Part shown: piece by piece, positions 1 through 64,000 of the stretch
Layout: each line of letters starts with the position of its first letter
Position numbering within the stretch: position 1 is the first letter of the stretch
Assembly: GCF_041248615.1 (NCBI RefSeq)
Contig: NZ_CP158426.1
Source of the DNA: Escherichia coli
GTDB lineage: Bacteria; Pseudomonadota; Gammaproteobacteria; Enterobacterales; Enterobacteriaceae
Length of the DNA: 64,000 nucleotides
Direction: 5' to 3' (one strand)
The notes under the pieces: model-generated
Seen by the model: only the letters and a program-made list of their open reading frames with translations
What the model was told of the DNA's origin: nothing
Databases searched by the model: none
Program-made: the position numbers and the translations under genes

Positions 1-72
1 GCCCATCACTTCAACAATCGTACTGTCCACCCCGGCAAGGGCGGCATCAAAGGCATTCTGAAAATCACGCAT
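1..72 (-). CDS. head-tail joining protein FII-like, first 24 codons only (gene continues beyond window start)
   Basis: minus-strand ATG at 72 just upstream of the FI stop; translation MRDFQNAFDAALAGVDSTIVEVMG resembles the lambda gpFII N-terminus; lambda gene order. Confidence 0.6.
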   Translation of the reverse strand, partial: MRDFQNAFDAALAGVDSTIVEVMG

Positions 73-439
73 AAACAGCCATTCCACCATCAACGTGTGT
101 TTTTGCATCTGAGGACATAATCAGAATCACCCGACCAACATCCGCAAGCTCAACGGATTCCCCCGTTTCACCATCAACGCCACAGAGATGGAGGCAGGTC
201 AGAACTCTGATGCGCGTTAACGCGCCGGATGTTTCCTCACGAACATCATGAGCCGCGGTTTCCCGCTCCCGGATATCCATATTCATAACCTGTACATCAT
301 CGCCGGATGACTGCATTTCCTCTTCCCATTCTGCCACCCGCTGCGCTATCTCTGCGGCACTCCCGGATATATCCGGCTCACGCCCCAGAATCAGGGCCAG
401 TTCATCAAGCCGTTTCAGATTTTGCTCTTTCGTTGCCAT
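65..439 (-). CDS. DNA-packaging protein FI-like
   Basis: ORF 65-487; probable start is the ATG at 439 (MATKEQNLKRLDELA...) preceded by AGGGGG; N-terminus resembles lambda gpFI; position between E and FII. Confidence 0.7.
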   Translation of the reverse strand: MATKEQNLKRLDELALILGREPDISGSAAEIAQRVAEWEEEMQSSGDDVQVMNMDIRERETAAHDVREETSGALTRIRVLTCLHLCGVDGETGESVELADVGRVILIMSSDAKTHVDGGMAVYA

Positions 440-450
440 ATCAGCCCCCT

Positions 451-481
451 GTGAAAAAAGACACGGGGGCATTTCGCCCCC
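451..481 (-). terminator. intrinsic-terminator-like hairpin between capsid gene E and FI
   Basis: on the minus strand a 6-bp GC stem (GGGGGC/GCCCCC) with 5-nt loop is followed by a T6 run, between the E stop and the FI ribosome-binding site. Confidence 0.45.
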
Positions 482-490
482 GCTCACGGA

Positions 491-1519
491 TTATTTCACC
501 TGTACCACCACAAACTCATCCGGGTCCGGCAACACCATCAGCGGCGCGGACTGCGTCATGGTAAATTCACGGGCGGGATCCCCTACCGTCAGCCAGTGTT
601 TCGGATAACGGGAAGAGGCCACCACACCTTCGGACAACGCCTGAGCATCCTGAATGGCACCGTAACAACGGATCCCATCTGCAGCAGTATTCCCCAGAAC
701 CAGCATGCCATCTGGAAGATAACGTTTTTCGATACCGTCTTCTGCTATATAAGACGTTTTCGCCACCACAATGGCCAGATCGCCGTAATACCCCTTGAAG
801 GACACCACTGCGCCCAGATCTTTCACTGCCGTTTCGAGTTGAGAATTTGAACCGCGACGGGTATCCAGTTTTTCGCGGAACAGCTTAAAACCATTCAGAA
901 GACGCCAGACGGTACCGTCCATAATGGCAATATTCACAAGACCGCTGGCCAGGTCGCAGTAGAGGTCAATATCATGTGTAGGATCGAACGTGTCACGATC
1001 CTGTTTTGACCACTCCTTACCACTACCCTGAGTGATGTTATTCTTCGTCGACCTGCCAAAATCGACCTCAATTTTCTCGAACTGGTCTCCTTCCATGGTG
1101 TATTTGCCATACAACACAGCATTTACCGCCTGCATTTCTTCCACCTGGACAATCGCGTGCTCTTCCTGTTTGAGGTTATCGGTAATGATACGCAGACGGC
1201 GGTAAGCCGGATCATTCAGTTGAGATGGATCTTCACCAGGAAGGCGCTCAACCGCCTGCTGGTAATTAAATTCGTGTTTCGGCTTGACGTAGCCCGGACG
1301 CAACACGCGGGTTTCACCACCACGATGACGCAGCACTTTTCCTTCAACAACCGGGGAGACATAGGCCGCCACCGGCGTTTTTCCGGTAATTTTGTCCAGC
1401 ATCACCTCTTCGGTATGGAAATTCACCGTACGGCGGAAAAACAGCTCCAGAAACAGCGCACGAAATTTAACTTTTTGTTCGGTATAACCGAGTAACTGGC
1501 GGGTCGTAAACAATCCCAT
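491..1519 (-). CDS. major capsid protein (lambda gpE family)
   Basis: 342-aa ORF, close to lambda gpE in length (my recollection) and motifs (YVKPKHE, KDLG, GDPAREFTM, SAPLM). Confidence 0.9.
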   Translation of the reverse strand: MGLFTTRQLLGYTEQKVKFRALFLELFFRRTVNFHTEEVMLDKITGKTPVAAYVSPVVEGKVLRHRGGETRVLRPGYVKPKHEFNYQQAVERLPGEDPSQLNDPAYRRLRIITDNLKQEEHAIVQVEEMQAVNAVLYGKYTMEGDQFEKIEVDFGRSTKNNITQGSGKEWSKQDRDTFDPTHDIDLYCDLASGLVNIAIMDGTVWRLLNGFKLFREKLDTRRGSNSQLETAVKDLGAVVSFKGYYGDLAIVVAKTSYIAEDGIEKRYLPDGMLVLGNTAADGIRCYGAIQDAQALSEGVVASSRYPKHWLTVGDPAREFTMTQSAPLMVLPDPDEFVVVQVK

Positions 1520-1550
1520 AAATCAGTTCCTTTCATTCAGAAATCAGTCA

Positions 1551-1566
1551 GGCCACCGCGGTGGCC
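1551..1566. repeat. perfect 16-bp palindrome GGCCACCGCGGTGGCC between D and E
   Basis: read directly in the D-E intercistronic region. Confidence 0.6.
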
Positions 1567-1576
1567 TGATAACGTG

Positions 1577-1924
1577 TTACGGCAGCGCCGCGTGACTCAG
1601 GGCACTGCCAGCAAAGGCGTTGGCCTTTTTGTGTTCATCCACACTTTCAGGCCAGTGGATTGCCTCCGTCGCAAAGGTTCCCGACTTGTAATACGTCAGC
1701 GCCGTCTCTGTGCCTTCAAGCGGCAGTACCAGTATGCCAACCGCACTACCGGCTTTCTGTCCGTCCCAGACCACCAGTTTCCCGGTGGCTTCATCCAGCA
1801 TCAGGGGCGTCAGTGCCGGTGTTGGCGAGGAAATCCCGCTGCTGCCTGTGGCGGTATGAGCCGGATCATTACCGGCAAAAATACGTACTTCCGCACGCTG
1901 TTCAGTGATGGTTTTCGTCACCAT
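1577..1924 (-). CDS. head decoration protein (lambda gpD family)
   Basis: 115-aa ORF with DPAHTAT, TPLMLD, WDG, YKSGTF motifs as in lambda gpD. Confidence 0.85.
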   Translation of the reverse strand: MVTKTITEQRAEVRIFAGNDPAHTATGSSGISSPTPALTPLMLDEATGKLVVWDGQKAGSAVGILVLPLEGTETALTYYKSGTFATEAIHWPESVDEHKKANAFAGSALSHAALP

Positions 1925-1960
1925 ATTGTAAAAACCTCCTATTGATGGTCAGCACTGACT

Positions 1961-3466
1961 TCATGGCATGGCCATGAGCATTTTCACGTCCGCATCACCG
2001 TCTGCTGACGTCTGTGCCACGCCACCCTGTACCGCTGCCGGTGAATGGTTCGCCATGAAATGTTCAAACATGGCGGTTGTGGATGCAGAGACCGGTTCTG
2101 CCTTACCTGATCCCGCAGCCAGCACAGCCCGGGCGCTCTCCACTGTCATTCCCGGGCAGGCAGCCAGCTGTTCAGCCTGCGCCTCAGCCCCTTTTGCCTC
2201 ATCCAGTGCCATGATCTGATCACGGAGTGATGGTCCGGCATCCGCCTGCGGTGAAGCAGCCAGGATCGGGCGGGCTTTTTCCACCGTCATCTCCGGCATC
2301 GCCGCCAGCGTTGCCGCCAGTTGTTCACGACCGTTCGCTTCTTCACACGCCATAATGCGATCGGCTTCACTCTGCGTGGATGCCACCGGCTGCTGCGGTG
2401 CCGCCGCGGCCAGAATCGCCCGGGCCTGTTCAACGCTCATGCCCTGTTGTCCTGCCAGCATCGTGGCAAGCTGTTCACGTCCTTTCGCTTCCTGGCATGT
2501 CAGGATCCCCATCACTCGCTGGTTCTCCTGCGCGGCGGCTTCCGTTGCAGTTAATTGCGGCATAGTGCCTCCTCTGACATTACTGTTCAGCGCCGTGGCC
2601 ATCACACTGATGGCATCCGACGCATTGATTAATTCATCCGCCAGCCCGGCCTCAATGCCGGACTGACCTTCAAAAACGGCAGCCTCTGTTCCCGTGACGG
2701 CATCAACAGACAGACCGGTATACATCGCCACTTTTTCGGCAAACATCCGGCGCGCCGCATCAATCCGCTGCTGCATGTCCTGGCGAACCTCTGCCGGCAA
2801 CGCTTCAAACTGATTGCCATCCACCTTGTGCGCCCCTGAGTAAATCAGCGTGATATCCACACCGGCCTGCGCCAGATGACCGGCATAGCTGACATGGCTC
2901 ATCATCACGCCAATGGAGCCGATACGGGATGTCTGGGTAACCAGCCGTCGGGAGCAGGCCGACGCCAGCAGCATGGCTGCAGAACAGGCCGTGTCATTGC
3001 ACAGTGCCCAGACCGGCTTCTGCTGACGGAGGCGGTAAATCATGTCAGCGCAGTCAAACGCGCCGGCGGCCTGCCCGCCCGGACTGTCAATGTCCAGCAG
3101 TACGCCCCGCACCTGGCTATCCGCCATTGCCTGCTGAAGACAGGCGACAATGCCGTCATAGCCTGTCATTCCGGAAAATGGCCGCATACCACCCAGCCGG
3201 TGCACCAGCGTGCCGGTCACCGGCAGTACAGCAATACCGTTCACCACCCGGTAAACACGGGCCGGTCGTTTACCTCCGGCCATGTACTCGTCCGTTTCAG
3301 CCAGCATTCCGGGAGCATCAAACTGTACCTGCTGTTGTGGTACCGAAAGACTTGCTGCCCCCATCTCGCGCCCGAGCGCGCAAAAGAAAACCCGCGCATA
3401 GGCGGGCTCCAGAAGCAGCGGTTCATTGAATGCTGCGGCAATAATGTGTGAAAGATTACGTCTCAC
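1961..3466 (-). CDS. head maturation protease / scaffold (lambda gpC with in-frame Nu3-like C-terminal part; ClpP/S49 peptidase fold)
   Basis: 501-aa ORF between portal and D; S49-type core; C-terminal third contains three ~45-aa tandem repeats. Confidence 0.8.
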   Translation of the reverse strand: MRRNLSHIIAAAFNEPLLLEPAYARVFFCALGREMGAASLSVPQQQVQFDAPGMLAETDEYMAGGKRPARVYRVVNGIAVLPVTGTLVHRLGGMRPFSGMTGYDGIVACLQQAMADSQVRGVLLDIDSPGGQAAGAFDCADMIYRLRQQKPVWALCNDTACSAAMLLASACSRRLVTQTSRIGSIGVMMSHVSYAGHLAQAGVDITLIYSGAHKVDGNQFEALPAEVRQDMQQRIDAARRMFAEKVAMYTGLSVDAVTGTEAAVFEGQSGIEAGLADELINASDAISVMATALNSNVRGGTMPQLTATEAAAQENQRVMGILTCQEAKGREQLATMLAGQQGMSVEQARAILAAAAPQQPVASTQSEADRIMACEEANGREQLAATLAAMPEMTVEKARPILAASPQADAGPSLRDQIMALDEAKGAEAQAEQLAACPGMTVESARAVLAAGSGKAEPVSASTTAMFEHFMANHSPAAVQGGVAQTSADGDADVKMLMAMP

Positions 3467-5048
3467 GTGGTGTTGTCTCCTCTTCCGGCCTACGACTCTC
3501 CGCTATCTGCTGCTGATACGCCTGCTCTATCCACACCGGACGTGAGAGTCCGGCTTTTTGCCGCTCAGCAGATTCCCTGACCTGCTGGCGGAAAATGTCC
3601 TGATAATCCTCGCCCATCAGCGCCAGCTCTTTCTCATACGTGCTCAGTCCGGCCTCAATGCGCATCACTGATTCCTGGACTTCCTTGAGCCCGTCAATGG
3701 CCATTCTTCCGGCACCAATCCACTCTGCCCGTGACCAGGCTGATCGCGCCTGATAAAAATCAAAACGTGCCCGTGGCGGACGAATAATCCCCCGAAGAAG
3801 TGCCTCTTCCAGCCAGCAGGAAAACATCTGCGTGGCCAGCCGGGCCGCAATAAATTTTCGCCGCCCCATAAAATAGCGCCACGACTCATTGGCGGAGGCG
3901 CGGGCACTTGAGTAACTGACCTTCGAGTAATCACGGGACAACTGTTCGTAGGAAACGCCAAGACCGGCGGCGATATACCGCAGCAGCGCCTGTTCAAGCG
4001 CAGAAAATCCATTGTCTGAATCCTGCGCAGTCTGTAGTTTCAGATCATCACCAGGGAAAAGGTGCGGAATTTTGACACCGCCCAGTGTCACGTTATTCGT
4101 GTCATACCAGCTGGAAAACTTCTCCAGAATATTAATAAGCGGATTATCCTTCTGCTCCTGTGGCGCGCCGGCGATATATTCAAAGGCCTTTTCGGTATCA
4201 AGTTCACTTTCAATCGTCGCTGCATACATCGCCTTCACTATGGCCGACTGAAGCTGTGTTGCCTGCAGGGAATCGAGCATCTTCAGCCGTTCCATGACGC
4301 TGTAAAACTGATTAGCCCCACGGGTCTGCCCGTCCTCCACCGGCTCGAAAATATGCAGCATGGCCGGACGCCCGGTGGGAAGTTCACGCGGGATCCGTTC
4401 CCATCGTCCACTACCAGAGAACGGAAAATCATCCTCACAGATATGGTACGCGACGGCACGGCCATATCGATCGACCTCCACACCGGCCCGCAGAAAACGG
4501 TTCCCCATACCGTGTCCAGGCGTGTCCACCCGTTTCGGACTCACGGCTTTAAAACGCGTACGGAATAACTGCGTGGTTTCCGTATCCCAGACCGGCTGCA
4601 CAAAGATTTCGCCGTTAAACGCATGAACGCCCACACCTTCACGGATAAATTCCGTGAACGTGCGTTTTCCTTCCACGTCGATCTCGCCAAACATCCCTTC
4701 GGCGTATTCCGACCAGGCCGCCTCCACCTCATCGACAAAGCTTTTTGCTGCGGTCTCCCGCATCCCCAGCCAGCGCCAGTTCGGACGGTAGCTGATCAGA
4801 AACATATGCCCGACAATGTGATCCTTATGCAGAGCCACCGCATTAGCCGCTATTCCGTTATTGCGCACCAGATCATCTGCCCGGGCATTCCCCAGACGCA
4901 ACGCGGGCAGCAGGGCCGCATCGGCACTCTGCGCCGGTGGCAACCACTCAGCCATTTGCCCGCCAAATCCTGCACCGCCCCCGTTGTAGCTGAGACTCTC
5001 ACGAAGCGGAACGCCGTTCACATCAATCAGGACAGGCGTTCGTTTCAT
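3456..5048 (-). CDS. portal protein (lambda gpB family)
   Basis: ORF 3456-5078; probable start MKRTPVLI at 5048, forming an ATGA overlap with the W stop; lambda gpB-like motifs (GANQFYSVME, LQSAIVKAMYAATIESELD, RMAIDGLKEVQE). Confidence 0.85.
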   Translation of the reverse strand: MKRTPVLIDVNGVPLRESLSYNGGGAGFGGQMAEWLPPAQSADAALLPALRLGNARADDLVRNNGIAANAVALHKDHIVGHMFLISYRPNWRWLGMRETAAKSFVDEVEAAWSEYAEGMFGEIDVEGKRTFTEFIREGVGVHAFNGEIFVQPVWDTETTQLFRTRFKAVSPKRVDTPGHGMGNRFLRAGVEVDRYGRAVAYHICEDDFPFSGSGRWERIPRELPTGRPAMLHIFEPVEDGQTRGANQFYSVMERLKMLDSLQATQLQSAIVKAMYAATIESELDTEKAFEYIAGAPQEQKDNPLINILEKFSSWYDTNNVTLGGVKIPHLFPGDDLKLQTAQDSDNGFSALEQALLRYIAAGLGVSYEQLSRDYSKVSYSSARASANESWRYFMGRRKFIAARLATQMFSCWLEEALLRGIIRPPRARFDFYQARSAWSRAEWIGAGRMAIDGLKEVQESVMRIEAGLSTYEKELALMGEDYQDIFRQQVRESAERQKAGLSRPVWIEQAYQQQIAESRRPEEETTPRET

Positions 5049-5251
5049 AACCTCACTCCCAGCGGACGACGGCGACACCGGGTTGTCCCCAGTACCGACT
5101 CCGCATCATTGATCGCCCGGTTAAGCTCATCCAGAGAAGCCGCCGTATATTCAATTCTGCGACCATCTTTCTGGACAGACACCACCCGTTTACCGGTTAA
5201 TAAATCAAGGCGCGCCTGACGCAGCGCCTGCAGTTCAGCGACTGTAACCAT
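5045..5251 (-). CDS. head-tail joining protein W
   Basis: 68-aa ORF, same length as lambda gpW, with GKRVVSVQKDGRR motif. Confidence 0.8.
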   Translation of the reverse strand: MVTVAELQALRQARLDLLTGKRVVSVQKDGRRIEYTAASLDELNRAINDAESVLGTTRCRRRPLGVRL

Positions 5252-7205
5252 TCACTCCTCCGGACAGCTTCGCTGCCAGTTCTTTAAGGGTTGGCCGGGT
5301 CGTCTCTTCTTCCCGGGATTTTGCCAGTACAGCCAGATCAAGCTGCCAGCGTTGCACGGACACACGTAATGCCGCGTAGGCATACACCAGGCAGTCCAGC
5401 GCTTCGTTACGCCGCTTTTTGTTATCCCACAGCAGACGCATCTTTCCTTTTTCCCACTTCTCCACAAGCTCTTCCGCGACCAGTTGCTGCGCCTCTGTCT
5501 GCGAAAAAATCTCCGGATCATCAGGAAAACGGATAGCATACGACGTGGCTTCATCCACAGGCGTGGGATCGGCTTTCATACGGGCATAGAGAATTTCTTT
5601 TGCGGTGTCCGTCCCCACTTCACACAGATACACGCCCCGCTGATTGCGGGTTTTTGGCATGGTGATCACCGGCTTGCCATAGACAGATGCGCCTTTTACC
5701 GGCAGCACCCGGAAAACACCGTGTTTTTTTGACCTCTGATAAACGATTTCGCCATCGATCCCCCCGATGTCCCAGCAGACACGGGAAATGGTCATTTCGG
5801 TTCCGTCTGCATGGCGGTATTTTTTGTTGATCGCCGCATCCACACGTAACAGCGTCTCTTCCTCATCGGGACGCCCCATAATGATGATTTTATCCACCAG
5901 AAAGGCTTCCTCTCCCGGAGCCCATCCCCAGACATACATCTCAAAACGGTTTCGCTGCGAGTCAATGCCCGCCGTCAGATAAACCACCCGGGCAGGCACC
6001 GCCGCCGTGTAACGCACAACCTTATCCATCAGCACCTGGTGATCGAGTTTTTCGCCCACAGCCTCTTCCCAGGTCTCGCCCAGCGTGGTGTTCACAAAGG
6101 TTTTCAGGCCGTTGGGATCTTTCAGTGCATCCAGCCAGTCATAGACAATCTGTACCCAGGTGGTGAACGGACTGTACGCCGTCCAGATATGGAAAGTGAT
6201 GGAGCGCGGCGGCGGAATTTCATCACCCCGGGCGCTGAAAAACATCAGGCCGTCACGGGTCCACATGCCCGTGTTTTCACAGATCCACCGCCCGTTACTC
6301 TGGTCAAGCTCAGACTGATGGATCACACAGCCATGATGCTCACAAAGGTAGAAAACACTTTCTGGCTTATTCTTCTCCCACTTAAGACCGAAAGGCGAGG
6401 CATCATCGCCAAATTTCAGATACTGCTCCTCCCCACAGTGCGGACAGGGCACATAAAAACGCATGAAGTGTGCCGACTCGTTAGCGGCTTTTTCGATCTG
6501 GCAGGAGCCTTTGATTTTAGGCGTCGAGCCGCGAATGGATTTTGGCCATACAGAGCCCTCAATACGTTTATCCCCCAGCAGGGTTGGCGAACCCTCTTTT
6601 TCAACATCCGGTTCGAACGAGGAAAGCTCGTCATAACAGACCACATCCACGGATTTTTCACGGTAGTTTTTTGCTGCCGCACCACCCAGACACCAGAACC
6701 CCACACCGGAGGAAAAACGCTTCAGGGTGAGCGTATTATCGCGGTGTTTTCTTCCGAACCATGGAGCCAGCTCCAGCAATGCAGGAACATCCCTTATCGT
6801 TGGCTCAACATGAGATTTCATAAAATCTTCAGCAGCTGAGTCCGTGGGCTGAAAAAGAAGGCTGTTGCGTGATTTATGCTCAATAAAATAAGCCTCCACT
6901 CCCAGCAACATCTTTGTATAACCAACACGGGCAGATTTAATCAGGTTAACCGTGCGAATCAGATCGTTGCCCATACAGTTCATGATGCCAACCTGAAACG
7001 GCAGTGTTTCCCATCGCCCCGGGGTATAAGACGACTCTTTAGGAAGGTAATAATGTTTATTGGCCCACTGAACTGTCGTCAGTGGAACAGGAATAATGAG
7101 AGATAAAAGCCCTGTAGCTATCGCACCGGCTGCATTAGCTGCCTTCTGCGCGTCTGAAATCATCGATCCACCCGCCCACGTTTTCACCGGCCTTAGCTGC
7201 AACAT
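5235..7205 (-). CDS. terminase large subunit (lambda gpA family)
   Basis: 656-aa ORF; motifs [43 protein letters not shown] as in lambda gpA. Confidence 0.9.
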
Positions 7206-7683
7206 TGGAGGCTTTCGCGATTTCAGTTTTCACCACATCAAGGTGTGATGGTGAAATGTCCGGATATTTACGCTGTAATGTCAACGGCACACGCACAAGT
7301 ATCCCCGAAATCTCCTGTGCCACACGTTGCAGAATGAAGGTAAACAGTTCAGTTTCCAGCACTACTCCGTCTTCACGGGCATTTTTCAGTTCCTGCGCAT
7401 CTGCCTGCGCTTTTGTGAGCCGGTAGCGTTCATAGTCAATGGTGCCGGGTTGTAAATCTGACTCCGCTGCCGCACGCAAATCGTCCAGTTCTTTGCGGAG
7501 CTTTTCGTTTTCGATATCAGTTTCCCTCTGCGCATACCACTGAATTGCCATGGCAGTATCAAATACAGATTCAATGCCCTTACTACCTTTGGAGGCGCAA
7601 GGGAGTCCCTGAGACTGCCAGCGTTCAATCGTCCGCGGGTCCACGTTGAAAATTTCGGCAAGCCTCTTTTTATTAACCTTCAT
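7135..7683 (-). CDS. terminase small subunit (lambda Nu1 family)
   Basis: 182-aa ORF; N-terminal [12 protein letters not shown]... and [21 protein letters not shown] motifs as in lambda Nu1; 3' end overlaps A. Confidence 0.9.
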
Positions 7684-7799
7684 GAAAACAACCCATTATC
7701 AAATACAAGGCCCGACATGAAAACGCCAGAAAAAGGCATTTTCGGACACTTTCATGTCGGACCTTTACGGATGCAATATTAAAAAAAACAAAAAGTTAT

Positions 7800-7880
7800 A
7801 TTCGAGAAGTACCGACACGATTTTCCCTGAAAAATTTTCATAAATAGTGAAAAACCGCGAGGTCGCCGCCCCGTAACCTG
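7800..7880 (-). other. cos site (cosN core about 7860-7871 plus flanking terminase-binding region)
   Basis: minus strand reads GGGGCGGCGACCTCGCGGTTTTTCACTATTTATGAAAATTTTTCAGG, near-identical to the lambda cos sequence as I recall it; lies upstream of Nu1. Confidence 0.75.
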
Positions 7881-8019
7881 TTGGATCGACGGAAAGGACC
7901 CGAAAACGAGAATAATTATCACTTACAGCAAGAATCGAATCTGATCTATTATGGTGCTTGCTATTATGTGCCGGCACAAGTGCGTCGTTTACCGTCATTT
8001 CACACAGAGGCATCATCAA

Positions 8020-8271
8020 ATGAAAATCAGAAATATTCTCGCTATCTCCCTTGCGACATCATCCTTCAGTTGCCTGGCATTTAAATCCTCGCCCAATGTG
8101 CTACCAGGACCAACGAATCAACTAACTGCGGTAGAAAGTAAAATTATCGGACATTTTTATGCCCCACACAGTACATTACCCGGAACAACCATCACAGGGA
8201 CATGTGACGCCTCCCCCGTCCCGGGATGCACCTGTCCGTTTTGTACTATGCTGCGTAGCCAAAACCGATAA
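8020..8271 (+). CDS. hypothetical small secreted protein with Cys-rich C-terminus
   Basis: internal start MKIRNILAISLATSSFSCLA looks like a signal peptide; C-terminus TGTCDASPVPGCTCPFC; no family recognised; may be non-coding. Confidence 0.3.
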   Translation: MKIRNILAISLATSSFSCLAFKSSPNVLPGPTNQLTAVESKIIGHFYAPHSTLPGTTITGTCDASPVPGCTCPFCTMLRSQNR

Positions 8272-8634
8272 CATCCGCATTTACCTGGTATTCCATGATG
8301 AGTTCACGCAGCGACTGATAGAGGAAGGAAAGATGGTTAGTAAAAGCAAGGCGCATTGCCGCCGCATGCTGCAGGCATTGCAACAGACGAGAGCAGGTAT
8401 TTTTGACCAGTTGGAAAACTGCCAGCATACTTTGCCCGAGTATATCGCCATCTCATCGGAAACCAGTGCAACTCTTATTCATCGGGTTCCACCAGAGAAA
8501 AAGAAGAAATGAACAGTGAGGCGTTGTGTGGCATACAACGCCTTCTTCCATCATTCCTCGTCAGCCATGACAAAAATATAACCGCTGGCTCTTTCATTTT
8601 TCTCCTGCTTCCAGCCCCTCTCTACCTGGAAGCA

Positions 8635-8961
8635 TCAAGGACGTGACGGCGTAAAGATAAATTGTCTCTTCACTCCCTGACAGGGGCGATTCTTTTCAAA
8701 TCGCCATTTCGCCATGGCCTTCACCACTTCATCACGAAACAAATTATGAGGCTCTGAGCGGAGAAAAACGATCCGTGTCACAGTCCCATCAGCACCAATA
8801 TCGAACTTAACCTCAACCAGCCCCTTGATATAATTTGCTGCAGCATATTCCGGATATCGTGGATACACCGTCACTAATTGCCGGGGCTCATCAGCTTTTT
8901 GCTGCGAGCATCCCACTGCCAGGACAGATAACAGAAAAAGTAGTAAAAGGCGTCTTTTCAT
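8635..8961 (-). CDS. lipoprotein consisting of a TonB C-terminal-domain-like fold
   Basis: start MKRRLLLLFLLSVLAVGCSQQ (signal peptide plus lipobox, Ser at +2); remainder matches the TonB C-terminal domain pattern (YP..A....I.G.V.VKFD...DG.V.......S.P.N.F..EV..AM..WRFE) of E. coli TonB as I recall it. Confidence 0.55.
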   Translation of the reverse strand: MKRRLLLLFLLSVLAVGCSQQKADEPRQLVTVYPRYPEYAAANYIKGLVEVKFDIGADGTVTRIVFLRSEPHNLFRDEVVKAMAKWRFEKNRPCQGVKRQFIFTPSRP

Positions 8962-9444
8962 TTTTATTCCTACGGGTCTTATTCTGACAATATATCCTGT
9001 GTTCCAGACTGCCACATCACCACATCCTGTGCCATTATCTGACTCACATTACATACATCGCATCGGGATACAGTAGTAGCACTTTCTGTAATACAGCTTC
9101 CTGTTTCTTCCACCATCGCACCGGGATAAACCCGCGAATCATTAACGCGGTAAAAACCCGGTGTGCATCGTTTTTAATTATTCCCGCACACTCACGCAGA
9201 AGGAATTCCCCGTCGGGCTACGGTCATGGTTAATGCGGGAATACGGCGACGATACAGCGCAGCTAAAAGGGTAATGGACGGATAGACCGGTTTATTTCAT
9301 TCCACAGGATTCTGAGTGTCCCCAACTTCCTCCAATAGTCTGAGCCCACCTGTGTAGTTTTAATTTTCATCAATCCATTTAACTATCGTTTAATTTTCTA
9401 CACATACGATTCTGCGAACTTCAAAAAGCATCGGGAATAACACC

Positions 9445-9738
9445 ATGAAAAAAATGCTACTCGCTACTGCGCTGGCCCTGCTTATTACAGGATGTGCTCA
9501 ACAGACGTTTACTGTTCAAAACAAACCGGCAGCAGTAGCACCAAAGGAAACCATCACCCATCATTTCTTCGTTTCTGGAATTGGGCAGAAGAAAACTGTC
9601 GATGCAGCCAAAATTTGTGGCGGCGCAGAAAATGTTGTTAAAACAGAAACCCAGCAAACATTCGTAAATGGATTGCTCGGTTTTATTACTTTAGGCATTT
9701 ATACTCCGCTGGAAGCGCGTGTGTATTGCTCACAATAA
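9445..9738 (+). CDS. bor: Bor lipoprotein (serum-resistance family)
   Basis: 97-aa ORF MKKMLLATALALLITGCAQQ..., matches lambda Bor as I recall it. Confidence 0.9.
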   Translation: MKKMLLATALALLITGCAQQTFTVQNKPAAVAPKETITHHFFVSGIGQKKTVDAAKICGGAENVVKTETQQTFVNGLLGFITLGIYTPLEARVYCSQ

Positions 9739-9769
9739 TTGCATGAGTTGCCCATCGATATGGGCAACT

Positions 9770-10231
9770 CTATCTGCACTGCTCATTAATATACTTCTGG
9801 GTTCCTTCCAGTTGTTTTTGCATAGTGATCAGCCTCTCTCTGAGGGTGAAATAATCCCGTTCAGCGGTGTCTGCCAGTCGGGGGGAGGCTGCATTATCCA
9901 CGCCGGAGGCGGTGGTGGCTTCACGCACTGACTGACAGACTGCTTTGATGTGCAACCGACGACGACCAGCGGCAACATCATCACGCAGAGCATCATTTTC
10001 AGCTTTAGCATCAGCTAACTCCTTCGTGTATTTTGCATCGAGCGCAGCAACATCACGCTGACGCATCTGCATGTCAGTAATTGCCGCGTTCGCCAGCTTC
10101 AGTTCTCTGGCATTTTTGTCGCGCTGGGCTTTGTAGGTAATGGCGTTATCACGGTAATGATTAACAGCCCATGACAGGCAGACGATGATGCAGATAACCA
10201 GAGCGGAGATAATCGCGGTGACTCTGCTCAT
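9770..10231 (-). CDS. Rz: spanin inner-membrane subunit Rz
   Basis: ORF 9770-10243; start [15 protein letters not shown] at 10231 gives 153 aa, matching lambda Rz. Confidence 0.9.
9829..10011 (-). CDS. Rz1: spanin outer-membrane lipoprotein subunit Rz1 (embedded in Rz, +1 frame)
   Basis: 60-aa ORF with lipobox VVVGC and proline-rich stretch, embedded in Rz. Confidence 0.85.
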
Positions 10232-10725
10232 TGCTGACCCCACAAACAGATTTCACGCTCAATCTCACGACGAGTCATGAGACCTTTCCATTGCTTACCG
10301 CCAGCATATGTCCAGCGACGTAGCTGATCACATGCGCCTTTGATATCGCCCTGGTTTATTTTGCGAAGAAGCGTCGATGTTCTGAAATTGCCAGCACCCA
10401 CGTTGTAAACGAATGAGTAAAGAGCGCCGCGCATTGTTTCCGGTATATCGACTTTGATGTACGGGTTAATTTGTCTGGCGACCGTGGCAAGGTCTTTATT
10501 CAGGAGGGCTTTGCATTCTGCTTTGGTATACGTTTTACCGAGCATGATGTCTTTTCCTGTATGCCCGTGACATACAGTCCATACACCAACAATATCTTTG
10601 TATGGTATGTAGCTGACACCTTCCAGACCATCGTTACCACTTGGGCCAGTGATTAACACTGATGCTATAGCAATTGCTCCGCCACCAATAGCAGCAGCAA
10701 CGGCTTTTCGTAATGATGGAGGCAT
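10228..10725 (-). CDS. SAR endolysin (phage 21 R21 type, T4-lysozyme fold)
   Basis: 165-aa [30 protein letters not shown]... (signal-anchor-release N-terminus) with lysozyme motifs, matching phage 21 R as I recall it. Confidence 0.9.
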
Positions 10726-10940
10726 TATTCACCTCTCGCAGCCTTGCGCTTATCTTCTTTAATCTTGAAATAAAGGTTTGTCAGGTACGTCAGCAGGCCA
10801 AATACCAGGCTACCCAGCACACCTATTGCCGCCCACTGTGAGGGCGTGACTTTATCGAGCAACTGTAAAAACCAGTACCCGGCACTACCTGCTGAGGTAC
10901 CATAGGCGACACCCGTTGTTAACTTATCCATGGATTTCAT
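10725..10940 (-). CDS. pinholin (phage 21 S21 type)
   Basis: 71-aa ORF with two TM segments and charged C-terminus, directly upstream of the SAR endolysin. Confidence 0.85.
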
Positions 10941-11528
10941 AACCCCACCTCGCAGACAAAGCGGGTGTAAATTAAGGGGATACTACGTATCGCAATAAAG
11001 GCAGAAACGTAACAGATTCGGAGTCAGTGAATAACTCAGGTATTGGGTTATCAGCTAATATCGAGACTCAAAAAATGGAAAAACCCGCTCGACGGCGGGT
11101 TTAAGCTGTGTGACGAAGTAACCACTCTTAACAGCATAACCAATTTTTTACGTACGTAAACTACTAAATGATATTTGTGAGAATGCCACCGAGTGTTCAA
11201 AACACCACCACAAATGCATAAGAAAACTTCAACAAATAACCAGTTAATAATTTCCGATGTTATTTTTAGTTTGTTTAAATTAAGCTAAAGAATTATAGAG
11301 CACTTATAAATAAGTGCCATTAATATAAATTAGCTAATAGATTTATTTTTGTTCAGACAAGAGCCATGAATAGGATTAGATAGAAAAGGTTCAGATAAAA
11401 ATAGAGATCTACTTCACAAATTAAATGAGAAACTAAAACTTACATCTTGAAATAATCACATTGATTAGATGAATATTTATCGCGCAGTGACATCATTTTT
11501 TAATAATAGTTCAAAAAAAGGGCGTACA

Positions 11529-12611
11529 ATGAAAAAATTAACAGTGGCAATTTCTGCTGTAGCTGCATCAGTACTGATGGCGATGTCTGCTCAGGCAGCT
11601 GAAATTTATAATAAAGACAGTAACAAGCTGGATCTATACGGGAAAGTTAATGCCAAGCACTACTTCTCCTCTAATGATGCAGATGATGGTGATACTACTT
11701 ATGCCCGTCTTGGCTTCAAAGGTGAAACCCAAATCAACGATCAACTGACTGGTTTCGGTCAGTGGGAATATGAATTCAAAGGCAACCGTGCTGAATCTCA
11801 AGGTTCTTCCAAAGACAAAACCCGTCTTGCATTTGCAGGCCTGAAATTTGGTGATTACGGCTCAATCGATTACGGCCGTAACTACGGTGTAGCATACGAC
11901 ATCGGTGCGTGGACTGACGTTCTGCCAGAATTCGGTGGTGATACCTGGACCCAAACAGATGTGTTCATGACTGGTCGCACTACTGGTGTTGCAACTTATC
12001 GTAACAACGACTTCTTTGGTCTGGTCGATGGCCTGAACTTTGCTGCTCAGTATCAGGGTAAAAATGACCGCACTGACGTAACTGAAGCCAATGGTGATGG
12101 TTTCGGTTTCTCCACTACTTATGAGTATGAAGGATTCGGCGTGGGTGCAACCTATGCTAAATCAGATCGCACTGACGGTCAGGTCGCCTATGGTAAGAGC
12201 AAATTCAATGCCTCCGGCAAAAATGCGGAAGTATGGGCTGCAGGCCTGAAATATGATGCGAACAATATCTATCTGGCTACCACATATTCTGAAACTCAGA
12301 ATATGACCGTTTTTGGTAATAACCATATTGCAAACAAAGCACAAAACTTTGAAGCAGTAGCACAATATCAGTTTGACTTCGGTCTGCGTCCATCTGTTGC
12401 TTACCTTCAGTCAAAAGGTAAAGACCTTGGTGTTCATGGTGACCGAGACTTAGTCAAGTATGTCGATGTCGGTGCTACTTACTACTTTAATAAAAACATG
12501 TCCACTTTTGTTGATTACAAAATCAACTTAATTGACGATAGTAAGTTTACCAAAACAGCTGGTATTGATACCGACGACATCGTCGCTGTAGGTCTGGTTT
12601 ATCAGTTCTAA
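11529..12611 (+). CDS. OmpC/OmpF-family outer-membrane porin (prophage moron, NmpC/Lc type)
   Basis: ORF 11469-12611; start [23 protein letters not shown] at 11529 (signal peptide); porin motifs and C-terminal VGLVYQF; preceded by ~350 bp of AT-rich DNA; opposite in orientation to the late operon. Confidence 0.85.
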
Positions 12612-12630
12612 TCTGACTTACGAAAAAGAT

Positions 12631-12660
12631 ATGTTGCGGGAGGCTTTGCCTCCGCAACAT
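12631..12660 (-). terminator. hairpin with T-run on the minus strand; candidate late-operon tR'
   Basis: imperfect 12-bp stem ATGTTGCGG(G)AGG / CCTCCGCAACAT; on the minus strand it is followed by ATCTTTTT. Confidence 0.4.
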
Positions 12661-12749
12661 ATAAGTGGAGCCCTCAAGCCACTTCCTTTAGAAGCACTAC
12701 CTTGCTTCTTACTATATAAACCTTCTGTTATATATTACCCTTTATTTTG

Positions 12750-12776
12750 GGGGCGTTTCCACGCCCCATTTTTAAT
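12750..12776 (+). terminator. intrinsic terminator downstream of the porin gene
   Basis: stem GGGGCGT/ACGCCCC with loop TTCC followed by ATTTTTAAT on the plus strand. Confidence 0.5.
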
Positions 12777-12799
12777 AACTTTTAGTAAACAATTGCATA

Positions 12800-13183
12800 T
12801 CAATTAGAATTATTAGCAACGATATCCATATCTAACCGGATATCTAATGCCATTAACATCCCTTCAATTATGCCCTCAGCCTTCTGTAACCTTTTCCCGA
12901 TATAACCATCCGAGCAGCAATGCTTACTTGCCAGTGACATGAATGTCATACCACATACATAATAATCTACTAATAAATCGTGTAAATCGCTGTTGTTCTT
13001 TTTCAGACGGGCCATGCACCCGCAAATGATCATCGCGTCATCGTCACAACATTGCGGGCGAGATTTTACTTTTGAAGGAATTAATCCCTTAAAACCGGCG
13101 GCAATGGACGACCAGGTCACATCTTCATGATTATTAGCCGCCCACGCACCCCAACGCTCAAGAACCATCTGAATATCACGCAT
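12800..13183 (-). CDS. late antiterminator Q (DLP12 QuuD / phage 21 type)
   Basis: ORF 12800-13198; start [21 protein letters not shown] at 13183 gives 127 aa, matching QuuD-type Q as I recall it. Confidence 0.85.
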
Positions 13184-13268
13184 CAACTTACTCCACAAAA
13201 ATCAGACCAGAACGCCAATTACAAGCAAAAATCAACAAAACAGTATTAGTTGATTGTTATCTCTGACT

Positions 13269-13391
13269 TCATACTCCTGTTCCTGTCAGGGTTTTGGCGT
13301 AATTCTTCAGTATTCGGTAATCGGTCAAAACAGAACCGAGGAAACGATATAAGCGCAGACGCCCCCAGCGGTGGCGAAGAAGTTCTGCCAT
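13269..13391 (-). CDS. small YlcG-like ORF between rusA and Q
   Basis: 40-codon minus-strand ORF MAELLRHRWGRLRLYRF... starting 14 nt after the rusA stop; below the ORF-track length cutoff; resembles DLP12 ylcG from memory. Confidence 0.4.
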   Translation of the reverse strand: MAELLRHRWGRLRLYRFLGSVLTDYRILKNYAKTLTGTGV

Positions 13392-13405
13392 ATTAAACTC
13401 AAACA

Positions 13406-13768
13406 TCATTCATTCCCCATTTCGGTGATGGTCAGTTCCAGCCTCCCACCTTTGGTAACAGGCATCTTCACAACGCGGTAATCAACGACCTGAGCATCAT
13501 CCAGCCAGAAACCTGCTTTAGTGAGTGCGTCAAAAGCGGCTTTTTGCAGATTATCCAGGTCACGGCGACGGCGATCCGGCATGTGGCACTCAATGCGGAT
13601 TTTCACAGGCATAGCCAGGCCGATATCCAGCATTGCGTTTTTAATGATTCGGGCGACGTTATCGCGGTATGCCTGCCCCTCTGCGCTGACGTGCGTGCGC
13701 CCGCGATTATGGCGGTAATAGCGATTATTGCTCGGAGGCCAGGGTAATGTGATGCTGTAGGTATTCAC
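13406..13768 (-). CDS. rusA: Holliday-junction resolvase RusA
   Basis: 120-aa ORF; RusA-family motifs; position between nin genes and Q. Confidence 0.9.
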
Positions 13769-13974
13769 GCCTTAATAACCCCCTCTTTCAGCCACATAAC
13801 CTGTGTTCTCGCCATACCTTCCAGCGCGCATTCTTTTGCATATGCAGCATCGACTTGCTTGGCATGCCCTTTACCGGCAATCTTCTGTATGCGCTAAACC
13901 TAGATAGAATCCACTCTGTGCACATTGAAGCCCGCTCTATGCTTTCTTTCAGGTATTGAAGGGATTGAGATGGG

Positions 13975-14358
13975 CTAAGCATTATTGGCCTCCTGCATCA
14001 GGAGAAAGACAATCATGGCGGCGCGGAGAGGTCTGGTATCAAATATTGGGCTTACGCCTTTTGCATCCACACACCATTCAGTTAACTGGTCTAAGATAGA
14101 AATCCTGTATTTCTCAATAATCGGCCATGAAGCGCTCGGATCATTGCAGTAGTCAGGCAAATGATTTAATGGCTCAAAAGTTGTATCAGCATTTCCGTAA
14201 TACCATTTGTTGGTGTTATTCCCTGATGTTTCCGGTTTACTTGCCCAAAGGCCTTTAAAAATTATGTCTCCTACCATTCTGTTAATTTCAAAATCACTTA
14301 ACTGTGAATAATCCATTGTCATTTCCTCGCACGATATCTTAGCCACCGGATATCCCAC
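13975..14358 (-). CDS. hypothetical nin-region phage protein
   Basis: 127-aa ORF in operon context; start uncertain (MTMDYSQL... possible); no family assigned. Confidence 0.5.
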
Positions 14359-14495
14359 AGGTGGGCTGTGTAATTGAAGGTTTTTACGTCAGATTCTTTT
14401 GGGATTAGCTTGCGTTTATTTCTGGAGCGTTTCGTTGGAAGGTATTTGCAGTTTTCGCAGATTATGTCGGTGATGCTTCGTCGCTGTCGTCTCAT
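14319..14495 (-). CDS. small hypothetical protein with CxxC motif
   Basis: internal start [18 protein letters not shown]... immediately after the methyltransferase stop. Confidence 0.3.
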
Positions 14496-15019
14496 GCAGC
14501 CCTCCTGACGCCCTGCCCGATCGCCATCAATGCCGCTTTGGATACGGTAGTAAACATCCGTCGAGGACTGATGAACGGTCGCCAAATCAGCAGCATGGAG
14601 CCTTTGCTGTTTCCCTTCTTCTCCAGCCCTGTCGATGGTTCGATAAAATTAATCCGTCCATCAGTGATAATACGAACTTCGTCAACACTCTCCAGAGCCT
14701 TGCTGAACCATCCGACAGACATATCCTCTGGCACAAGCATCACTACCGTCTGTCGCTGTTGTATACACTGCTCAGCGGCTTTTTCCACCCACGGCCTGAT
14801 ATTGCTGTACGGTGGGTTATTCCAGATTGCACCGTGGCTTACCCACTCAGAATTGAGCGCGTCGTCGTCCTCAGTTAGCCAGTGAGCGCACAGAGCATTT
14901 TTGTCGCTCGCTGCCGAATCCAGCCAGAATCCAAACTCAATATCCAGTGCATCAAAAAGCCAAAGCGGCGTTTGCCAGCAGTCCTTGTCGTGTGCTGGCG
15001 TATTTGATTTGATAGTCAT
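14492..15019 (-). CDS. phage DNA N6-adenine methyltransferase (Dam-like)
   Basis: ORF 14492-15079; start [22 protein letters not shown] at 15019 directly after the ninB stop; NPPY catalytic motif. Confidence 0.6.
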
Positions 15020-15456
15020 GCAGCCCGATCTCCCCATCGCGCTTTCCATTCGAGAGCCAGTCGCGCTTCGTCTGACCACTTAACGCCACGCTCTGTACCG
15101 AATGCCTGTATAAGCTCTAATAGCTCCGCAAATTCGCTTACACGCATCCTGCTGGTTGACTGGCCTATTACCACAAAGCCATTCCCGGCAAGGTTAGGAA
15201 CAACATCCTGCTGCTTTAATGCTGCGGTAAACACACACTTCCAGCTTTCTGCATCCAGCCAGCGACCATGCCATTCAACCTGACGAGAGACGTCACCTAA
15301 GCAGGCCCATAGCTTCCTGTTTTGGTCTAAGCTGCGGTTGCGTTCCTGAATGGTTACTACGATTGGTTTGGTTGGGTCTGGAAGGATTTGCTGTACTGCG
15401 TGAATAGCGTTTTGCTGATGTGCCGGAGATCGAATTTCAAAGGTTAGTTTTTTCAT
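15016..15456 (-). CDS. ninB: recombination protein NinB
   Basis: start MKKLTFEIRSPAHQQNAIHAV gives 146 aa, matching lambda NinB as I recall it. Confidence 0.85.
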   Translation of the reverse strand: MKKLTFEIRSPAHQQNAIHAVQQILPDPTKPIVVTIQERNRSLDQNRKLWACLGDVSRQVEWHGRWLDAESWKCVFTAALKQQDVVPNLAGNGFVVIGQSTSRMRVSEFAELLELIQAFGTERGVKWSDEARLALEWKARWGDRAA

Positions 15457-15529
15457 GACTTCCCTCTCCCCCAAATAAAAAGGCCTGCGATTACCTGCAG
15501 GCCTGTTATTAGCTCAGTGATGTAGATGG

Positions 15530-15820
15530 TCATCTTTTAACTCCATATACCGCCAATATCCGTTTCATCGTGGCACTCTGGCGACACTCCTTAAAAATCA
15601 GGTTCGTGCTCATCTTTCCTTCCCGTTCTTCCTTGGTAGCAAACCGGTAATACACCGTTCGCCAGACCTTACCTTCGATAACCAGAAGACCTGCCCGTGC
15701 CATTTTAGCCGCGGCCTGATTTATGCTGGTTACTGTTGCGCCTGTTAGCGCGGCAACGTCCGGCGCACAGAAGCTATTATGCGTCCCCAGGTAATGAATA
15801 ATTGCCTCTTTGCCCGTCAT
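15530..15820 (-). CDS. ren: Ren (Rex-exclusion escape protein)
   Basis: 96-aa ORF MTGKEAIIHYLGTHNSF..., lambda Ren. Confidence 0.85.
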   Translation of the reverse strand: MTGKEAIIHYLGTHNSFCAPDVAALTGATVTSINQAAAKMARAGLLVIEGKVWRTVYYRFATKEEREGKMSTNLIFKECRQSATMKRILAVYGVKR

Positions 15821-16518
15821 ACACTTGCTCCTTTCAGTCCTAACTTAGCTTTAATTTCTGCGATCTTCGCCAGCGCCTGAACACGATTTAGAGGTCTGCC
15901 GCCCATGACAGGAAGTTGTTTTACTGGTTCAGGTATCGTCTCACCACGGTTAATTCGCGCTGTCATACAGGTCAGTTCATCGGCAGCCTTGCGTCGTAAT
16001 TCCGCGTCAGTCAGCGCATTGGCCCGCATGTTCTGGTACAGGTTGGTAACCAGCCAGTAGTGCGCGTTCGATTTCCACGGATAAGACTCTGCATCCGGAT
16101 ACAGGCCTCGCTTCCGGCAATACTCGTAAACCATATCAACCAGCTCGCTGACGTTTGGCAGTCCGGCGATAACGGATGCTTCTTCCCGGCACCATGCAAC
16201 AAACTGCCCGGGTGATGGCAGAAATGGTCGATTCTGCCGACGGGCTACGCGCATTCCTGCGTTAACCTGTTCCATTGTGGTGATCCCGTTTTCCCGGAAA
16301 GCCAGAACCCACTGGCGGCGGATTTCGTTCAGTTCGTTCTGGTCACGGTTAGCCAGACTCGCCGGGAAAGTTGCCAGTAACTGGCTGAACACACCGTTGA
16401 TGATCTGCGCTACCTGCTGTACCTGCGGCTTTTCGTCGTACTGTTCCGGCATGTTGTTGGCGATCCGACGCATCTGCTCACGGTCAAAATTAACCATCTG
16501 TGCGGCGATGTTTTTCAT
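15817..16518 (-). CDS. P: replication protein P (DnaB loader)
   Basis: 233-aa ORF matching lambda gpP. Confidence 0.9.
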   Translation of the reverse strand: MKNIAAQMVNFDREQMRRIANNMPEQYDEKPQVQQVAQIINGVFSQLLATFPASLANRDQNELNEIRRQWVLAFRENGITTMEQVNAGMRVARRQNRPFLPSPGQFVAWCREEASVIAGLPNVSELVDMVYEYCRKRGLYPDAESYPWKSNAHYWLVTNLYQNMRANALTDAELRRKAADELTCMTARINRGETIPEPVKQLPVMGGRPLNRVQALAKIAEIKAKLGLKGASV

Positions 16519-17414
16519 AAATCCACCCCGTAAATCCAGTCAGTGTTTGTCAGGTCGAGTTTTGGTTTGCAGGCTGTCACACCTGCCTGTTGCTTGTTAC
16601 GGTTGATTTCGAGCTGGGTCCACTTGTCGCGGAGTTTGGCCGGGCTCAGCACGTTACCGGACCAGAAGTTGTCCTGGCATGCCCAGCGGAACAGTACACA
16701 CATGTCGCGATGGTTACGTCCGTCACGTTCACGCATCAGGCGGATATCGTTAGCCCACCCTGCAAAATTCGGTTTTCTGGCTGATGGCGCGATGGTCTTC
16801 ACCATGTCAAACATCCATTCTGCGGCGGTCAGGTCTTCTGCTGTCCCCCACTTGCTGCCGCTCTGAATTGCAGCATCCGGTTTCACCACAGAAAGGTCGT
16901 TTTCTGGCTGGTCAGAGGATTCGCCAGAATTCTCTGACGAATAATCTTTTCTTTTTTCTTTTGTAATAGTGTCTTTTGTGTCCCCCTGTTTTGAGGGATA
17001 GCAATCCCCCAATTTGAGGGATGTTTTATCCCTCGTTTTAGGGGATTTTCCCTCGTTTTGAGGGATACACCATTCTGAGATGTTTTTATTTGGTCCAAAC
17101 ATGCCGCCTTGCTGCTTGATAATATTCATTCTGACGAGTTCTAACTTGGCTTCATTGCACCGTTTGACGGGTAACTTTGTAATCTCGCTAAGTTGAGAAT
17201 CGGTGATTCTGTCCATTGGTTTATTCCATCCATAGGTTTTACGCAGAATGGCAAGCAGCACTTTAAACTGTCGCTTGGTCAGATCTGCGCCTGAATAAGC
17301 CTCAAGCAGCATATTTGATAGTCTGGCGTAACCATCATCGAGATCTGCCACATTACGCTCCTGTTTGGCAAAGTTACCTCTGCAGAAGTTGAGTATTTTT
17401 GCTGTATTTGTCAT
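16515..17414 (-). CDS. O: replication initiator O
   Basis: 299-aa ORF matching lambda gpO; contains the ori iterons. Confidence 0.9.
   Translation of the reverse strand: MTNTAKILNFCRGNFAKQERNVADLDDGYARLSNMLLEAYSGADLTKRQFKVLLAILRKTYGWNKPMDRITDSQLSEITKLPVKRCNEAKLELVRMNIIKQQGGMFGPNKNISEWCIPQNEGKSPKTRDKTSLKLGDCYPSKQGDTKDTITKEKRKDYSSENSGESSDQPENDLSVVKPDAAIQSGSKWGTAEDLTAAEWMFDMVKTIAPSARKPNFAGWANDIRLMRERDGRNHRDMCVLFRWACQDNFWSGNVLSPAKLRDKWTQLEINRNKQQAGVTACKPKLDLTNTDWIYGVDL
16981..17067. repeat. ori-lambda iterons (four ~19-bp O-binding repeats) with adjacent AT-rich region (16925-16980)
   Basis: four copies of the CCCTC(N4-6)GAGGGA-type inverted motif (e.g. TCCCCCTGTTTTGAGGGATA) inside the O gene. 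Confidence 0.85.
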
Positions 17415-17446
17415 AATGACTCCTGTGGATTGATCCAGTAATGACC

Positions 17447-17743
17447 TCAGAATTCCATCTGGATTTGTTCAGAACGCTCGGTTGCCGCCGGGCGTTTTTT
17501 ATTGGTGAGTCCATCAAGCGCATACTTAAAAGCCCTGCTAATCGGACTGATGTCTGATGCCATTCCGAAAGCACACAAGACCGAAGCAATAAATCTCCAG
17601 TCCGTTCTGCTTATCTTCGATTCATGACAGCCAATCATCTTTGCCAGACCGCGCTGGGTAATAGCTGACAGATTGATAAGTAAATCTGTTTCTGCGCGAT
17701 CAACGTCACGCTGTGATAGTTTGCTGTAACTTGTTCTTTCCAT
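17447..17743 (-). CDS. cII: CII transcriptional activator (mosaic: non-lambda N-terminal part, lambda-identical C-terminal tail)
   Basis: 98-aa ORF ending LTNKKRPAATERSEQIQMEF as lambda CII; N-terminal 75 residues differ. Confidence 0.8.
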   Translation of the reverse strand: MERTSYSKLSQRDVDRAETDLLINLSAITQRGLAKMIGCHESKISRTDWRFIASVLCAFGMASDISPISRAFKYALDGLTNKKRPAATERSEQIQMEF

Positions 17744-17828
17744 TTCTTAAGATTTCCAATAGTGAATAGTTAGTTGAAAGGTATGCGTGGAAACGCATAT
17801 GGCCTTAGTTGGTCAGATATCTTGGAAC

Positions 17829-17874
17829 TCGCTTTTCAGCGACGTAGGACGAATGTCCGTTGTTACAAAGAGCG
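17829..17874 (-). promoter_or_regulatory. candidate nutR (boxA CGCTCTTTGTAACAA, boxB hairpin TCGCTGAAAAGCGA on the minus strand)
   Basis: located just downstream of cro on the minus strand; boxB has the same GCTGAAAAGC core as the nutL candidate. Confidence 0.5.
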
Positions 17875-17884
17875 GATCCGCTTA

Positions 17885-18100
17885 TTAAGCGGCTTTGTGT
17901 TCCGGCGGGAACACGTCATCAAGACTGACTTTTGCGCCTAACTTGTTTAGGCACGCAACAAGAGCACGGCATGTTTTAAGGTCTGGGAAGCGACGACCAG
18001 ATTCCCAATGTCCGATAGCTCCCTGTGTGCATCCAACTGCCTTAGCAAGTGTTGTTTGAGAGATATTCAGTGACTCTCGATATTTTCGTAGGTTGCTCAT
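17885..18100 (-). CDS. cro: Cro-like repressor (XRE-family HTH)
   Basis: ORF 17885-18271; start MSNLRKYRESLNISQTTLAKAVGCTQGAIGHW at 18100 gives 71 aa; divergent from cI. Confidence 0.75.
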   Translation of the reverse strand: MSNLRKYRESLNISQTTLAKAVGCTQGAIGHWESGRRFPDLKTCRALVACLNKLGAKVSLDDVFPPEHKAA

Positions 18101-18217
18101 ATGCCCTCCATAGTAAACACGAATAAAAAAATACAATATGTACTTTGCGAATACAAGTAAAAATACACATTGTGCATGGATGGTTCCAGTACAGAGCGTA
18201 ATAATAAGGACATGAAA
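18101..18217. promoter_or_regulatory. OR operator region with divergent PR and PRM promoters
   Basis: 117-bp AT-rich intergenic region between divergent cro and cI; contains TACAATATGTACTTTG, which shares AAGTACATAT with an OL-region element. Confidence 0.6.
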
Positions 18218-18871
18218 ATGAAATGGTATGAACTGGCTAGATCCAGAATGAAAGAGCTCGGCATAACTCAAGAGAAGTTAGCCGAAGAGCTAGGTATGAC
18301 GCAGGGTGGGATTGGACACTGGTTGCGCGGATCTCGTCATCCATCTCTTAGTGATATTGGTGTGGTGTTTAAATACCTTGGTATTGATAACATATCATTC
18401 AACCACGACGGGACATTTTCACCTGTTGGCGAATACTCATCGGCCCCAGTTAAAAAACAATATGAGTACCCTGTTTTTTCTCATGTTCAGGCTGGGATGT
18501 TCTCTCCAGAACTCAGAACCTTTACCAAAGGCGATGCGGAGAGATTGGTAAGCACAACCAAAAAAGCCAGTGACTCTGCATTCTGGCTTGAGGTTGAAGG
18601 TAACTCAATGACCGCACCAACAGGTTCCAAACCCAGCTTTCCTGACGGGATGTTAATTCTGGTTGACCCTGAGCAAGCTGTTGAGCCCGGCGATTTCTGC
18701 ATAGCCAGACTTGGTGGTGATGAATTTACCTTCAAGAAACTGATCAGGGATAGCGGTCAGGTGTTTCTACAGCCACTAAACCCACAATACCCAATGATCC
18801 CATGCAATGAGAGTTGTTCCGTTGTGGGGAAAGTTATCGCCAGCCAATGGCCTGAAGAGACGTTTGGGTGA
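18218..18871 (+). CDS. cI: CI repressor (non-lambda N-terminal HTH domain, lambda-type C-terminal S24 autocleavage domain)
   Basis: ORF 18170-18871; preferred start ATG 18218 (AAGGA 7 nt upstream; ATG 18212 also possible); C-terminal ~140 aa match lambda CI as I recall it; [11 protein letters not shown] parallels Cro TQGAIGHW. Confidence 0.85.
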
Positions 18872-18910
18872 TGAAACCACTTTTATCTACAATTTACAGG
18901 GCGGTAAACA

Positions 18911-19468
18911 TTGGCAAAAATAGATGATTATCAGCCAAGCCAAGTAGAAGTTGATAAAGTACTTTATTGTAAAAAAATAGTTAACTTTTCTGGCGTTAAA
19001 TGGAAACAGAAACCAAGTCGCTCTGATATGTGGCTACAAGCCCATATCATCCCCTTGGATGAGGATTGTATACCTATACAAGGGCTAAAGTTTGAACTGA
19101 AATGGAAACCAGATCAGGATTCAGAACCTGATGACCCGATTTCTTACCCTAAAATAAATATTATTGCTTTCTATCATAACAAGAGGGTTTTCGCGGTAGA
19201 TACCTATCACTTTGACAAACACACGAATAGTTACAAGGTCGATCATCCGAAGTACCAAGATATCATTTACGGTGCTCACTACCATGTATACTATGAAGAA
19301 GCTGGATACTATAGTGATAGAATAGCGTTTCCAATCGAAGATGACATAAACCCAGATGACCTGGTAGGGTATTGGAATTACTTCTGTAAACATCTGAACA
19401 TAACTTACTCTGGGAGAATACCTTTACCGCTTGAAGATGAGTCGGGGCAAATGGGGTTTGGAATATGA
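18911..19468 (+). CDS. hypothetical protein A of the cI-proximal insert (rexA position)
   Basis: 185-aa ORF, probable TTG start, AT-rich codon usage, no family recognised, no obvious TM segments. Confidence 0.6.
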   Translation: MAKIDDYQPSQVEVDKVLYCKKIVNFSGVKWKQKPSRSDMWLQAHIIPLDEDCIPIQGLKFELKWKPDQDSEPDDPISYPKINIIAFYHNKRVFAVDTYHFDKHTNSYKVDHPKYQDIIYGAHYHVYYEEAGYYSDRIAFPIEDDINPDDLVGYWNYFCKHLNITYSGRIPLPLEDESGQMGFGI

Positions 19469-20217
19469 TGTGCTCAACAGTGATCTCACAACTAGGTTTC
19501 GAATGCCATCCAATAGGCAAGACCTTGAGAATTATCAGTCCATTCACTTACTGTGATGATGGAGAGCATGTCGGTGCCTTTATCCGTGAAGTCAATGGTA
19601 GGTATTTAGTTAGTGACAGATGCGATGCCTTAATGAATATGGAGGCAAGAGGGATCTCGCTTACCAAAAAACGACTTGATGAGATACGACAATTACTGCT
19701 TAAAGAAGGCGCAGAACTCAATGCTCGAGGAGAAATCATTGCTTGGGCAACAGAAAAGGATGTCGGTGCGATTACATCGAACATAATTAGAGCTGGTATA
19801 CTCGCATCAACTTTGTCGTTAGACTGGTATCAGCCAGTTCAAGCTGAAAAGTTTGAAAGTATGGTTATTGATTATCTATATCACACAGAGCTTAGAGACG
19901 CACTTTCTCTTCGTGAAAACGTATATGGCTTGAGTGGACATCAAATTACCGTCCCTGTAACAATAAAAACCGACATACCTAAATACGTTTTTACATCAAG
20001 CGTGAAACACGGAGGAAGCTGGAATAGTGCTTACTCATTGCTTGGGAAACTAATTGATCTTAAAGCTTCAAGTGAGGAGTATAACAACAGATTTGTTGTT
20101 ATAGACAGCGAAGCAATTGGTGATCAAATGCAACAACTCTCCTTACTCTTCCATGAATCAAGCCAAGTTCTACCATTCTCCAAAAGAGAGACTTGGGTTA
20201 AGAGACTTGCAGCATAA
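19465..20217 (+). CDS. hypothetical protein B of the cI-proximal insert (rexB position)
   Basis: 250-aa ORF with ATGATG start overlapping the stop of ORF A (ATGA overlap); AT-rich; no family recognised. Confidence 0.65.
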   Translation: MMCSTVISQLGFECHPIGKTLRIISPFTYCDDGEHVGAFIREVNGRYLVSDRCDALMNMEARGISLTKKRLDEIRQLLLKEGAELNARGEIIAWATEKDVGAITSNIIRAGILASTLSLDWYQPVQAEKFESMVIDYLYHTELRDALSLRENVYGLSGHQITVPVTIKTDIPKYVFTSSVKHGGSWNSAYSLLGKLIDLKASSEEYNNRFVVIDSEAIGDQMQQLSLLFHESSQVLPFSKRETWVKRLAA

Positions 20218-20222
20218 TACAA

Positions 20223-20248
20223 CCCGGCCTCAGCGCCGGGTTTTCTTT
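20223..20248 (+). terminator. intrinsic terminator ending the cI plus two-gene transcription unit
   Basis: stem CCCGGC/GCCGGG, loop CTCAGC, followed by TTTTCTTT; 6 nt after the ORF B stop. Confidence 0.6.
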
Positions 20249-20419
20249 GCCTCACGTTCGCCCACCTAAAAACACATAACCAATTATATTTATTGAAAAA
20301 TAAATAGATGCAACCCACTAAACCACGCAATTCTGATCTCTCCTTACATCGCCGAGGCAATACATCCACGCTAAAAAACAACACTATTAAATACAAAGCG
20401 TTATAAAAAACCACGCCAA

Positions 20420-20470
20420 CTTACAACAAATTGTATTGATCTTGTAAAGTACATATCGTACTATTTAACC
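20420..20470 (+). promoter_or_regulatory. PL promoter with OL operator palindromes
   Basis: TTGATC, 17-bp spacer, TACTAT; inverted repeats TACAA-N4-TTGTA and AGTAC-N5-GTACT overlap the promoter. Confidence 0.5.
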
Positions 20471-20509
20471 GTCAGCAGGACGCTGGAAGCCAAATGGAAC
20501 AGACTGGCA

Positions 20510-20555
20510 GGCTCTTTAAACAACGTCGACTCTCGACTACGTGGCTGAAAAGCCA
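20510..20555 (+). promoter_or_regulatory. candidate nutL (boxA GGCTCTTTAAACAAC, boxB hairpin TGGCTGAAAAGCCA)
   Basis: boxA close to the GCTCTTTAACAA consensus; 5-bp stem with GAAA loop about 100 nt upstream of N. Confidence 0.55.
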
Positions 20556-20653
20556 GATCACCCAACCACATAAGCTGTGGGATGCAATGCCGAAGCAACC
20601 GTCTCAGGAGGAGCTTCGAGATTGCATCGCCAAAGTTTATTCGGGAGGAATCC

Positions 20654-20926
20654 ATGTCCAGAAAAACAGAATTTAAAGGCACCGCAGCTTCTCGCCGTAG
20701 AGCTCGTCGCGCAAATCTGCAAAGTCAGGAGGCGATCAGCTCCGACAAGCTACACAGGCCAACCCCTTCACGAGTGGTCTTGCAATGCAAGCTCAAACCA
20801 GCAATGAGAGCAGAAGTGATAACTCTGACAACGTTGACCAGAAAATATGAAGGTTCAACTTGTCTTCCGAACGTAGCTCTTTACGCGGCAGGCTACCGGA
20901 AATCAAAACAACTGACGGCGAGATGA
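20654..20926 (+). CDS. N: N-type antiterminator (P22 gp24-like)
   Basis: ORF 20582-20926; start MSRKTEFKGTAASRRRARRANLQSQ at 20654 (GGAGG upstream); arginine-rich motif; C-terminal LYAAGYRKSKQLTAR resembles P22 gp24. Confidence 0.75.
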   Translation: MSRKTEFKGTAASRRRARRANLQSQEAISSDKLHRPTPSRVVLQCKLKPAMRAEVITLTTLTRKYEGSTCLPNVALYAAGYRKSKQLTAR

Positions 20927-20942
20927 TAAATTCATTTGCTAA

Positions 20943-21524
20943 TTACTTGTTTTTGCCATGCTTATCCTGAGCGATAAGTTCATCCATAAGGCTGTCTGCC
21001 TTCCCGGCAAACCTAATGTAGCACTCATGTCTATAGCTTTCAGGGATAACGAAACGGTCGGTATCAGGATATCCAACAGCAGGAGGCCTTCGAACGAGGA
21101 GTCCTTTTTTGAGCAATGAAATTGATTCATGAGCGCCCTTTTCCGTTTGTAGCTGGTTATTAGCGGCTACAGCGAATGCCAAATACGCTCTTTCTCCAAG
21201 AGTTAACGAATCAAACAAATCTTGCACATATTTTTCTTCTTTAGATTTGCGCTTCTGAGCAGCGAATACCTCAATTCTTTCAGTCACAGCGTGATAAGCG
21301 GAATTAACAACGCCGTTAAGCACATAGCTAACGCAAAACAACAGGATGTAATACATCCAGTAATGAGGAAGGATTTCTGGACTATGCAGGTTTATCCATT
21401 CTTTTACGCTTACCGGCATAACAATAATCAATATGATCAGGATGATTAGCATATGAATCAACTGTTTAAGTGTCATTCCTTGCAGGAAAAAATGCATTAG
21501 TTCCTGCCACCATGAGTTGTTCAT
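20943..21524 (-). CDS. sieB: superinfection exclusion protein SieB-like (membrane protein)
   Basis: 193-aa ORF MNNSWWQELMHFFLQGMTLKQLIHMLIILIILIIVMPV with TM segments, antisense immediately downstream of N. Confidence 0.6.
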   Translation of the reverse strand: MNNSWWQELMHFFLQGMTLKQLIHMLIILIILIIVMPVSVKEWINLHSPEILPHYWMYYILLFCVSYVLNGVVNSAYHAVTERIEVFAAQKRKSKEEKYVQDLFDSLTLGERAYLAFAVAANNQLQTEKGAHESISLLKKGLLVRRPPAVGYPDTDRFVIPESYRHECYIRFAGKADSLMDELIAQDKHGKNK

Positions 21525-21667
21525 CGGCGTTTCTCTTTTGCTCTCTGTAGGGGTGAATAGAGTTTATCCGATTTCTCGTTGTAGGGGTACACGAGAACCA
21601 CCGAGCCTGATGTGGTTAAAAGACAGGCACAATCTTTACTACCGCAATCCACTATTTAAGGTGATAT

Positions 21668-21754
21668 ATGGAAGAAGAATTTGAAGAGTTCGAAGAGCAT
21701 CCTCAAGATGTGATGGAACAATACCAGGACTATCCGTATGACTACGACTATTGA
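21668..21754 (+). CDS. 28-aa highly acidic mini-ORF overlapping the ral start
   Basis: MEEEFEEFEEHPQDVMEQYQDYPYDYDY; AAGG Shine-Dalgarno-like element upstream; below ORF-track cutoff. Confidence 0.25.
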   Translation: MEEEFEEFEEHPQDVMEQYQDYPYDYDY

Positions 21755-21938
21755 TACAAATCAATGGTGTGGACAATTCAAACGATGCAATGGATGCAAG
21801 CTGCAATCGGAATGCATGGTTAAGCCTGAAGAAATGTTTCCTGTAATGGAAGATGGGAAATATGTCGATAAATGGGCAATACGAACGACGGCAATGATTG
21901 CCAGAGAACTTGGTAAACAGAACAACAAAGCTGCCTGA
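21738..21938 (+). CDS. ral: restriction alleviation protein Ral
   Basis: 66-aa ORF MTTTIDTNQWCGQFKRCNGCKLQSEC..., lambda Ral. Confidence 0.8.
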   Translation: MTTTIDTNQWCGQFKRCNGCKLQSECMVKPEEMFPVMEDGKYVDKWAIRTTAMIARELGKQNNKAA

Positions 21939-22164
21939 TAGTGGCCTTTATTTTTGGCATAAATAACAGAATAAACACTGCACTGTGTATTCATTCCAAC
22001 GAGTGAATACACGGAGCAATGTCGCTCGTAACTAAACAGGAGCCGACTTGTTCTGATTGTTGGAAATCTTCTTTGCCCTCCAGTGTGAGGGCTTTTTTAT
22101 ATGCATACCAATAACGCTTCACTCGAGGCGTTTTCGTTATGCAATCAAATATAAGGAGTTACCC

Positions 22165-22299
22165 ATGATGCACTTTCAGCTCGCGGGTAGCGGCGTCATG
22201 TCCGCTTTCTACCCGCACGAATCTGAATTATCACGCAGAGTTAAACAATTAATCAGAGCAGCAAAGAAACAACTGGAGGCGTTATGCGCAATGAAATAG
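22165..22299 (+). CDS. CIII-like small protein (candidate FtsH inhibitor)
   Basis: 44-aa ORF MMHFQLAGSGVMSAFYPHESELSRRVKQL with AAGGAG 6 nt upstream; loosely resembles lambda CIII. Confidence 0.4.
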   Translation: MMHFQLAGSGVMSAFYPHESELSRRVKQLIRAAKKQLEALCAMK

Positions 22300-22436
22300 C
22301 CATTAATCACCAGATGCTTCGTGCTGCACAGAACAAAGCAGTAATAGCCAGATTTATTGGTGATTCAAAAATGTGGCTTGAAGCAAATAAAGCGATGAAA
22401 TCAGCTATCAACCTTCCGTGGTATCGCAGGAAATGA
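22284..22436 (+). CDS. Kil-like small protein
   Basis: 50-aa ORF MRNEIAINHQMLRAAQNKAVIARFIGDSKMWLEAN...; GGAGG upstream; FIGD.KM motif resembles lambda Kil from memory. Confidence 0.4.
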   Translation: MRNEIAINHQMLRAAQNKAVIARFIGDSKMWLEANKAMKSAINLPWYRRK

Positions 22437-22517
22437 GTTTTACAGATAACTGGTCAGACGAAGAATTCATTCGTCAGATGAAAGAAATGCTCAATCAGCA
22501 CAAAGAACAGGAGAAAG

Positions 22518-22829
22518 ATGATGATTCTGACTCTGAATGATAAGCGTGAAATATCGCAAATAATCGCAAGTTTTACTGATGAAGATTACGAACGAATCAA
22601 CAGTGAAGTTGATCGCCTCTGCAAACGTTGCGACCCAATAAGCGAAATGCTTCGCTCATATAAACCAGATGAACACACTAAGGACGCTATCGACTGGCTG
22701 GAAGATGATGACTGTAACTATCAGGAAAAAGCCGCTGAATGGTTCTGGGATGCAATAACCGAAAGAGTTAAGGCTGAATATGCCTTCGCAATATTCAAAC
22801 GCAGACACATTTATGGAGAAGCAGCATGA
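22518..22829 (+). CDS. hypothetical acidic protein, overlapping the recT start
   Basis: 103-aa ORF; stop overlaps the recT start; no family assigned. Confidence 0.5.
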   Translation: MMILTLNDKREISQIIASFTDEDYERINSEVDRLCKRCDPISEMLRSYKPDEHTKDAIDWLEDDDCNYQEKAAEWFWDAITERVKAEYAFAIFKRRHIYGEAA

Positions 22830-23737
22830 GCAATATCGTTGAATTCGTTAAACAGCAGGAGCAGTTATTCTGCGGGGCATTGACTGAACAGACGGTGACA
22901 TGGGCTAAGGAAAGCCAGTTTGCAATTCAGTATTTCCAGAAAAATGATTACCTGGCTAAAACAGCACTGGCAAATCCAACCAGCGCACAGAACGCCATCA
23001 TCAATGTTGCGGCGATCGGTATCACCTTAAACCCGGCTAGCAAACTGGCTTATCTGGTTCCGCGCGACGGCATGGTTTGCCTTGATATCAGCTATATGGG
23101 ATTGCTACATATTGCAATGGAGTCTGGTGTTATCTCATGGGGTCAGGCAAAGCTTGTTCATGCTAACGATACTTATGAGTCAAACGGACTTGATAAAGCA
23201 CCAACCCATAAATACAACGCCTTCGGTGATCGTGGCGATATCGTTGGTGTTTACTGCACAGTTAAGACGCCAGCAGGTGATTATCTAACGGAAGAGATGA
23301 GTCTGGCTGAAATTGAGGCTGTAAGGAAAACAAGCAAGGCGGCATTCAGCGATAAAGGACCATGGGTAAATCACTGGAATGAGATGGCGCGAAAGACGGT
23401 CGTAAAGCGTGCAAGCAAGTATTGGCCTAAGGCATCACGTCTTGATAGTGCTATTCACGTACTAAACGAAGAAGAAGGTGTATGGACTGAACCAGTTATG
23501 CCTCACAAATCAGAGGAAGATATCCGCGAAGATGAACGGAAACGCCAGCAGGAAATAACGGATAAAGCACAACTTCTTTGTGATGAAATGGCTCAGGCTG
23601 AAAACATGGATGATTTGAAGAGATATTTTGCAGAAGCATATCGCCTGACATCTGGAATGAAATTGCAGCAGAACATACAAGCCATTTACATAGAATGCAA
23701 AGCGAAACTGGAGGTTGCCAGTGAGCAAACTATATGA
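22826..23737 (+). CDS. recT: RecT-family single-strand annealing recombinase
   Basis: 303-aa ORF with GPWVNHWNEMARKTVVKRASKYWP, paralleling the E. coli RecT motif. Confidence 0.8.
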   Translation: MSNIVEFVKQQEQLFCGALTEQTVTWAKESQFAIQYFQKNDYLAKTALANPTSAQNAIINVAAIGITLNPASKLAYLVPRDGMVCLDISYMGLLHIAMESGVISWGQAKLVHANDTYESNGLDKAPTHKYNAFGDRGDIVGVYCTVKTPAGDYLTEEMSLAEIEAVRKTSKAAFSDKGPWVNHWNEMARKTVVKRASKYWPKASRLDSAIHVLNEEEGVWTEPVMPHKSEEDIREDERKRQQEITDKAQLLCDEMAQAENMDDLKRYFAEAYRLTSGMKLQQNIQAIYIECKAKLEVASEQTI

Positions 23738-24203
23738 AATTGCCAATGAATACGCAAAATTGATGGATTCAGATTTAGAACCAGAGATGATTGCTGACAC
23801 AATAGAAGGCATGGAAGGAGAATTTACCGATAAAATAGAACAACTTCTTTCCGTCATTAAAAATGAATCTGGTTATGCCGAACGCCTCAAGGAAGAGGCA
23901 AAGTCACTAAATGAGCGAGCCGCAGTAATTCAAAACAAGATTGACAGCATCAAATCATATATAGCGTCATCGCTTGAAATGGTTGGAAAGAAAAATATTC
24001 GAGCAGGTATTCACCAGGTAACAATCCGCAAACCGTCAGAAACTGTAGAAATCATCGACTCAAGCGCCCTTCCTCCTGAATACGTTGAGTTCGAAACGAC
24101 AATTAAAGCCGACAAACTGGCAATCAAACACCAACTAAAAGCAGGAATAAATATCCCCGGTGCTCAACTCAAAGTTGGAAAACCTTCACTTCTTATCAAA
24201 TAA
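23715..24203 (+). CDS. hypothetical phage protein (possibly siphovirus Gp157-like, often next to recT)
   Basis: 162-aa ORF in operon context; family call from memory only. Confidence 0.4.
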   Translation: MPVSKLYEIANEYAKLMDSDLEPEMIADTIEGMEGEFTDKIEQLLSVIKNESGYAERLKEEAKSLNERAAVIQNKIDSIKSYIASSLEMVGKKNIRAGIHQVTIRKPSETVEIIDSSALPPEYVEFETTIKADKLAIKHQLKAGINIPGAQLKVGKPSLLIK

Positions 24204-24214
24204 CGGTATCGCCT

Positions 24215-24529
24215 ATGAAAAAGACTCCATGGGAGAAATGGGAAGTCGATTTCTTGCGCGAGGTAGCGGCGACAATGCCAGTTGAAGTTATCGCAGAAAA
24301 ACTGGAAAGGACTGAAAAAGCAGTAATGGCGAAAGCAACAAGGATTGGCGCTGACATTGTTAGCCGACTTCGTGGAAGACGATGGACAAGAGCCGAAGTA
24401 TCACTTTTCGGTAAGTTCTCAGCAGAAGAAATAGCAATTGCAACCTGCCGCTCAATTTATTCAGTAAGAGCTATGCGATACAAGCTAAAAAAACTCGATG
24501 AAGAAAGAGCAGGCATACGAATAAATTAA
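24215..24529 (+). CDS. hypothetical protein
   Basis: 104-aa ORF in the early-left operon. Confidence 0.5.
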   Translation: MKKTPWEKWEVDFLREVAATMPVEVIAEKLERTEKAVMAKATRIGADIVSRLRGRRWTRAEVSLFGKFSAEEIAIATCRSIYSVRAMRYKLKKLDEERAGIRIN

Positions 24530-24545
24530 CATGGAGTAATTAACA

Positions 24546-24827
24546 ATGAAGCTAAACATCGACCTCGGAAAATACGTTATTACCGGAACCAAACACGACC
24601 TGATTCTTAGTGAAAGAGGAATTATCAAAGAAGGCGAGAATGCAGGGAAAGAAACACTAAGCCGTATCGGTTATTACAGCAAGTTTGAGCATCTGGTTAA
24701 AGAGTTATGCAACCGTGAAATCCTGTTATCTCAGGCGCAGACGCTACAGGATATTCAGCAGCATATCGAGACTTTAGGTATGTCACTTAGCATGGCTATT
24801 GACCAGTTAGTGGAGAGTAAATCATGA
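24546..24827 (+). CDS. hypothetical protein
   Basis: 93-aa ORF in the early-left operon. Confidence 0.5.
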
Positions 24828-24984
24828 GAGGACTTGCATACAATCCCGGAATTCTTCCGGCAGAAATGATTATTCGCCAACGCGTAAAGCCAATGCCATC
24901 GAGAGAGGAATTGCTTAAGAGAAATTCTTTTCCATCAGTGAATCAAAACAAATATCTGAATGCGATGTGGCGGAGTGGGAAGAA

Positions 24985-25416
24985 ATGAAACAAATGTCAC
25001 TAATTGAGATGGATGGTTTTCTGAAAGGTAAATGCATCCCAAGTGATTTAAAGGTTAACGAAACAAACGCTGAATATCTGGTGCGTAAATTTGCTGAAGC
25101 GGAGGCCAAGTGCGCGGCGCTGGCAGCGGAGAATGCGGGGCTGAAGTCTGGCGCTATGGGCGAAATCAAGGTTATCAACCGTGGAGGGCAGGCATATTGC
25201 GTAAAAGATGGAGTGCAAGTTAATCCCATGTATGCAAGAGGGTGGAATGACTATCGCGCAAAGTCTCTGCAATCAGACACCCAAGCCACCGATGCTTTCC
25301 TGGCTGAAGTACGGGCGCAGGGCGTGGAGATGTTTGCTGAGTGCGCATACACACTTGAACATCATGATCACGCAGTAGCCTTCGCCGCTGAGCTTCGCAA
25401 AGGAGGCAACCAGTGA
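24985..25416 (+). CDS. hypothetical protein
   Basis: ORF 24967-25416; likely ATG start at 24985 ([11 protein letters not shown]...). Confidence 0.5.
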
Positions 25417-25958
25417 GTGTAACGGTTGAAAAGATTGATGTGTTGTCATTCGTTATAACCGGTGCAGAGCGACTAGATCCGGTTCGAGTGATGATTGAAA
25501 ACTACGAACCTGGTAAGGGAAGAATCACCATCACCTGCTACGGAAAGGCGTGGACTGCGGCTTGGTTTGCTATGGGCGGTGATGATGTGCAGACGTTCAT
25601 TAAGCGGGTCAGCAACGAGTATCTAATCGGCTATTTCGACCCACAACTGCGAAGCACGGTCGACGATGACAACGATGCAAATCTGCTTTTCGTGAAGTCA
25701 GAAATCATAAAGTTACGAAGAGAGAGAGAAATAGACGCCGTACTGGCTCGCGAAATGTGGGACGAGGCGGAAAACGCCGATGACGTAAAAGAAAGCTGCT
25801 GCTGTTTCGGCGTCGGTAACAAACTACTGAATCTCTTTGGTGATGATCCGTGGTATGCCGACTGGCCAACGGTACCAAACCCGAAATACCAGTATCTGGA
25901 ACGCGTACTTAATGCAGTGAGAGACGGTCTTAAGCAAATAGAGAAGGTGGAACCATGA
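25413..25958 (+). CDS. hypothetical protein
   Basis: 181-aa ORF, GTG start with AGGAGG 7 nt upstream; start overlaps the previous stop. Confidence 0.55.
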   Translation: MSVTVEKIDVLSFVITGAERLDPVRVMIENYEPGKGRITITCYGKAWTAAWFAMGGDDVQTFIKRVSNEYLIGYFDPQLRSTVDDDNDANLLFVKSEIIKLRREREIDAVLAREMWDEAENADDVKESCCCFGVGNKLLNLFGDDPWYADWPTVPNPKYQYLERVLNAVRDGLKQIEKVEP

Positions 25959-26254
25959 CTGTATGTCTTATTGATAAACGTCGACGTGGGCAACAAATAC
26001 CATCTGTTGAAATGCCGAATCACACATGGTTTTGCGTACTTGATATCGATGGCATGGATAAGTTTGTTGACACTCGTCATTACTGCGATACCGCAACAGC
26101 TACTCCGGCGAAAGCAAAGAAAATGGCTGCTCTGATAGAAAACTGGACTCCACCTGATGGTTGGTGCAATGGGAATGATCGAGATTGGCACGAAAAAATG
26201 AAGGGCTATATCTGCGATTTTTTACGTAAATGCAACGGATTCAGGGTGATGTGA
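25955..26254 (+). CDS. hypothetical protein
   Basis: 99-aa ORF; ATGA overlap with the previous ORF. Confidence 0.5.
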   Translation: MTVCLIDKRRRGQQIPSVEMPNHTWFCVLDIDGMDKFVDTRHYCDTATATPAKAKKMAALIENWTPPDGWCNGNDRDWHEKMKGYICDFLRKCNGFRVM

Positions 26255-26255
26255 C

Positions 26256-26888
26256 ATGAGCAAGATTGACTATCAGGCACTGCGTGAAGCGGCAGAGCGT
26301 GCAATTCCGGCAATGGAACGCCTGTTAATGTTGCCAGCTGATGATGATTTGTTAAGTGAACAGGAACTTAAAGATTACGGTGTGGATATTGATGCGCTCA
26401 ACGCCTTCAAATTTCTGACCGGACCAGAAACCGTGCTGGCGCTGCTGGATGAACGGGAAAGAAACCAGCAATACATAAAACGCCGCGATCAGGAGAACGA
26501 GGATATTGCGCTAACGGTAGGGAAACTGCGTGTTGAGCTTGAGGAAGCAAAATCAAAACTCAACGAGCAACGCGAGTATTACGAAGGTGTTATCTCGGAT
26601 GGGAGTAAGCGTATTGCTGAACTGGAAGCACGGGAAATAAAACCAGCCAAAGGTGAAGTTCTTGTCGTTGTTTCTGGTTTTACTGGTTGCGGAAAAAGCG
26701 CCATTGCCGGGGAAATAGAAATCGCGATGAAGGCTATTGGTGTACCGGTTAAGTGGACTAATGGCGATGCAGAAAAGCGCATGACTGGCGCTGACTGGCT
26801 GACAGCGATTGAGATGTACAAACCAACTGTGCGCATCGTGGAAGTTAATGTGCCACGCGCCGCTGGCATTCGCATCAAAGGAGACTGA
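26256..26888 (+). CDS. hypothetical protein with predicted coiled-coil middle region
   Basis: 210-aa ORF. Confidence 0.5.
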   Translation: MSKIDYQALREAAERAIPAMERLLMLPADDDLLSEQELKDYGVDIDALNAFKFLTGPETVLALLDERERNQQYIKRRDQENEDIALTVGKLRVELEEAKSKLNEQREYYEGVISDGSKRIAELEAREIKPAKGEVLVVVSGFTGCGKSAIAGEIEIAMKAIGVPVKWTNGDAEKRMTGADWLTAIEMYKPTVRIVEVNVPRAAGIRIKGD

Positions 26889-26889
26889 T

Positions 26890-27087
26890 ATGGATAAAAA
26901 CACCACTGCTTACTGGAATCTGTCACTTGATACCGAATGCCCAAAATGCGGTCACAATTTCGATCTGCTTTGCGATCCAGATTTCTGGGAATTTTCTGGA
27001 GCAAAACAGGCATGTGAAGAAATAAAAGGTTACGAAACATGCTGTCCAGAATGTAACCATGAATTTAAAACAGATTTTGTGTATTGA
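26890..27087 (+). CDS. small zinc-ribbon-like protein
   Basis: 65-aa ORF MDKNTTAYWNL... with CPKCGH and CCPECNH cysteine pairs. Confidence 0.45.
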   Translation: MDKNTTAYWNLSLDTECPKCGHNFDLLCDPDFWEFSGAKQACEEIKGYETCCPECNHEFKTDFVY

Positions 27088-27097
27088 GGCATAACGA

Positions 27098-28285
27098 ATG
27101 ACCACTTTTACTAAAGAACAATTAATAGAGATGATTAAGCGCAATATAACGGTTATGGATCGTTATCCTGATTTAGTAACTGCACAAATGGATCTGGAAG
27201 TATACAAAATTGCGCTGGCATCACTGGAAGCAGAACCAGTTGCTTATATTTTCAAACATCCGGCCGGGAAATTATTCTGGGCTTTAACGGATGAAAGCAA
27301 TAAAGAGCAACCGGACGTTATTCCTGTTTATGCTGACTCACCTGCGCCGGTTGTGCCGGATGAAATAGACGTAAACGATGTGCCAAGGGCGGTGACATAT
27401 TTCAAGACACACAGAGATTGTTACGCAGATGGCTGGAACGCCTGCCGCGCCGCCATGCTTCAGTCCGGAAACTTTCGGGAAAACAAGAATTCGTCAACCA
27501 ATAATTTTCGGGAAATCGCGGAAACGTCAACCAACTATCCGGTAATTCCTAGTGAGGTGTTGTCCGCAATCCAGAAGGTTGCCAAGATTCGTGCCGATTT
27601 CGATGATTTTGACGGTGACAGGCGAGGTATCGGTGATTGTCTGGATGAGGCTGAGCAAGAGCTTATCGTTACCATTAACAAATATGCCAGTCAGTTGGCA
27701 GCAGAACCTATAGCGCCTAATGACGTTCGAGAGCAGCAGACAGCCGTTCCGCCAGTTCCAGAAATACAGGCTGATGTCGCGCAAGCAATTGAAAATCTCA
27801 AGCAGAAGTTAGTGGAATGCAATCGCTATAACTACTGTGCAGATGCAGTTAAAGGCGTAGAGGATGCCTGCCGTGCTGTTAGCTATAGCCAAGCCGACAA
27901 TCAGCCAGCATCTGGCAACCAGGCTGCCGAATCCAATCGCGATAATGAGTGGACTGGCAATCCTGATATTGATAACGCCATCATCATGCTCGACCGCATA
28001 GATACGCTGGAAAATTGCGATGATGACCGTATTGAGGCTGTTAAGGCTGTTTTGCGTAGACTGGCTGGCAACTATCCGGTAACTCCGGATAGTTGGATAA
28101 GCTGTAGTGAGCGAATGCCCGCTCAAGATGATTGGATTTTAATTTATTCAAAGCACGGCGAGTATATGGCAGGACAGGTACAAGGGGAATACGTGGAGTT
28201 GAGCGACGGCACTTTATCGTGGTTAGGGAACGCCTTGTACTGGATGCCTCTACCAGAACCGCCGAAGGAGGTTAACCGTGGCTAA
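27098..28285 (+). CDS. hypothetical phage protein with C-terminal DUF551-like domain
   Basis: 395-aa ORF; C-terminal WISCSERMPAQDDWILIYSKHGEYMAG typical of DUF551 from memory. Confidence 0.5.
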   Translation: MTTFTKEQLIEMIKRNITVMDRYPDLVTAQMDLEVYKIALASLEAEPVAYIFKHPAGKLFWALTDESNKEQPDVIPVYADSPAPVVPDEIDVNDVPRAVTYFKTHRDCYADGWNACRAAMLQSGNFRENKNSSTNNFREIAETSTNYPVIPSEVLSAIQKVAKIRADFDDFDGDRRGIGDCLDEAEQELIVTINKYASQLAAEPIAPNDVREQQTAVPPVPEIQADVAQAIENLKQKLVECNRYNYCADAVKGVEDACRAVSYSQADNQPASGNQAAESNRDNEWTGNPDIDNAIIMLDRIDTLENCDDDRIEAVKAVLRRLAGNYPVTPDSWISCSERMPAQDDWILIYSKHGEYMAGQVQGEYVELSDGTLSWLGNALYWMPLPEPPKEVNRG

Positions 28286-28562
28286 CCTGCAACTTGCCGT
28301 CAAAGGTGAATACTTCGATGCCATGATTCGCGGAGAGAAAACGGAAGAGTATCGCCTGTGTAATGACTACTGGAAAAAGCGCCTCGTTAACCGTAAGCAT
28401 GACCGCCTGATTATCACAAAGGGATATCCGAAGCGCGACGATTCCAGCCGCAGAGTTGATGTTCCGTATGACGGATATGAAGTGAAGACAATCACACATC
28501 CGCACTTCGGTGATAAACCGGTAAAGGTATACGCGATAAAGGTAAATATCGGCACTGAATAA
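28278..28562 (+). CDS. hypothetical protein
   Basis: 94-aa ORF. Confidence 0.5.
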   Translation: MANLQLAVKGEYFDAMIRGEKTEEYRLCNDYWKKRLVNRKHDRLIITKGYPKRDDSSRRVDVPYDGYEVKTITHPHFGDKPVKVYAIKVNIGTE

Positions 28563-28587
28563 CAATCCGCACAACACAAGGTCAAGA

Positions 28588-28827
28588 ATGTTCAGAGTGA
28601 TTTACCCTAACACCTGGTACGTCGACCACCACGGCACTCCCTGCAAAATCCTGCGTTCCACTCACAACAAAGCTCACTACATCCGAAAAGGCAGAACATG
28701 TATCGCCAGCATGTTCCGCTTTAATCATGACTTTGAACCTGTGAATAAAGCTGACGCAGATCGGATAGCTGAAGAGATCGAAACAGCAGAACACATTAAG
28801 AAGTTACGTGCCATACGCAGGAAATAG
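28588..28827 (+). CDS. hypothetical protein
   Basis: 79-aa ORF. Confidence 0.45.
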   Translation: MFRVIYPNTWYVDHHGTPCKILRSTHNKAHYIRKGRTCIASMFRFNHDFEPVNKADADRIAEEIETAEHIKKLRAIRRK

Positions 28828-28966
28828 AAAAATTGATAAATTCAATACTGCATTTCTCAGCATTAAATTTATCTCTATGACCAGTCAAGAGATGTACCTG
28901 CCATGAGCTTAATATCATGTCAGATATATCGGTCACAAACTCCCTCAGCAGCTAAGAGGAGGACAA

Positions 28967-29203
28967 ATGTCTCGACTAATCACTTTACAGGACTGGGCTA
29001 AAGAAGAATTTGGGGACTTAGCACCAAGTGAGCGAGTTCTGAAAAAATACGCGCAAGGGAAAATGATGGCCCCACCCGCTATAAAAGTTGGTCGCTACTG
29101 GATGATTGACCGAAATTCCCGTTTTGTAGGAACGCTTGCAGAACCGCAACTCCCAATAAACGCAAACCCAAAACTCCAACGGATAATCGCTGATGGCTGC
29201 TAG
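28967..29203 (+). CDS. xis: excisionase
   Basis: 78-aa ORF overlapping the int start; Xis/AlpA-like KVGRYWMI motif. Confidence 0.75.
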   Translation: MSRLITLQDWAKEEFGDLAPSERVLKKYAQGKMMAPPAIKVGRYWMIDRNSRFVGTLAEPQLPINANPKLQRIIADGC

Positions 29204-30335
29204 ACCCCGATCTCACAAAATCTCTATACCCAATTTATATTGCAAATTAGATAAGCGAACCGGAAAGGTATATTGGCAATACAAACATCCACTATCCGGT
29301 CGTTTTCATAGCTTAGGAACTGATGAGAATGAAGCAAAACAAGTTGCTACTGAAGCAAATACCATTATTGCTGAACAACGTACCCGACAAATATTAAGCG
29401 TCAATGAGCGTCTAGAAAGAATGAAAGGCAGGCGCTCAGACATTACGGTGACAGAATGGCTTGATAAATATATTTCTATCCAGGAGGACAGGCTGCAACA
29501 TAATGAACTAAGACCCAACTCCTATCGGCAAAAAGGCAAACCCATTCGTCTTTTCCGTGAGCATTGTGGAATGCAACACCTCAAGGATATTACCGCACTT
29601 GATATTGCCGAAATAATTGATGCTGTAAAGGCTGAAGGTCATAACAGGATGGCGCAAGTCGTGAGAATGGTGTTGATCGACGTCTTCAAAGAAGCACAAC
29701 ACGCAGGACATGTTCCGCCAGGATTTAACCCAGCGCAGGCAACAAAACAACCGCGAAATCGAGTAAACCGCCAAAGATTATCACTGCCCGAATGGCAGGC
29801 AATATTTGACAGCGTAAGCAGACGGCAGCCCTATTTAAAATGCGGGATGCTACTTGCTCTTGTCACTGGACAACGTTTAGGCGATATCTGCAATTTGAAA
29901 TTCTCTGATATCTGGGACGACATGTTGCACATTACTCAGGAAAAAACCGGTTCAAAACTTGCTATTCCGCTTAACCTGAAATGCGATGCTCTGAATATTA
30001 CCCTTCGTGAAGTTATATCTCAGTGCAGGGATGCTGTTGTTAGTAAATATCTGGTCCATTACCGTCACACTACCTCTCAAGCAAACAGAGGAGACCAGGT
30101 GTCTGCAAATACTCTTACAACGGCTTTTAAAAAGGCCAGGGAAAAATGTGGCATAAAATGGGAGCCAGGAACTGCGCCCACATTTCATGAGCAGCGATCT
30201 CTGTCAGAACGGTTATATCGGGAACAGGGTCTGGATACGCAAAAGTTGTTAGGTCATAAATCCAGAAAAATGACCGACCGATACAATGATGATCGTGGTA
30301 AAGACTGGATTATCGTAGATATCAAAACAGCATAG
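29193..30335 (+). CDS. int: tyrosine integrase (e14/phage 21 icd-targeting type)
   Basis: 380-aa ORF with C-terminal catalytic region (HEQRSL...LGHKSRKMTDRY); adjacent to the icd 3' end. Confidence 0.9.
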   Translation: MAARPRSHKISIPNLYCKLDKRTGKVYWQYKHPLSGRFHSLGTDENEAKQVATEANTIIAEQRTRQILSVNERLERMKGRRSDITVTEWLDKYISIQEDRLQHNELRPNSYRQKGKPIRLFREHCGMQHLKDITALDIAEIIDAVKAEGHNRMAQVVRMVLIDVFKEAQHAGHVPPGFNPAQATKQPRNRVNRQRLSLPEWQAIFDSVSRRQPYLKCGMLLALVTGQRLGDICNLKFSDIWDDMLHITQEKTGSKLAIPLNLKCDALNITLREVISQCRDAVVSKYLVHYRHTTSQANRGDQVSANTLTTAFKKAREKCGIKWEPGTAPTFHEQRSLSERLYREQGLDTQKLLGHKSRKMTDRYNDDRGKDWIIVDIKTA

Positions 30336-30345
30336 AAAATAGCCA

Positions 30346-30382
30346 GTTTTGGGGAAGGGTTTTGGGGAAAGTTTTGGGGAAG
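30346..30382 (+). repeat. three tandem 12-13-bp direct repeats GTTTTGGGGAAG next to int
   Basis: units start at 30346, 30359 and 30371, between the int stop and the icd terminator; candidate arm-type Int binding sites. Confidence 0.5.
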
Positions 30383-30402
30383 ATTTTACATCATCATAAA
30401 AC

Positions 30403-30425
30403 AACGGGCGTGTTATACGCCCGTT
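30403..30425 (-). terminator. icd intrinsic terminator
   Basis: stem ACGGGCG/CGCCCGT with 7-nt loop; on the minus strand it is followed by TTGTTTTATGATG. Confidence 0.7.
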
Positions 30426-30448
30426 ACAATATTTAACACATGTAGTGA

Positions 30449-31699
30449 TTACATATTCTTGATGATCGCATCACCAAACTCTGAACATTTCAGCAGCTTA
30501 GCGCCTTCCATCAGACGTTCGAAGTCATAGGTTACGGTCTTCGCATTGATTGCGCCTTCCATACCTTTAACAATCAGGTCTGCGGCTTCAGTCCAGCCCA
30601 TATGGCGCAGCATCATCTCAGCGGAGAGAATAATAGAGCCAGGGTTAACTTTGTCCTGACCGGCATATTTCGGCGCAGTACCGTGGGTGGCTTCAAACAG
30701 GGCGCATTCGTCACCGATGTTTGCGCCTGGGGCGATACCGATACCGCCGACCTGTGCAGCCAGAGCGTCAGAAATGTAGTCACCGTTCAGGTTCATACAG
30801 GCGATAACATCATATTCAGCCGGACGCAGCAGGATCTGTTGCAGGAATGCATCAGCAATCACATCTTTAATGACGATCTCTTTGCCGGTATTCGGGTTTT
30901 TAACTTTCAGCCACGGGCCGCCGTCGATCAGTTCACCGCCAAACTCTTCACGCGCCAGCTGGTAGCCCCAGTCTTTAAACGCGCCTTCGGTGAACTTCAT
31001 GATGTTGCCTTTGTGCACCAGGGTCACAGAGTCACGATCGTTAGCAATTGCGTATTCGATCGCGGCACGGACCAGACGTTTGGTGCCTTCTTCAGAACAC
31101 GGCTTAATACCGATACCGCAATGTTCCGGGAAGCGAATTTTCTTCACGCCCATCTCTTCACGCAGGAATTTAATCACTTTCTCGGCGTCGGCAGAGTCAG
31201 CTTTCCATTCGATACCCGCATAAATGTCTTCCGAGTTTTCACGGAAGATAACCATATCGGTCAGTTCAGGATGTTTAACCGGGCTTGGGGTGCCCTGATA
31301 GTAACGTACCGGACGCAGGCAGATGTAGAGATCCAGTTCCTGGCGCAGGGCAACGTTCAGAGAACGAATACCGCCACCAACCGGAGTGGTCAGAGGGCCT
31401 TTAATGGCAACGCGATATTCACGAATCAGATCAAGGGTTTCAGCAGGCAGCCAGACATCCTGACCATAAACCTGTGTGGATTTTTCACCGGTGTAAATTT
31501 CCATCCAGGAGATTTTACGCTCGCCTTTATAGGCTTTCTCGACTGCAGCGTCGACCACTTTCAGCATGGCTGGGGTTACATCTACACCGATTCCATCACC
31601 TTCAATGTAAGGGATAATCGGATTTTCAGGAACGTTGAGTTTGCCGTTTTGCAGGGTGATCTTCTTGCCTTGTGCCGGAACAACTACTTTACTTTCCAT
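30449..31699 (-). CDS. icd: isocitrate dehydrogenase (NADP), with prophage-associated 3' end
   Basis: 416-aa ORF, full-length Icd; C-terminal residues ...[20 protein letters not shown]. Confidence 0.95.
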
Positions 31700-31870
31700 T
31701 CACCTCTCCTTCGAGCGCTACTGGTTTGCTCGTCTGCCACCACGTTGCATATGCGTTTGCGTCCTGCGATACGGATGCATTAGAGCAATTTTTTGTTAAT
31801 GATTTGTAATTGGCTTGTCAATACTACCCTATTGTTTGCCGTCATGAAAGATGCGCGTTATTAGGCTATA

Positions 31871-32014
31871 ATGCGGCAATTCATAATCTCTGAAAATACC
31901 ATGCAAAAAACTTCTTTTAGACCAAAGACAGTATTTTTCAGACCTTCAAATAAGGCATTAAATATCAATAAGTTACACCAGTTTTTAAGCAATAAAAAAA
32001 ACCACCAGAGATAA
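31871..32014 (+). pseudogene. displaced 5' fragment of rluE (first ~17 codons, then unrelated sequence)
   Basis: ATGCGGCAATTCATAATCTCTGAAAATACCATGCAAAAAACTTCTTTTAG encodes MRQFIISENTMQKTSF, which matches the E. coli K-12 RluE N-terminus as I recall it; the reading frame then diverges. Confidence 0.5.
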
Positions 32015-32160
32015 CTAACAGGATGCTATTTGGTCAAAATTTGACATTACTCGACTCAGCGACTATCTCACTTTGAGCACTATTGGGAAAATTATCAAAA
32101 GTCATGGTTGAAGCGACAAGCAACGAGTAAATTATGGCATCCCCCCTTTTTGAGGTTCAC

Positions 32161-32247
32161 ATGAAACGCTTTGCACTGATAGCTGTGAAACTCGTTGCCT
32201 TTACTGGTTCTGCATCTGCTGCAACCGAAGAAATCAACTTCAAGTAA
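32161..32247 (+). CDS. 28-aa mini-ORF resembling an isolated signal peptide
   Basis: MKRFALIAVKLVAFTGSASAATEEINFK with GAGG 5 nt upstream; same reading frame as the downstream 149-aa ORF, separated by two stop codons. Confidence 0.3.
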   Translation: MKRFALIAVKLVAFTGSASAATEEINFK

Positions 32248-32280
32248 CAGAAACACTATATAACAATGGAGTGTTGACAA

Positions 32281-32730
32281 ATGGATACTACCGAAGAACG
32301 CAATGGAACATATTTCTACAGAGGACACCCGAACCTGTCCAAAATAGAACTACTCAACGTCATATTCCTTGAAGAATTCTGTAAGGAATTGGGGATTGAT
32401 TCGGTATCAGGTGCAGCAATCTTATCTGGTCAACCGTGGCTGGGTACAAGAGCGAAGCCGCAAGGGGCAACCCTGGGAACAAGTGTTGTCTCAAAGTATG
32501 CGCGTATACTGATGAGAGATGCACGCATGCCTTTTGGTATTTCTGTTCATACACCAGTGGGTGTAAGGATGCAGAAATCTAATAAGCTTGCTGCAATTAT
32601 CGCTCGTTGGGTCCCGTGGATTGGTTGGGCTTCACTGTCGATGAGTCTTTACAGGGTTTCGACTCGTACCCAGGAAAAATACAATCTGATTGCCAAACCT
32701 CAAGACCGTATTAAGTGGACTTCCTTCTAA
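32281..32730 (+). CDS. hypothetical protein (149 aa), first gene of an overlapping pair
   Basis: ORF-track entry; no family assigned. Confidence 0.55.
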   Translation: MDTTEERNGTYFYRGHPNLSKIELLNVIFLEEFCKELGIDSVSGAAILSGQPWLGTRAKPQGATLGTSVVSKYARILMRDARMPFGISVHTPVGVRMQKSNKLAAIIARWVPWIGWASLSMSLYRVSTRTQEKYNLIAKPQDRIKWTSF

Positions 32731-33065
32731 TGGCGACAACAATCACAGACGAAGTTTTAGCACTGTTCCGTGATGAGATTCCAGGTTATCAGGATGACCA
32801 CGGGAAGGAAATTCCGTTAGAACTGGACTCTGATTTGTTCGACTATCCACGAGATGATTTAGAGGACGCTATACGGAAATACAAAGAGAGGTTTGGGATT
32901 AACCTGGATAATCTGGACTGGTCTTTGTACCTTCCATGGGAGTCTGCACCATTGCTTCAACGATGGTTCAAGCTCAAGCGGGAAGAGGTAGAAACAACAC
33001 GTTTACCGTTAACTGTACGGATGTTTGCAGAATCAGCAGAAGCGGGAAAATGGCTGTATCAGTAG
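32715..33065 (+). CDS. hypothetical small acidic protein (116 aa), overlapping the upstream ORF by 16 nt
   Basis: ORF-track entry; acidic composition; no family assigned with confidence. Confidence 0.55.
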   Translation: MDFLLMATTITDEVLALFRDEIPGYQDDHGKEIPLELDSDLFDYPRDDLEDAIRKYKERFGINLDNLDWSLYLPWESAPLLQRWFKLKREEVETTRLPLTVRMFAESAEAGKWLYQ

Positions 33066-33397
33066 AATAAAAAAGAAGGCTGCGATGCCCCTCTTATTAC
33101 TGCTGTTGATGGTAGTGGTAAAGCATCATCCTGAACTTGAACAGTGAAGTGCTGTCACCCATCAGTAATACAGAAACACTATTTTTCATACCAGTATTTA
33201 TTCAATTCATCAATGTAAAATGTGTTCATTGGGCCATATTTATCACCATGCAGCCACACAACCGCTGCTCACTAACCCAGGTATTGATGAAACCGCGCTG
33301 AAGAGCCTGAACCCTGAACCTCTAACGAGTACCTTAAAAGTCCAATGCAATCCGACACTGTGCTACCCTCTGCGTATAGCTCTATTTGGAATTTACC

Positions 33398-34036
33398 ATG
33401 AAATACTTTAGCGATTCTAAATCTTCTTTTAGAAAAAAACAGGTTAGTCGACTAAACTCGCAACACTCCACTAAGCGTAAACCTGAAAACCAGCCCACGC
33501 GCGTGATCCTGTTCAATAAACCCTACGATGTTCTTCCGCAGTTCACCGATGAAGCCGGACGCAAAACATTAAAAGAATTCATCCCGGTTCAGGGCGTTTA
33601 TGCAGCAGGTCGTCTTGACCGCGATAGCGAAGGGTTACTGGTGCTGACCAATAACGGCGCGTTGCAGGCGCGTTTAACCCAGCCGGGTAAACGCACCGGA
33701 AAAATCTATTATGTGCAGGTGGAAGGTATTCCCACACAAGACGCACTTGAAGCCTTGCGCAATGGCGTAACCTTAAATGATGGCTCTACCCTGCCCGCAG
33801 GCGTAGAGCTGGTTGACGAACCCGCGTGGTTATGGCCGCGGAATCCACCAATTCGTGAACGCAAAAGTATTCCCACCAGCTGGCTGAAGATCACCTTATA
33901 TGAAGGACGTAATCGCCAGGTGCGCCGCATGACCGCCCATGTTGGTTTCCCCACGCTGCGACTGATTCGCTATGCGATGGGTGATTACTCTTTGGATAAT
34001 CTTGCCAATGGCGAATGGCGAGAAGCGACAGATTAA
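33398..34036 (+). CDS. rluE: 23S rRNA pseudouridine(2457) synthase
   Basis: ORF 33386-34036; ATG at 33398 ([15 protein letters not shown]...); from residue ~20 onward matches K-12 RluE as I recall it. Confidence 0.85.
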
Positions 34037-34045
34037 GGACGCAAA

Positions 34046-34507
34046 ATGTTTAAACCGCACGTTACCGTTGCTTGCGTGGTGCACGCAGAAGGCAAATTTT
34101 TAGTCGTTGAAGAGACGATTAATGGTAAAGCGTTATGGAACCAACCTGCCGGGCATCTGGAAGCCGATGAAACCTTAGTGGAAGCCGCCGCCCGTGAGCT
34201 GTGGGAAGAAACCGGCATCAGCGCGCAGCCGCAACACTTTATTCGTATGCATCAGTGGATTGCGCCAGATAAAACGCCGTTTTTGCGTTTCCTCTTTGCC
34301 ATTGAGCTTGAGCAAATATGCCCGACCCAGCCTCATGACAGCGATATCGACTGCTGCCGTTGGGTCAGCGCCGAAGAAATTTTACAGGCGTCAAATCTTC
34401 GTTCGCCGCTGGTGGCGGAAAGTATTCGTTGTTATCAAAGCGGGCAACGCTATCCGCTGGAGATGATTGGCGATTTTAACTGGCCTTTTACAAAGGGTGT
34501 CATCTAA
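34046..34507 (+). CDS. nudJ: Nudix phosphatase NudJ
   Basis: 153-aa ORF with Nudix box ([22 protein letters not shown]). Confidence 0.9.
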
Positions 34508-34560
34508 AAGGCTGCGTGATAGAATACGCCGCCTTGAAGTTCAATGTCGTGAGTGATCCA

Positions 34561-35667
34561 ATGTCTGAAACCGCAAAAAAAGTAATCGTCGGCATGTCCG
34601 GCGGTGTCGATTCCTCCGTTTCTGCCTGGCTGTTGCAACAACAGGGATATCAGGTCGAAGGCCTGTTTATGAAGAACTGGGAAGAAGACGACGGTGAAGA
34701 ATATTGCACGGCGGCAGCGGATCTGGCTGATGCCCAGGCTGTCTGCGACAAGCTCGGCATTGAACTGCACACCGTTAACTTTGCTGCCGAGTACTGGGAC
34801 AACGTCTTCGAACTGTTCCTTGCCGAATATAAAGCCGGTCGCACGCCGAATCCGGATATTCTGTGCAACAAAGAGATCAAATTTAAAGCCTTCCTCGAAT
34901 TTGCCGCTGAAGATTTAGGTGCCGATTATATCGCTACCGGTCATTACGTACGTCGGGCAGATGTCGATGGCAAGAGCCGCCTGCTGCGTGGTCTGGACAG
35001 CAATAAAGACCAGAGCTACTTCCTTTATACGCTTAGCCATGAGCAGATTGCGCAAAGCCTGTTCCCGGTCGGCGAACTGGAAAAACCGCAGGTGCGTAAG
35101 ATTGCTGAAGATCTTGGTCTGGTCACCGCGAAGAAAAAAGACTCTACCGGCATTTGCTTCATTGGCGAGCGTAAATTCCGCGAGTTCCTGGGCCGTTATC
35201 TCCCGGTGCAACCGGGCAAAATCATTACCGTCGATGGCGATGAAATTGGTGAGCACCAGGGGCTGATGTATCACACCCTCGGTCAGCGTAAAGGTCTGGG
35301 TATCGGTGGCACCAAAGACGGCACCGAAGAACCGTGGTATGTGGTCGATAAAGACGTCGAAAACAACATTCTGATTGTTGCGCAGGGCCATGAACACCCG
35401 CGTCTGATGTCTGTCGGTCTGATTGCCCAGCAGCTGCACTGGGTCGATCGCGAGCCGTTCACCGGTACTATGCGTTGCACAGTAAAAACCCGCTATCGCC
35501 AGACCGACATCCCGTGCACCGTCAAGGCGCTGGACGATGATCGCATTGAAGTGATTTTCGATGAGCCGGTTGCCGCCGTGACGCCGGGCCAGTCTGCCGT
35601 TTTCTATAACGGTGAAGTGTGCCTCGGTGGCGGTATTATTGAGCAGCGTCTGCCGCTGCCGGTCTGA
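34561..35667 (+). CDS. mnmA: tRNA 2-thiouridylase
   Basis: ORF 34516-35667; start [19 protein letters not shown] at 34561 gives 368 aa; PP-loop motif. Confidence 0.9.
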
Positions 35668-35702
35668 TTATTATCTTTACTTAAAACAAGGAAGCAGTGA
35701 AC

Positions 35703-36344
35703 GTGGCAAAGAATTACTATGACATCACCCTCGCCCTAGCCGGTATTTGTCAGTCGGCACGCCTGGTGCAACAACTCGCTCACCAGGGGCATTGTGATGC
35801 CGATGCGCTACACGTCTCACTCAACAGTATTATTGATATGAACCCCAGCTCGACGCTGGCGGTTTTTGGCGGCAGCGAAGCCAACCTGCGCGTCGGGCTG
35901 GAAACCTTGCTCGGCGTGCTCAATGCCAGCAGTCGCCAGGGCTTAAACGCTGAGTTAACCCGCTACACACTCAGCCTGATGGTGCTTGAGCGCAAACTCT
36001 CCTCAGCGAAAGGTGCGCTCGACACTCTGGGCAACCGGATCAACGGCCTGCAACGCCAGCTCGAACACTTCGATTTACAGTCCGAAACGCTGATGAGCGC
36101 GATGGCTGCTATCTATGTTGATGTGATTAGCCCGCTTGGCCCGCGCATTCAGGTAACCGGTTCCCCTGCTGTACTGCAAAGCCCACAAGTGCAGGCGAAA
36201 GTTCGCGCAACCCTGCTGGCAGGCATTCGCGCCGCCGTGCTCTGGCACCAGGTTGGCGGCGGACGTCTGCAACTGATGTTTTCTCGTAATCGCCTGACCA
36301 CTCAGGCAAAACAAATTCTTGCTCATTTAACCCCGGAGTTGTGA
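35703..36344 (+). CDS. hflD: high-frequency lysogenization protein HflD
   Basis: ORF 35697-36344; GTG start at 35703 gives 213 aa. Confidence 0.85.
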
Positions 36345-37718
<1,374 letters not shown>

Positions 37719-37809
37719 GCCTCAAAACAGTGCCGGATGGCGATGCTGTCCGGCCTGCTTATTAAGATTATCCACTTTTTCTTTTTTCACTTTACCTCCC
37801 CTCCCCGCT

Positions 37810-37826
37810 GGTTTATTTAATGTTTA
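37810..37826 (+). promoter_or_regulatory. PhoP box (GGTTTA-N5-TGTTTA) of the autoregulated phoPQ promoter
   Basis: GGTTTATTTAATGTTTA read about 60 bp upstream of phoP. Confidence 0.8.
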
Positions 37827-37887
37827 CCCCCATAACCACATAATCGCGTTACACTATTTTAATAATTAAGACAGGGAGAAATAAAAA

Positions 37888-38559
37888 ATGCGCGTACTGG
37901 TTGTTGAAGACAATGCGTTGTTACGTCACCATCTTAAAGTTCAGATTCAGGATGCTGGTCATCAGGTCGATGACGCAGAAGATGCCAAAGAAGCCGATTA
38001 TTATCTCAATGAACATTTACCGGATATTGCGATTGTCGATCTCGGTTTGCCTGACGAGGACGGTCTGTCACTGATACGCCGCTGGCGTAGCAATGATGTT
38101 TCACTGCCGATTCTGGTATTAACCGCCCGTGAAAGCTGGCAGGACAAAGTCGAAGTATTAAGTGCCGGTGCTGATGATTACGTGACTAAACCGTTTCATA
38201 TTGAAGAGGTGATGGCGCGAATGCAGGCATTAATGCGGCGTAATAGCGGTCTGGCTTCACAGGTCATTTCGCTACCCCCGTTTCAGGTTGATCTCTCCCG
38301 CCGTGAATTATCTATTAATGACGAAGTGATCAAACTGACCGCGTTCGAATACACCATCATGGAAACGTTGATACGCAATAATGGCAAAGTGGTCAGCAAA
38401 GATTCGTTAATGCTACAACTCTACCCGGATGCGGAGCTGCGGGAAAGTCATACCATAGATGTACTGATGGGACGTCTGCGCAAAAAAATACAGGCACAAT
38501 ATCCGCAAGAAGTGATTACCACCGTTCGCGGCCAGGGCTATCTGTTCGAATTGCGCTGA
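37888..38559 (+). CDS. phoP: response regulator PhoP
   Basis: 223-aa OmpR-family ORF. Confidence 0.95.
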
Positions 38560-40019
38560 TGAAAAAATTACTGCGTCTTTTTTTCCCGCTCTCGCTGCGG
38601 GTACGTTTTCTGTTAGCAACGGCAGCAGTAGTACTGGTGCTTTCGCTTGCCTACGGAATGGTTGCGCTGATCGGTTATAGCGTCAGTTTCGATAAAACCA
38701 CGTTTCGGCTGTTACGTGGCGAGAGCAATCTGTTCTATACCCTTGCGAAGTGGGAAAACAATAAGTTGCATGTCGAGTTACCCGAAAATATCGACAAGCA
38801 AAGCCCCACTATGACGCTAATTTATGATGAGAACGGGCAGCTTTTATGGGCGCAACGTGACGTGCCCTGGCTGATGAAGATGATCCAGCCTGACTGGCTG
38901 AAATCGAATGGTTTTCATGAAATTGAAGCGGATGTTAACGATACCAGCCTCTTGCTGAGTGGAGATCATTCGATACAGCAACAGTTGCAGGAAGTGCGGG
39001 AAGATGATGACGACGCGGAGATGACCCACTCGGTGGCGGTAAACGTCTACCCGGCAACATCGCGGATGCCAAAGTTGACCATTGTGGTGGTGGATACCAT
39101 TCCGGTGGAGCTAAAAAGTTCCTATATGGTCTGGAGCTGGTTTATCTATGTGCTCTCAGCCAATCTGCTGTTAGTGATCCCGCTGCTGTGGGTCGCCGCC
39201 TGGTGGAGTTTACGCCCCATCGAAGCCCTGGCAAAAGAAGTCCGCGAACTGGAAGAACATAACCGCGAATTGCTCAATCCAGCCACAACGCGAGAACTGA
39301 CCAGTCTGGTACGAAACCTGAACCGATTGTTAAAAAGTGAACGCGAACGTTACGACAAATATCGTACGACGCTCACCGACCTGACCCATAGTCTGAAAAC
39401 GCCACTGGCGGTGCTGCAAAGTACGCTGCGTTCTCTGCGTAGTGAGAAGATGAGCGTCAGTGATGCTGAACCGGTAATGCTGGAGCAAATCAGCCGCATT
39501 TCACAGCAAATTGGCTACTACCTGCATCGTGCCAGTATGCGCGGCGGGACATTGCTCAGCCGCGAGCTGCATCCGGTCGCCCCACTGCTGGACAATCTCA
39601 CCTCGGCGCTGAACAAAGTGTATCAACGCAAAGGGGTCAATATCTCTCTCGATATTTCGCCAGAGATCAGCTTTGTCGGTGAGCAGAACGATTTTGTCGA
39701 GGTGATGGGCAACGTGCTGGATAATGCCTGTAAATATTGCCTCGAGTTTGTCGAAATATCTGCAAGGCAAACAGACGAGCATCTCTATATTGTGGTCGAG
39801 GATGATGGCCCCGGTATTCCATTAAGCAAGCGAGAGGTCATTTTCGACCGTGGTCAACGGGTTGATACTTTACGCCCTGGGCAAGGTGTAGGGCTGGCGG
39901 TAGCCCGCGAAATCACCGAGCAATATGAGGGTAAAATCGTCGCCGGAGAGAGCATGCTGGGCGGTGCGCGGATGGAGGTGATTTTTGGTCGCCAGCATTC
40001 TGCGCCGAAAGATGAATAA
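38559..40019 (+). CDS. phoQ: sensor histidine kinase PhoQ
   Basis: 486-aa ORF with TM segments and HATPase motifs. Confidence 0.95.
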
Positions 40020-40094
40020 ATATGTCCATACTTCACGCATTACGTTAAGCATCCGTTATAATCGGTTGCAGATACCAGCCTGTGGATGCTTAAC

Positions 40095-41216
40095 ATGGAA
40101 TACCAACTCACTCTTAACTGGCCCGATTTTCTTGAACGTCACTGGCAGAAACGTCCGGTGGTGTTAAAACGCGGCTTTAATAATTTTATTGACCCGATCT
40201 CTCCAGACGAGTTGGCGGGTTTGGCGATGGAAAGCGAAGTCGACAGTCGACTGGTCAGTCACCAGGATGGCAAATGGCAGGTCAGCCACGGCCCGTTCGA
40301 AAGCTACGATCATCTCGGTGAAACTAACTGGTCATTGTTAGTGCAGGCAGTGAACCACTGGCATGAGCCGACCGCCGCGCTGATGCGACCGTTCCGTGAA
40401 CTACCGGACTGGCGTATTGATGATCTGATGATCTCTTTTTCTGTACCTGGCGGCGGCGTCGGCCCGCATCTCGATCAGTACGACGTGTTTATCATTCAGG
40501 GTACCGGACGTCGTCGCTGGCGAGTGGGCGAAAAGCTGCAAATGAAACAGCACTGCCCGCACCCGGATCTGTTACAGGTTGATCCGTTCGAAGCCATCAT
40601 TGATGAAGAACTGGAGCCAGGCGATATTCTTTATATTCCGCCAGGATTCCCCCATGAAGGCTACGCGCTGGAAAATGCGATGAACTATTCCGTCGGTTTT
40701 CGCGCACCAAATACGCGGGAACTGATTAGCGGATTTGCCGATTATGTGCTGCAACGTGAACTGGGCGGCAACTACTACAGCGATCCGGATGTCCCACCTC
40801 GCGCTCATCCTGCGGACGTTCTACCGCAAGAAATGGATAAACTGCGTGAGATGATGCTTGAATTGATCAACCAGCCGGAACACTTTAAGCAATGGTTTGG
40901 CGAGTTTATATCCCAGTCACGTCATGAACTGGATATCGCGCCACCAGAGCCGCCTTATCAGCCGGATGAAATCTACGATGCGCTAAAACAAGGTGATGTG
41001 CTGGTGCGCCTGGGTGGTCTGCGCGTATTGCGCATTGGCGACGACGTGTATGCCAATGGTGAGAAGATCGATTCCCCGCACCGTCCGGCACTGGATGCGC
41101 TCGCCAGCAACATTGCGCTGACCGCGGAGAATTTTGGTGATGCATTGGAAGATCCGTCATTCCTCGCGATGCTCGCGGCACTAGTCAATAGCGGGTATTG
41201 GTTCTTCGAAGGGTAA
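40095..41216 (+). CDS. roxA: ribosomal protein L16 arginine hydroxylase (JmjC family; RoxA/YcfD)
   Basis: ORF 40086-41216; start MEYQLTLNWPDF gives 373 aa. Confidence 0.85.
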   Translation: MEYQLTLNWPDFLERHWQKRPVVLKRGFNNFIDPISPDELAGLAMESEVDSRLVSHQDGKWQVSHGPFESYDHLGETNWSLLVQAVNHWHEPTAALMRPFRELPDWRIDDLMISFSVPGGGVGPHLDQYDVFIIQGTGRRRWRVGEKLQMKQHCPHPDLLQVDPFEAIIDEELEPGDILYIPPGFPHEGYALENAMNYSVGFRAPNTRELISGFADYVLQRELGGNYYSDPDVPPRAHPADVLPQEMDKLREMMLELINQPEHFKQWFGEFISQSRHELDIAPPEPPYQPDEIYDALKQGDVLVRLGGLRVLRIGDDVYANGEKIDSPHRPALDALASNIALTAENFGDALEDPSFLAMLAALVNSGYWFFEG

Positions 41217-41264
41217 GTTTGGATTTAAGCCGGATGCGGCATCACATGCCGCATCCCTTTTCGC

Positions 41265-42491
41265 TTACTTCCGTTGCGCCGTCAACTCGGCAATACGGAC
41301 GATCACCTGCACCGCTTTTTCCATACCTTCCAGAGTCACAAACTCATGCTTACCATGATAGTTGTAACCGCCAGTGAACAGGTTCGGGCACGGTAATCCC
41401 ATAAACGACAACTGCGCGCCGTCGGTACCGCCGCGGATCGGTTTCAGTTCCGGTTCAATATCGCAGTCACGCATCGCCTGCTGGGCGATATCGAGAATAT
41501 GCGGATGCTCAACCACTTTCTCGCGCATATTGTAGTAACTGTCTTCAATCACCAGTTCAATGTAGCAATCAGGGTGTAACCCTTTGCCCACTTTTTTGGC
41601 GATCTCCATCATTTTGCGTTTACGCGCTTCAAACTGCTTACGATCAAAATCACGAATGATGTAGTGCATATCGGCCCGTTCAACGGTGCCTTTCATGCTC
41701 GCCAGGTGATAGAAACCTTCATAGCCTTCTGTCATTTCCGGGCTTTCATCCGCCGGAACTTCCGCATGAATACGTGCCGCCAGCGACAGCGCATTTACCA
41801 TCACTCCTTTCGCCGTGCCCGGGTGAACATTGTTACCGACAATTTTGATATTGACCGACGCGGCGTTGAAGTTTTCAAACTCCAGTTCGCCTACGCCACC
41901 ACCATCAACGGTGTAAGCCCAGCGGGCATCGAAGGCGTCAACATCAAAATGTTTCGCCCCTTTGCCCACTTCTTCATCCGGGGTAAAGGCGACGCGAATA
42001 TCACCATGCGGAATGTTTTTCTGTTGCAATACCGCCAGCGCGGTCATGATTTCTGCAATACCTGCTTTGTCATCGGCACCTAACAAGGTTTTACCATCGG
42101 TGGTAATCAGCGTCTGACCCAGTAGCTGATGCAGCACCGGGAACATAACCGGTGATAAAACTTCATCGCCGATACCCAGCGCAATATCGCCACCGCGATA
42201 GTTTTCAACAATTTGCGGATTCACATTTTTGCCGCTGCAATCCGGTGAGGTATCCACATGAGAAATAAAGCCAATCGCCGGGATATCGCCAGGGACGTTA
42301 GCCGGTAACGTCGCCATCAAAGTGCCCTTCTCACTTAAGGTCACATTGATAAGCCCCATCTCTTCGAGCTGCTCTTTCAGCAGATGCAATAACTTCCATT
42401 GGCCTTCCGTGCTGGGAACCTGTCTCACCCCTGCCTTTGATTGGGTATCCAGAGACACGTAGTTCAAAAATCGCTCAAGTAGTTTATCCAT
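41265..42491 (-). CDS. pepT: peptidase T (tripeptide aminopeptidase)
   Basis: ORF 41265-42533; start [21 protein letters not shown] at 42491 gives 408 aa. Confidence 0.9.
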
Positions 42492-42740
42492 GTAGTCACC
42501 CTCACTTTTTGTGACAACATTATTAAGAAGCAAGAAAAGACAAATATTGCGTCAGGTCACTTTTACCCCTGCAAGCGGGAATATTTATCAGCATTACCTT
42601 AATGAATATAAAGCTAAGCCAGTAATTCACAACAAAGATTGGCGATTCAAGCGGTTTGCCGTAGAATTACCGCCCTCATTAAGAGTCACCAAGGTGGTTA
42701 ACCACAAACCCCGCATCGGTAAGCCATCCGTTGCGTTTAC

Positions 42741-43877
42741 ATGGGACAGAGTAAAAAATTGAATAAACAACCGAGTTCGCTTTCACCGCTGGTGCAATTG
42801 GCGGGAATTCGCAAATGCTTTGATGGTAAAGAGGTCATTCCCCAGCTGGATCTGACTATCAACAATGGCGAGTTCCTCACGCTGCTTGGCCCTTCTGGCT
42901 GCGGTAAAACAACCGTTCTTCGCCTGATTGCAGGTCTGGAAACTGTTGATTCCGGACGCATCATGCTGGATAACGAGGACATCACCCACGTTCCGGCGGA
43001 AAACCGCTATGTGAACACTGTTTTCCAAAGCTACGCACTTTTCCCCCACATGACCGTGTTCGAAAATGTGGCCTTTGGGTTGCGCATGCAAAAAACCCCC
43101 GCTGCTGAAATTACGCCCCGCGTGATGGAAGCCCTGCGGATGGTGCAGCTGGAAACCTTCGCTCAACGCAAACCGCATCAGCTCTCTGGTGGTCAACAGC
43201 AACGCGTCGCCATTGCCCGCGCGGTGGTTAACAAGCCTCGTCTGTTGTTGCTGGATGAGTCGCTCTCAGCGCTGGATTACAAACTGCGCAAGCAAATGCA
43301 GAACGAGCTGAAAGCGTTACAGCGTAAGCTTGGCATTACATTCGTCTTCGTGACTCACGACCAGGAAGAAGCACTCACCATGTCGGACAGGATTGTGGTG
43401 ATGCGCGATGGTCGCATTGAGCAAGACGGCACGCCGCGTGAAATCTATGAAGAGCCGAAAAACCTGTTTGTTGCTGGGTTTATTGGCGAAATCAATATGT
43501 TTAACGCCACTGTCATCGAACGTCTCGACGAGCAGCGCGTACGCGCCAACGTTGAAGGCCGCGAATGTAATATCTACGTTAACTTCGCCGTTGAACCGGG
43601 GCAAAAACTGCATGTTCTGCTGCGCCCGGAAGACTTACGTGTTGAAGAGATTAACGACGACAACCACGCTGAAGGGCTGATTGGTTACGTTCGCGAGCGT
43701 AACTACAAAGGCATGACGCTGGAGTCGGTTGTTGAACTGGAAAATGGCAAGATGGTGATGGTCAGCGAATTCTTCAATGAAGACGATCCTGACTTTGACC
43801 ACTCTCTCGACCAAAAAATGGCCATTAATTGGGTAGAAAGCTGGGAGGTCGTACTGGCTGATGAAGAACACAAGTAA
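42741..43877 (+). CDS. potA: spermidine/putrescine ABC transporter ATP-binding protein
   Basis: 378-aa ORF; Walker [10 protein letters not shown], signature LSGGQQQR. Confidence 0.95.
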
Positions 43878-43890
43878 GTTCCAGAATGTA

Positions 43891-44718
43891 GTGATTGTCA
43901 CTATTGTCGGTTGGCTTGTGTTGTTTGTCTTTCTGCCCAACCTGATGATCATTGGCACCAGCTTTTTGACCCGCGACGACGCCAGTTTCGTCAAAATGGT
44001 CTTTACGCTGGATAACTACACGCGTCTGCTCGATCCGCTCTATTTTGAAGTGCTATTGCACTCGCTGAATATGGCGCTGATCGCCACCCTCGCCTGCCTG
44101 GTGCTGGGCTATCCGTTTGCCTGGTTTCTGGCGAAGCTGCCACACAAGGTGCGTCCGCTGCTGCTGTTTCTGCTGATTGTTCCATTCTGGACCAACTCAT
44201 TGATTCGTATCTACGGGCTGAAAATTTTCCTCAGCACCAAAGGCTATCTCAACGAGTTTTTGCTCTGGCTGGGCGTTATTGATACACCAATTCGCATCAT
44301 GTTCACGCCCAGTGCGGTGATTATCGGTCTGGTTTACATTCTGCTACCGTTTATGGTGATGCCGCTGTACTCCAGTATCGAAAAACTGGATAAGCCGTTG
44401 CTTGAGGCGGCGCGCGATCTCGGTGCCAGCAAGTTACAGACTTTTATCCGCATCATTATTCCACTGACGATGCCAGGAATTATTGCCGGATGTCTGCTGG
44501 TGATGCTGCCAGCGATGGGCCTGTTCTATGTGTCCGATCTGATGGGCGGTGCGAAAAACCTGCTGATCGGTAACGTCATCAAAGTACAGTTCCTCAATAT
44601 TCGTGACTGGCCGTTTGGTGCAGCCACCAGCATTACGCTGACTATCGTAATGGGCCTGATGTTGCTGGTTTACTGGCGCGCTTCTCGTCTGCTGAACAAA
44701 AAGGTGGAACTCGAATGA
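43891..44718 (+). CDS. potB: spermidine/putrescine ABC transporter permease
   Basis: ORF 43861-44718; GTG start at 43891 gives 275 aa. Confidence 0.9.
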   Translation: MIVTIVGWLVLFVFLPNLMIIGTSFLTRDDASFVKMVFTLDNYTRLLDPLYFEVLLHSLNMALIATLACLVLGYPFAWFLAKLPHKVRPLLLFLLIVPFWTNSLIRIYGLKIFLSTKGYLNEFLLWLGVIDTPIRIMFTPSAVIIGLVYILLPFMVMPLYSSIEKLDKPLLEAARDLGASKLQTFIRIIIPLTMPGIIAGCLLVMLPAMGLFYVSDLMGGAKNLLIGNVIKVQFLNIRDWPFGAATSITLTIVMGLMLLVYWRASRLLNKKVELE

Positions 44719-45509
44719 TCGGTCGACTGCTTCGCGGCGGTTTTATGACCGCTATCTACGCGTACCTGTATATCCCAATCATTATTTTGATTGTGAACTC
44801 CTTTAACAGCTCGCGCTTTGGCATCAACTGGCAGGGTTTTACCACCAAATGGTATAGCCTGCTGATGAACAACGACAGCCTGTTACAGGCAGCGCAGCAT
44901 TCACTAACAATGGCGGTGTTTTCGGCGACGTTTGCTACGCTTATCGGTTCACTGACGGCAGTTGCGCTGTACCGTTATCGCTTTCGTGGTAAGCCGTTCG
45001 TTAGCGGAATGCTGTTTGTGGTGATGATGTCACCAGATATCGTGATGGCGATTTCGCTGCTGGTGCTGTTTATGCTGCTGGGTATTCAGCTTGGCTTCTG
45101 GTCGCTGCTGTTCTCGCATATCACCTTCTGCCTGCCATTTGTGGTGGTGACAGTGTATTCGCGCCTGAAAGGTTTTGACGTGCGAATGCTGGAAGCGGCG
45201 AAAGATCTCGGTGCCAGCGAATTTACCATTCTGCGAAAAATCATTCTGCCACTGGCAATGCCAGCGGTAGCGGCGGGCTGGGTGTTAAGCTTTACCCTGT
45301 CGATGGACGATGTAGTAGTTTCTTCGTTCGTCACCGGACCAAGCTATGAAATTCTGCCGTTAAAAATTTATTCGATGGTCAAAGTCGGCGTATCGCCGGA
45401 AGTTAACGCGCTGGCAACCATATTACTGGTGCTGTCGCTGGTGATGGTAATTGCCAGCCAGCTTATTGCTCGTGATAAAACGAAAGGTAACACAGGGGAC
45501 GTTAAATGA
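44715..45509 (+). CDS. potC: spermidine/putrescine ABC transporter permease
   Basis: 264-aa ORF. Confidence 0.95.
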   Translation: MIGRLLRGGFMTAIYAYLYIPIIILIVNSFNSSRFGINWQGFTTKWYSLLMNNDSLLQAAQHSLTMAVFSATFATLIGSLTAVALYRYRFRGKPFVSGMLFVVMMSPDIVMAISLLVLFMLLGIQLGFWSLLFSHITFCLPFVVVTVYSRLKGFDVRMLEAAKDLGASEFTILRKIILPLAMPAVAAGWVLSFTLSMDDVVVSSFVTGPSYEILPLKIYSMVKVGVSPEVNALATILLVLSLVMVIASQLIARDKTKGNTGDVK

Positions 45510-46552
45510 AAAAATGGTCACGCCACCTGCTCGCGGCGGGTGCTCTGGCACTGGGCATGAGCGCCGCTCACGCCGATGACAACAATACGCTGTATTTCTA
45601 CAACTGGACCGAGTACGTGCCGCCAGGACTGCTTGAACAGTTCACCAAAGAAACCGGTATTAAGGTTATCTATTCGACTTACGAGTCGAACGAAACCATG
45701 TACGCGAAGCTGAAAACGTACAAAGACGGTGCCTATGACCTGGTGGTTCCTTCAACCTATTACGTCGATAAAATGCGTAAAGAAGGGATGATCCAGAAGA
45801 TCGACAAGTCGAAGTTAAGCAATTTCAGCAACCTCGATCCAGACATGCTCAACAAGCCGTTTGACCCGAATAACGACTATTCCATTCCGTATATCTGGGG
45901 TGCGACGGCGATTGGCGTTAACGGTGATGCGGTAGATCCGAAATCCGTTACCAGCTGGGCCGATCTGTGGAAGCCTGAGTACAAAGGCAGCCTGCTGCTG
46001 ACCGACGATGCCCGTGAAGTGTTCCAGATGGCGCTGCGCAAACTGGGCTACTCCGGTAACACTACCGATCCGAAAGAGATTGAAGCTGCATATAACGAGC
46101 TAAAAAAACTGATGCCAAACGTAGCAGCGTTTAACTCCGATAACCCGGCTAACCCGTACATGGAAGGCGAAGTTAACCTCGGCATGATCTGGAACGGTTC
46201 TGCTTTCGTTGCACGCCAGGCGGGTACGCCTATTGACGTGGTGTGGCCGAAAGAAGGCGGCATTTTCTGGATGGACAGCCTGGCGATCCCGGCAAATGCC
46301 AAAAACAAAGAAGGCGCGCTGAAATTGATCAACTTCCTGCTGCGCCCGGATGTGGCAAAACAGGTTGCTGAAACTATCGGTTATCCAACGCCAAACCTTG
46401 CGGCGCGTAAGCTGTTAAGTCCGGAAGTGGCGAACGATAAAACGCTCTACCCGGATGCTGAAACCATTAAAAATGGTGAATGGCAGAATGACGTTGGCGC
46501 AGCCAGCAGCATTTATGAAGAGTATTATCAGAAGCTGAAAGCAGGACGTTAA
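45506..46552 (+). CDS. potD: spermidine/putrescine-binding periplasmic protein
   Basis: 348-aa ORF with signal peptide. Confidence 0.95.
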   Translation: MKKWSRHLLAAGALALGMSAAHADDNNTLYFYNWTEYVPPGLLEQFTKETGIKVIYSTYESNETMYAKLKTYKDGAYDLVVPSTYYVDKMRKEGMIQKIDKSKLSNFSNLDPDMLNKPFDPNNDYSIPYIWGATAIGVNGDAVDPKSVTSWADLWKPEYKGSLLLTDDAREVFQMALRKLGYSGNTTDPKEIEAAYNELKKLMPNVAAFNSDNPANPYMEGEVNLGMIWNGSAFVARQAGTPIDVVWPKEGGIFWMDSLAIPANAKNKEGALKLINFLLRPDVAKQVAETIGYPTPNLAARKLLSPEVANDKTLYPDAETIKNGEWQNDVGAASSIYEEYYQKLKAGR

Positions 46553-46559
46553 TTCAGCA

Positions 46560-46590
46560 AGCGGGCGGTGGTATTACCGCCCGTTTTTTA
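46560..46590 (+). terminator. potD intrinsic terminator
   Basis: stem GCGGGCGGT/ACCGCCCG followed by TTTTTTATTT. Confidence 0.6.
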
Positions 46591-46609
46591 TTTAGCAAGG
46601 ATGTGGCTA

Positions 46610-47071
46610 ATGAGTCAGGACAGTAGAGTTTTCTTTCGTATATTCCTCGGTATCGGTCTGGTACTGATCCTCATTTCTGTTGTTGTCTTTTATAACCAGT
46701 TCACCTATAGCAAAGACGCGATTCATACTGAAGGCGTCATTGTTGATACCGTCTGGCACTCCAGTCATTCTCATCGCACGGGTAAAAATGGTTCGTGGTA
46801 TCCCGTCGTTGCCTTTCGACCGACGTCTGATTACACGCTAATTTTCAATTCGAGTATCGGCAGCGATTTTTATGAAGACAGCGAAGGCGATAAAGTTAAT
46901 GTTTATTATTCTCCAGGGCATCCTGAAAAGGCTGAGATAAATAACCCGTGGGTTAATTTTTTTAAATGGGGGTTTATCGGCATTATGGGCGTTATTTTTA
47001 TCGCCGTCGGTTTATTAATCAGTATGCCCTCCTCTAAAAAGTCACGCAGGAAACGGAAGTCCCGTCCATGA
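46610..47071 (+). CDS. ymfA: inner-membrane protein YmfA
   Basis: ORF 46568-47071; start [14 protein letters not shown] at 46610 gives 153 aa; conserved neighbourhood. Confidence 0.8.
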
Positions 47072-47853
47072 AAAAAATCATAATACTGCTCAGTTTACTG
47101 ATACTGCTGCCTCTGACAGCAACCAGTAAGCCCTTAATCCCAATAATGAAGACACTTTTTACGGATGTTACAGGTACTGTACCGGATGCTGAGGAGATTG
47201 CGCGGAAAGCGGAGCTTTTTCGTCAACAAACCGGGATTGCGCCGTTTATCGTGGTTGTACCTGACGTTAATGAAGCAAGCTTCAGGCAAAATGGCAAAGC
47301 GATGCTGGCGCATGCGTCATCTTCATTGAGTGATGTAAAAGGCAGCGTCCTGTTACTTTTTACCACCCGCGAGCCACGGTTAATTATGATAACCAACGGC
47401 CAGGTTGAAAGCGGTCTGGACGATAAACATCTCGGCCTTCTGGTAGAAAATCACACTCATGCTTATTTACATGCGGACCTCTGGTATCAGGGAATCAATA
47501 ATGCATTGGCTGTTTTACAAGCACAGATATTAAAACAACCGACGCCGCCACTGACATATTATCCGCATCCCGGACAACAGCAGGAGAATGATCCTCCCGG
47601 CAGTACCACGATATTAGGTCTTTTTGCCTGGGCAGTTGCATTCATCTTCTTTACTGCATTTTTTTACTACACGACGCGCCTTAATTATGCATTAAAGTTT
47701 GCAGTGGCGATGACTATTGCCAATATGGGTTATCAGGCTTTATGTTTGTACATCGATAATAGCTTTGCGATTACCAGAATATCGCCGCTCTGGGCAGGGC
47801 TGATTGGTGTCTGTACGTTTATTGCCGCGTTGTTATTGACGAGTAAACGGTAA
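47068..47853 (+). CDS. ycfZ: inner-membrane protein YcfZ
   Basis: 261-aa ORF; conserved neighbourhood. Confidence 0.8.
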
Positions 47854-47869
47854 AAGAGGCAGTAAAGTG

Positions 47870-47990
47870 TGCGTTTATTATGCCGGATGCGGCGCGAACG
47901 CCTTATCTGGCCCACAAAACCCGCAAATTCAATTAATTGCGTCCCCTTGTAGGCCTGATAAGCGTAGCGCATCAGGCAATGCTTCCTGCT
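47870..47990. repeat. REP/BIME palindromic elements
   Basis: GCCGGATGCGGCGCGAACGCCTTATCTGGCC and GTAGGCCTGATAAGCGTAGCGCATCAGGCA motifs. Confidence 0.8.
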
Positions 47991-48812
47991 TTATAAGCCC
48001 TTCAGCAACTTTTCAACAAACTCTGGCACCACCTGGCTTGCCGGGCCGTAATATTTCTCGGCAAATTCATTACCGACCTGGCTTGGTTCAAGATTCAGTT
48101 CCACGGTGTGTGCGCCATGCAGTTTCGCTTCGTGAACAAACCCAGCCGCCGGATAAACATGCCCTGATGTACCAATGGCAATGAAAATATCGGCCATTGA
48201 CAACGCCATATAAATTTCATCCATGCCGAGTGGCATTTCGCCAAACCAAACGACGTGCGGGCGCAAGGGTGCCGGGAACTGGCAACAATGGCATTTATCT
48301 TCTGGCGTAACGTCTCCGGTCCAGTCGAGAACCTGACCACTTTGCGAACAGCGAACTTTCAGCAGTTCCCCATGCATATGAATGACATTGGTATTACCTG
48401 CGCGTTCATGCAGGTTGTCGATATTCTGCGTCACCAGCAAAAAGCGATCGCCGAGGGCGTCTTGCAGTTTAGCCAGCGCAAGATGCGCGGCGTTAGGCTG
48501 AATTTCTGGCTGCTGTAGCTGTCGACGACGGGCGTTATAAAACGCTTGCACCAGTTCAGGATCGCGATCGAAACCTTCCGGCGTTGCCACATCTTCAACC
48601 CGATGTTCTTCCCACAGGCCATCTGCGGCGCGAAAGGTACGAATACCTGATTCCGCAGAAATCCCTGCCCCTGTCAGTACGAGTACTCTTGGTTTTTCCA
48701 TTGCTTCCGGCACCACTTTATCTCTGAAAAAAATACGCTGACGCAAACGCTCGCGCAGACGGCGTTTATTTTTACGAAAACGACTTAACCGATGACCCCG
48801 ACGCGACAGCAC
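47991..48812 (-). CDS. cobB: NAD-dependent protein deacylase (sirtuin) CobB
   Basis: 273-aa ORF with sirtuin motifs ([14 protein letters not shown], CxxC pairs). Confidence 0.9.
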
Positions 48813-48827
48813 AGCAACCTCTGTTGT

Positions 48828-49739
48828 TTAATCGGTTAGATGTAGGAAGGCCGCACCACGCATTCCTCCCGCATCACCGTGGCGCGCGCGTTCAATGCGC
48901 GGAACACGAGCTACAGGTAAGAGATGACGAGGCAGCCTGTCCGCCAGTTGCGTTGTGATTGCCGGGAAATTCGATAAGCCACCACCAATGACGACCAGGT
49001 CAGGGTCAACAATGGTCAGGATATTTCCCAGACAAACCGCTAATAAATCCAGATAACGCTCAACGTGCGCCCTTGCCTGCTCATCACCTTGATCATAAAG
49101 CGCAATAATTTCGGGAGCCTGCAACGGTTGATGATAATAGTGTTGATACAGCCACGCAAAACCGCGACCAGACAGATAATTTTCAATGCAGCCATGCTGA
49201 CCACAGCCGCAGCGGCGTAACGGGAAATCCAGCCCCATCATGGTTAACGCATCAACCGGCAGACGCATATGGCCAAACTCGCCGGTAATATAGCTTTTAC
49301 CGGTAATTGGTTTACCGTTGAAAATCAGCCCGCCGCCAACGCCGGTGCCGAGAATCAACCCCATCACCAGTGGATATTGAGTAAATTCATCATCCCAGGC
49401 TTCTGAAAGGGCAAAACAGTTGGCATCGTTATCAAGGCGGACATCGCGATCAAGACGTGCGCTCAGGTCGGCACGCAGCGGTTTACCGCTGGCAGCGGGG
49501 ACATTGGCGGCATACAGCGTACCATCTTCTGTTTCCGGCATTCCCGGAATACCGATGCCGACAGAGCCTTTACAGCCAAAACGTTGGTCAGCTTCAGCTA
49601 CCAGCTCACACACTGCATCTAAAAATGCGTCATAGCTGTCACGCGGTGTCGGCACCCGCTTTTCCCACTGCAACTGCCGACCGCTATCAAACACGCCAAG
49701 CGCAATTTTTGTTCCACCAATATCAAACCCGTAATACAT
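48828..49739 (-). CDS. nagK: N-acetyl-D-glucosamine kinase
   Basis: ORF 48828-49799; start [15 protein letters not shown] at 49739 gives 303 aa. Confidence 0.9.
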
Positions 49740-49767
49740 TGCCGCTCCTTGTTTTAATGTACTGCCT

Positions 49768-53016
<3,249 letters not shown>

Positions 53017-53165
53017 TCAATCGACTAAAGGGCCTCATTTTCTCATTGGCCTTGTGGCCTGATCTTTATCTGAAAAATAACCAAATACAGACAGATACGC
53101 ATTACACCACGCGACTGGCCCCTCAGGATCAACAGCATGTTAAATAAAAAGAGCGTGTTGTCCTG

Positions 53166-54239
53166 ATGAAACAAAAAGAGCTATGGATTAACCAGATCAA
53201 AGGATTATGTATTTGTCTGGTAGTGATTTATCACTCGGTGATTACCTTTTATCCGCATCTGAGCACTTTTCAGCATCCGTTATCGGAAGTCCTGAGCAAA
53301 TGCTGGATCTATTTCAATCTTTACCTTGCACCCTTTCGTATGCCGGTTTTTTTCTTTATATCCGGCTATTTGATTCGCCGCTATATCGACAGCGTACCGT
53401 GGGGAAATTGTCTCGATAAACGGATCTGGAACATCTTCTGGGTGCTGGCGCTTTGGGGCGTGGTGCAGTGGCTGGCGTTAAGTGCGCTGAACCAGTGGCT
53501 GGCACCTGAGCGCGATTTAAGCAATGCCTCCAATGCCGCGTATGCCGATTCCACCGGTGAGTTCCTGCACGGGATGATCACCGCCAGCACCAGTTTGTGG
53601 TATCTGTATGCGTTAATTGTTTATTTCGTGGTATGTAAAATTTTTAGCCGTCTGGCGCTGCCACTATTCGCCTTGTTTGTACTGATGAGTGTGGCGGTTA
53701 ATTTCGTTCCCACGCCGTGGTGGGGAATGAACAGTGTGATCCGCAATTTGCCTTATTACAGCCTTGGCGCATGGTTTGGCGCAACATTAATGACCTACGT
53801 TAAAGAGGTGCCGTTGCGCCGCCATCTGCTGATGGCTTCTTTGCTGACCGTTCTGGCGGTCGGTGCCTGGTTGTTTACTATCTCGCTGCTGTTGTCGCTG
53901 GTATCGATTGTGGTGATCATGAAGCTGTTTTATCAATACGAGCAACGTTTCGGTATGCGCTCCACCAGCCTGCTGAATGTGATTGGCACCAACACCATTG
54001 CTATCTACACCACCCATCGCATTCTGGTAGAGATATTCAGCTTAACTCTGCTTGCGCCAATGAACGCGGCACGCTGGTCGCCGCAAGTCGAACTGACACT
54101 CCTGATGGTTTACCCCTTTGTCAGTTTGTTCATCTGTACTGTTGCGGGCTTGCTGGTAAGAAAACTTTCACAGCGCGCATTCAGCGATCTGTTGTTCTCC
54201 CCGCCTTCACTGCCCGCTGCCGTCAGTTACTCCCGCTAA
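53166..54239 (+). CDS. ycfT: inner-membrane acyltransferase-3 family protein YcfT
   Basis: 357-aa polytopic ORF; conserved neighbourhood. Confidence 0.8.
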   Translation: MKQKELWINQIKGLCICLVVIYHSVITFYPHLSTFQHPLSEVLSKCWIYFNLYLAPFRMPVFFFISGYLIRRYIDSVPWGNCLDKRIWNIFWVLALWGVVQWLALSALNQWLAPERDLSNASNAAYADSTGEFLHGMITASTSLWYLYALIVYFVVCKIFSRLALPLFALFVLMSVAVNFVPTPWWGMNSVIRNLPYYSLGAWFGATLMTYVKEVPLRRHLLMASLLTVLAVGAWLFTISLLLSLVSIVVIMKLFYQYEQRFGMRSTSLLNVIGTNTIAIYTTHRILVEIFSLTLLAPMNAARWSPQVELTLLMVYPFVSLFICTVAGLLVRKLSQRAFSDLLFSPPSLPAAVSYSR

Positions 54240-54366
54240 GCCATCGCCCCAGCCGGGGCGATTCAATTTGCTAAACCATGTCGATTACGGATAATGAACA
54301 GCATTGCTTATCAGAGATATGCCCCCATATGTTGAGGCATATCCTAACGAGAATCTGACAACCGTT

Positions 54367-57300
54367 ATGCCTGAACAATATCGTTATACGCTGCCCGTCA
54401 AAGCGGGTGAGCAGCGTCTGCTGGGCGAGTTAACCGGCGCTGCCTGCGCGACGCTGGTAGCGGAAATTGCCGAACGTCACGCCGGTCCGGTGGTACTCAT
54501 TGCACCAGATATGCAAAATGCTCTGCGTTTGCATGATGAAATCAGCCAGTTTACCGATCAAATGGTGATGAATCTGGCGGACTGGGAAACTCTTCCCTAC
54601 GACAGTTTTTCGCCTCATCAGGACATTATCTCCTCGCGCCTTTCCACCCTTTACCAGCTACCGACGATGCAGCGTGGCGTACTGATTGTTCCGGTGAATA
54701 CGCTTATGCAGCGCGTTTGCCCGCACAGCTTTCTCCACGGTCATGCGCTGGTGATGAAAAAAGGTCAGCGCCTGTCACGAGATGCATTACGAACCCAACT
54801 GGACAGCGCCGGTTATCGCCATGTTGACCAGGTGATGGAACACGGCGAATACGCCACGCGCGGCGCGTTGCTGGATCTCTTCCCGATGGGGAGTGAGCTG
54901 CCTTACCGTCTTGATTTCTTTGATGATGAAATTGACAGTCTGCGGGTGTTTGACGTCGATAGCCAGCGCACGCTGGAAGAAGTAGAAGCCATCAACCTGT
55001 TGCCCGCGCACGAATTTCCGACCGATAAAGCGGCGATTGAACTGTTCCGCAGCCAGTGGCGCGATACCTTCGAAGTGAAGCGCGACCCGGAACATATTTA
55101 TCAGCAAGTGAGTAAAGGCACATTACCTGCCGGGATCGAGTACTGGCAGCCGCTATTCTTCAGCGAACCGCTGCCGCCACTGTTCAGTTATTTCCCTGCC
55201 AATACGCTGTTGGTGAATACTGGCGATCTGGAAAACAGTGCCGAACGTTTCCAGGCTGACACGCTGGCGCGTTTTGAAAATCGCGGCGTCGATCCGATGC
55301 GTCCACTGTTGCCACCACAATCGCTCTGGCTGCGGGTAGACGAGCTCTTTTCAGAGCTGAAAAACTGGCCGCGTGTGCAGCTAAAAACTGAACATTTACC
55401 GACAAAAGCAGCGAATGCCAATTTAGGTTTTCAGAAGCTGCCAGACCTGGCCGTTCAGGCACAACAAAAAGCGCCGCTGGATGCGCTGCGTAAGTTCCTC
55501 GAGTCTTTCGACGGTCCGGTGGTGTTCTCGGTAGAAAGTGAAGGTCGCCGTGAAGCACTGGGTGAACTGCTCGCGCGAATTAAAATTGCTCCTCAACGCA
55601 TTATGCGTCTTGATGAAGCCAGCGACCGTGGGCGTTATCTGATGATTGGCGCTGCCGAACATGGTTTTGTCGATACGGTACGTAATCTGGCGCTGATCTG
55701 CGAAAGCGATCTGCTCGGTGAACGCGTTGCCCGCCGTCGTCAGGATTCTCGCCGCGCCATCAACCCCGATACACTGATCCGTAACCTCGCGGAGCTGCAT
55801 ATTGGTCAGCCGGTGGTCCATCTGGAGCACGGTGTCGGTCGTTATGCAGGAATGACCACGCTGGAAGCGGGCGGCATTACTGGCGAGTACCTGATGCTCA
55901 CCTATGCCAACGACGCCAAACTGTATGTTCCGGTGTCGTCACTGCATCTGATTAGCCGTTACGCAGGTGGCGCGGAAGAAAACGCCCCGCTGCATAAACT
56001 TGGCGGCGATGCGTGGTCACGCGCGCGGCAGAAAGCGGCGGAAAAAGTGCGTGATGTGGCGGCAGAATTACTGGATATTTACGCGCAACGCGCCGCCAAA
56101 GAGGGCTTCGCGTTTAAACACGATCGCGAGCAGTATCAGTTGTTCTGCGACAGCTTCCCGTTTGAAACCACGCCGGATCAGGCACAGGCCATTAATGCGG
56201 TACTTAGCGACATGTGTCAGCCGCTGGCAATGGATCGTCTGGTGTGCGGCGATGTTGGCTTTGGTAAAACAGAAGTGGCGATGCGCGCCGCTTTCCTAGC
56301 AGTAGATAACCACAAGCAGGTGGCGGTGCTGGTGCCTACCACCCTTCTCGCGCAGCAGCATTACGACAACTTCCGCGACCGTTTCGCCAACTGGCCGGTA
56401 CGTATCGAAATGATCTCCCGTTTCCGCAGCGCCAAAGAGCAGACGCAAATCCTTGCGGAAGTGGCGGAAGGGAAAATCGATATTCTGATCGGTACGCACA
56501 AACTGCTGCAAAGTGACGTCAAGTTTAAAGATTTAGGCCTGCTGATTGTCGATGAAGAACACCGCTTCGGGGTGCGTCATAAAGAGCGCATTAAAGCGAT
56601 GCGCGCGAACGTGGATATTCTGACGCTTACTGCAACGCCGATCCCACGTACGCTGAATATGGCAATGAGCGGAATGCGTGACCTGTCGATTATCGCCACG
56701 CCGCCCGCCCGTCGTCTGGCGGTCAAAACGTTTGTCCGCGAGTATGACAGTCTGGTGGTCCGGGAGGCGATCCTGCGTGAAATTTTGCGCGGAGGACAGG
56801 TTTATTATCTCTACAATGATGTGGAAAACATCCAGAAAGCCGCCGAACGGCTGGCAGAACTGGTACCTGAAGCGCGGATTGCCATCGGTCACGGGCAGAT
56901 GCGTGAGCGCGAACTGGAACGGGTGATGAATGATTTCCATCATCAACGTTTCAACGTGCTGGTTTGTACCACCATTATCGAAACCGGGATCGACATCCCG
57001 ACAGCCAACACCATTATCATTGAACGCGCGGATCACTTCGGTCTGGCGCAGCTGCACCAGTTACGCGGTCGCGTCGGACGTTCGCATCATCAGGCATATG
57101 CATGGTTGCTGACACCGCATCCAAAAGCGATGACTACCGATGCACAAAAACGTCTTGAAGCGATTGCCTCGCTGGAAGATCTCGGGGCAGGTTTTGCGCT
57201 GGCAACGCACGATCTGGAGATTCGCGGCGCGGGTGAACTGCTTGGCGAAGAACAAAGCGGCTCAATGGAAACCATCGGTTTCTCGCTGTATATGGAGTTG

Positions 57301-57813
57301 CTGGAAAACGCCGTCGATGCGCTGAAAGCCGGACGCGAGCCGTCGCTGGAAGATCTCACCAGTCAGCAAACAGAAGTCGAGCTGCGGATGCCGTCGCTGT
57401 TGCCGGATGATTTCATTCCTGACGTGAATACGCGTTTGTCGTTCTATAAACGTATTGCCAGCGCCAAAACGGAAAACGAACTGGAAGAGATCAAAGTTGA
57501 GCTTATCGATCGCTTCGGCCTGCTGCCGGATCCGGCGCGAACCCTGCTGGATATTGCCCGTCTGCGCCAGCAAGCGCAGAAACTGGGGATCAGGAAGCTG
57601 GAAGGTAATGAGAAAGGCGGCGTGATCGAATTTGCCGAGAAGAATCACGTTAATCCGGCCTGGTTGATTGGTTTGCTGCAAAAACAGCCGCAGCATTACC
57701 GCCTTGATGGTCCGACGCGCCTGAAGTTTATTCAGGATTTGAGTGAGCGGAAAACGCGTATCGAATGGGTACGCCAGTTTATGCGTGAACTGGAAGAGAA
57801 CGCCATCGCTTAA
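54367..57813 (+). CDS. mfd: transcription-repair coupling factor
   Basis: ORF 54304-57813; start MPEQYRYTLPVKAGEQ at 54367 gives 1148 aa; helicase motifs. Confidence 0.95.
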   Translation: MPEQYRYTLPVKAGEQRLLGELTGAACATLVAEIAERHAGPVVLIAPDMQNALRLHDEISQFTDQMVMNLADWETLPYDSFSPHQDIISSRLSTLYQLPTMQRGVLIVPVNTLMQRVCPHSFLHGHALVMKKGQRLSRDALRTQLDSAGYRHVDQVMEHGEYATRGALLDLFPMGSELPYRLDFFDDEIDSLRVFDVDSQRTLEEVEAINLLPAHEFPTDKAAIELFRSQWRDTFEVKRDPEHIYQQVSKGTLPAGIEYWQPLFFSEPLPPLFSYFPANTLLVNTGDLENSAERFQADTLARFENRGVDPMRPLLPPQSLWLRVDELFSELKNWPRVQLKTEHLPTKAANANLGFQKLPDLAVQAQQKAPLDALRKFLESFDGPVVFSVESEGRREALGELLARIKIAPQRIMRLDEASDRGRYLMIGAAEHGFVDTVRNLALICESDLLGERVARRRQDSRRAINPDTLIRNLAELHIGQPVVHLEHGVGRYAGMTTLEAGGITGEYLMLTYANDAKLYVPVSSLHLISRYAGGAEENAPLHKLGGDAWSRARQKAAEKVRDVAAELLDIYAQRAAKEGFAFKHDREQYQLFCDSFPFETTPDQAQAINAVLSDMCQPLAMDRLVCGDVGFGKTEVAMRAAFLAVDNHKQVAVLVPTTLLAQQHYDNFRDRFANWPVRIEMISRFRSAKEQTQILAEVAEGKIDILIGTHKLLQSDVKFKDLGLLIVDEEHRFGVRHKERIKAMRANVDILTLTATPIPRTLNMAMSGMRDLSIIATPPARRLAVKTFVREYDSLVVREAILREILRGGQVYYLYNDVENIQKAAERLAELVPEARIAIGHGQMRERELERVMNDFHHQRFNVLVCTTIIETGIDIPTANTIIIERADHFGLAQLHQLRGRVGRSHHQAYAWLLTPHPKAMTTDAQKRLEAIASLEDLGAGFALATHDLEIRGAGELLGEEQSGSMETIGFSLYMELLENAVDALKAGREPSLEDLTSQQTEVELRMPSLLPDDFIPDVNTRLSFYKRIASAKTENELEEIKVELIDRFGLLPDPARTLLDIARLRQQAQKLGIRKLEGNEKGGVIEFAEKNHVNPAWLIGLLQKQPQHYRLDGPTRLKFIQDLSERKTRIEWVRQFMRELEENAIA

Positions 57814-57956
57814 TGGTAAATCGGGGGCGTTTCTACGCCCCCATCTGCAACATTTACAAATTCTTTGCACTTCCCTGCACTATCCGACACTGTCACCATC
57901 CATAATTCAGGCTTATCTGTTTATTACAATAACCTTATATTTATTATGGATTTTTG

Positions 57957-58919
57957 GTGATGATCAAAACGCGTTTTTCTCGCTGGCTAACGTTTTTTAC
58001 GTTCGCCGCTGCCGTGGCGCTGGCGCTACCGGCAAAAGCCAACACCTGGCCGCTGCCGCCAGCGGGCAGTCGTCTGGTTGGCGAAAACAAATTTCATGTG
58101 GTGGAAAATGACGGTGGTTCTCTGGAAGCCATCGCCAAAAAATATAACGTCGGCTTTCTCGCTCTGTTACAGGCTAACCCCGGCGTTGATCCTTACGTAC
58201 CGCGCGCGGGCAGCGTGTTAACGATCCCGTTGCAAACCCTACTTCCAGACGCGCCGCGTGAAGGCATTGTGATCAACATTGCGGAGCTGCGTCTCTATTA
58301 CTACCCGCCGGGTAAAAATTCGGTAACCGTGTATCCCATCGGCATTGGTCAGTTGGGTGGTGACACGCTGACACCAACAATGGTGACCACCGTTTCAGAC
58401 AAACGTGCAAACCCAACCTGGACGCCAACGGCAAACATCCGCGCCCGTTATAAAGCACAGGGAATTGAGTTGCCTGCGGTAGTTCCGGCTGGACCGGATA
58501 ACCCAATGGGCCATCATGCGATTCGCCTGGCGGCCTATGGCGGCGTTTATTTGCTTCACGGTACGAACGCCGATTTCGGCATTGGCATGCGGGTAAGTTC
58601 TGGCTGTATTCGTCTGCGGGATGACGATATCAAAACACTCTTTAGCCAGGTCACCCCAGGTACCAAAGTAAATATCATCAACACCCCGATTAAAGTCTCT
58701 GCCGAACCAAACGGTGCGCGTCTGGTTGAAGTACATCAGCCGCTGTCAGAGAAGATTGATGACGATCCGCAGCTGCTGCCAATTACGCTGAATAACGCAA
58801 TGCAATCGTTTAAAGATGCAGCACAAACTGACGCTGAAGTGATGCAACATGTGATGGATGTCCGTTCCGGGATGCCGGTGGATGTCCGCCGTCATCAAGT
58901 GAGCCCACAAACTCTGTAA
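57957..58919 (+). CDS. ldtC: L,D-transpeptidase LdtC (YcfS)
   Basis: ORF 57954-58919; GTG start at 57957 gives 320 aa; signal peptide, LysM and YkuD motif (HGTN...SSGCIRL). Confidence 0.9.
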   Translation: MMIKTRFSRWLTFFTFAAAVALALPAKANTWPLPPAGSRLVGENKFHVVENDGGSLEAIAKKYNVGFLALLQANPGVDPYVPRAGSVLTIPLQTLLPDAPREGIVINIAELRLYYYPPGKNSVTVYPIGIGQLGGDTLTPTMVTTVSDKRANPTWTPTANIRARYKAQGIELPAVVPAGPDNPMGHHAIRLAAYGGVYLLHGTNADFGIGMRVSSGCIRLRDDDIKTLFSQVTPGTKVNIINTPIKVSAEPNGARLVEVHQPLSEKIDDDPQLLPITLNNAMQSFKDAAQTDAEVMQHVMDVRSGMPVDVRRHQVSPQTL

Positions 58920-58928
58920 AGCACGGAT

Positions 58929-58961
58929 AAAAAAATCCCCGCGACACAGCATGTCGCGGGG
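58929..58961 (-). terminator. bhsA intrinsic terminator
   Basis: stem CCCCGCGACA/TGTCGCGGGG flanked by A-runs; T-run follows on the minus strand. Confidence 0.6.
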
Positions 58962-59001
58962 AAAAAAATCAGCAGTAGCAGGCATTAATGAGGGTTAATG
59001 C

Positions 59002-59259
59002 TTATTTATAAATTACTGCTGTTCCATGGAGGGTATTCGGACCGGTTACAGAAGTAATACGGAAAGATTTTGCGCCCATCTCATCCGCTTTTTGCGCCAG
59101 CTGCTCTTCCAGCGATCCCAGATTTGTCCCCGCGTTAGCACTGATAGTACCGACTTTTTGTTGGCCTTCTGGCGTTGACTGAACTTCGACAGCCGCAAAG
59201 CTGGCAAATGACATGGAGCTTAAAATCACCGCAGCGATGAGGGTTTTTACGTTTTTCAT
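59002..59259 (-). CDS. bhsA: multiple stress resistance protein BhsA (YcfR; DUF1471)
   Basis: 85-aa ORF MKNVKTLIAAVILSSMSFASFAAVEVQ...TAVIYK. Confidence 0.9.
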   Translation of the reverse strand: MKNVKTLIAAVILSSMSFASFAAVEVQSTPEGQQKVGTISANAGTNLGSLEEQLAQKADEMGAKSFRITSVTGPNTLHGTAVIYK

Positions 59260-59499
59260 AATAGTGGCCTTATGCAGATGAATGACGTCGCAAGCAATTA
59301 CTTAACGATCGATAACTAAATGATAGATGTGATCTGGATCACATACAAGATATTTTTTATAACAATCATTAATTAATTTAAAAATATTTAAATTTCAGTT
59401 AAATAGAAAGCAATTATTTTTATGGTTTGTGGACTGGTGAACGGAGGTGATTATTTTTATAATAACCTTTCATTCACAGTCACCAGGTACAACGGCATC

Positions 59500-60132
59500 A
59501 TGGCAACTGACTCAACACAATGTGTAAAAAAAAGCCGTGGCCGCCCAAAAGTGTTCGACAGGGATGCCGCGCTTGATAAGGCCATGAAATTGTTCTGGCA
59601 ACACGGTTATGAAGCGACTTCTCTTGCGGACCTCGTCGAAGCGACCGGAGCCAAAGCGCCCACGCTATACGCGGAATTTACCAACAAAGAGGGGTTATTC
59701 CGCGCCGTACTCGACCGCTATATCGATCGTTTTGCCGCTAAGCATGAAGCACAGCTGTTTTGTGAAGAGAAAAGCGTGGAGTCTGCGCTGGCTGACTATT
59801 TTGCTGCCATCGCCAACTGCTTTACCAGCAAAGACACCCCGGCAGGCTGCTTCATGATCAACAACTGCACCACCCTCTCCCCAGATTCAGGAGATATCGC
59901 CAATACGCTGAAATCACGCCATGCAATGCAAGAGCGCACTTTGCAGCAGTTTTTATGTCAACGACAAGCGCGCGGGGAAATCCCGACCCACTGTGACGTG
60001 ACGCATCTGGCAGAATTCCTTAATTGTATTATTCAGGGGATGTCGATCAGCGCACGCGAAGGTGCATCGCTGGAAAAACTGATGCAGATTGCCCGAACGA
60101 CTTTGCGTTTATGGCCCGAACTGGTGAAATAA
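59500..60132 (+). CDS. comR: TetR-family repressor ComR (YcfQ)
   Basis: ORF 59422-60132; start MATDSTQCVKKSRGRPK at 59500 gives 210 aa. Confidence 0.85.
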   Translation: MATDSTQCVKKSRGRPKVFDRDAALDKAMKLFWQHGYEATSLADLVEATGAKAPTLYAEFTNKEGLFRAVLDRYIDRFAAKHEAQLFCEEKSVESALADYFAAIANCFTSKDTPAGCFMINNCTTLSPDSGDIANTLKSRHAMQERTLQQFLCQRQARGEIPTHCDVTHLAEFLNCIIQGMSISAREGASLEKLMQIARTTLRLWPELVK

Positions 60133-60193
60133 GGCGCAAAAAAAGCCCCTCAGCCTGAGCGAATGAGGGGCCAAATTGCAGAGTACAGCCTTG

Positions 60194-60733
60194 TTATACT
60201 TTGTTATTCAAAATCAGTTGCCCGTTACTATCTAGCGGGATCTGCGTACCCGGATCGCGGTCCATGCGGATTTTGCCCTGCTGATCGCCAATCTTATAGG
60301 TCACATCATAACCGAGCATTTTTTCTGACTTGTCATACACCGTTTTACAACGCTGTTGCGTAGTCGTGTAAGTATCGCTTTCCTGGAGAGAGCCCTGGAT
60401 CTGGTTACCGGCATATCCACCACCCAGCGCCCCCACAACAGTGGCGACATCTTTACCACGACCACCACCAAACTGATGCCCTATCACGCCGCCAGCAACA
60501 GCGCCGAGCACCGACCCGGTAATGCGATTTTCATCCTGCACCAGTCGACGATGGGTCACTGTGACGTTGCGACACTCCTGACGCGGTGTTTTAACCGTTT
60601 CCTTGATTGGGGTTGCATAAACAACCTGAGCGTATTGCGGGCCACGTTCAAACACGTTCAGACTGGCCACTGCCGCTACGCCCAGCGCAGCTGCGACACC
60701 AATCCCGATACCCGCCAACATTGATTTATTCAC
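60194..60733 (-). CDS. ycfJ: glycine-zipper membrane protein YcfJ
   Basis: ORF 60194-60772; GTG start at 60733 gives 179 aa. Confidence 0.8.
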   Translation of the reverse strand: MNKSMLAGIGIGVAAALGVAAVASLNVFERGPQYAQVVYATPIKETVKTPRQECRNVTVTHRRLVQDENRITGSVLGAVAGGVIGHQFGGGRGKDVATVVGALGGGYAGNQIQGSLQESDTYTTTQQRCKTVYDKSEKMLGYDVTYKIGDQQGKIRMDRDPGTQIPLDSNGQLILNNKV

Positions 60734-60915
60734 GGGAACACCTCCTTCTTTGCAGTTATGCCAATCATGCAAGCGAAGGAGAAAAGCAGCTATCAGACAG
60801 AAGATGAAAAGCGCGGGAATGGCTGGAAATACTTAGGGATTCGGAGGAGTCTGAAGGAATGCCTGATGCGACGCTTAACGCGTCTTATCAGGCCTACCGC
60901 TCGTACCATTTGTCC

Positions 60916-60949
<34 letters not shown>

Positions 60950-60959
60950 TACAAGCCGA

Positions 60960-62264
60960 TTAATGCAACTTCAAACGCGGACGGATAACGCGGTTAATAC
61001 TCCCCACCAGCATCATTAATCCAGTTTTAAAGTAACCATGCAGCGCAATCTGGTGCATTCGGTATAGCGAGATGTATACAAAGCGCGCAATTCGTCCTTC
61101 AATCATCATTGAGCCGCGCGTCAGGTTACCCATCAGGCTACCGACGGTGGAGAAGTTCGACAGCGATACCAGAGAACCGTGATCTTTATACTGATAATTT
61201 TTCAGCGGCTTACCGTTCATCTGCGCCAGAATGTTGTTCATTGCGCAGGTTGCCATCTGGTGTGCGGCCTGCGCACGCGGCGGAACAAAGCCCCCTTCCG
61301 GACGCGGGCATGACGCGCAGTCGCCAATAGCGTATATGTCTGGATCGCGAGTGGTTTGCAGCGTCGGTTCCACCACCAGCTGGTTGATACGGTTGGTTTC
61401 AAGACCACCGATATCTTTCAGGAAGTCTGGTGCTTTGATCCCGGCTGCCCACACCATCAGATCAGCCTCAATATATTCGCCATCTTTAGTATGCAGGCCG
61501 CCTTCATCAGCACTGGTGACCATGGTTTGCGTCAGCACGCGAACGCCAAGTTTCGTTAACTCATTATGGGCCGCAGCAGAGATACGTGGCGGTAATGCAG
61601 GCAAAATACGTTCGCCCGCTTCTACCAGCGTTACGTTCAGGGCTTCGTTGGTCAGACCTTTATAACCGTAGCTGTGCAGTTGCTTGACCGCGTTGTGCAA
61701 TTCAGCGGAGAGTTCTACACCCGTCGCGCCGCCGCCGACTATCGCAATGTTCACTTTGCCATTCGCGCCCAGGTTGGCGGAGTATTTCAGGAACAGATTC
61801 AGCATCTCCTGGTGGAAGCGACGCGCCTGGTGCGGGTTATCGAGGAAAATGCAGTTCTCTTTGACACCTGGCGTATTGAAATCGTTGGAGGTGCTACCCA
61901 GCGCCATTACCAGGGTGTCATAGGCGATTTTACGTTCCGGAACCAGCAATTCACCTTTTTCGTCGCGCAGTTCTGCAATAGTGATTGTTTTCGCTTCACG
62001 ATCAATATCAATGACGGAACCCAGCTGGAACTGGAAACCATGATTACGCGCATGGGCCAGATAGCTCAACGCATCAACGCCTTCATCAAGCGAGCCAGTC
62101 GCCACTTCGTGCAGCAGCGGTTTCCACAGGTGGCTGTGGTTACGATCGACCAGCGTGATTTTGGCTTTTTTCTTGCGTCCCAGCTTATGCCCCAGCTGTG
62201 TTGCCATTTCCAGCCCACCAGCACCGCCGCCGACAATCACAATTTTTTTCAATGGCGTAGTCAA
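60960..62264 (-). CDS. ndh: NADH dehydrogenase II (type-2 NADH:quinone oxidoreductase)
   Basis: ORF 60960-62291; TTG start at 62264 (GGGGG upstream) gives 434 aa; two GxGxxG dinucleotide folds. Confidence 0.9.
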
Positions 62265-62400
62265 CGTGACCCCCTTAAATTTATTAACCAATTGTTAATT
62301 AATGGTTATTAACATAGCTCTTAATTAACAACAGGTTACAGCAATGAAAATGTTCTTCGCTATTGAGAATAACATGAATGGTGCATTGGTCATACCAAAA

Positions 62401-62414
62401 TTGATGTTAATCAA
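62401..62414. promoter_or_regulatory. FNR-box-like palindrome TTGAT-N4-ATCAA in the ndh promoter region
   Basis: TTGATGTTAATCAA about 140 bp upstream of the ndh start; ndh is a known FNR-repressed gene. Confidence 0.5.
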
Positions 62415-62594
62415 GTTTTGTTGCTGAAAAGATAGGCGACTTTACCGGGCGAGATCAAAAAACAGAGTTTGTTGTTTATTATTTGAGCTAATTTATGAGA
62501 GTGGTATAGCGTGAGGGGTGTATGGAGGACGTTTGGTAGGCCTGATAAAATGCGCATCAGGTACCGGCAAGGTTACCTGATGCGACGAGGGCAT

Positions 62595-63137
62595 TTACCC
62601 GAGGGTTTTGAACGCTTTAATGCGCTGCAAATGCGGGGAGATATTCTTGAATTTGTGCGACTGCTCTTCGTCCCAGACAATCTCGTAATAATGATGCAGC
62701 TCTTCAGATGTCCGCTGGCTGTTAAGCGCTTCATCATTACGCGACAAAATCACCAGGCAACGATCGCGATTCTTCTCACGGAAGTTGGTCACACACTTAG
62801 TGGCAATATCGGCATACTCTTCCGGGCGATCAATCTTGCCTTCCATGTTCTCATAAGGGAACAAATTAGGGTTGAAGATCACCTGGCGGATGTCGCAAAG
62901 AAAACCAATCCGTTCTGCCCAGTATCCGCCCAAGCCAACGCCGCAAATTAGCGGACGCTCGTCAACGTTCAGTTGCAACATTTTGTCCACTTCTTTAAGC
63001 AGATGCTGCATATCATGTTTCGGATGCCGCGTACTGTAGCTTATCAAGCGTACATCCGGGTCAATAAACTGCAATTGTAAGACTTTCTCGTGGTTACCCG
63101 GACTGTTAGAGTCAAAACCGTGTAAATAGATAATCAT
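62595..63137 (-). CDS. ycfP: esterase-fold protein YcfP (UPF0227)
   Basis: ORF 62595-63194; start [18 protein letters not shown] at 63137 gives 180 aa. Confidence 0.85.
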
Positions 63138-63159
63138 CGCTTCCTCACATAAGCCAGGG

Positions 63160-64000
<841 letters not shown>

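What the first reader, a model, noticed from the sequence alone, without database searches (positions are those of the whole stretch)
445..1566. Structured intercistronic elements flanking the major capsid gene
A perfect 16-bp palindrome GGCCACCGCGGTGGCC lies between D and E. A canonical terminator-like hairpin with a T6 run lies between the E stop and the FI ribosome-binding site. The latter could act as a partial terminator or attenuator that keeps downstream packaging and tail genes at lower stoichiometry than the capsid protein.
Basis: seen in the sequence. Interest (0 to 1): 0.3.

Follow-up and report, generated by a model that had tools for sequence, protein, structure and literature searches.

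The report
Conserved hairpins flanking phage capsid gene
Two small RNA hairpins sit just after the decoration-protein gene and just after the major capsid gene of a phage-21-type prophage; they are real, conserved and of a well-known terminator-like kind, so the finding is sound but ordinary.

Summary
Both structures exist, on the minus (coding) strand of a prophage whose head genes are identical to phage 21. The D-E palindrome is a 22-nt perfect palindrome (1548-1569). The E-FI hairpin is 463-483, with its T6 run at 454-459, four bases past the stem. Each folds at -16.8 kcal/mol with pair probabilities of about 0.95-1.0 in context. Neither matches any Rfam family, and neither is repeated in the window.

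They are under selection. The 37-nt E-FI element is about ten times less variable than synonymous sites in E. Most stem changes keep pairing through G.U, which works only in the sense-strand RNA. Lambda has unrelated hairpins at the same two positions. Nearly every phage examined with a lambda-E-type capsid gene has a hairpin directly after it, often without a U tract.

The attenuator reading is only partly supported:
- The late operon is transcribed by Q-loaded polymerase, which is reported to block terminator hairpins.
- The D-E hairpin has no U tract.
- The abundant tail protein V is encoded downstream.

My best reading is terminator-class gene-end hairpins that are read through during lytic growth and then protect the D and E message segments. 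They may also stop polymerases that lack Q. No RNA data were available. This is a known kind of element and of low interest.

The parts
1577..1924 (-). D / shp head-decoration gene (115 aa)
   Evidence: ORF list. Pfam PF02924 HDPD, E = 1.2e-24. Identical to phage 21 shp.
1548..1569 (-). D-E hairpin: perfect 22-nt palindrome UCAGGCCAC-CGCG-GUGGCCUGA. It starts 8 nt after the D stop codon. The helix can extend to 1543-1573 with one bulge.
   Evidence: -16.8 kcal/mol and inner pair probability 1.0. Unique in the window. In 80 relatives the stem is kept and the centre varies, as a loop would.
1520..1547 (-). A/U-rich leader of E with its Shine-Dalgarno AGGA (1528-1531)
   Evidence: The phage 21 record annotates the ribosome-binding site. 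This stretch stays with E when the upstream D allele and its hairpin are replaced, as in L056.
491..1519 (-). E / gene 7 major capsid protein (342 aa)
   Evidence: Pfam PF03864 Phage_cap_E, E = 6e-64. 62% identical to lambda E. 100% identical to phage 21 gene 7.
463..483 (-). E-FI hairpin GCGGGGGC-GAAAU-GCCCCCGU. It starts 7 nt after the E stop codon.
   Evidence: -16.8 kcal/mol and pair probability about 0.95. 73 of 80 relatives are identical, and all four distinct stem substitutions give G.U pairs.
452..462 (-). Tail after the hairpin, GUCUUUUUUCA, containing the U6 run (454-459)
   Evidence: Read directly from the sequence. It is conserved together with the hairpin: diversity of the 37-nt element is 0.013, against 0.144 at E third codon positions.
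445..449 (-). FI Shine-Dalgarno GGGGG
   Evidence: Phage 21 annotation. This segment is highly variable among relatives, with diversity 0.10. That rules out a conserved alternative hairpin that would sequester the Shine-Dalgarno sequence.
65..439 (-). FI-type DNA-packaging gene (124 aa; ATG at 439..437)
   Evidence: Pfam PF14000 Packaging_FI, E = 2.8e-16. Corresponds to ORF1 of M81255.

Best explanation
These are two conserved hairpins in the late messenger RNA that close the D and E cistrons of a phage-21-type head operon. They are local versions of a hairpin that follows the capsid gene in almost every phage examined with a lambda-E-type capsid protein.

Structurally they belong to the intrinsic-terminator class. 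The E-FI element is a hairpin plus a U6 run. The D-E element is a hairpin only.

The late operon is transcribed by Q-loaded RNA polymerase, which does not allow terminator hairpins to form at the polymerase. During lytic growth the hairpins should therefore be mostly read through. They would then fold in the finished message and most likely act as blocks to 3'-to-5' exonucleases. After cleavage downstream, the D and E segments would outlast the rest of the transcript. On polymerases that lack Q, for example stray transcription in a lysogen, the E-FI element should terminate.

Shown here: the structures, their conservation, their specificity for the sense-strand RNA, and their linkage to the upstream gene. 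Inferred: read-through under Q and message stabilisation.
For: - Stable compact hairpins form in context.
- Purifying selection on E-FI. The 37-nt element has diversity 0.013, against 0.144 at E third codon positions, 0.294 at FI third positions and 0.019 at E first and second positions. The identical element occurs with 16 different E-end and 9 different FI-start haplotypes.
- In the lambda family the D-E hairpin plus T7 has diversity 0.006, against 0.036-0.066 at third positions.
- Across four hairpins in 160 loci, eight distinct stem substitutions keep pairing as G.U and five do not. Of those five, three only open the loop-closing pair, one is at the outermost pair and one is internal. G.U pairing works only in the sense RNA.
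- Lambda, mEp237, 705R4 and two Vibrio phages have different hairpin sequences at the same two positions. Ten of 11 capsid-downstream gaps and 7 of 8 D-E gaps fold better than shuffles.
- All 22 distinct capsid-downstream gaps in Chi-like phages carry a GC hairpin, many without a U tract.
- Each hairpin travels with the upstream gene. The E-FI hairpin is constant across FI alleles that are 76-80% identical, and a divergent D allele (L056) carries a different hairpin.
- A Q gene lies upstream, and Q prevents terminator hairpins from forming.
- Terminator hairpins are described as protecting mRNA 3' ends from exonucleases, and processing of operon transcripts as uncoupling expression within operons (PMC3997798).
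Against: - No RNA 3'-end, half-life or abundance data were available for this phage or for lambda. The key papers are not in the library.
- The major tail gene V, also highly expressed, has no hairpin after it, and the low-copy J gene is flanked by two. So 'hairpin means abundant product' is not a rule.
- In the 21-type family the U run is conserved together with the E-FI hairpin. That fits a true terminator unit better than a plain exonuclease block.
- The hairpins start 7-8 nt after the stop codons, so terminating ribosomes would transiently melt them.
- From memory, not verified here: Sampson et al. 1988 attributed lambda late-protein ratios mainly to translation initiation. That would leave only a modest role for message stability.
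Confidence: 0.4

Rival explanations
1. Partial terminator or attenuator during lytic growth. A fraction of late transcripts ends at the E-FI hairpin, and perhaps at D-E, which lowers the dose of downstream genes.
For: - The E-FI element has a GC stem followed by a U-rich tail with 6 U in the first 8 nt, and it tops the terminator-like scan.
- The hairpin and the U run are conserved as a unit.
- A relative's GenBank record annotates the D-E hairpin as a rho-independent terminator (mEp237).
- T7-like phages and SPP1 have terminators directly after the capsid gene.
Against: - Q-loaded polymerase is termination-deficient, and the stems are short. In one other antitermination system only extraordinarily long stems resisted it.
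- The D-E tail is CUGAUUUC, with 1 U in the first 4 nt.
- Many relatives keep the hairpin without a U tract.
- V, needed in high copy, is encoded downstream.
- The terminator-like pattern is common by chance: 27 found against 12.3 expected in 12 kb.
Confidence: 0.2
2. Safety terminators for polymerases that lack Q. In the lysogen, or early in infection, they stop stray or read-in transcription from expressing the strongly translated capsid genes and what follows. Q-loaded polymerases ignore them.
For: - The concept is documented for operons with processive antitermination and many internal terminators (PMC8955417; PMC10325885).
- Four hairpins punctuate the phage 21 late operon, and two of them are annotated as terminators.
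- Most D-E hairpins in relatives have strong U tracts: lambda, mEp237, 705R4, K245 and L056.
Against: - The 21-type D-E hairpin lacks a usable U tract, yet it is the predominant conserved form, present in 76 of 80 loci.
- Chi-like phages, which I take from memory to be virulent with no lysogenic state, keep the post-capsid hairpin.
- Capsid proteins are not known to be toxic.
Confidence: 0.15
3. Translation-related elements. The hairpins insulate the ribosome-binding regions of E and FI from upstream structure, or uncouple translation of neighbouring cistrons. The U-rich stretch would serve as a landing site for the ribosome.
For: - Each hairpin is followed by an A/U-rich stretch and then the next gene's Shine-Dalgarno sequence.
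- The predicted unpaired probability around the two start codons is slightly above the context mean: 0.44-0.47 against 0.39-0.40.
Against: - The hairpins co-vary with the upstream gene, not the downstream one.
- The FI Shine-Dalgarno region next to the conserved element is highly variable.
- The alternative pairing that would sequester the Shine-Dalgarno sequence is weaker (-12.2 against -16.8 kcal/mol) and not conserved.
Confidence: 0.1
4. A DNA-level feature or a neutral remnant: a protein-binding palindrome, a recombination linker at a mosaic boundary, or a leftover terminator from an exchanged module.
For: - The D-E element is a perfect DNA palindrome containing restriction-type sites.
- Both gaps coincide with mosaic junctions.
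- An IS200-type element has inserted beside the D-E hairpin position in one relative.
Against: - The palindrome's centre varies freely (CGCG, CGCGT, CATG, CACG).
- Stem variants give G.U pairs, which would be mismatches in DNA or on the other strand.
- Diversity far below synonymous sites argues against neutrality.
- There are no other copies in the window.
Confidence: 0.05

Closest known systems
Lambda's own D-E and E-FI intergenic hairpins (NC_001416, about 6100-6122 and 7163-7180)
   Same: Same two positions in a syntenic C-D-E-FI head operon, the same size class, and followed by pyrimidine- or U-rich tails. They are conserved in 80 lambda-type loci.
   Different: The sequences are unrelated. 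In lambda the D-E hairpin has the strong U7 tract and the E-FI tail is variable. In the 21 type it is the reverse.
Rho-independent terminator annotated between D and E of phage mEp237 (NC_019704, 5938-5958)
   Same: Same position, and a hairpin of the same class (AAAAGCCGC-UUGC-GCGGCUUUU).
   Different: It has a canonical U tract, which the window's D-E hairpin lacks. The annotation is a prediction, not an experiment.
Terminators directly after the major capsid gene in T7-like phages (LUZ100, compared with T7) and predicted in SPP1
   Same: A stem-loop immediately downstream of the capsid gene, proposed to set capsid expression apart from later genes.
   Different: Those operons are not read by a Q-type antiterminated host polymerase, and T7-like phages use their own polymerase. 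Termination there is measured or predicted with a U tract.
Internal terminators in operons under processive antitermination (pLS20 conAn system)
   Same: Many hairpin terminators inside a long operon that are bypassed by a modified polymerase. They are proposed to limit spurious transcription and to allow differential expression.
   Different: A Gram-positive conjugation operon with a different antiterminator. No test was made here.
Intercistronic mRNA-stabilising hairpins (papBA, pufBA, REP in malEFG; recalled from memory; general principle in PMC3997798)
   Same: A stable hairpin at the 3' end of the cistron whose product is needed in excess, inside a polycistronic message (for the principle).
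   Different: Segmental stability is not shown here. The elements are single-copy and not REP-like.

Membership tests
Intrinsic (rho-independent) terminator | GC-rich stem-loop on the transcribed strand (stem of 5 or more bp, loop of 3-8 nt) just downstream of a gene | tested here: met
   D-E has 9 Watson-Crick pairs and a 4-nt loop. E-FI has 7 Watson-Crick pairs plus one G.U pair and a 5-nt loop. Both fold at -16.8 kcal/mol.
Intrinsic (rho-independent) terminator | U-rich tract directly 3' of the stem: E-FI element | tested here: inconclusive
   The tail is UGUCUUUUUU, with 2 U in the first 4 nt and 6 in the first 8. The U6 run is offset by 4 nt. The run is conserved in relatives.
Intrinsic (rho-independent) terminator | U-rich tract directly 3' of the stem: D-E element | tested here: not met
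   The tail is CUGAUUUCUG, with 1 U in the first 4 nt. Relatives with other D-E hairpins do have U7-type tracts.
Intrinsic (rho-independent) terminator | Generates transcript 3' ends on the polymerase that actually transcribes it | not testable with these tools
   No RNA data were available. The literature says Q-loaded polymerase prevents terminator hairpins, and a Q gene is present.
Post-capsid-gene hairpin of lambda-E-type (PF03864) head modules | Stable hairpin between the capsid gene's stop codon and the next gene's Shine-Dalgarno sequence, more stable than composition-matched shuffles | tested here: met
   Window p = 0.024. Ten of 11 divergent phages have p <= 0.024. All 22 distinct Chi-like gaps have one.
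REP or other dispersed intergenic repeat | Multiple related copies in the genome | tested here: not met
   Each hairpin sequence occurs once in the 64-kb window, even allowing 2-3 mismatches.
RNase III processing site | Roughly 20 bp or more of near-continuous duplex (criterion from general knowledge) | tested here: not met
   The helices are 8-9 bp, or at most 13 bp with a bulge.
Translational operator that sequesters the Shine-Dalgarno sequence | Conserved alternative pairing that covers the downstream Shine-Dalgarno sequence | tested here: not met
   CCCCCGUG/CACAGGGGG folds at -12.2 kcal/mol, against -16.8 for the main hairpin. The Shine-Dalgarno arm varies freely in relatives.
Any curated Rfam RNA family | Covariance-model match at the gathering score | tested here: not met
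   There are no matches in the window at gathering score. At E up to 10 there are only chance-level hits with E about 7.

The most novel reading that the evidence does not exclude
The 37-nt E-FI element (spacer, hairpin, loop and U run) may be a sequence-specific signal rather than a generic hairpin. Candidates are a pause or termination site that works even on Q-loaded polymerase, or a binding site for a phage or host protein. The reason to consider this is that the element is more conserved than the non-synonymous positions of the capsid gene, across 16 E-end and 9 FI-start haplotypes.
Probability: 0.1. Interest if true: 0.55.

Novelty: new member of a known kind. Interest (0 to 1): 0.2.

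Why it matters
If the hairpins do stabilise the D and E message segments, they would add a post-transcriptional layer to the classic picture in which lambda-type late-protein ratios are set by translation initiation. They would also explain why a hairpin follows the capsid gene across a whole capsid family, with or without a U tract. In practice the result improves annotation: neither phage 21 GenBank record marks these elements. It also gives phage engineers a small conserved part to keep when swapping head genes. It does not change current understanding of late-gene control.

Tried and rejected
- Rfam at gathering score and at a permissive E-value found nothing.
- A dispersed repeat or REP element is ruled out, since both hairpins are single-copy.
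- An RNase III site is ruled out, since the helices are too short.
- A switch that sequesters the Shine-Dalgarno sequence between two hairpins sharing the C5 run is ruled out. The alternative is weaker and not conserved.
- A longer FI reading frame starting at the GTG inside the gap (65-487) is ruled out. In relatives the GTG is lost (GGG) and the T-run length varies.
- A raw folding-energy scan of the late operons was not discriminating. Many imperfect hairpins inside genes score equally well. I replaced it with a perfect-stem count.
- L027 was first taken as an independent D-E hairpin. It turned out to be the end of an inserted IS200-type element.
- Within-subgroup covariation in Chi-like hairpins was weak: one compensatory pair.
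- The promoter-like match in the C-D gap (1952..1925) overlaps D's ribosome-binding spacer, and such matches are no more frequent than chance.
- Literature. Liu 2013, Sampson 1988 and Casjens & Hendrix 2015 are not held. The EHEC Term-seq paper has no supplement held. Several full-text searches for lambda late-mRNA 3'-end or stability data returned nothing relevant.
- Tandem-repeat and tRNA scans of the window were negative.

Full report
**Context**

The window's first 7.9 kb are 99.99% identical to the phage 21 head and terminase region, read on the minus strand. The gene order on that strand is portal, C/Nu3-type protease-scaffold (1961-3466), D/shp (1577-1924), E/gene 7 (491-1519), then FI (65-439). 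Pfam confirms HDPD, Phage_cap_E, Packaging_FI and Peptidase_S49. E is 62% identical to lambda E.

Further right the prophage carries lysis genes, a PF06530 Q antiterminator (12800-13198, minus strand), replication genes and an integrase region matching phage 21's. The two elements therefore lie inside a Q-dependent late operon.

**Checking the observation**

The palindrome is real and larger than described. TCAGGCCACCGCGGTGGCCTGA (1548-1569) is a perfect 22-mer starting 8 nt after the D stop codon. A 16-bp perfect palindrome is expected about once per 64 kb. The 22-bp one is expected 0.017 times, and it is the only zero-spacer palindrome with arms of 8 or more in the window.

The E-FI hairpin is GCGGGGGC-GAAAU-GCCCCCGU (483..463), 7 nt after the E stop codon. 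It is followed by GUCUUUUUUC, then the FI Shine-Dalgarno sequence and the ATG at 439. The U6 run is offset from the stem, so the element is terminator-like rather than canonical.

Both cores fold at -16.8 kcal/mol and dominate the ensemble in a 301-nt context. Both gaps fold better than shuffles.

A plain energy scan is not discriminating, because GC-rich coding sequence gives many equally stable imperfect hairpins. Compact perfect stems, however, are concentrated in the gaps. Four of the nine in the 21.7-kb phage 21 late operon fall in its 311 non-coding bases, one in each of the four gaps longer than 50 nt: D|E, E|FI, I|J and J|stf. The curated phage 21 record marks the last two as terminators but leaves D|E and E|FI unannotated. 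Neither hairpin matches an Rfam family, and neither is repeated elsewhere in the window.

**Conservation within close relatives**

I compared 80 viral contigs with 94% or higher amino-acid identity to this E protein. The 37 nt of spacer, hairpin and U run after E have nucleotide diversity 0.013. The comparison values are 0.144 at E third codon positions, 0.294 at FI third positions and 0.019 at E first and second positions. The adjacent FI Shine-Dalgarno segment is variable, at 0.10.

High-frequency polymorphisms run through E up to 12 nt before its stop codon and resume at the Shine-Dalgarno sequence. The identical element occurs with 16 E-end and 9 FI-start haplotypes. The D-E gap is also less variable than neighbouring synonymous sites, and the variation it has sits in the centre of the palindrome, as expected for a loop.

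In 80 lambda-type loci the D-E hairpin plus T7 has diversity 0.006, against 0.036-0.066 at third positions. The E-FI stem is kept there while its tail varies.

Over the four hairpins in the two families I counted 20 distinct substitutions:
- Seven are in loops.
- Eight are in stems and keep pairing as G.U.
- Five are nominally disruptive. Three of these only open the loop-closing pair, one is at the outermost pair, and one is internal.

G.U-compatible changes would be A.C mismatches on the other strand or in DNA. The selected structure is therefore in the sense RNA.

**Conservation across distant relatives**

Lambda has unrelated hairpins at the same two positions: AAAGGCCGC-CUGU-GCGGCUUUU+U, and AUGGCCC-UUCG-GGGCCAU. 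In 12 divergent phages with this capsid family, 10 of 11 capsid-downstream gaps and 7 of 8 testable D-E gaps fold better than shuffles. Chi-like phages have almost no D-E gap. In 34 Chi-like contigs, all 22 distinct capsid-downstream gaps carry a GC hairpin of -11 to -23.5 kcal/mol with many different stems, and only some have a U tract. Covariation inside subgroups is slight.

The hairpins travel with the upstream gene. The E-FI hairpin is unchanged across FI alleles only 76-80% identical. A divergent D allele (L056) brings a lambda-like hairpin with a U tract, while E's 28-nt leader stays the same. A second apparent replacement (L027) is in fact the end of an IS200-type insertion.

**Mechanism**

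- Q-loaded polymerase is described as pausing- and termination-deficient over tens of thousands of nucleotides, because it prevents pause and terminator hairpins from forming. In one other antitermination system, resistance needed extraordinarily long stems.
- The D-E hairpin lacks a U tract and precedes the most abundant product.
- V, also abundant, lies downstream and has no hairpin of its own, while low-copy J is bracketed by two.

The family-wide retention of the hairpin without the U tract points to a role of the RNA hairpin itself. The established role for such 3' structures is protection from 3' exonucleases, and processing of operon transcripts can uncouple expression within an operon. 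I therefore favour gene-end hairpins that are read through under Q and then stabilise the D and E segments.

Termination of polymerases lacking Q is a likely second role for the E-FI element. The conserved U run in the 21-type E-FI element and the T7 tract in lambda's D-E element keep the terminator readings alive. Safety terminators inside antiterminated operons are a documented idea. Translation-insulation and DNA-level readings fit the data less well, as set out under the rival explanations. None of this could be tested against RNA data.

**Comparison with known elements and novelty**

The closest relatives are lambda's own two hairpins and the D-E hairpin that the mEp237 record annotates as a rho-independent terminator. 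By analogy they resemble the terminators directly after the capsid gene in T7-like phages and SPP1.

As intrinsic terminators, the E-FI element meets the stem criterion and only partly the U-tract criterion. The D-E element fails the U-tract criterion. Activity is untested. These are unannotated members of a known kind.

The one mildly surprising result is how strongly the whole 37-nt E-FI element is conserved. That leaves a small chance of a sequence-specific function.

**Verdict**

The element is of a known kind, and interest is low.

Noticed in passing
window 11469-12611 (+), with 12800-13198 (-) and 10725-10940 (-): A Gram-negative porin gene (PF00267, E = 2e-151) lies on the opposite strand between the Q antiterminator gene and the holin-like gene. 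It sits in a stretch (about 10941-14310) that has no match to phage 21.
   Followed up: partly
window 11320..11292 (-) and 11102..11081 (-): The best promoter-like site (ATGGCA-17-TATAAT) and a strong terminator-like hairpin with a U tract lie about 210 nt apart on the late strand, just upstream of the lysis genes. The arrangement resembles a pR'-tR' unit of the kind Q acts on.
   Followed up: no
window 1961-3466 (-): The C/Nu3-type protease-scaffold protein contains three protein-level repeats of about 35 aa (..EAKGREQLA..M[ST]VE.AR.[IV]LAA..). The old phage 21 record annotates them as 'Tri boxes' of unknown function. Tandem Repeats Finder sees nothing at DNA level.
   Followed up: partly
L027 1-440 (IMGVR_UViG_2654587509_000011): An IS200-type transposase gene ends just upstream of E. 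The junction with phage sequence is 7 nt past the normal D-E hairpin position, and the element's own terminal hairpin (CCUCCGGC-UAU-GCCGGAGG) takes its place.
   Followed up: partly
L175 (phage 21) 15651-15670 and 19195-19212, outside the window: Two further compact hairpins flank the J tail-fibre gene (I|J and J|stf). Lambda has a near-identical I|J hairpin that differs in the loop (UCCG against UGCG).
   Followed up: partly
L056 about 1380-1500 (IMGVR_UViG_643348551_000006): A D allele roughly 80% identical to this one carries a lambda-like GCCGC/GCGGC hairpin with a long U tract instead of the 21-type palindrome. The hairpin has therefore been swapped within the D21 lineage.
   Followed up: partly
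window 28279-30612 and beyond: The integrase/excisionase region matches phage 21 at 97%. Phage 21's record places attP next to an icd-like fragment. Sequence to the right of about 30.6 kb has no phage 21 match and is presumably host chromosome. It was not examined.
   Followed up: no
window 307-564 (+): An 85-aa proline-rich ORF lies antisense to FI and E and spans the E-FI gap. It is probably an artefact of the GC-rich opposite strand.
   Followed up: no
bioRxiv 10.1101/651190: The preprint lists the same Pfam accession (PF06530) for both the Q21/Q933W family and the Q82 family. The Pfam hit alone therefore does not say which Q family the window's Q belongs to. Its region does not match phage 21 DNA.
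   Followed up: no

Follow-up and report, generated by a model that had tools for sequence, protein, structure and literature searches.

The C-terminal portion of the lambda C homologue in our window, a 64,000-nucleotide stretch of Escherichia coli DNA (assembly GCF_041248615.1, contig NZ_CP158426.1), carries three tandem repeats, which GenBank already annotates in phage 21 gene 5/6 as Tri boxes. We favor, with a probability of roughly 60%, a joint reading in which the Tri boxes are orthologous modules of Nu3-type scaffolds that act as protein-contact elements and make the scaffold multivalent, the triplication having come from old recombination and having been kept by purifying selection. What this analysis usefully adds to the existing annotation is the ancestral single-copy module, its range of one to four copies, the purifying selection on each copy, the prediction of three helices, and the absence of a curated domain model.

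Repeats in a phage 21-type head gene

In the left 7.2 kb of the window lies a lambda-type head operon, encoded on the minus strand. Along that strand its genes run A, W, B, C, D-like, E-like, and the C homologue follows the portal gene and precedes those for the decoration and major capsid proteins (Table 1). The prophage of E. coli Nissle 1917, which is 100% identical, is annotated with the identical head gene order. Pfam and NCBIfam both place an S49 (SppA-like) peptidase domain in the N-terminal part of the gene 5 product. The serine in 'CSAA' and the lysine in 'HKVDGN' of this product align with lambda gpC, and we take these two residues to be catalytic. The DNA of the gene matches that of phage 21 gene 5 at 99.9% identity, with one real amino acid difference, A373V, and the gene and its region are 100% identical in phages ev017 and PhiR57_1 as well as in the Nissle 1917 prophage. 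The window gene is a prophage allele of phage 21 gene 5. Of 5,426 complete E. coli genomes, 1,869 carry the region, some of them at as many as five places. With a 660-nt query, coverage at the best place reached 80% or more in 1,863 of these carriers.

The first-pass annotation had assigned the repeats to a scaffold-like or Nu3-like region, and they do lie downstream of the S49 domain and inside the nested in-frame gene 6. The repeat region would be read twice, once in the gene 5 protease-scaffold product and once as the bulk of the 200-aa gp6. A start at the internal Met302 giving gp6 as a separate scaffold protein is plausible from the sequence. Homologues from E. coli and Salmonella retain this methionine, and many of them read 'MP(Q/E)LTA' from it. 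In OL657228.1, a later record that covers the whole phage 21 genome, the products bear the names 'capsid protease/scaffolding protein' and 'scaffolding protein', respectively. In the two RefSeq records inspected, those of Nissle 1917 and E. coli SCU-482, the nested scaffold gene is not called.

Table 1. Head operon genes in the window and features of the gene 5 product (aa numbering of the 501-aa product).
Feature	Position	Strand	Basis
Terminase large subunit gene	5235-7205	-	ORF list
W-like gene	5045-5251	-	ORF list
Portal gene	3456-5078	-	ORF list
Gene 5 / lambda C homologue, fusion of S49 prohead protease and scaffold region	1961..3466	-	501 aa, GTG start
Peptidase_S49 domain, aa 146-293	2588..3031	-	Pfam PF01343 E=3.7e-35; NCBIfam SppA_dom (TIGR00706) E=1e-31
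GGAGG Shine-Dalgarno, 4 nt 5' of internal in-frame ATG	2568..2572	-	GTCAGAGGAGGCACTATG; RBS in M81255.1 and OL657228.1
Nested gene 6, Nu3 homologue, 200 aa from Met302, pI 4.6	1961..2563	-	CDS in M81255.1 and OL657228.1
Repeat unit 1, aa 316-359	2390..2521	-	HMM envelope; contains 'Tri1 box' 2393-2496
Repeat unit 2, aa 366-408	2243..2371	-	HMM envelope; contains 'Tri box' 2246-2356
Repeat unit 3, aa 413-456	2099..2230	-	HMM envelope; contains 'Tri3 box' 2102-2215
Predicted post-repeat helix, aa 461-474, STTAMFEHFMANHS	2045..2086	-	AlphaFold, both models; homologous to lambda TALDRLMQ
Rapidly evolving C-terminal tail, aa 475-501, with predicted short helix/motif D..(L/M)LM..P at its end	1964..2044	-	Motif in homologues
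D/shp-like decoration gene	1577-1924	-	ORF list
E-like major capsid gene	491-1519	-	ORF list

On the 501-aa product, an HMM of the unit finds exactly three full units of about 44 aa, each scoring 79-81 bits against the unit profile. In a self dot-plot of the protein (BLOSUM62, 20-aa windows), offsets of 50, 47, and 97 score 62, 57, and 54, while 200 shuffles give a mean of 30.2 (sd 4.0) and a maximum of 44. Four independent single-copy profiles from PHROG, all of scaffold or protease proteins (8399, 8940, 17040, and 16406), each match the C-terminal 200 aa three times. With the dot-plot far above the shuffles and three units found by the HMM, the three tandem repeats of ~45 aa seen in the gene C product at first pass are borne out; the span of 2090-2560 given for them is correct, and the residue consensus proposed matches our alignment of the units.

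Pairs of units share 44-53% identity in protein and 52-59% in DNA, compared with 28 ± 4% DNA identity for random in-frame segment pairs. Periodicity had been claimed for the DNA as well, and this holds only weakly, so that the internal repetition is significant in the protein and faint in the nucleotides. The base autocorrelation has a peak of 0.42 at lag 150, and there is one in-register DNA repeat family, a single 12-nt stretch with spacing 153/150, but Tandem Repeats Finder reported no repeat on 1900-3500, because the copies are too diverged. Between units, first and second codon positions are 58-72% identical and third positions 35-40%; the similarity is therefore carried by the protein. 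Residues that are identical between units share a codon in under half of cases. The faint DNA signal and the low third-position identity indicate an old duplication kept at the protein level, as opposed to a recent repeat in the DNA or an element acting at the DNA level.

Within gene 6, record M81255.1 ('Bacteriophage 21 head gene operon') has three repeat_region features, 'Tri1 box', 'Tri box', and 'Tri3 box', all of them annotated 'function unknown; putative'. These boxes, of about 35-38 codons, map inside the three HMM units at the annotated positions. The record presumably stems from the 1993 study in which Smith and Feiss analyzed the head gene sequences of phage 21. We found no mention of the Tri boxes or of the EAKGRE motif in the literature searched.

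Conservation and copy number of the unit

Lambda gpC (NC_001416, C at 4418-5737 with nu3 nested in it) is 439 aa long and has a single unit at aa 359-402. The window product had been put at about 60 residues longer than gpC, and the difference is 62. Both are fusions of an S49 protease and a scaffold, occupy the identical operon position B-C/Nu3-D-E, and keep the architecture of an internal methionine behind a strong Shine-Dalgarno, the unit, the next helix, and a tail. They differ ahead of the unit, where lambda has about 50 polar residues before its one unit, whereas the window gene has 14 residues before three. The alignment with lambda gpC is good over the protease and continues over one unit, the next helix (TALDRLMQ in lambda, TAMFEHFM in the window gene), and, loosely, the C-terminal end. 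The flank preceding phage 21 unit 1 matches that of the lambda unit (AQENQRVMGIL vs AAENSRIMGIL), and the C-terminal flank of phage 21 unit 3 matches that of the lambda unit. Because both outer flanks match lambda, the two extra units were probably inserted internally, as unequal in-frame recombination predicts. Repeat expansion, as suggested at first pass, is an apt description of three units in the phage 21 type against one in lambda gpC. Phage 21 itself (M81255.1, OL657228.1) has the same nested start, ribosome-binding site, and three repeats as the window gene, with nothing of substance different. STM2605 of Gifsy-1 and related C homologues from Salmonella prophages likewise have three units, in the same order and positionally orthologous. 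The scaffold part of Gifsy-1 is about 54% identical to that of the window, and its tail is different and longer; over aa 457-501, identity to Gifsy-1 is 31%.

A unit profile of 44 columns from 31 units, searched against the representatives of 1.84 billion clusters made at 50% identity, matched 1,511 of them at E<=0.001, 140 of them at E<=1e-10. A separate protein search returned mostly 'partial' proteins at contig ends; from that search, copy numbers were taken just from proteins intact at the C-terminus and in the flanks. Among the 144 new matches within the 150 best listed of the 1,511, the unit is present once in 133, twice in 9, and three times in 2. Summed scores rank multi-copy proteins higher, and multi-copy forms should therefore be rarer still overall. 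Some apparently stand-alone scaffold proteins of about 130 aa were also seen, on contigs of 0.9-2.2 kb that end just upstream. Among the best listed, proteins of 380 aa or more carry their last unit at a median distance of about 50 aa from the C-terminus. The profile is marked by I6, E11, A12, K13, G14, R15, E16, A19, L22, A23, M28, A33, and L37, with E11, K13, G14, R15, and E16 almost invariant across units; in the window, unit 2 has N at K13 and unit 3 has A at R15. Distant members share a cassette of GpA terminase, Phage_portal_2, S49 plus unit, HDPD, and Phage_cap_E. In general, the protease is followed by a variable linker, often acidic and of low complexity, and then by the unit, a single helix, and a tail that also varies. 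On these profile comparisons, Nu3-type scaffolds have the unit as their conserved core, and no other part of the scaffold region is strongly conserved. Pfam and NCBIfam gave nothing significant on the C-terminal 200 aa downstream of the S49 domain. Searches of PDB sequences with gp6 and the unit profile gave no significant match either, the best being a ribosomal protein (E=1.3) and NusA HhH repeats (E~0.8).

In the E. coli/Salmonella clade, units at the same position are 75-100% identical and neighboring units 50-64%. Compared with Gifsy-1, pN per unit is 0.15-0.26 and pS 0.67-0.75, which is saturated. The dN/dS values against Gifsy-1 are rough, given small samples and saturated dS. The units overall come to about 0.10 (unit 1 about 0.06, unit 3 about 0.20), next to 0.13 for the protease domain, 0.51 for aa 457-501 (the post-repeat helix and tail), and 1.29 for the linker of 6 aa that joins unit 1 to unit 2. 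As far as such comparisons go, the triplication is old and each unit is under purifying selection.

Related prophages range from one to four units. An E. coli allele representing a cluster of 48 sequences (P0032) has four, of which units 2-4 are 83-92% identical and hence probably recent gains. In a distant head module (P0138) the unit has been duplicated independently. Two alleles (P0018 and P0022) are clean two-unit variants, and the prophage allele in the complete genome of E. coli SCU-482 lacks 19 aa in the middle of unit 2. Taken together, these homologues indicate that copy number runs from one to four via several independent duplications, with losses as well. Given the SCU-482 deletion and the two-copy variants, three intact units may not be strictly required. 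Lambda with one copy and phage 21 with three both have homologous D/E-type heads, so copy number is not obviously a determinant of capsid type.

Predicted structure and comparison with other scaffolds

The AlphaFold2 model of gp6, from a 14-sequence alignment, has three similar blocks of three short helices each (pLDDT ~72-82), with one further helix (residues 160-173) and then a disordered tail after them. The linkers are of low confidence and the pTM is 0.28; thus no fixed arrangement between units is predicted. A second model, of the last unit plus tail from an 84-sequence alignment, has the same three unit helices with pLDDT ~80, the post-unit helix at residues 54-67, and a short helix near the C-terminal end at residues 85-90. 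Each unit is therefore predicted to be a small three-helix bundle on flexible linkers. It may be marginally stable, or fold on binding. The title of a 2011 J Mol Biol paper terms lambda gpNu3 'intrinsically disordered', and to the extent that a title can be leaned on, the unit may not fold stably alone. Foldseek searches of the PDB with the three-unit model gave only meaningless matches (E>=1), which is expected for units without a fixed mutual orientation. Against BFVD, only S49 or prohead-protease proteins were returned, with non-significant E-values. Matches to the bundles of UBA, CUE, and RuvA domain III score below the level of homology, at 5-22% identity, and are a resemblance of fold only.

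Nested genes for protease and scaffold with a common C-terminus, by which the protease is built into the procapsid, are found in herpesviruses (UL26/UL26.5) and in P2 (gpO). In P22, the helix-turn-helix of gp8 is a small helical C-terminal element that makes coat contacts. The likeness of these systems to phage 21 is one of logic, with no match in sequence or fold. The P22 element is a two-helix hairpin, whereas the Tri-box unit is predicted to have three helices. To our knowledge, tandem repetition of the contact element is not a feature of the UL26/UL26.5, gpO, or gp8 systems.

Possible roles of the repeated unit

In our preferred reading, the three-helix units would be strung like beads on Pro/Ala/Gln-rich flexible linkers, with one helix and a fast-evolving tail after them. 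We infer that the unit is a protein-protein contact element, so that three units rather than one would make each scaffold chain multivalent. The protease has the units in common with the scaffold and would on that account assemble together with the scaffold core inside the prohead. The variable C-terminal tail would be the better candidate for capsid-protein specificity. The triplication would have arisen by old in-frame unequal recombination and been retained by purifying selection, with gains and losses continuing. In lambda, an interaction map lists Nu3-Nu3, C-Nu3, and Nu3-E interactions, the last from two-hybrid data, and Nu3 is degraded by C (PMC3224144). By analogy, these interactions would fit a unit making homotypic, protease, or capsid contacts. 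That repeat copy number tunes capsid assembly, as the first-pass annotation proposed, is conjecture. We are likewise doubtful of the broader proposal that the unit is an uncurated, widespread interaction domain of three helices that marks Nu3-type scaffolds and whose copy number, from one to four and repeatedly altered through in-frame recombination, is an adaptive control of valency affecting the fidelity or rate of assembly.

Another possibility is that each Tri box is a capsid-protein-binding domain, an analogue of the P22 helix-turn-helix, which bridges up to three gp7 (gpE-like) subunits and drives shell polymerization. The unit is always accompanied by a Phage_cap_E major capsid gene, and the lambda Nu3-E interaction agrees with a capsid contact. 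The unit also lies near the C-terminus, as do the coat-binding elements of other scaffolds. In P22, phi29, 80alpha, and herpesviruses, these elements are near the scaffold C-terminus, and contact is made by the extreme C-terminus. However, the extreme C-terminus here belongs to a separate, fast-evolving region (31% identity and dN/dS ~0.5 over aa 457-501), and the conservation of the unit far exceeds what would be expected of a partner-specific contact; on balance, we think this role rather unlikely. The extra units could also be a nearly neutral spacer that replaces the disordered segment of about 50 aa at the N-terminus of lambda Nu3, so that length or volume matters and not the number of binding sites. 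Such an exchange would suit the layout after the internal methionine, where phage 21 has its short lead and two more units in place of the longer lambda segment. Long acidic low-complexity linkers occupy that position in other family members, and natural deletion variants exist. What makes a spacer improbable is that purifying selection on each unit matches that on the protease domain, unlike the linker (1.29) or aa 457-501 (0.51), that positional orthology is retained across E. coli and Salmonella phages, and that full length is kept in nearly all E. coli genomes with the gene (1,863 of 1,869).

The S49 protease might also dock on the units or cut them, so that removal of the scaffold is efficient, with the EAKGRE turn as recognition element. 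Such a role would accord with their being seen only alongside an S49 prohead protease, with the C-Nu3 interaction and degradation of Nu3 by C in lambda, and with the near invariance of the five residues from E11 to E16 named above (all but A12). Yet in the phage 21 clade unit 3 reads KGAE and unit 2 NGRE, both are still constrained, and the conserved turn can be explained as the helix-helix turn of the predicted bundle; we consider this role quite improbable. The periodicity could finally reflect a DNA-level element, such as CII-site matches, or a helix-hairpin-helix DNA-binding motif in the protein. OL657228.1 annotates two 'CII binding site' pattern matches here, on the opposite strand, and unit 3 has a weak Pfam HHH match (E=0.095), alongside the NusA acidic-repeat matches (E~0.8). 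Against both stand the poor identity at third codon positions and the differing codons of shared residues, the lack of any Rfam match, an HHH score of 13.0 bits where the cut-off is 24, the absence of the motif glycines from unit 2, and the strongly acidic character of gp6 (computed pI 4.6, net charge -11), and we regard either form of this explanation as extremely improbable. A helix-hairpin-helix or DNA-binding assignment (PF00633) was rejected on score, which is below the gathering threshold and on unit 3 only, on charge, and on fold.

As a discovery, the repeats themselves carry little weight, having been annotated since the phage 21 head operon was deposited. The gene that encodes them turns up in roughly one in three complete E. 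coli genomes. They also point to two gaps, one in the domain libraries, where the unit is without a Pfam or NCBIfam model, and one in genome annotation, where the nested scaffold gene goes uncalled in the Nissle 1917 and SCU-482 RefSeq records. Head modules that are otherwise homologous offer a natural series of 1 (lambda), 2, 2.5, 3 (phage 21, Gifsy-1), and 4 units, a ready set for probing the role of the sole conserved part of these scaffolds.

Natural variation in repeat number

The number of roughly 44-residue units in the scaffold region of gene 5, the phage 21 counterpart of lambda C, varies in nature. The variant set considered for length of the repeat region consists of the locus from E. 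coli SCU-482, a complete genome, and four homologous proteins from the protein search (P0018, P0022, P0016 and P0032). SCU-482 carries a 19-aa in-frame deletion within unit 2, and clean two-unit alleles occur naturally among the variants. An allele with four units is also found in nature, its last three units being 83-92% identical. A PDB search with the unit returned 9hqv_Un, a chain of 24 residues that bears no label other than 'Chain Un'. It has the string AKGREALAEK, which matches the turn that is best conserved in the unit, at a non-significant E of 0.4.

Distribution and database records

Among complete genomes of E. coli, 1,869 of 5,426 have the gene 5/6 region, and a single genome can have it in up to five places. 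RefSeq labels the loci in E. coli Nissle 1917 and SCU-482 'S49 family peptidase' only, and neither record, on inspection, has a call for the nested scaffold gene. The protein search also returned hundreds of entries named 'S49 family peptidase, partial' (for example, P0010, P0013-P0015, P0069 and P0080) that terminate inside or beside the repeat region and come from contigs of 0.4-2 kb. Draft assemblies appear to be broken at the repeat region, plausibly because several related prophages within one genome have this gene in common. Across window positions 1-64000, no tRNA or tmRNA genes were found, nor any Rfam family at the gathering threshold.

Start and annotated sites of the nested scaffold gene

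Records conflict on where the nested gene begins. In lambda (NC_001416, region 4300-6200), RefSeq places the nu3 start at 5132, giving 201 aa, with a weak Shine-Dalgarno upstream, whereas Met309, at 5342, is the residue homologous to the Met that starts gene 6 in phage 21. The codon for Met309 is preceded by AGGAGG, and the product predicted from it has 131 aa (13.4 kDa).

The complete phage 21 genome, OL657228.1, annotates two CII sites within gene 6, both solely from the pattern ttgynnnnnnttgy. One of them coincides in part with the codons for the conserved 'EQLA' in unit 2. Both are probably chance matches to the pattern.

Annotated CII sites and loci in other records
Feature	Record	Locus	Window position	Strand	Basis
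'transcription factor CII' site	OL657228.1	2409-2422	~2545-2558	opposite gene 6	pattern match
'transcription factor CII' site	OL657228.1	2643-2656	~2311-2324	opposite gene 6	pattern match
Nissle 1917 locus	NZ_CP022686.1	4805898-4807403
SCU-482 locus	NZ_CP053247.1	90522-91970
Locus of the distant two-unit member	Ga0467035_0002242	1268-11410

A distant two-unit member

A distant member of the family, with two units, lies on a JGI metagenome contig, where it is part of a head cassette of lambda type (GpA terminase, portal_2, S49, HDPD and cap_E). Directly adjoining this cassette are baseplate genes of myovirus type (Phage_base_V, GPW_gp25 and Baseplate_J). The arrangement is a mosaic of a lambda-like head and a contractile-tail module.

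Follow-up and report, generated by a model that had tools for sequence, protein, structure and literature searches.

A free-standing TonB C-terminal domain encoded as a lipoprotein by phage 21-type prophages: a possible TonB-box decoy

A lambda-like prophage of the phage 21 type in Escherichia coli encodes, among its late genes, a 108-residue protein whose sequence fully supports its assignment as an outer-membrane-type lipoprotein made of a free-standing TonB C-terminal domain (CTD). The gene is under strong purifying selection and is a working gene rather than a TonB remnant. Our best explanation, held tentatively and at a little short of even confidence, is that the late-made lipoprotein serves as a decoy for TonB boxes, directed against rival phages and toxins. 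The sequence is not new: it is already annotated in phage 21, in CP-933N-type prophages and in E. coli genomes, as 'TonB family protein' or 'TonB C-terminal domain protein' (the latter in phage 21). Full-text literature searches found no functional study of it, and the genome announcement of phage 21 does not discuss the gene. In a preliminary description this architecture was not known to have been reported as a phage exclusion factor, and the searches agree. Even if the decoy idea is wrong, the gene is common, being carried by about 30% of complete E. coli genomes; it is under strong purifying selection and is mislabelled as a spanin in PHROGs.

Sequence, fold and conserved residues

All positions refer to the window, the 64,000-nucleotide stretch of contig NZ_CP158426.1 that was analysed (Table 1). 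The open reading frame was recovered on the minus strand with exactly the coordinates and translation first proposed (ATG 8961..8959, stop 8635..8637), and the annotation of phage 21 marks a ribosome-binding site at the same place as its AGGA. The N-terminus, MKRRLLLLFLLSVLAVGC followed by SQQ, satisfied a PROSITE-type lipobox rule in a regular-expression test, as had been claimed for LAVGC with Ser at +2. Its layout, MKRR-L8-...LAVG/C-S, carries the outer-membrane lipoprotein signature in having no Asp at +2, and the mature protein is predicted to reside in the outer membrane. The same rule held in 9/9 protein variants from 80 viral loci, and a lipobox with a non-Asp residue at +2 was conserved from 100% down to 41% identity, homologs at 41–44% included. 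Among 16 more distant short homologs, 12 had a lipobox (by regular expression or inspection), always with Ala, Ser or Thr and never Asp at +2; the other four had a type I signal peptide only.

The remainder of the protein had been described as following the TonB CTD almost position by position, and each line of evidence bore this out. A search with Pfam PF03544 (TonB_C), one of the checks that had been suggested, was significant over residues 33–99 (E 9.1e-13, score 48.9); TIGR01352 scored 47.4 bits against a cutoff of 27.1. The E. coli TonB CTD chains 1u07, 1xx3, 2gsk and 2grx matched residues 23–103 (E 1e-14), in an alignment that agrees with the one given in the preliminary description. A structure prediction, likewise suggested there, gave the TonB CTD fold: the AlphaFold model of the domain (pLDDT 93–98) was placed by Foldseek on 1u07_A, 2gsk_B and 2grx_C with an rmsd of 0.6–1.0 Å and a TM score (target) of 0.84–0.90. 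The matched region, ~40% identical to E. coli TonB, corresponds to its residues ~153–235, the portion that is ordered in complexes with FhuA and BtuB. The residues invariant in the family (P34, Y36, G47, G59, P71, F75 and W86) are the equivalents of the TonB YP motif and of G174, G186, P198, F202 and W213, and the equivalents of F180, Y215 and F230 are likewise kept.

Two features set the phage domain apart. Three TonB contact side chains are substituted (Q160 by Y33, R166 by Y39 and R171 by Y44), so that binding is not to be assumed from homology alone. The chain ends 4–6 residues past β3 in a Pro-containing tail (TPSRP or SPSAP), and TonB β4 is absent, which leaves the TonB-box-binding β3 edge strand uncovered; in a control AlphaFold model E. 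coli TonB retained β4 (TEIQ) in place. A genuine TonB energy transducer was rejected as an identity: the protein has 108 residues against about 240, and a cleavable lipoprotein signal replaces the membrane anchor. The PRK10819 TonB equivalog models scored 45–69 bits against cutoffs of 265–448 and matched only through their C-terminal ~80 positions. Given this architecture, coupling to ExbB/ExbD is implausible.

Table 1. Features of the lipoprotein gene and its surroundings (window coordinates)
Feature	Position	Strand	Basis or remark
Lipid-anchored TonB_C gene, 108 aa	8635..8961	-	ORF and translation; stop codon included
Signal peptide (residues 1-17) and lipid-modified Cys18, lipobox LAVG/C, Ser at +2	8908..8961	-	Sequence, lipobox regular expression
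TonB C-terminal domain, residues 24-103	8653..8892	-	Pfam, TIGR01352, PDB TonB, fold
Pfam TonB_C core, residues 33-99	8665..8865	-	Pfam match
Shine-Dalgarno AGGA, 6 nt 5' of ATG	8968..8971	-	Sequence
Weak candidate extended -10 TGTCAGAAT	8981..8989	-	Alignment with better TGTTAGAAT of the 72% allele
45-aa hypothetical upstream ORF (phage 21 CPT_21_72 equivalent)	8979..9116	-	ORF
Conserved intergenic element	9150..9261		>93% identity between two allele loci
bor/iss serum-resistance lipoprotein gene	9445..9738	+	Orientation opposite to TonB_C gene
Embedded o-spanin Rz1	10011..9829	-	Lysis cassette
i-spanin Rz	10243..9770	-	Lysis cassette
SAR endolysin R	10725..10228	-	Lysis cassette
Pinholin S	10940..10725	-	Lysis cassette, phage 21 type
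cos cohesive-end sequence GGGCGGCGACCT	7858..7873	-	Sequence
Terminase small subunit Nu1	7683..7135	-	Next late genes downstream
Terminase large subunit A	7205..5235	-	Next late genes downstream

Locus, expression and selection

Lysis genes, bor/iss and cos were all mapped, and the gene lies between the lysis cassette and cos, beside bor, as originally placed; the phage 21 genome ends, on its right, at about 7872 of the window. Across at least four phage lineages the gene always follows the spanin genes and precedes the terminase, co-oriented with the late operon, and in 80/80 viral loci it is the first gene after the spanins, in the same orientation. This position suggests abundant production, for the most part during lytic growth; its expression is probably late-lytic. 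A strict promoter scan of the window returned none on the strand of the gene and a relaxed scan upstream of it only 8/12 matches, and a strong promoter of its own within the window was therefore rejected. In three other lineages promoter-like sites, which are only 9/12 matches within AT-rich DNA, lie 17–33 nt before the gene; together with the candidate extended -10 they weakly indicate an own promoter for expression in lysogens. Regulation by Fur or iron was also rejected, the best upstream Fur-box match (11/19) not being meaningful.

The 45-aa upstream open reading frame had no PHROG match, and in an alignment with the other allele only its first ~10 codons were conserved. Farther upstream, the intergenic element is more conserved than the TonB_C gene itself and is shared with lambda, HK629 and 432 phage records; in lambda and HK629 it carries the predicted bor promoter, directed away from the TonB_C gene. 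A structured RNA leader was considered for this conserved upstream stretch of ~110–170 nt and rejected, since Rfam returned nothing at gathering thresholds or at E<=1 and the fold z-score was only -2.2. The most likely reading of the element is a conserved junction or a promoter facing away from the TonB_C gene.

Phage 21 (CPT_21_73 / UMO75484.1) and Nissle 1917 (WP_000830178.1) have an identical gene. Of the 5,426 complete E. coli genomes, 1,224 (22.6%), Nissle 1917 included, carry this identical gene and a further 415 (7.6%) an allele of 72% identity; ExPEC-type strains are among the carriers. A word-indexed protein search and the viral-contig scan gave almost only these two E. coli alleles; the wider diversity of homologs came from a full HMMER scan. 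Between the two alleles dN/dS was 0.12, with dS saturated. All 80 viral-contig copies were intact, exactly 108 aa long and equipped with the lipobox, and the copy in the Nissle prophage, the integrase of which is truncated beside an IS element, is intact.

A proposed TonB-box decoy and its rivals

We propose that a 12-residue tether would hold the folded TonB_C domain just beneath the periplasmic face of the outer-membrane barrels, where the exposed β3 edge would take up, by β-strand addition, the TonB boxes of TonB-dependent transporters, FhuA, BtuB, FepA and Cir among them; arriving group B colicins may have their TonB boxes captured as well. Lacking a membrane anchor, a proline-rich spacer and any coupling to ExbBD, the protein could not deliver energy; for that reason it would act as a natural dominant-negative, in competition with the scarce genuine TonB. 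A broad block would be expected to the entry of T1- and phi80-type phages, group B colicins and TonB-dependent microcins, and to siderophore and B12 uptake too. If production falls mainly in the lytic phase, the nutritional cost of lost iron uptake would be irrelevant, and roughly 30–40 minutes of virion assembly could be shielded from rival phages that grow fast; in lysogens, a weak promoter of the gene itself may contribute a low level of expression.

Such a decoy function is plausible in view of the retained core CTD residues, the open β3 edge, an AlphaFold fusion model and the dominant-negative behaviour of periplasmic TonB fragments made in the laboratory. There is precedent as well in the outer-membrane lipoproteins that serve as phage exclusion factors, a well-established class to which Llp of T5, acting on FhuA, and Cor belong. 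When the phage protein was fused to the FhuA N-terminal peptide, AlphaFold modelled DTITVT as a β-strand (residues 122–127, block pLDDT 81), in a run without a scrambled-peptide control. The positive control in the same set-up, the TonB CTD with the FhuA peptide, failed to recover the known complex and left the peptide undocked, which limits what the fusion can show; AlphaFold may just have been filling the vacant β4 slot. What the data show is the architecture, fold, conservation and genomic position of the lipoprotein; its localisation, TonB-box binding, timing of expression and exclusion phenotype are predictions. Against the decoy, the protein must be abundant to outcompete TonB at thousands of transporters, and the chromosomal, non-phage relatives described below suggest a more general cellular role. 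The native receptor of phage 21 is LamB, so that exclusion would hit other phages and its benefit would be indirect; self-exclusion was ruled out on the same ground. In strain NC101 a phage 21-like prophage of the same kind, NC-SV, integrated at icd, does give protection from phages. That protection was ascribed to an sRNA acting on lamB, and the text of the NC-SV paper mentions no siderophore or iron-uptake genes, which also counts against the decoy. The broader proposition, that outer-membrane-tethered TonB mimics, 'pre-opened' by the loss of β4 and made from the late operon, form a very common and hitherto unrecognised class of phage exclusion or immunity factors, sequestering at once the TonB boxes of all TonB-dependent transporters and of arriving group B colicins, is possible but doubtful.

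A lysogenic-conversion factor in the manner of Bor/Iss, expressed in lysogens and contributing to serum resistance, adhesion, iron signalling or protection from TonB-dependent microcins and colicins in the gut instead of phage exclusion, is unlikely, although several observations fit it: iss/bor adjoins the TonB_C gene, the two alleles are widespread in complete E. coli genomes, ExPEC-type strains and Nissle among them, the Nissle copy has stayed intact in a prophage with a truncated integrase, and promoter-like sites precede the gene in three other lineages. Those sites are weak matches in AT-rich DNA, however, no convincing promoter and no Fur box lies upstream of the gene in the window, and a constitutive blockade of TonB would be costly for iron-limited pathogens. 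In its colicin and microcin part this explanation overlaps with the main decoy explanation.

We consider it rather improbable that the tethered domain targets the Ton machinery, forming non-productive heterodimers with the TonB CTD or binding ExbD, so that TonB would be held at the outer membrane. This would have the same outcome as the decoy, shutdown of the TonB system, through a different target. TonB CTD fragments do crystallise as dimers (1u07, 1ihr and 1qxx are among the matches), and an edge strand of TonB itself could be a partner for the open β3 edge. In support of this route, Howard and colleagues are said to have considered that mixed dimers might account instead for the dominant-negative effect of their TonB fragments. 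Against it stand the 12-residue tether, which keeps the domain at the outer membrane and far from ExbD, and a paper whose title reads 'The TonB Dimeric Crystal Structures Do Not Exist In Vivo' (PMC3005593).

An envelope or lysis factor of the late operon, one that binds peptidoglycan or outer-membrane proteins (Lpp, OmpA) and changes how outer membrane and cell wall are in contact before the spanins act, or that shifts pinholin timing through a load on the proton-motive force, appears improbable in equal measure. Its position argues for it, the gene being the first after the spanins and co-oriented with them in 80 viral loci and four phage lineages, as does membership in PHROG 1267 (E 5e-43), which is labelled 'Rz-like spanin'. 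Contacts of the TonB CTD with peptidoglycan and with outer-membrane proteins other than receptors have also been reported. But a two-component spanin is already complete in every phage examined, the protein is globular, unlike a short Pro-rich o-spanin, its position is the classical site of accessory 'moron' genes such as bor, and lambda lyses well without any such gene. A spanin identity was rejected: the window and phage 21 have Rz with an embedded Rz1, and the Klebsiella phage has a pair of its own, an i-spanin with an overlapping lipobox ORF (L002 4344..4571). The PHROG label is wrong and probably reflects an annotation transferred by position.

That the gene is a non-functional leftover, a tonB fragment acquired by a phage, is hardly credible despite database names such as 'Partial tonB-like membrane protein', 'TonB fragment' and 'truncated TonB-like': a degenerate fragment is effectively refuted by the dN/dS value at saturated synonymous sites, the 80/80 intact copies and a dedicated lipoprotein signal, found in place of the TonB N-terminus and conserved in homologs of as little as 41% identity, and the low identity to E. 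coli TonB speaks against recent capture.

If the TonB-box decoy is real, it would be the first natural inhibitor of the energy-coupling step shared by all TonB-dependent transporters rather than of a single receptor. A single protein of 108 aa would in that case confer broad resistance to TonB-dependent phages, colicins and microcins, with the cost of iron starvation borne only by a cell already committed to lysis, and the chromosomal relatives would point to a wider natural throttling of TonB-dependent uptake. Many therapeutic and model siphophages enter via FhuA, BtuB, FepA or similar receptors, and the decoy would bear on phage-phage competition and on host-range predictions for phage therapy. 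It would also bear on colicin and microcin ecology in the gut, including that of the probiotic Nissle 1917 with its identical gene, and on antibiotic targeting of the TonB/TonB-box interface (PMC9841981).

Comparison with known systems

The CTD of E. coli TonB (~150–239; 1U07, 1XX3, 2GSK, 2GRX) belongs to the same family as the phage protein and shares its fold and its conserved core and aromatic residues. Unlike TonB, the phage protein is devoid of an N-terminal membrane anchor and a proline-rich spacer and could not be linked to ExbB/ExbD; it would be lipid-anchored to the outer membrane, opposite to the membrane that holds TonB, it lacks β4, and Q160, R166 and R171 are replaced. The architecture recurs in secreted stand-alone TonB_C proteins of bacterial chromosomes (among them P0041, P0050, P0071 and P0117; 107–133 aa, 31–42% identity), which, like the phage protein, combine a signal or lipoprotein peptide with a single TonB_C domain. 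In some of these the signal peptide is of type I only, and the C-terminus of some is extended by G-x-(V/L)P(F/Y)R. In the two contigs that were read the neighbourhood was non-phage (ahpC/GST/GGDEF for P0041, acetyltransferase/PTS for P0050).

Bor/Iss is an accessory gene product of the same lysis-cos region and an outer-membrane lipoprotein too. It differs in its unrelated sequence, its opposite direction of transcription, its own promoter in lysogens and its role in serum resistance. Among catalogued defence systems no match was found, PADLOC returning 0 families at E<=1.

Periplasmic TonB fragments made by Howard and colleagues reportedly also inhibit phi80 infection and colicin M killing. 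Like the phage protein, they place a TonB CTD in the periplasm without the energy-coupling part; they consist of the FecA signal sequence joined to TonB 33–239, 103–239 or 122–239 (Howard et al., 2001; PMID 11566987). Exported in vivo, such fragments inhibit TonB-dependent iron import, according to a passage in PMC9841981 that cites PMID 11566987. The laboratory fragments are artificial, soluble and overexpressed, whereas the phage protein is natural, predicted to be lipid-tethered, shorter and under purifying selection.

Cor of phi80, N15 and HK022 is an outer-membrane lipoprotein that excludes superinfection at FhuA. Llp of T5 is likewise a phage outer-membrane lipoprotein that mediates superinfection exclusion on FhuA (bioRxiv 10.64898/2026.03.26.714494). 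No relationship of either to the phage lipoprotein was detected, as judged from PHROG profiles, among which only 1267 and 34172 matched strongly and the rest were noise-level signal-peptide matches; Cor had been called unrelated, which agrees with the same profiles. The likeness is one of format, that of small phage outer-membrane lipoproteins acting from the periplasmic side on the TonB-dependent transporter FhuA. Llp and Cor inactivate one receptor, whereas a TonB-box decoy would hit all TonB-dependent transporters through their shared energy-coupling motif.

A stand-alone TonB C-terminal domain on a lipoprotein

The open reading frame that the preliminary description had placed at 8635–8961 was recovered on the minus strand with 108 codons and the same translation. 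A mechanical ORF listing gives a longer GTG-start version from 9015. Of the two, the ATG at 8961 is the one credible as a start, because AGGA lies 6 nt upstream and a textbook signal peptide begins there; the phage 21 annotators picked the same start and ribosome-binding site. The proposed lipoprotein signal also held: the N-terminus, MKRRLLLLFLLSVLAVGC followed by SQQ, conforms to the lipobox rule and has Ser at +2.

The rest of the protein had been described as a free-standing TonB C-terminal domain, and every available test supported this for residues 24–103. The Pfam search suggested at that time matched TonB_C (E = 9.1e-13), placing the protein in the TonB_C domain family; TIGR01352 matched with 47.4 bits (curated cutoff 27.1), and only the last ~80 positions of the PRK10819 TonB equivalog models matched. 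The E. coli TonB C-terminal domain chains 1u07, 1xx3, 2gsk_B and 2grx_C matched at E about 1e-14. An AlphaFold2 model (domain pLDDT 93–98) superposed on 1u07_A, 2gsk_B and 2grx_C with an rmsd of 0.6–1.0 Å over 72–77 columns (TM 0.84–0.90, 40% identity). Identity as a TonB energy transducer was rejected, as the lipoprotein lacks the membrane anchor, the spacer and the length of one.

In a 24-sequence alignment that takes in genuine TonB C-termini, the invariant columns P34, Y36, G47, G59, P71, F75 and W86 match TonB's YP motif together with its conserved glycines and aromatics. F52, F88 and F103 occupy the positions of TonB F180, Y215 and F230, and specific TonB contact residues are replaced (Q160 by Y33, R166 by Y39, R171 by Y44). 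The β3 strand, which in TonB pairs with the transporter's TonB box in 2GSK and 2GRX, is kept (V97–F103). Phage-type proteins stop 3–8 residues past β3, often with prolines (TPSRP, SPSAP, QAPSD); TonBs run on with (K/R)-(I/L)-N-G-x-x-x-x, forming β4. The phage lipoprotein thus corresponds to TonB ~153–235, about the portion ordered in transporter complexes, in which the observed TonB chains are 78–81 residues long.

When 1.84 billion representatives were scanned in full with HMMER, 2,795 matched at E ≤ 1e-3. Among the best 150, about 20 were short (98–152 aa) single-domain proteins, most aligned from residue 1, with a lipobox in 12 and only a type I signal peptide in four. Two distant stand-alone homologs, P0041 and P0050, sit in ordinary chromosomal neighbourhoods. 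Together these suggest that secreted stand-alone TonB_C proteins form a broader uncharacterised family, of which the phage branch is one part. Several chromosomal members share a C-terminal extension, G-x-(V/L)-P-(F/Y)-R, that is absent from the phage branch and from genuine TonBs (alignment A1 columns ~201–223; ends LLPYR in P0041, GVPFR in P0085 and P0120, LLPSRK in P0071). Separately, the query matches positions 162–242 of 251 of phrog_34172 (unknown function), resembling a full-length (~250 aa) TonB, which suggests that some phages encode complete TonB-like proteins too.

Prophage setting, distribution and expression

The gene belongs to a lambdoid prophage that occupies the attachment site of phage 21, icd, an arrangement also found in Nissle 1917. 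Its claimed place between the lysis genes and cos, beside bor, was borne out by the minus-strand gene order: Q, pinholin S, SAR endolysin R, Rz/Rz1, TonB_C gene, cos, Nu1, A. The right end of phage 21 is 98% identical to window 10300..7872.

Features of the prophage region, in window coordinates
Feature	Coordinates	Strand	Remark
TonB_C gene	ATG at 8961, stop codon 8637..8635	-	ORF and translation
Weak TG-extended -10 candidate TGTCAGAAT	8989..8981	-	window counterpart of promoter-like sites in other lineages
Q antiterminator	13198..12800	-	
Porin gene, full-length OmpC/NmpC-like	11469..12611	+	between Q antiterminator and holin
Pinholin S, SAR endolysin R, Rz/Rz1	10940..9770	-	
bor/iss	9445..9738	+	
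cos	about 7872	-	
icd	30449..31699		

Phage 21 encodes a 100% identical protein (CPT_21_73, "TonB C-terminal domain protein"), and phages ev017, Perceval and PhiR47_2 carry identical genes. Of 5,426 complete E. coli genomes, 1,224 contain the 601-nt region around the gene, 1,202 of them at an identity of at least 99%, and all of the matches listed carry the annotation "TonB family protein". Stx1a phages, JLK-2012 and O157/O55 prophages have a second allele (72% protein identity), which is present in 415 further E. coli genomes. About 30% of sequenced E. coli have the gene, as does the probiotic Nissle 1917. As a sequence, then, it is not new and already bears an annotation. No functional study of the lipoprotein was found in a full-text literature search, and the paper on the phage 21 genome leaves the gene undiscussed. 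Window 8638–8961 also matches phrog_1267 ("Rz-like spanin / lysis"). Spanin identity was rejected, as the members of this group are TonB_C lipoproteins whose genes lie beside complete pairs of spanin genes. The label was probably given by position, in error, and will spread to new phage genomes.

Several neighbours deserve record. The porin gene runs against the late operon and is a classical lambdoid accessory gene (PHROG 410, "unknown function"; RefSeq "porin OmpC"); its product could change the receptors that OmpC-dependent phages encounter. In the position of lambda rexAB, directly after the cI-like repressor gene (18170–18871), a co-transcribed pair (18911–19468 and 19465–20217, plus strand) matches the PADLOC candidate PDC-M24 (M24A, E = 5e-4; M24B, E = 5e-10), the second gene being annotated DUF1828 in Nissle; this is likely a prophage-encoded defence pair. 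A 193-aa ORF (20943–21524, minus strand) matches in position and length the sieB-like gene of Nissle 1917, named superinfection exclusion protein B in RefSeq. In Nissle (locus L004, 32441–34723) the icd-side integrase is truncated, with an IS3-family element alongside, so that prophage is probably defective; its TonB_C gene is intact.

Judging from gene order, the Q-antiterminated late transcript must cross the TonB_C gene, as in lambda, since the gene follows the spanins and is co-oriented with the late operon. Promoter scans of the sense strand upstream of the gene in the window revealed no convincing sigma-70 promoter, and no Fur box was found there. Three other lineages have a 9/12 promoter-like site 17–33 nt before the start codon; given these sites and the weak -10 candidate in the window, lysogenic expression may occur.

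Farther upstream, the non-coding stretch 9261..9150 shares >93% identity across the two allele loci, versus ~73% for the gene itself (counterpart at ~3674–3830 of locus L003). This element turns up in 432 phage records, among them lambda and HK629, in which it is the predicted bor-promoter region, and the bor promoter points away from the TonB_C gene. An RNA leader there was dropped on these grounds, and Rfam found nothing in the element. It is kept in bor-less loci (JLK-2012, and allele-A loci with Rz ending 320 nt upstream) and looks like a conserved recombination junction or promoter remnant.

A candidate TonB-box decoy and its alternatives

From this anatomy we tentatively propose, as the likeliest mechanism, plausible but somewhat short of probable, that the outer-membrane-tethered, energy-uncoupled domain competes with limiting genuine TonB for the TonB boxes of transporters. 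Such a decoy would shut out phages, group B colicins and microcins that enter by TonB-dependent routes, and would also block siderophore and B12 uptake. An experimental precedent exists: iron import that depends on TonB is inhibited by periplasmic fragments of TonB exported in vivo (Howard et al. 2001, cited in PMC9841981). Phage 21 uses LamB as receptor, so the targets would be competitors, e.g. T1- and phi80-like phages. Infection by phi80 and killing by colicin M are reportedly inhibited by periplasmic TonB fragments too. Placed in the late operon, the decoy would be made in quantity once the cell is committed to lysis, and the nutritional cost raised in the preliminary description would then not apply.

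When the mature lipoprotein was joined to the FhuA N-terminal peptide AVEPKEDTITVTAAPAPQES by a Gly/Ser linker of 25 residues, AlphaFold2 modelled precisely the TonB box DTITVT as a β-strand (residues 122–127, block pLDDT 81; no scrambled control, coordinates uninspected), with linker pLDDT below 50. In the control fusion with E. coli TonB 152–239 (md6ff73002bb5) the peptide was non-strand: TonB's own β4 (TEIQ, residues 86–89) stayed put, so this positive control missed the pairing between TonB and the FhuA TonB box known from crystal structures. The results agree, as weak evidence, with a β3 edge that is open and unprotected in the phage lipoprotein, and the failed control is a caution on linker fusions as binding tests.

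Alternatively, the lipoprotein could sequester TonB itself via mixed dimers, or act as a lysogenic-conversion factor resembling its neighbour Iss. A like icd-integrated, phage 21-like prophage, NC-SV of NC101, protects its host from phages, an effect credited to a lamB-targeting sRNA; the text of that paper mentions neither the TonB_C gene nor siderophore and iron-uptake genes, and its result neither supports nor excludes a role of the gene in lysogens. PADLOC matched the lipoprotein to no catalogued defence system.

An accessory envelope or lysis role is suggested by the fixed position after the spanins: in the best 80 IMG/VR loci, every long-enough locus has Rz upstream and terminase downstream on the same strand, with either of two packaging modules (lambda-type Nu1/A; HNH plus TerS/TerL). 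A Klebsiella prophage homolog (41% identity, lipobox LLLGC followed by S) has equal placement, and in another lineage (44% identity) the homolog lies between a DUF2514 Rz-like gene and HNH/terminase. However, no phage examined lacks a complete spanin pair of its own. A dead TonB fragment is refuted by the selection data, with pS of 0.65 (saturated), dN of 0.18 and dN/dS of 0.12 between alleles, similar for signal peptide and domain. In all of those 80 loci the 108-aa protein is intact and has its lipobox; the gene is maintained, not debris.

The decoy idea is cleanly testable in a classical phage and would not shock a specialist. The sequence was known beforehand, and the proposed function would be a variant of exclusion by outer-membrane lipoproteins. 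Functional likeness to laboratory dominant-negative TonB fragments would be expected. The ecological role would be like that of the Llp and Cor exclusion lipoproteins; in contrast to these, the phage lipoprotein would act on a motif common to all TonB-dependent transporters.

Follow-up and report, generated by a model that had tools for sequence, protein, structure and literature searches.

An intact NmpC/Lc-type porin cassette between Q and the late promoter of a lambdoid prophage of Escherichia coli

The window analysed here is a stretch of 64,000 nucleotides from Escherichia coli NRZ14408, a clinical NRZ isolate (assembly GCF_041248615.1, contig NZ_CP158426.1). The genes described below belong to a complete-looking lambda-like prophage located at icd. 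The J and tail-fibre genes of this prophage lie to the left of the window, outside it, and a search of the window for tRNA genes gave none. Between the antiterminator gene Q and the gene of the pinholin EssD, after which come the lysozyme and Rz genes, we identified a porin gene on the opposite strand, in agreement with the original prediction (Table 1). The cassette that holds it extends from about 11164 to 12823.

Table 1. Porin cassette and adjoining late genes, with positions in the window
Feature	Position	Strand	Evidence
S21-type pinholin EssD, dual start MKSM, first gene of the late lysis cassette	10725..10940	-	Pfam P21 holin S, E 2e-35; RefSeq essD
Initial transcribed region of the late operon (qut-equivalent and tR')	11079..11132	-	Homology and terminator scan
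Late promoter pR' (-35 TTTACG, 16-nt spacer, -10 TATGCT), divergent from the porin	11133..11163	-	Alignment to the annotated pR' of 933W
AT-rich variable spacer between the late and porin promoters (divergent)	11166..11400		Composition, 27.7% GC
Promoter-proximal region and 5'UTR, counterpart of K-12 PnmpC (-199 to -1)	11330..11528	+	Homology to K-12
Intact NmpC/Lc-type general porin gene	11529..12611	+	Pfam Porin_1; OmpC homologues in PDB; RefSeq CDS
Porin 3'UTR, 167 nt, IpeX regulatory RNA region	12612..12778	+	Homology to the K-12 nmpC-quuD spacer
Strong 15-bp hairpin, first IpeX stem-loop on the plus strand	12629..12661		Fold
Intrinsic terminator of the porin/IpeX transcript	12750..12777	+	Terminator scan; -13.8 kcal/mol hairpin, then AUUUUUAAUAA
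Antiterminator Q, QuuD type, 127 aa (quuD/Q)	12800..13183	-	Pfam Phage_antitermQ, E 8e-54

The enclosing open reading frame spans 11469-12611 (+), and the start codon of the porin is the ATG at 11529, the same as in the RefSeq CDS WP_000737271.1. Reading the frame from 11529 to 12611 revealed neither a frameshift nor an internal stop. The product has 360 residues, of which the first 23 form a signal peptide that can be seen in the sequence (MKK...SAQA, with cleavage before AEIYNKD), and the mature protein extends from A24 to F360. The Pfam profile Porin_1 (PF00267) is matched from end to end (positions 1-337 of 337, E 1.9e-151, 504.7 bits for a cutoff of 23.7), and the region from residue 24 to the C-terminal phenylalanine aligns with solved structures of OmpC (E 6e-137). 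The loop-3 (L3) motif PEFGGD is present and the protein terminates in ...VYQF. With this profile match, signal peptide, loop-3 motif, and C-terminal aromatic residue, the protein is, by its sequence, a member of the general bacterial porin family (OmpC/OmpF/PhoE type), and the claim of a complete porin with a signal peptide is borne out. It presumably forms a 16-stranded trimeric beta-barrel with channel activity.

The PGAP/RefSeq label of the gene is 'ompC: porin OmpC', and the protein passes the cutoff of the NCBIfam model NF007841 ('porin OmpC'), from which one might conclude that this is plain chromosomal ompC rather than phage cargo. However, this model is of the type 'subfamily' and is not an equivalog, and the protein is 63% identical to K-12 OmpC as against 91% to K-12 NmpC. 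Furthermore, the gene lies within a prophage, with Q on one side and the holin on the other, whereas true ompC adjoins micF and rcsD. Its context and these identity values already refute the equation with chromosomal ompC, which has next to no chance of being correct, and the RefSeq label is a misannotation of a prophage porin of the NmpC/Lc type. The protein also fails to reach the equivalog cutoffs of the PhoE and OmpF models, and one public source calls the exact same protein 'outer membrane porin protein LC', after the phage-borne general porin Lc (protein 2) of PA-2. Homology to NmpC and Lc, which the original prediction had proposed for comparison, is supported: the cassette has the position between Q and the S holin, the opposite orientation, and an identity to NmpC well above that to the chromosomal porins. 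The protein belongs to one fold family with OmpD of Salmonella enterica and with OmpC, OmpF, and PhoE of E. coli, with the full-length Porin_1 domain, PEFGGD in loop 3, and the C-terminal phenylalanine, but unlike them it is borne by a prophage and has no place among the core chromosomal loci. In many phage annotations, porins of this type bear the name OmpD.

The product of Q is 96% identical to QuuD of K-12 and 76% identical to Q of 933W, and the solved structure of Q21 is a distant match. The late promoter and its associated elements form a single block on the minus strand (11079-11163), 140 bp upstream of the holin. The pR' of this block is near-identical in DLP12 of K-12, with differences only at its -35-side edge, and a published study of the DLP12 lysis operon dealt with its promoter upstream of essD (PMC7918800). 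The qut-equivalent TAAGAGTGGTTAC is found at 11130-11118 and is the sole copy in the window. Just 3' of pR'/qut, the terminator scan identified tR', a hairpin at 11102-11081 followed by TTTTTCCATTTTTT, which aligns with the annotated terminator of 933W. The initial transcribed region is 96% identical to the modules of PhiR5_1 and cdtI, and 78% identical to that of 933W, whose annotation includes both terminator and qut. The homologue of pR'/qut as such occupies 11112-11163. Because the 933W-homologous block lies beside the holin, the porin is placed by homology between Q and pR', upstream of and divergent from the late promoter, and outside the late transcript. Contrary to what had been proposed, it is thus not inserted in the late operon.

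In 933W, the last codons of Q overlap the -35 element. This prompted a search upstream of pR' for leftover sequence from the C-terminus of an ancestral Q, which was dropped since tblastn gave only matches with E > 0.4. The pR' module is absent from Lambda_ev087, whose Q is 85% identical and which has another promoter-terminator unit right after Q, together with an antisense Blc gene. Hence, similarity in Q alone does not set the position of the late promoter.

The layout put forward in the original prediction has pR' directly 3' of Q, the minus-strand hairpin at 12631-12660 as tR', and the porin antisense within the late transcript, where the Q-modified polymerase reads through it. We confirmed the existence of this hairpin, which is strong (-22 kcal/mol, with z between -5 and -6 for both strands) and has CTTTTTCG, i.e., a T5 run, behind it on the minus strand, and a promoter-terminator unit immediately after Q would be in line with lambda, 933W, and Lambda_ev087. 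Yet, the promoter scan of the minus strand from 12800 to 12661 revealed no promoter-like site (the simple scan detects neither pR' nor the porin promoter, each of which scores 8 of 12), and no homologue of pR' or qut was found between Q and 12631-12660. In contrast, the only TAAGAGTGGTTAC motif forms one block with the -35/-10 pair and the terminator that align with pR', qut, and the terminator of 933W, the same block lies directly 3' of Q in the porin-less phage PhiR5_1, and the lysis promoter studied in DLP12 is the one upstream of essD. The hairpin itself falls within the conserved 3'UTR of the porin, IpeX. We conclude that the hairpin at 11102-11081 represents the conserved tR', that 12631-12660 is an unlikely tR', and that the layout as a whole is very improbable.

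The hairpin could nevertheless be a stop for transcription leaving Q, and the variants retain both the stem and the greater part of the T-run on the minus strand. It might then work in both directions, as an IpeX stem-loop on the plus strand and, on the minus strand, as an intrinsic terminator that stops un-antiterminated Q transcripts before the porin. After induction, the N-modified polymerase would read through it, giving an antisense RNA that would turn off the porin and sequester IpeX by titration in lytic growth. We regard this bidirectional scenario as speculative and rather unlikely.

The 3'UTR of the porin is IpeX, as judged from its length, its position, and its identity of 93.5% to the K-12 nmpC-quuD spacer. 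This element was missed by the original prediction. IpeX of DLP12 is a 167-nt RNA made within the porin transcript, and it represses OmpC and OmpF (PMC12197685; PMC5069750). By analogy with this homologue, the allele of the window is expected to have the same effect. It occupies the same place as in DLP12, between the stop codon of the porin and the terminator, with its exact 5' end positioned by length and homology. Compared with K-12, it carries about 10 substitutions or indels, and the second stem-loop is shorter owing to one of them. The plus strand has a folding energy of -53.6 kcal/mol (z of -6.5), with stem-loops at 12629-12661, 12663-12684, 12690-12709, and 12713-12735, and then the terminator that had been predicted 3' of the porin. 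The latter consists of GGGGCGTTTCCACGCCCC followed by ATTTTTAATA and is kept in four of four variants. A G-to-C change relative to K-12 in the first stem-loop has moved the bulge while the stem was kept. The alignment of IpeX comprises four variants that are 97% identical per column, such that covariation is not meaningful. Searches of Rfam, which has no IpeX family, gave no matches in the region 9000-15000 at E values up to 1, nor in the whole window at the gathering thresholds. The Lc porin of PA-2 is reportedly expressed in lysogens, and its 3'UTR is said to be identical to IpeX and to lower OmpC (work of Castillo-Keller in 2006). If the prophage of the window used OmpC as its receptor, the lowering of OmpC by IpeX would amount to superinfection exclusion, as has been put forward for PA-2.

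Upstream of the porin, the GC content falls to 0.26-0.31 over 11100-11500, compared with 0.45-0.50 in the flanks, and the approximately 360 bp that precede the gene have around 27% GC. The predicted AT-rich DNA of some 350 bp is therefore present. The spacer at 11166-11400 is 87-88% identical to its variants, which is below either flank, and the region at 11401-11528 is 95-97% identical to K-12 (95%), ev099, and PhiR29_1. Within the latter, the site scan gave CRP-like sites at 11403-11418 and 11445-11460 and two candidate -10 elements, AATAAT at 11451 and GAATAT at 11471; a ribosome-binding site (AAGGG) is found at around 11518. With two -10 candidates, the exact elements of the porin promoter in the window are ambiguous and can only be proposed. 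In K-12, where the start site was mapped, deletion of -199 to -1 abolishes PnmpC, which is activated by CRP and repressed by OmpR, IHF, and MprA, and which is strong enough to power IS5 transposition, as the main driver of the IS5 transposase (PMC11677980). All three ChIP data sets show H-NS on the nmpC/essD intergenic region of K-12, a 'promoter island' (PMC3661553), and by analogy the spacer is probably an H-NS binding platform. The suggestion of H-NS silencing is thus supported as regards binding, which is published for the K-12 counterpart, whereas the term 'silencing' is overstated since the K-12 promoter is active and its activity rises strongly at 37 °C.

If silencing were nonetheless effective, the porin would be intact but 'quiescent', with no role in lysogens. 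The low GC content of the upstream DNA and the H-NS-bound, transcriptionally odd 'promoter island' of K-12 would fit such a gene, and its disruption by insertion sequences, by IS5 in K-12 and by IS1 in UPEC_U013, suggests dispensability. In E. coli B, nmpC was reportedly described by Prilipov in 1998 as 'quiescent' although intact; hence, intactness alone is no guarantee of expression in every background. On the other hand, the K-12 promoter is what mainly drives the IS5 transposase, and it shows 16.5-fold induction at 37 °C (PMC8544407). Both copies of nmpC in CFT073 are up at this temperature in RNA and protein (PMC12890032), NmpC was present in 89% of the outer-membrane proteomes of UPEC (PMC9609314), and the porin of prophage Perceval, whose gene is 99.4% identical to that of the window, is expressed in LF82 at 10-fold above background (PMC9928086). 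Expression in lysogens from the porin's own promoter is thus published for homologues with 95-97% identical promoter-proximal DNA, and by analogy would be expected here. The display of the porin by lysogens, which the original prediction had anticipated, is likewise published for homologues, in the outer membranes of UPEC and for Perceval in LF82. We therefore consider it quite unlikely that the gene is effectively silent.

The cassette is not new, being the already known lysogenic-conversion porin, whose gene is nmpC in the case of DLP12 and lc in that of PA-2. Descriptions of this porin, of where it lies in lambdoid prophages, and of its disruption by IS5 in K-12 date from the 1980s. DLP12 (qsr') has the same gene order, with rusA-ylcG-quuD, the antisense porin, and then essD-rrrD-rzpD-borD, and it resembles the window throughout (porin 91%, Q 96%, 3'UTR 93.5%, and proximal promoter 95% identical, with a near-identical pR'-tR' module). 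However, in nmpC of K-12 (b0553) an IS5B interrupts the gene 58 nt ahead of the stop codon, which confirms the inactivation by an insertion sequence cited in the original prediction, whereas the gene of the window is uninterrupted. DLP12 is also a decayed element, located at argU, in contrast to the complete-looking prophage at icd. The differences between K-12 NmpC and the porin of the window cluster at residues 181-235, 263-268, and 336-341, which are taken to be surface loops. The slot between Q and the lysis genes is comparable to that of the stx cargo in 933W, whose Q and pR'-qut-tR' module are related to those of the window. Yet, stx is 3' of pR'/tR', is encoded by the late strand, and depends on Q, whereas the porin is 5' of pR', on the opposite strand, with its own promoter.

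The cassette is also very frequent. Over 1951 bp, it is 100% identical in UTI89, NU14, IHE3034, APEC O18, and ABU83972, among others. With a threshold of 80% or more of its length covered, the cassette was found in 2464 of the 5426 complete genomes of E. coli (around 45%), and 36 sequenced lambdoid phages carry it as well, Perceval among them. At least 1000 public contigs encode exactly this porin protein. The IpeX region is present in 2500 of the 5426 complete genomes, with an identity of at least 99% in 677 records of that set. These results show that the cassette is real but ordinary, very common, and of textbook arrangement. The original observation as a whole is confirmed, and the interpretation that came with it is partly supported.

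The locus is very probably an intact lysogenic-conversion porin cassette lodged between Q and pR', which forms its own transcription unit and whose IpeX 3'UTR contributes to partly swapping the host porins for the phage porin. The integrity, homology, layout, conservation, and prevalence of the cassette were established here, and expression, regulation, and IpeX activity are taken from the literature on near-identical homologues. Since the cassette is wedged between Q and the target of Q itself, i.e., the pR', qut, and tR' block, it would be an independent unit, divergent from the late operon. In a lysogen, a sigma-70 promoter belonging to the porin gene itself, no more than about 200 bp from the start codon, would drive its transcription, probably under the same control as for its K-12 homologue: activation by CRP, repression by OmpR, IHF, and MprA, binding by H-NS, and strong induction at 37 °C. 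The porin would be exported by means of its signal peptide and inserted in the outer membrane as a 16-strand trimer. The transcript would end at the terminator at 12750-12777, and its 3'UTR, as IpeX, would lower the synthesis of OmpC and OmpF. The phage porin would thereby partly replace those of the host, with altered receptor, colicin, permeability, and antigenic properties. The behaviour of the cassette during induction is something we infer.

As a discovery, the finding matters little, since the regulation and the IpeX RNA are published and the gene is annotated by RefSeq, if under the name 'ompC'. It does bear on automated annotation, as the gene is mislabelled ompC and IpeX is left unannotated in approximately 2500 complete genomes. 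It also indicates that the late promoter should not be assumed to abut Q, because in this group of phages cargo is wedged between Q and pR'. Finally, the presence of an extra, presumably functional general porin in such strains bears on explanations of antibiotic resistance or phage susceptibility that invoke the loss of porins.

According to the annotation, positions 1 to ~30335 of the window hold the right-hand portion of a lambda-like prophage that sits beside icd, with head genes, terminase, lysis cassette, Q, nin region, O/P, cII, cro, cI, N, recombination genes, xis, and int in this order. Core chromosome, rluE through nagZ, makes up the rest. The porin lies between the lysis genes and the gene of the QuuD-type antiterminator Q, whose product shares 96% identity with QuuD and 76% with the Q of phage 933W; profile searches and annotation also place Rz and Bor/Iss genes among its neighbours. 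The porin ORF spans 11469-12611 (+), its real start being the ATG at 11529, as in RefSeq, and we found no interruption in it. The product of 360 aa matches Pfam Porin_1 across the whole profile (E 1.9e-151), solved OmpC structures align with it from residue 24 to the last residue (E 6e-137), and it carries a signal peptide cleavable after AQA, the motif PEFGGD in loop 3, and a C-terminal Phe. Everything that the original prediction described here was found present: an intact porin ORF, its flanks, an AT-rich stretch, a plus-strand terminator, and a hairpin with a T-run.

The gene is an intact NmpC/Lc porin. Its product is 91% identical to the K-12 fragment of NmpC, the porin of prophage DLP12, and 63% to K-12 OmpC; these values and the prophage context refute an identification with chromosomal ompC. 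The only reason given for the PGAP name, 'ompC', is that the protein passes NCBIfam NF007841, a subfamily model (521 bits vs a cutoff of 484), and it stays below the PhoE and OmpF equivalog cutoffs of NCBIfam. In a public protein collection, at least 1000 contigs encode the exact sequence, which falls in a cluster of 2741 members, and one public source names it 'outer membrane porin protein LC'. The coding region is the most divergent segment of the cassette (85-91% vs the copies of K-12, ev099, and PhiR29_1), and the same variants share 96-98% identity with the window in the flanking Q and holin genes. The differences cluster at residues 181-235, 263-268, and 336-341, which are presumed to be surface loops. 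The identity values, with the literature on homologues, bear out the expectation of an NmpC/Lc-type porin and an altered porin repertoire. Porin codons 5-7 contain CAGTGGC (11542-11548, plus strand), complementary to what we take to be the 5' seed of the sRNA RybB. This complementarity fits the statement that the nmpC mRNA is a RybB target (PMC3333887).

The position of the porin relative to the late operon was resolved by comparison with 933W. In BLAST, the homology of the Q gene ends at window position 12851 and restarts at 11163-11079, and the 933W piece matching this second segment bears, in its record, the annotated late promoter pR' (overlapping the end of Q), the Q-responsive site qut, and the first rho-independent terminator. 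In the alignment, the -10 element of the window pR' is followed on the minus strand by the conserved initial transcribed sequence TAAGAGTGGTTACTTCGTCACACAGC, whose core motif occurs once in the window. The 55-bp block of transcribed sequence plus terminator is 96% identical in phage PhiR5_1, directly after a porin-less Q gene, and also 96% identical in phage cdtI, ahead of sense-strand cargo. In DLP12, the Q-regulated promoter of the lysis operon has been placed upstream of the pinholin gene essD (PMC7918800). By this literature and the module homology, the cassette with the porin (11164-12823 at most) is flanked by Q and pR'. It thus diverges from the late operon and, contrary to the original proposal, does not lie within it. 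A layout with late transcription starting directly behind Q and running through the porin gene in antisense is contradicted by the pR'/qut/terminator homology and seems very improbable; a promoter scan of the minus strand between Q and the hairpin at 12629-12661 gave no promoter-like site. The same homology identifies the late terminator tR' as the hairpin at 11102-11081 and makes the one at 12631-12660, originally suggested for this role, an unlikely candidate.

Features around the porin gene, with the evidence for each
Feature	Position	Strand	Details and evidence
Lysozyme	10228-10725		N-terminus resembles a SAR signal-anchor by eye
P21-type holin	10725-10940	-	Dual start MKSM; porin neighbour (profile search, annotation)
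Late tR'	11102-11081	-	Hairpin AAACCCGCCGTCGAGCGGGTTT then TTCCATTTTTT; alignment, plus terminator scan
Late promoter pR'		-	-35 TTTACG, 16-nt spacer, -10 TATGCT; alignment to 933W
Plus-strand intrinsic terminator	12750-12777	+	Terminator scan, fold
Q antiterminator	12800-13183	-	Porin neighbour (profile search, annotation)

The hairpin at 12629-12661 has a stem of 15 bp; whichever strand is folded, it is highly stable, at about -22 kcal/mol with z between -5 and -6. On the minus strand, CTTTTTCG comes after it. A stretch of 167 nt (12612-12778) reaches from the stop codon of the porin through the T-run of the terminator. It is 93.5% identical to the K-12 nmpC-quuD spacer and better conserved than the porin coding region. 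The plus-strand RNA folds into four stem-loops and the terminator (-53.6 kcal/mol, z -6.5). In phage PA-2, the sequence of the regulatory RNA IpeX is said to follow the porin gene lc, and lysogeny by this phage reportedly lowers OmpC. IpeX of DLP12 is described as likewise 167 nt long: it is transcribed together with the porin, from the promoter of that gene, is later processed, and represses OmpC/OmpF (PMC12197685, PMC5069750, PMC3333887, PMC7177473). The original prediction missed IpeX: judged by sequence and length, 12612-12778 matches it, and the hairpin at 12629-12661 would belong to this 3'UTR. A G-to-C change relative to K-12 shifts the bulge of stem-loop 1 and leaves the stem unbroken. 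In ev099 and PhiR29_1, stem-loop 3 has a G-U pair owing to an A-to-G change; on the other strand this would be a C-A mismatch. Both differences fit a plus-strand RNA, in variants too alike for a real covariation test. Rfam gave no model for this RNA. An IpeX-like region is present in 2500 of the 5426 complete genomes, and none of 12 records among the matches listed has an annotation under the match. That stem-loop 1 doubles as a minus-strand terminator, insulating the porin from transcription leaving Q, we regard as unlikely.

Upstream of the porin, GC drops to 0.26-0.31 over 11100-11500, and H-NS silencing had been proposed. The K-12 nmpC/essD intergenic region is one of 78 'promoter islands', and each of the three ChIP data sets considered shows it bound by H-NS (PMC3661553). 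This fits the thermoregulation of nmpC, whose induction on a shift from 23 to 37 °C ranks with the strongest in K-12 (16.5-fold; PMC8544407). Binding is thus supported, but silence is not, as homologues are expressed. Both nmpC copies of CFT073 rise at 37 °C at the RNA and protein level (PMC12890032), the porin copy of Perceval stands 10-fold over the local background in overnight culture of LF82 (PMC9928086), and 89% of UPEC outer-membrane proteomes contained NmpC (PMC9609314). In K-12, a sigma-70 promoter with a mapped start site lies within 199 bp of the nmpC start; it is described as activated by CRP and repressed by OmpR, IHF, and MprA, and its strength makes it the chief supplier of IS5 transposase (PMC11677980). 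The matching 128 bp of the window share 95-97% identity with K-12, ev099, and PhiR29_1. Site scans of this segment picked out two candidate -10 elements, neither preferred, as well as CRP-like sites at 11403-11418 and at 11445-11460. A fully silent gene would accord with the IS insertions in K-12 (IS5) and UPEC_U013 (IS1), which show the porin to be dispensable, but near-identical copies are expressed elsewhere and we consider full silence quite improbable. Inside the AT-rich spacer, a sigma-70-like site matching at 10 of 12 positions (ATGGCA, 17-nt spacer, TATAAT; 11292-11320, minus strand) points to pR', and fits the 'promoter island' character published for the K-12 counterpart (PMC3661553).

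The porin cassette is already known and very common. We compared the 1951 bp that separate the 3' end of Q from the 5' end of the holin gene. This stretch is 100% identical in UTI89, NU14, IHE3034, APEC O18, ABU 83972, and many others, and its coverage reaches at least 80% in 2464 of the 5426 complete E. coli genomes. Among sequenced lambdoid phages, 36 carry it, including ev017 (99.9%) and Perceval of LF82 (99.4%). DLP12 has the same order as the window: rusA-ylcG-quuD, antisense nmpC, and essD-rrrD-rzpD-borD. As originally stated, K-12 nmpC is inactivated, by IS5B 58 nt before the stop codon, whereas the window porin is intact. An identical cassette is split by IS1 in UPEC_U013 (NZ_CP058596.1 2917620-2920347), which together with IS5 in K-12 suggests that IS elements have inactivated this prophage porin repeatedly. 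In Lambda_ev087 (470-1171), Q is 85% identical and directly followed by a different promoter-terminator unit (terminator at 590-618), and an antisense lipocalin Blc gene occupies the slot of the porin; hence the Q-to-lysis gap is a general cargo site with variable placement of the late promoter. The P1-like phage phi456 (2565-3677) has a porin gene 74.5% identical in nucleotides, annotated only as a hypothetical protein, and a few large plasmid records also bear NmpC/OmpD-like porins.

Just past the lysis cassette, at 9445-9738 (+) and 8638-8964 (-), are two more genes in the style of lysogenic conversion. One is a Bor homologue, named Iss (increased serum survival) in RefSeq, and the product of the other is small, carries a TonB C-terminal domain, and belongs to a PHROGs family labelled 'Rz-like spanin'; a 'TonB fragment' is among the genes expressed in the LF82 Perceval lysogen (PMC9928086). 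A truncated DUF1364 (NinH-region) pseudogene between rusA and ninX (13765-13854, minus strand) gives a minor hint that the nin region has undergone mosaic rearrangement. Between icd and rluE, an islet of two genes (~32281-33065, plus strand) encodes an STM2901 family protein and a DUF1493 protein; no segment matching it appears at this locus of UTI89, whose alignment is interrupted between the two genes.

Under the lambda paradigm and the homologies found, cI would hold pR off in the lysogen, leaving no Q, and transcripts from pR' would end at tR' with the lysis genes off. Upon induction, Q would act at pR'/qut beside the holin, on a transcript without the porin, which would be crossed antisense only by N-antiterminated read-through from pR through Q. 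As homology and the literature suggest, the porin would be transcribed independently from its own promoter, exported, and assembled as a general porin. Its 3'UTR IpeX would, as described in K-12 and PA-2, reduce OmpC/OmpF synthesis, so that the phage porin may partly replace the host porins.

Follow-up and report, generated by a model that had tools for sequence, protein, structure and literature searches.

A predicted orphan DNA N6-adenine methyltransferase in the nin region of a lambda-like Escherichia coli prophage, one residue away from M.EcoVT2Dam

The methyltransferase gene and its place in the nin region

The window, by which we mean the whole stretch of 64,000 nucleotides of Escherichia coli contig NZ_CP158426.1 that was analysed, carries a lambda-like prophage whose integrase gene (29193-30335) abuts icd (30449-31699); beyond the prophage, to position 64000, the window holds ordinary core chromosome, phoPQ and potABCD through nagZ. 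Profile matches and the RefSeq annotation together give the operon order cro-cII-O-P-ren-ninB-methyltransferase-ninE-NinX-rusA-Q, all on the minus strand. By RefSeq annotation and gene order, the first gene of this pR operon is cro-like (17885-18100, minus strand), and the last encodes a Q antiterminator of the QuuD type (12800-13183, minus strand; PF06530, E = 7.7e-54, and RefSeq), with a truncated DUF1364 remnant and YlcG as further genes downstream of the methyltransferase. RefSeq also places on the plus strand a CI-type repressor of the LexA family (18176-18871) and an N antiterminator annotated as "transcriptional antitermination N peptide" (20654-20926). GATC is somewhat scarcer in the prophage part of the window than in the chromosome beside it (observed/expected ratios of 0.64 and 0.85, respectively), a depletion that is a general trend of E. 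coli prophages (PMC6602927) and says nothing specific about the methyltransferase gene.

ORF calling and translation define the methyltransferase coding sequence as 14492-15019 on the minus strand, with an ATG at 15019, 175 codons and a TGA stop. The original prediction had described a 175-aa ORF with an NPPY motif, and such an ORF is present at exactly these positions, the strand having been left unstated; NPPY, read from the sequence, occupies residues 68-71 (nucleotides 14807-14818). The statement that the gene starts directly after the ninB stop holds as far as adjacency to ninB (15016-15456, minus strand; the recombination mediator gene also called orf; PF05772, E = 1.3e-54, and RefSeq) is concerned. 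The word "after" does not, however, as the ATG (15019-15017) overlaps the ninB TGA (15018-15016) in the form ATGA. The stop codon of the methyltransferase gene overlaps the start codon of ninE (14319-14495, minus strand; PF05322, E = 5.7e-41, and RefSeq) in the same four-nucleotide form (14495-14492), and a GGAGG lies 7 nt 5' of the ninE ATG. Lambdoid nin regions are characterised by ATGA junctions of this kind (PMC8022706), and the gene is placed as a member of the nin module: it shares its strand with the replication genes on one side and Q on the other, and ATGA overlaps occur at both its ends. A longer, 195-aa form with a GTG start at 15079 inside ninB was considered and rejected, as alignment to the family profiles begins at residues 2-4 of the 175-aa form; the ATG at 15019 is also the RefSeq start. 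RefSeq names the product WP_000153286.1, "phage N-6-adenine-methyltransferase" (E. coli NRZ14408, NZ_LT599825.1, 100% identical to the window).

Both ends of the gene coincide with a break in similarity to lambda. The 11-mer GGGCTGCATGA occurs in two copies, one closing ninB (15016-15026, minus strand) and the other closing the methyltransferase gene (14492-14502, minus strand), and the identical 11-mer is found at the ninB/ninC junction of lambda. The window ceases to resemble lambda immediately past GGGCTGCATGA at the end of ninB, and the resemblance returns a few bases into ninE; in lambda, ninC and ninD occupy the slot that the methyltransferase gene fills here. Because lambda similarity breaks and resumes at the GGGCTGCATGA junctions, we read the methyltransferase gene as a cassette in the ninC-ninD slot whose boundaries lie exactly at gene junctions. 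When a synthetic 500-nt junction query was used, no uninterrupted ninB-ninE junction was seen among the best 30 phage records (394 others ranked lower), and in these 30 the query matched as two pieces spanning 1,024 nt with the methyltransferase gene between them.

The gene is common. At an identity of at least 95%, the 528-bp sequence is present in 1,565 of the 5,426 complete E. coli genomes, at 100% in Nissle 1917 and in the type strain, and likewise in 244 phage records, among which HK140, Sf101, wild lambda-like isolates and numerous phages of the Stx1 and Stx2 kinds are represented. In the free phages ev207 and ev017 the gene is 100% identical; more distant relatives were found by tblastn in about 1,900 phage records from Escherichia, Klebsiella, Vibrio, Lactococcus and other hosts. 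With over a quarter of the complete E. coli genomes carrying it, the gene has little weight as a discovery.

Family membership and predicted fold

Profile searches assign the 175-aa protein to a single family. It matches PF05869, "DNA N-6-adenine-methyltransferase (Dam)", with E = 3.7e-65 and 219.1 bits (cutoff 28.1) over profile positions 1-167 of 169, and the NCBIfam equivalog TIGR01712, "phage N-6-adenine-methyltransferase", with 265.6 bits (cutoff 97.05) over positions 1-165 of 165, both far beyond chance. It also matches PHROG 111, "DNA methyltransferase", and the best PADLOC model is "orphan methyltransferase". In a Pfam search extended to E = 10, PF05869 was the sole family, with neither PF02086 nor PF01555 appearing. 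Among the neighbouring genes (ninB, ninE, NinX, the DUF1364 remnant, rusA, YlcG and Q) none is a restriction enzyme gene, and the methyltransferase is therefore an orphan. The earlier proposal that the nin region encodes an orphan DNA N6-adenine methyltransferase is thus borne out by PF05869, TIGR01712, PHROG 111, PADLOC and the ninB/ninE neighbours.

An alignment of 28 sequences, which takes in the Dam enzymes of phage T1 and of Haemophilus phage HP1, has 20 invariant and 36 near-invariant positions, and the window protein carries the family residue at each of them. The invariant residues include NPPY (N68-P69-P70-Y71, followed by S72 in the window protein), T17, P18, L33, D34, W59, D99, S101, W104, R122, F125 and K139, and A36 is nearly invariant. 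An AlphaFold model built from 28 homologues is confident (pLDDT 90, pTM 0.88) and comprises one alpha/beta domain with the Rossmann-type fold of class I methyltransferases and no separate target-recognition domain. In the model, a helix at 19-29, which follows the conserved W-x-T-P, leads into a strand at 31-36 that ends in the invariant L33-D34; a short strand at 46-48 and a strand at 64-68 that runs into NPPY come next, and alternating helices and strands then lead to a C-terminal helix. The position of NPPY after strand 64-68 is like that in other N6-adenine methyltransferases, and sequence, alignment and model agree in marking its codons (14807-14818, minus strand) as catalytic motif IV, the flipped-adenine pocket. 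Alignment and model likewise mark L33-D34-S35-A36-A37-S38 at the end of the first strand (codons at 14906-14923, minus strand), which by analogy with M.TaqI-type enzymes would be the AdoMet-binding motif I.

Comparison of the model with solved structures gave the highest figure, 10.4, for the mRNA cap adenosine methyltransferase PCIF1/CAPAM, which is thus the nearest solved fold, followed by M.TaqI (9.9), M.BseCI (9.5), MmeI (9.3), CamA (8.8), the Type I HsdM subunit 3lkd (8.8), E. coli Dam (8.1), T4 Dam (7.4) and DpnM (7.4). The linear order of the motifs and the model without an inserted or appended recognition domain fit a minimal M.TaqI-like (gamma-type) core. The M.TaqI-type (gamma-class) enzymes and PCIF1/CAPAM are nevertheless only 14-17% identical to the window protein, are 380-700 aa long and own separate target-recognition or helical domains that the window protein lacks. 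PF05869 has no member among the solved structures.

The relation to the cellular Dam enzyme is one of predicted activity and not of descent. E. coli Dam, T4 Dam and DpnM (alpha class, PF02086) share with the window protein the same reaction, a Rossmann fold, a (D/N)PPY motif and, as we infer, the same target, G-m6A-TC. They show no sequence similarity to it, however, since no PF02086 match was obtained up to E = 10, and the recognition domain that alpha-class enzymes carry between the AdoMet-binding region and DPPY is absent from the window protein. A phmmer search against all PDB sequences, with E values up to 1, returned neither Dam nor T4 Dam nor DpnM, and its only matches were at chance level (SdiA, E = 0.31). 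The label "Dam-like" given to the protein in the original prediction is therefore apt for function but not for descent: a sequence match to E. coli Dam is lacking, and the predicted fold is nearer to the M.TaqI type.

The experimentally studied founders of PF05869 are T1 Dam (M.EcoT1Dam), at 33% identity (E = 8e-27), and HP1 Dam, at 38% (E = 5e-33), both of which are homologous to the window protein over the whole catalytic core. Common to all three are W-x-TP, LD-x-AA, NPPYS, D99/S101/W104 and R122-x-x-F; in T1 Dam, an N-terminal extension of 45 residues and an insertion of 14 bring the length to 237 aa. Genome context and regulation of the T1 and HP1 genes are unlike those of the window gene, T1 being a virulent phage and HP1 a P2-like one.

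Several other assignments were examined and set aside. Membership in the beta class (M.EcoGII-like, PF01555) was rejected, with no PF01555 match up to E = 10; the putative AdoMet strand (31-36) precedes NPPY (68-71), the reverse of the beta-class order, in which DPPY lies near the N-terminus and the AdoMet motif near the C-terminus. M.EcoGII and Hia5/M.HindVII resemble the window gene in being orphan prophage m6A enzymes, from enterobacteria or Pasteurellaceae, and are silent in the lysogen (PMC7544214, PMC4996451). Their descriptions set them apart, as M.EcoGII belongs to the beta class (PMC7544214) and the Hia5 study makes no mention of the VT2, HP1 and T1 enzymes, and both probably belong to a different family from the window protein. 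The silent-prophage "Dam homolog" M.EcoMIV of the ST131 strain EC958 was likewise rejected as the same gene, for it carries PF02086 and is hence of a different family.

Near-identity to M.EcoVT2Dam and the probable GATC target

The sole methyltransferase annotated in phage VT2-Sakai is orf32 (16434-16961; NP_050531), which encodes M.EcoVT2Dam and lies between ninB and ninE, and its product is identical to the window protein at 174 of 175 residues (99.4%). The single difference is at residue 51, Asp in the window and Ala in VT2-Sakai, which is the most variable position of that stretch and is A, E, Q, R, D or S among homologues. The two genes agree in lying between ninB and ninE, in length and in the overlaps of start and stop codons. 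The M.EcoVT2Dam protein is also encoded by Phi24B and Min27, and variants of it at 99% are known from many further lambdoid phages, HK97 and those of the 933W type included; M.EcoVT2Dam is carried by an Stx phage, whereas the window gene sits in a lambda-like element at icd of a non-Stx E. coli (NRZ14408). With a RefSeq name, Pfam and NCBIfam models of its own and a single residue separating it from a reported enzyme, the gene is ordinary and already known.

What M.EcoVT2Dam methylates is told by later papers. A methylome study of STEC describes it as "known to target 5'-GATC-3'", citing Radlinska and Bujnicki 2001 (PMC6602927), and two papers from Radlinska's laboratory state that Dam-like activity "has been shown" for VT-2, among other phages (PMC7139368, PMC7556043). 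The basis of the 2001 result was presumably an assay of the DpnI/MboI type; a DpnI/MboI test in a dam-negative host was later used by the same laboratory for other phage methyltransferases (PMC7556043). T1 Dam, too, is a GATC-modifying enzyme (PMC4996451). Because M.EcoVT2Dam is cited as GATC-specific and the window protein is homologous to the GATC-modifying T1 Dam, the earlier view that the target specificity is unknown is out of date. To the extent that these papers' citations of M.EcoVT2Dam carry over to a protein identical at 174 of 175 residues, the target of the window enzyme is effectively known and is most probably GATC.

Strict specificity for GATC is not guaranteed, since M.Btr190III, a prophage relative that is 35% identical to T1 Dam, was cloned and found to methylate GATC and many related sites (PMC4996451). 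That off-target activity, a model with no target-recognition domain, the lack of a solved structure for the family and PCIF1 as the nearest fold together make it conceivable, if rather improbable, that the enzyme recognises GATC by a mechanism without precedent, for instance by way of the 120-140 hairpin and the C-terminal helix or as a dimer, or else acts as a relaxed, broad anti-restriction methylase at lytic levels.

The second of these possibilities, that the enzyme at lytic levels methylates GATC along with related or unrelated adenine contexts and so affords broad protection against restriction, deserves separate consideration. A single 175-aa domain such as that of the model would offer little surface for reading four base pairs, and a lack of specificity is known from other prophage-borne adenine methyltransferases, in E. 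coli and Serratia (PMC7544214, PMC7556043). Conversely, papers that cite the VT2 enzyme, which is 99.4% identical, call it GATC-specific (PMC6602927, PMC7139368). Moreover, in STEC strain 95NR1, which has two identical copies of M.EcoVT2Dam and one of a further Dam homologue, M.EcoGV, no extra m6A motif was attributable to a Dam homologue (PMC6602927), a result to be read with the proviso that the genes may be silent in the lysogen. Finally, the non-specific M.EcoGII (beta class) and Hia5 do not evidently belong to the PF05869 family, and the window protein has no other Pfam methyltransferase match. On balance we regard relaxed specificity as unlikely and retain GATC as the most probable target.

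A further alternative is an inactive passenger gene, one that belongs to the mosaic of the nin region but has no current function. The genes of this region are non-essential in lambda (PMC8022706), which has ninC and ninD in the same slot, and the neighbouring DUF1364 gene is a truncated remnant. The methyltransferase frame, by contrast, is intact and keeps the family residue at every invariant and near-invariant position noted above, the gene is conserved at no less than 95% identity across the 1,565 E. coli genomes and 244 phage records, and its near-identical VT2 counterpart was active when cloned, as the citing papers have it (PMC6602927, PMC7139368). We consider a gene without function to be highly implausible. 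Taken as a whole, the reading that we favour is that the gene encodes an orphan AdoMet-dependent DNA N6-adenine methyltransferase of the T1/HP1/VT2 "Dam" family, an allele of M.EcoVT2Dam that most probably methylates GATC, to which we assign a probability of roughly 0.85.

Probable expression in the lytic cycle and proposed role

The regulatory features of the operon point to expression after induction. A consensus scan identified a terminator-like hairpin with a T-run between ren and ninB (15481-15504, minus strand); read from 15504 to 15481, it consists of AGGCCTGC...GCAGGCCT followed by TTTTATTT, with an 8-bp stem that contains six GC pairs. By its position, which is that of tR2 in lambda, this hairpin would be the tR2 counterpart. 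No convincing promoter of the methyltransferase gene's own was detected, the number of promoter-like matches (7) being no greater than that expected in shuffled sequence (8.1). For Phi24B, whose dam product is 100% identical to NP_050531 of VT2-Sakai and one residue from the window protein, the dam gene (CM2) was among four tested genes with expression linked to the lytic cycle (PMC3342100). By analogy, the window gene is probably expressed in lytic growth and not in the lysogen, and silence in the lysogen is expected because the gene lies in a pR operon that, on the lambda paradigm, is repressed by CI, and behind a terminator-like hairpin.

These considerations bear on the suggestion, made in the original prediction, that the enzyme might alter host gene expression in the lysogen, an epigenetic role in which added methylation would change the expression of host or prophage genes. 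The authors of the Phi24B study did consider that phage Dam might supplement host Dam in lysogens, and the Phi24B protein was detected with an antiserum raised against lysogen cultures (PMC3342100); in addition, stable lysogeny of 933W reportedly requires host Dam (Murphy et al. 2008, as cited). On the other hand, the CI-repressed pR operon, the terminator-like hairpin, the want of a convincing promoter and the lytic expression in Phi24B (PMC3342100) all argue against it, and in STEC 99.9% of GATC sites already carry methylation from host Dam, whether or not extra phage copies are present (PMC6602927), so that little is left to change. We therefore judge such a role in the lysogen to be very unlikely. 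The same saturation would mask a difference between the methylomes of a lysogen and a cured strain, because host Dam already modifies 99.9% of the sites, and with the gene expected to be off and host Dam saturating, a negative lysogen methylome would be no refutation of activity.

We propose instead that the enzyme acts on phage DNA during lytic growth. CI repression would keep the gene silent in lysogenic cells, as one would expect from the lambda paradigm, and after induction it would be transcribed from pR once N allows read-through of the tR2-like terminator, a step suggested by the consensus scan and again by lambda. Translation would be coupled with that of ninB and ninE. In the product, as family and fold suggest, the target adenine would be flipped into the NPPY pocket and methylated there, with AdoMet in the N-terminal LDSAAS strand-loop as the donor. 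Its likely, though less certain, role would be to top up GATC methylation on fast-replicating phage DNA, in which case progeny would be fully GATC-modified whatever the capacity of host Dam and would withstand restriction enzymes specific for unmethylated GATC.

Work on related phages provides a background for such a role. P22 and lambda virions are undermethylated, as replication outruns host Dam (PMC8022706), and in lambda virion DNA 46% of GATC sites were methylated after growth on wild-type E. coli, compared to 77% with extra Dam (bioRxiv 10.1101/2025.08.29.673000). More GATC methylation of lambda left the mutation frequency unchanged in the same study, which makes a role in mismatch repair less likely. 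Authors from Radlinska's laboratory regard the role of phage Dam enzymes as poorly understood (PMC7556043). The interest that remains in this gene thus lies in the benefit that a second GATC methylase may bring to a phage in a Dam-positive host, and in the way in which a 175-aa enzyme without a recognition domain would read its site.

Boundaries of the methyltransferase cassette in the nin region

The mosaic boundaries of the phage N-6-adenine-methyltransferase gene (14492-15019, minus strand) coincide exactly with the ATGA overlaps that join it to ninB and ninE. Both ends of the gene carry an identical 11-mer, GGGCTGCATGA, on the minus strand, one copy at the ninB/methyltransferase junction (15016-15026) and the other at the methyltransferase/ninE junction (14492-14502). 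The same 11-mer is also present in lambda, at the ninB/ninC junction. In lambda, ninC and ninD occupy the slot held here by the methyltransferase gene.

A strong terminator-like hairpin followed by a T-run lies on the minus strand between ren and ninB (15481-15504), at the position of lambda tR2, which implies that N antitermination is required for expression of the nin genes. Between the NinX-family gene and rusA, we found a DUF1364 pseudogene (13765-13854, minus strand), truncated and missing its N-terminus, that is probably a scar from recombination inside the nin region.

Relatedness to the ATCC 11775 prophage and accessory genes

Positions 1-22100 of the prophage match a prophage of E. 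coli ATCC 11775 at 99.8% identity. Beyond this stretch the early-left region is replaced (22100-28265), with Bet/Exo giving way to a RecT/Gp157 recombination module, accompanied by several hypothetical genes. ATCC 11775 also lacks ~1.5 kb between icd and rluE (31921-33419), an interval that here contains one gene each of the STM2901 and DUF1493 families.

An OmpC/NmpC-like porin gene (11529-12611, plus strand) lies within the prophage, in the interval from Q to the lysis genes and on the opposite strand; by analogy with nmpC of DLP12, it is likely a lysogenic-conversion 'moron'. Adjoining the lysis cassette are iss, a bor-type gene for the increased serum survival lipoprotein (9445-9738, plus strand), and a small TonB-family gene (8638-8964, minus strand).

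GATC density and restriction evasion

GATC, the probable target of the methyltransferase, occurs at a density of 3.09 per kb (observed/expected 0.64) in the prophage part (positions 1-30400), lower than the 4.73 per kb (observed/expected 0.85) of the flanking chromosome (30401-64000). One GATC (15027) falls within the ribosome-binding region of the methyltransferase gene itself.

Genes for an antirestriction protein of the Ral family (21738-21938, plus strand) and for SieB (20943-21524, minus strand) are present in the same prophage, so this methyltransferase-bearing element has a second restriction-evasion-related function, in the pL operon.
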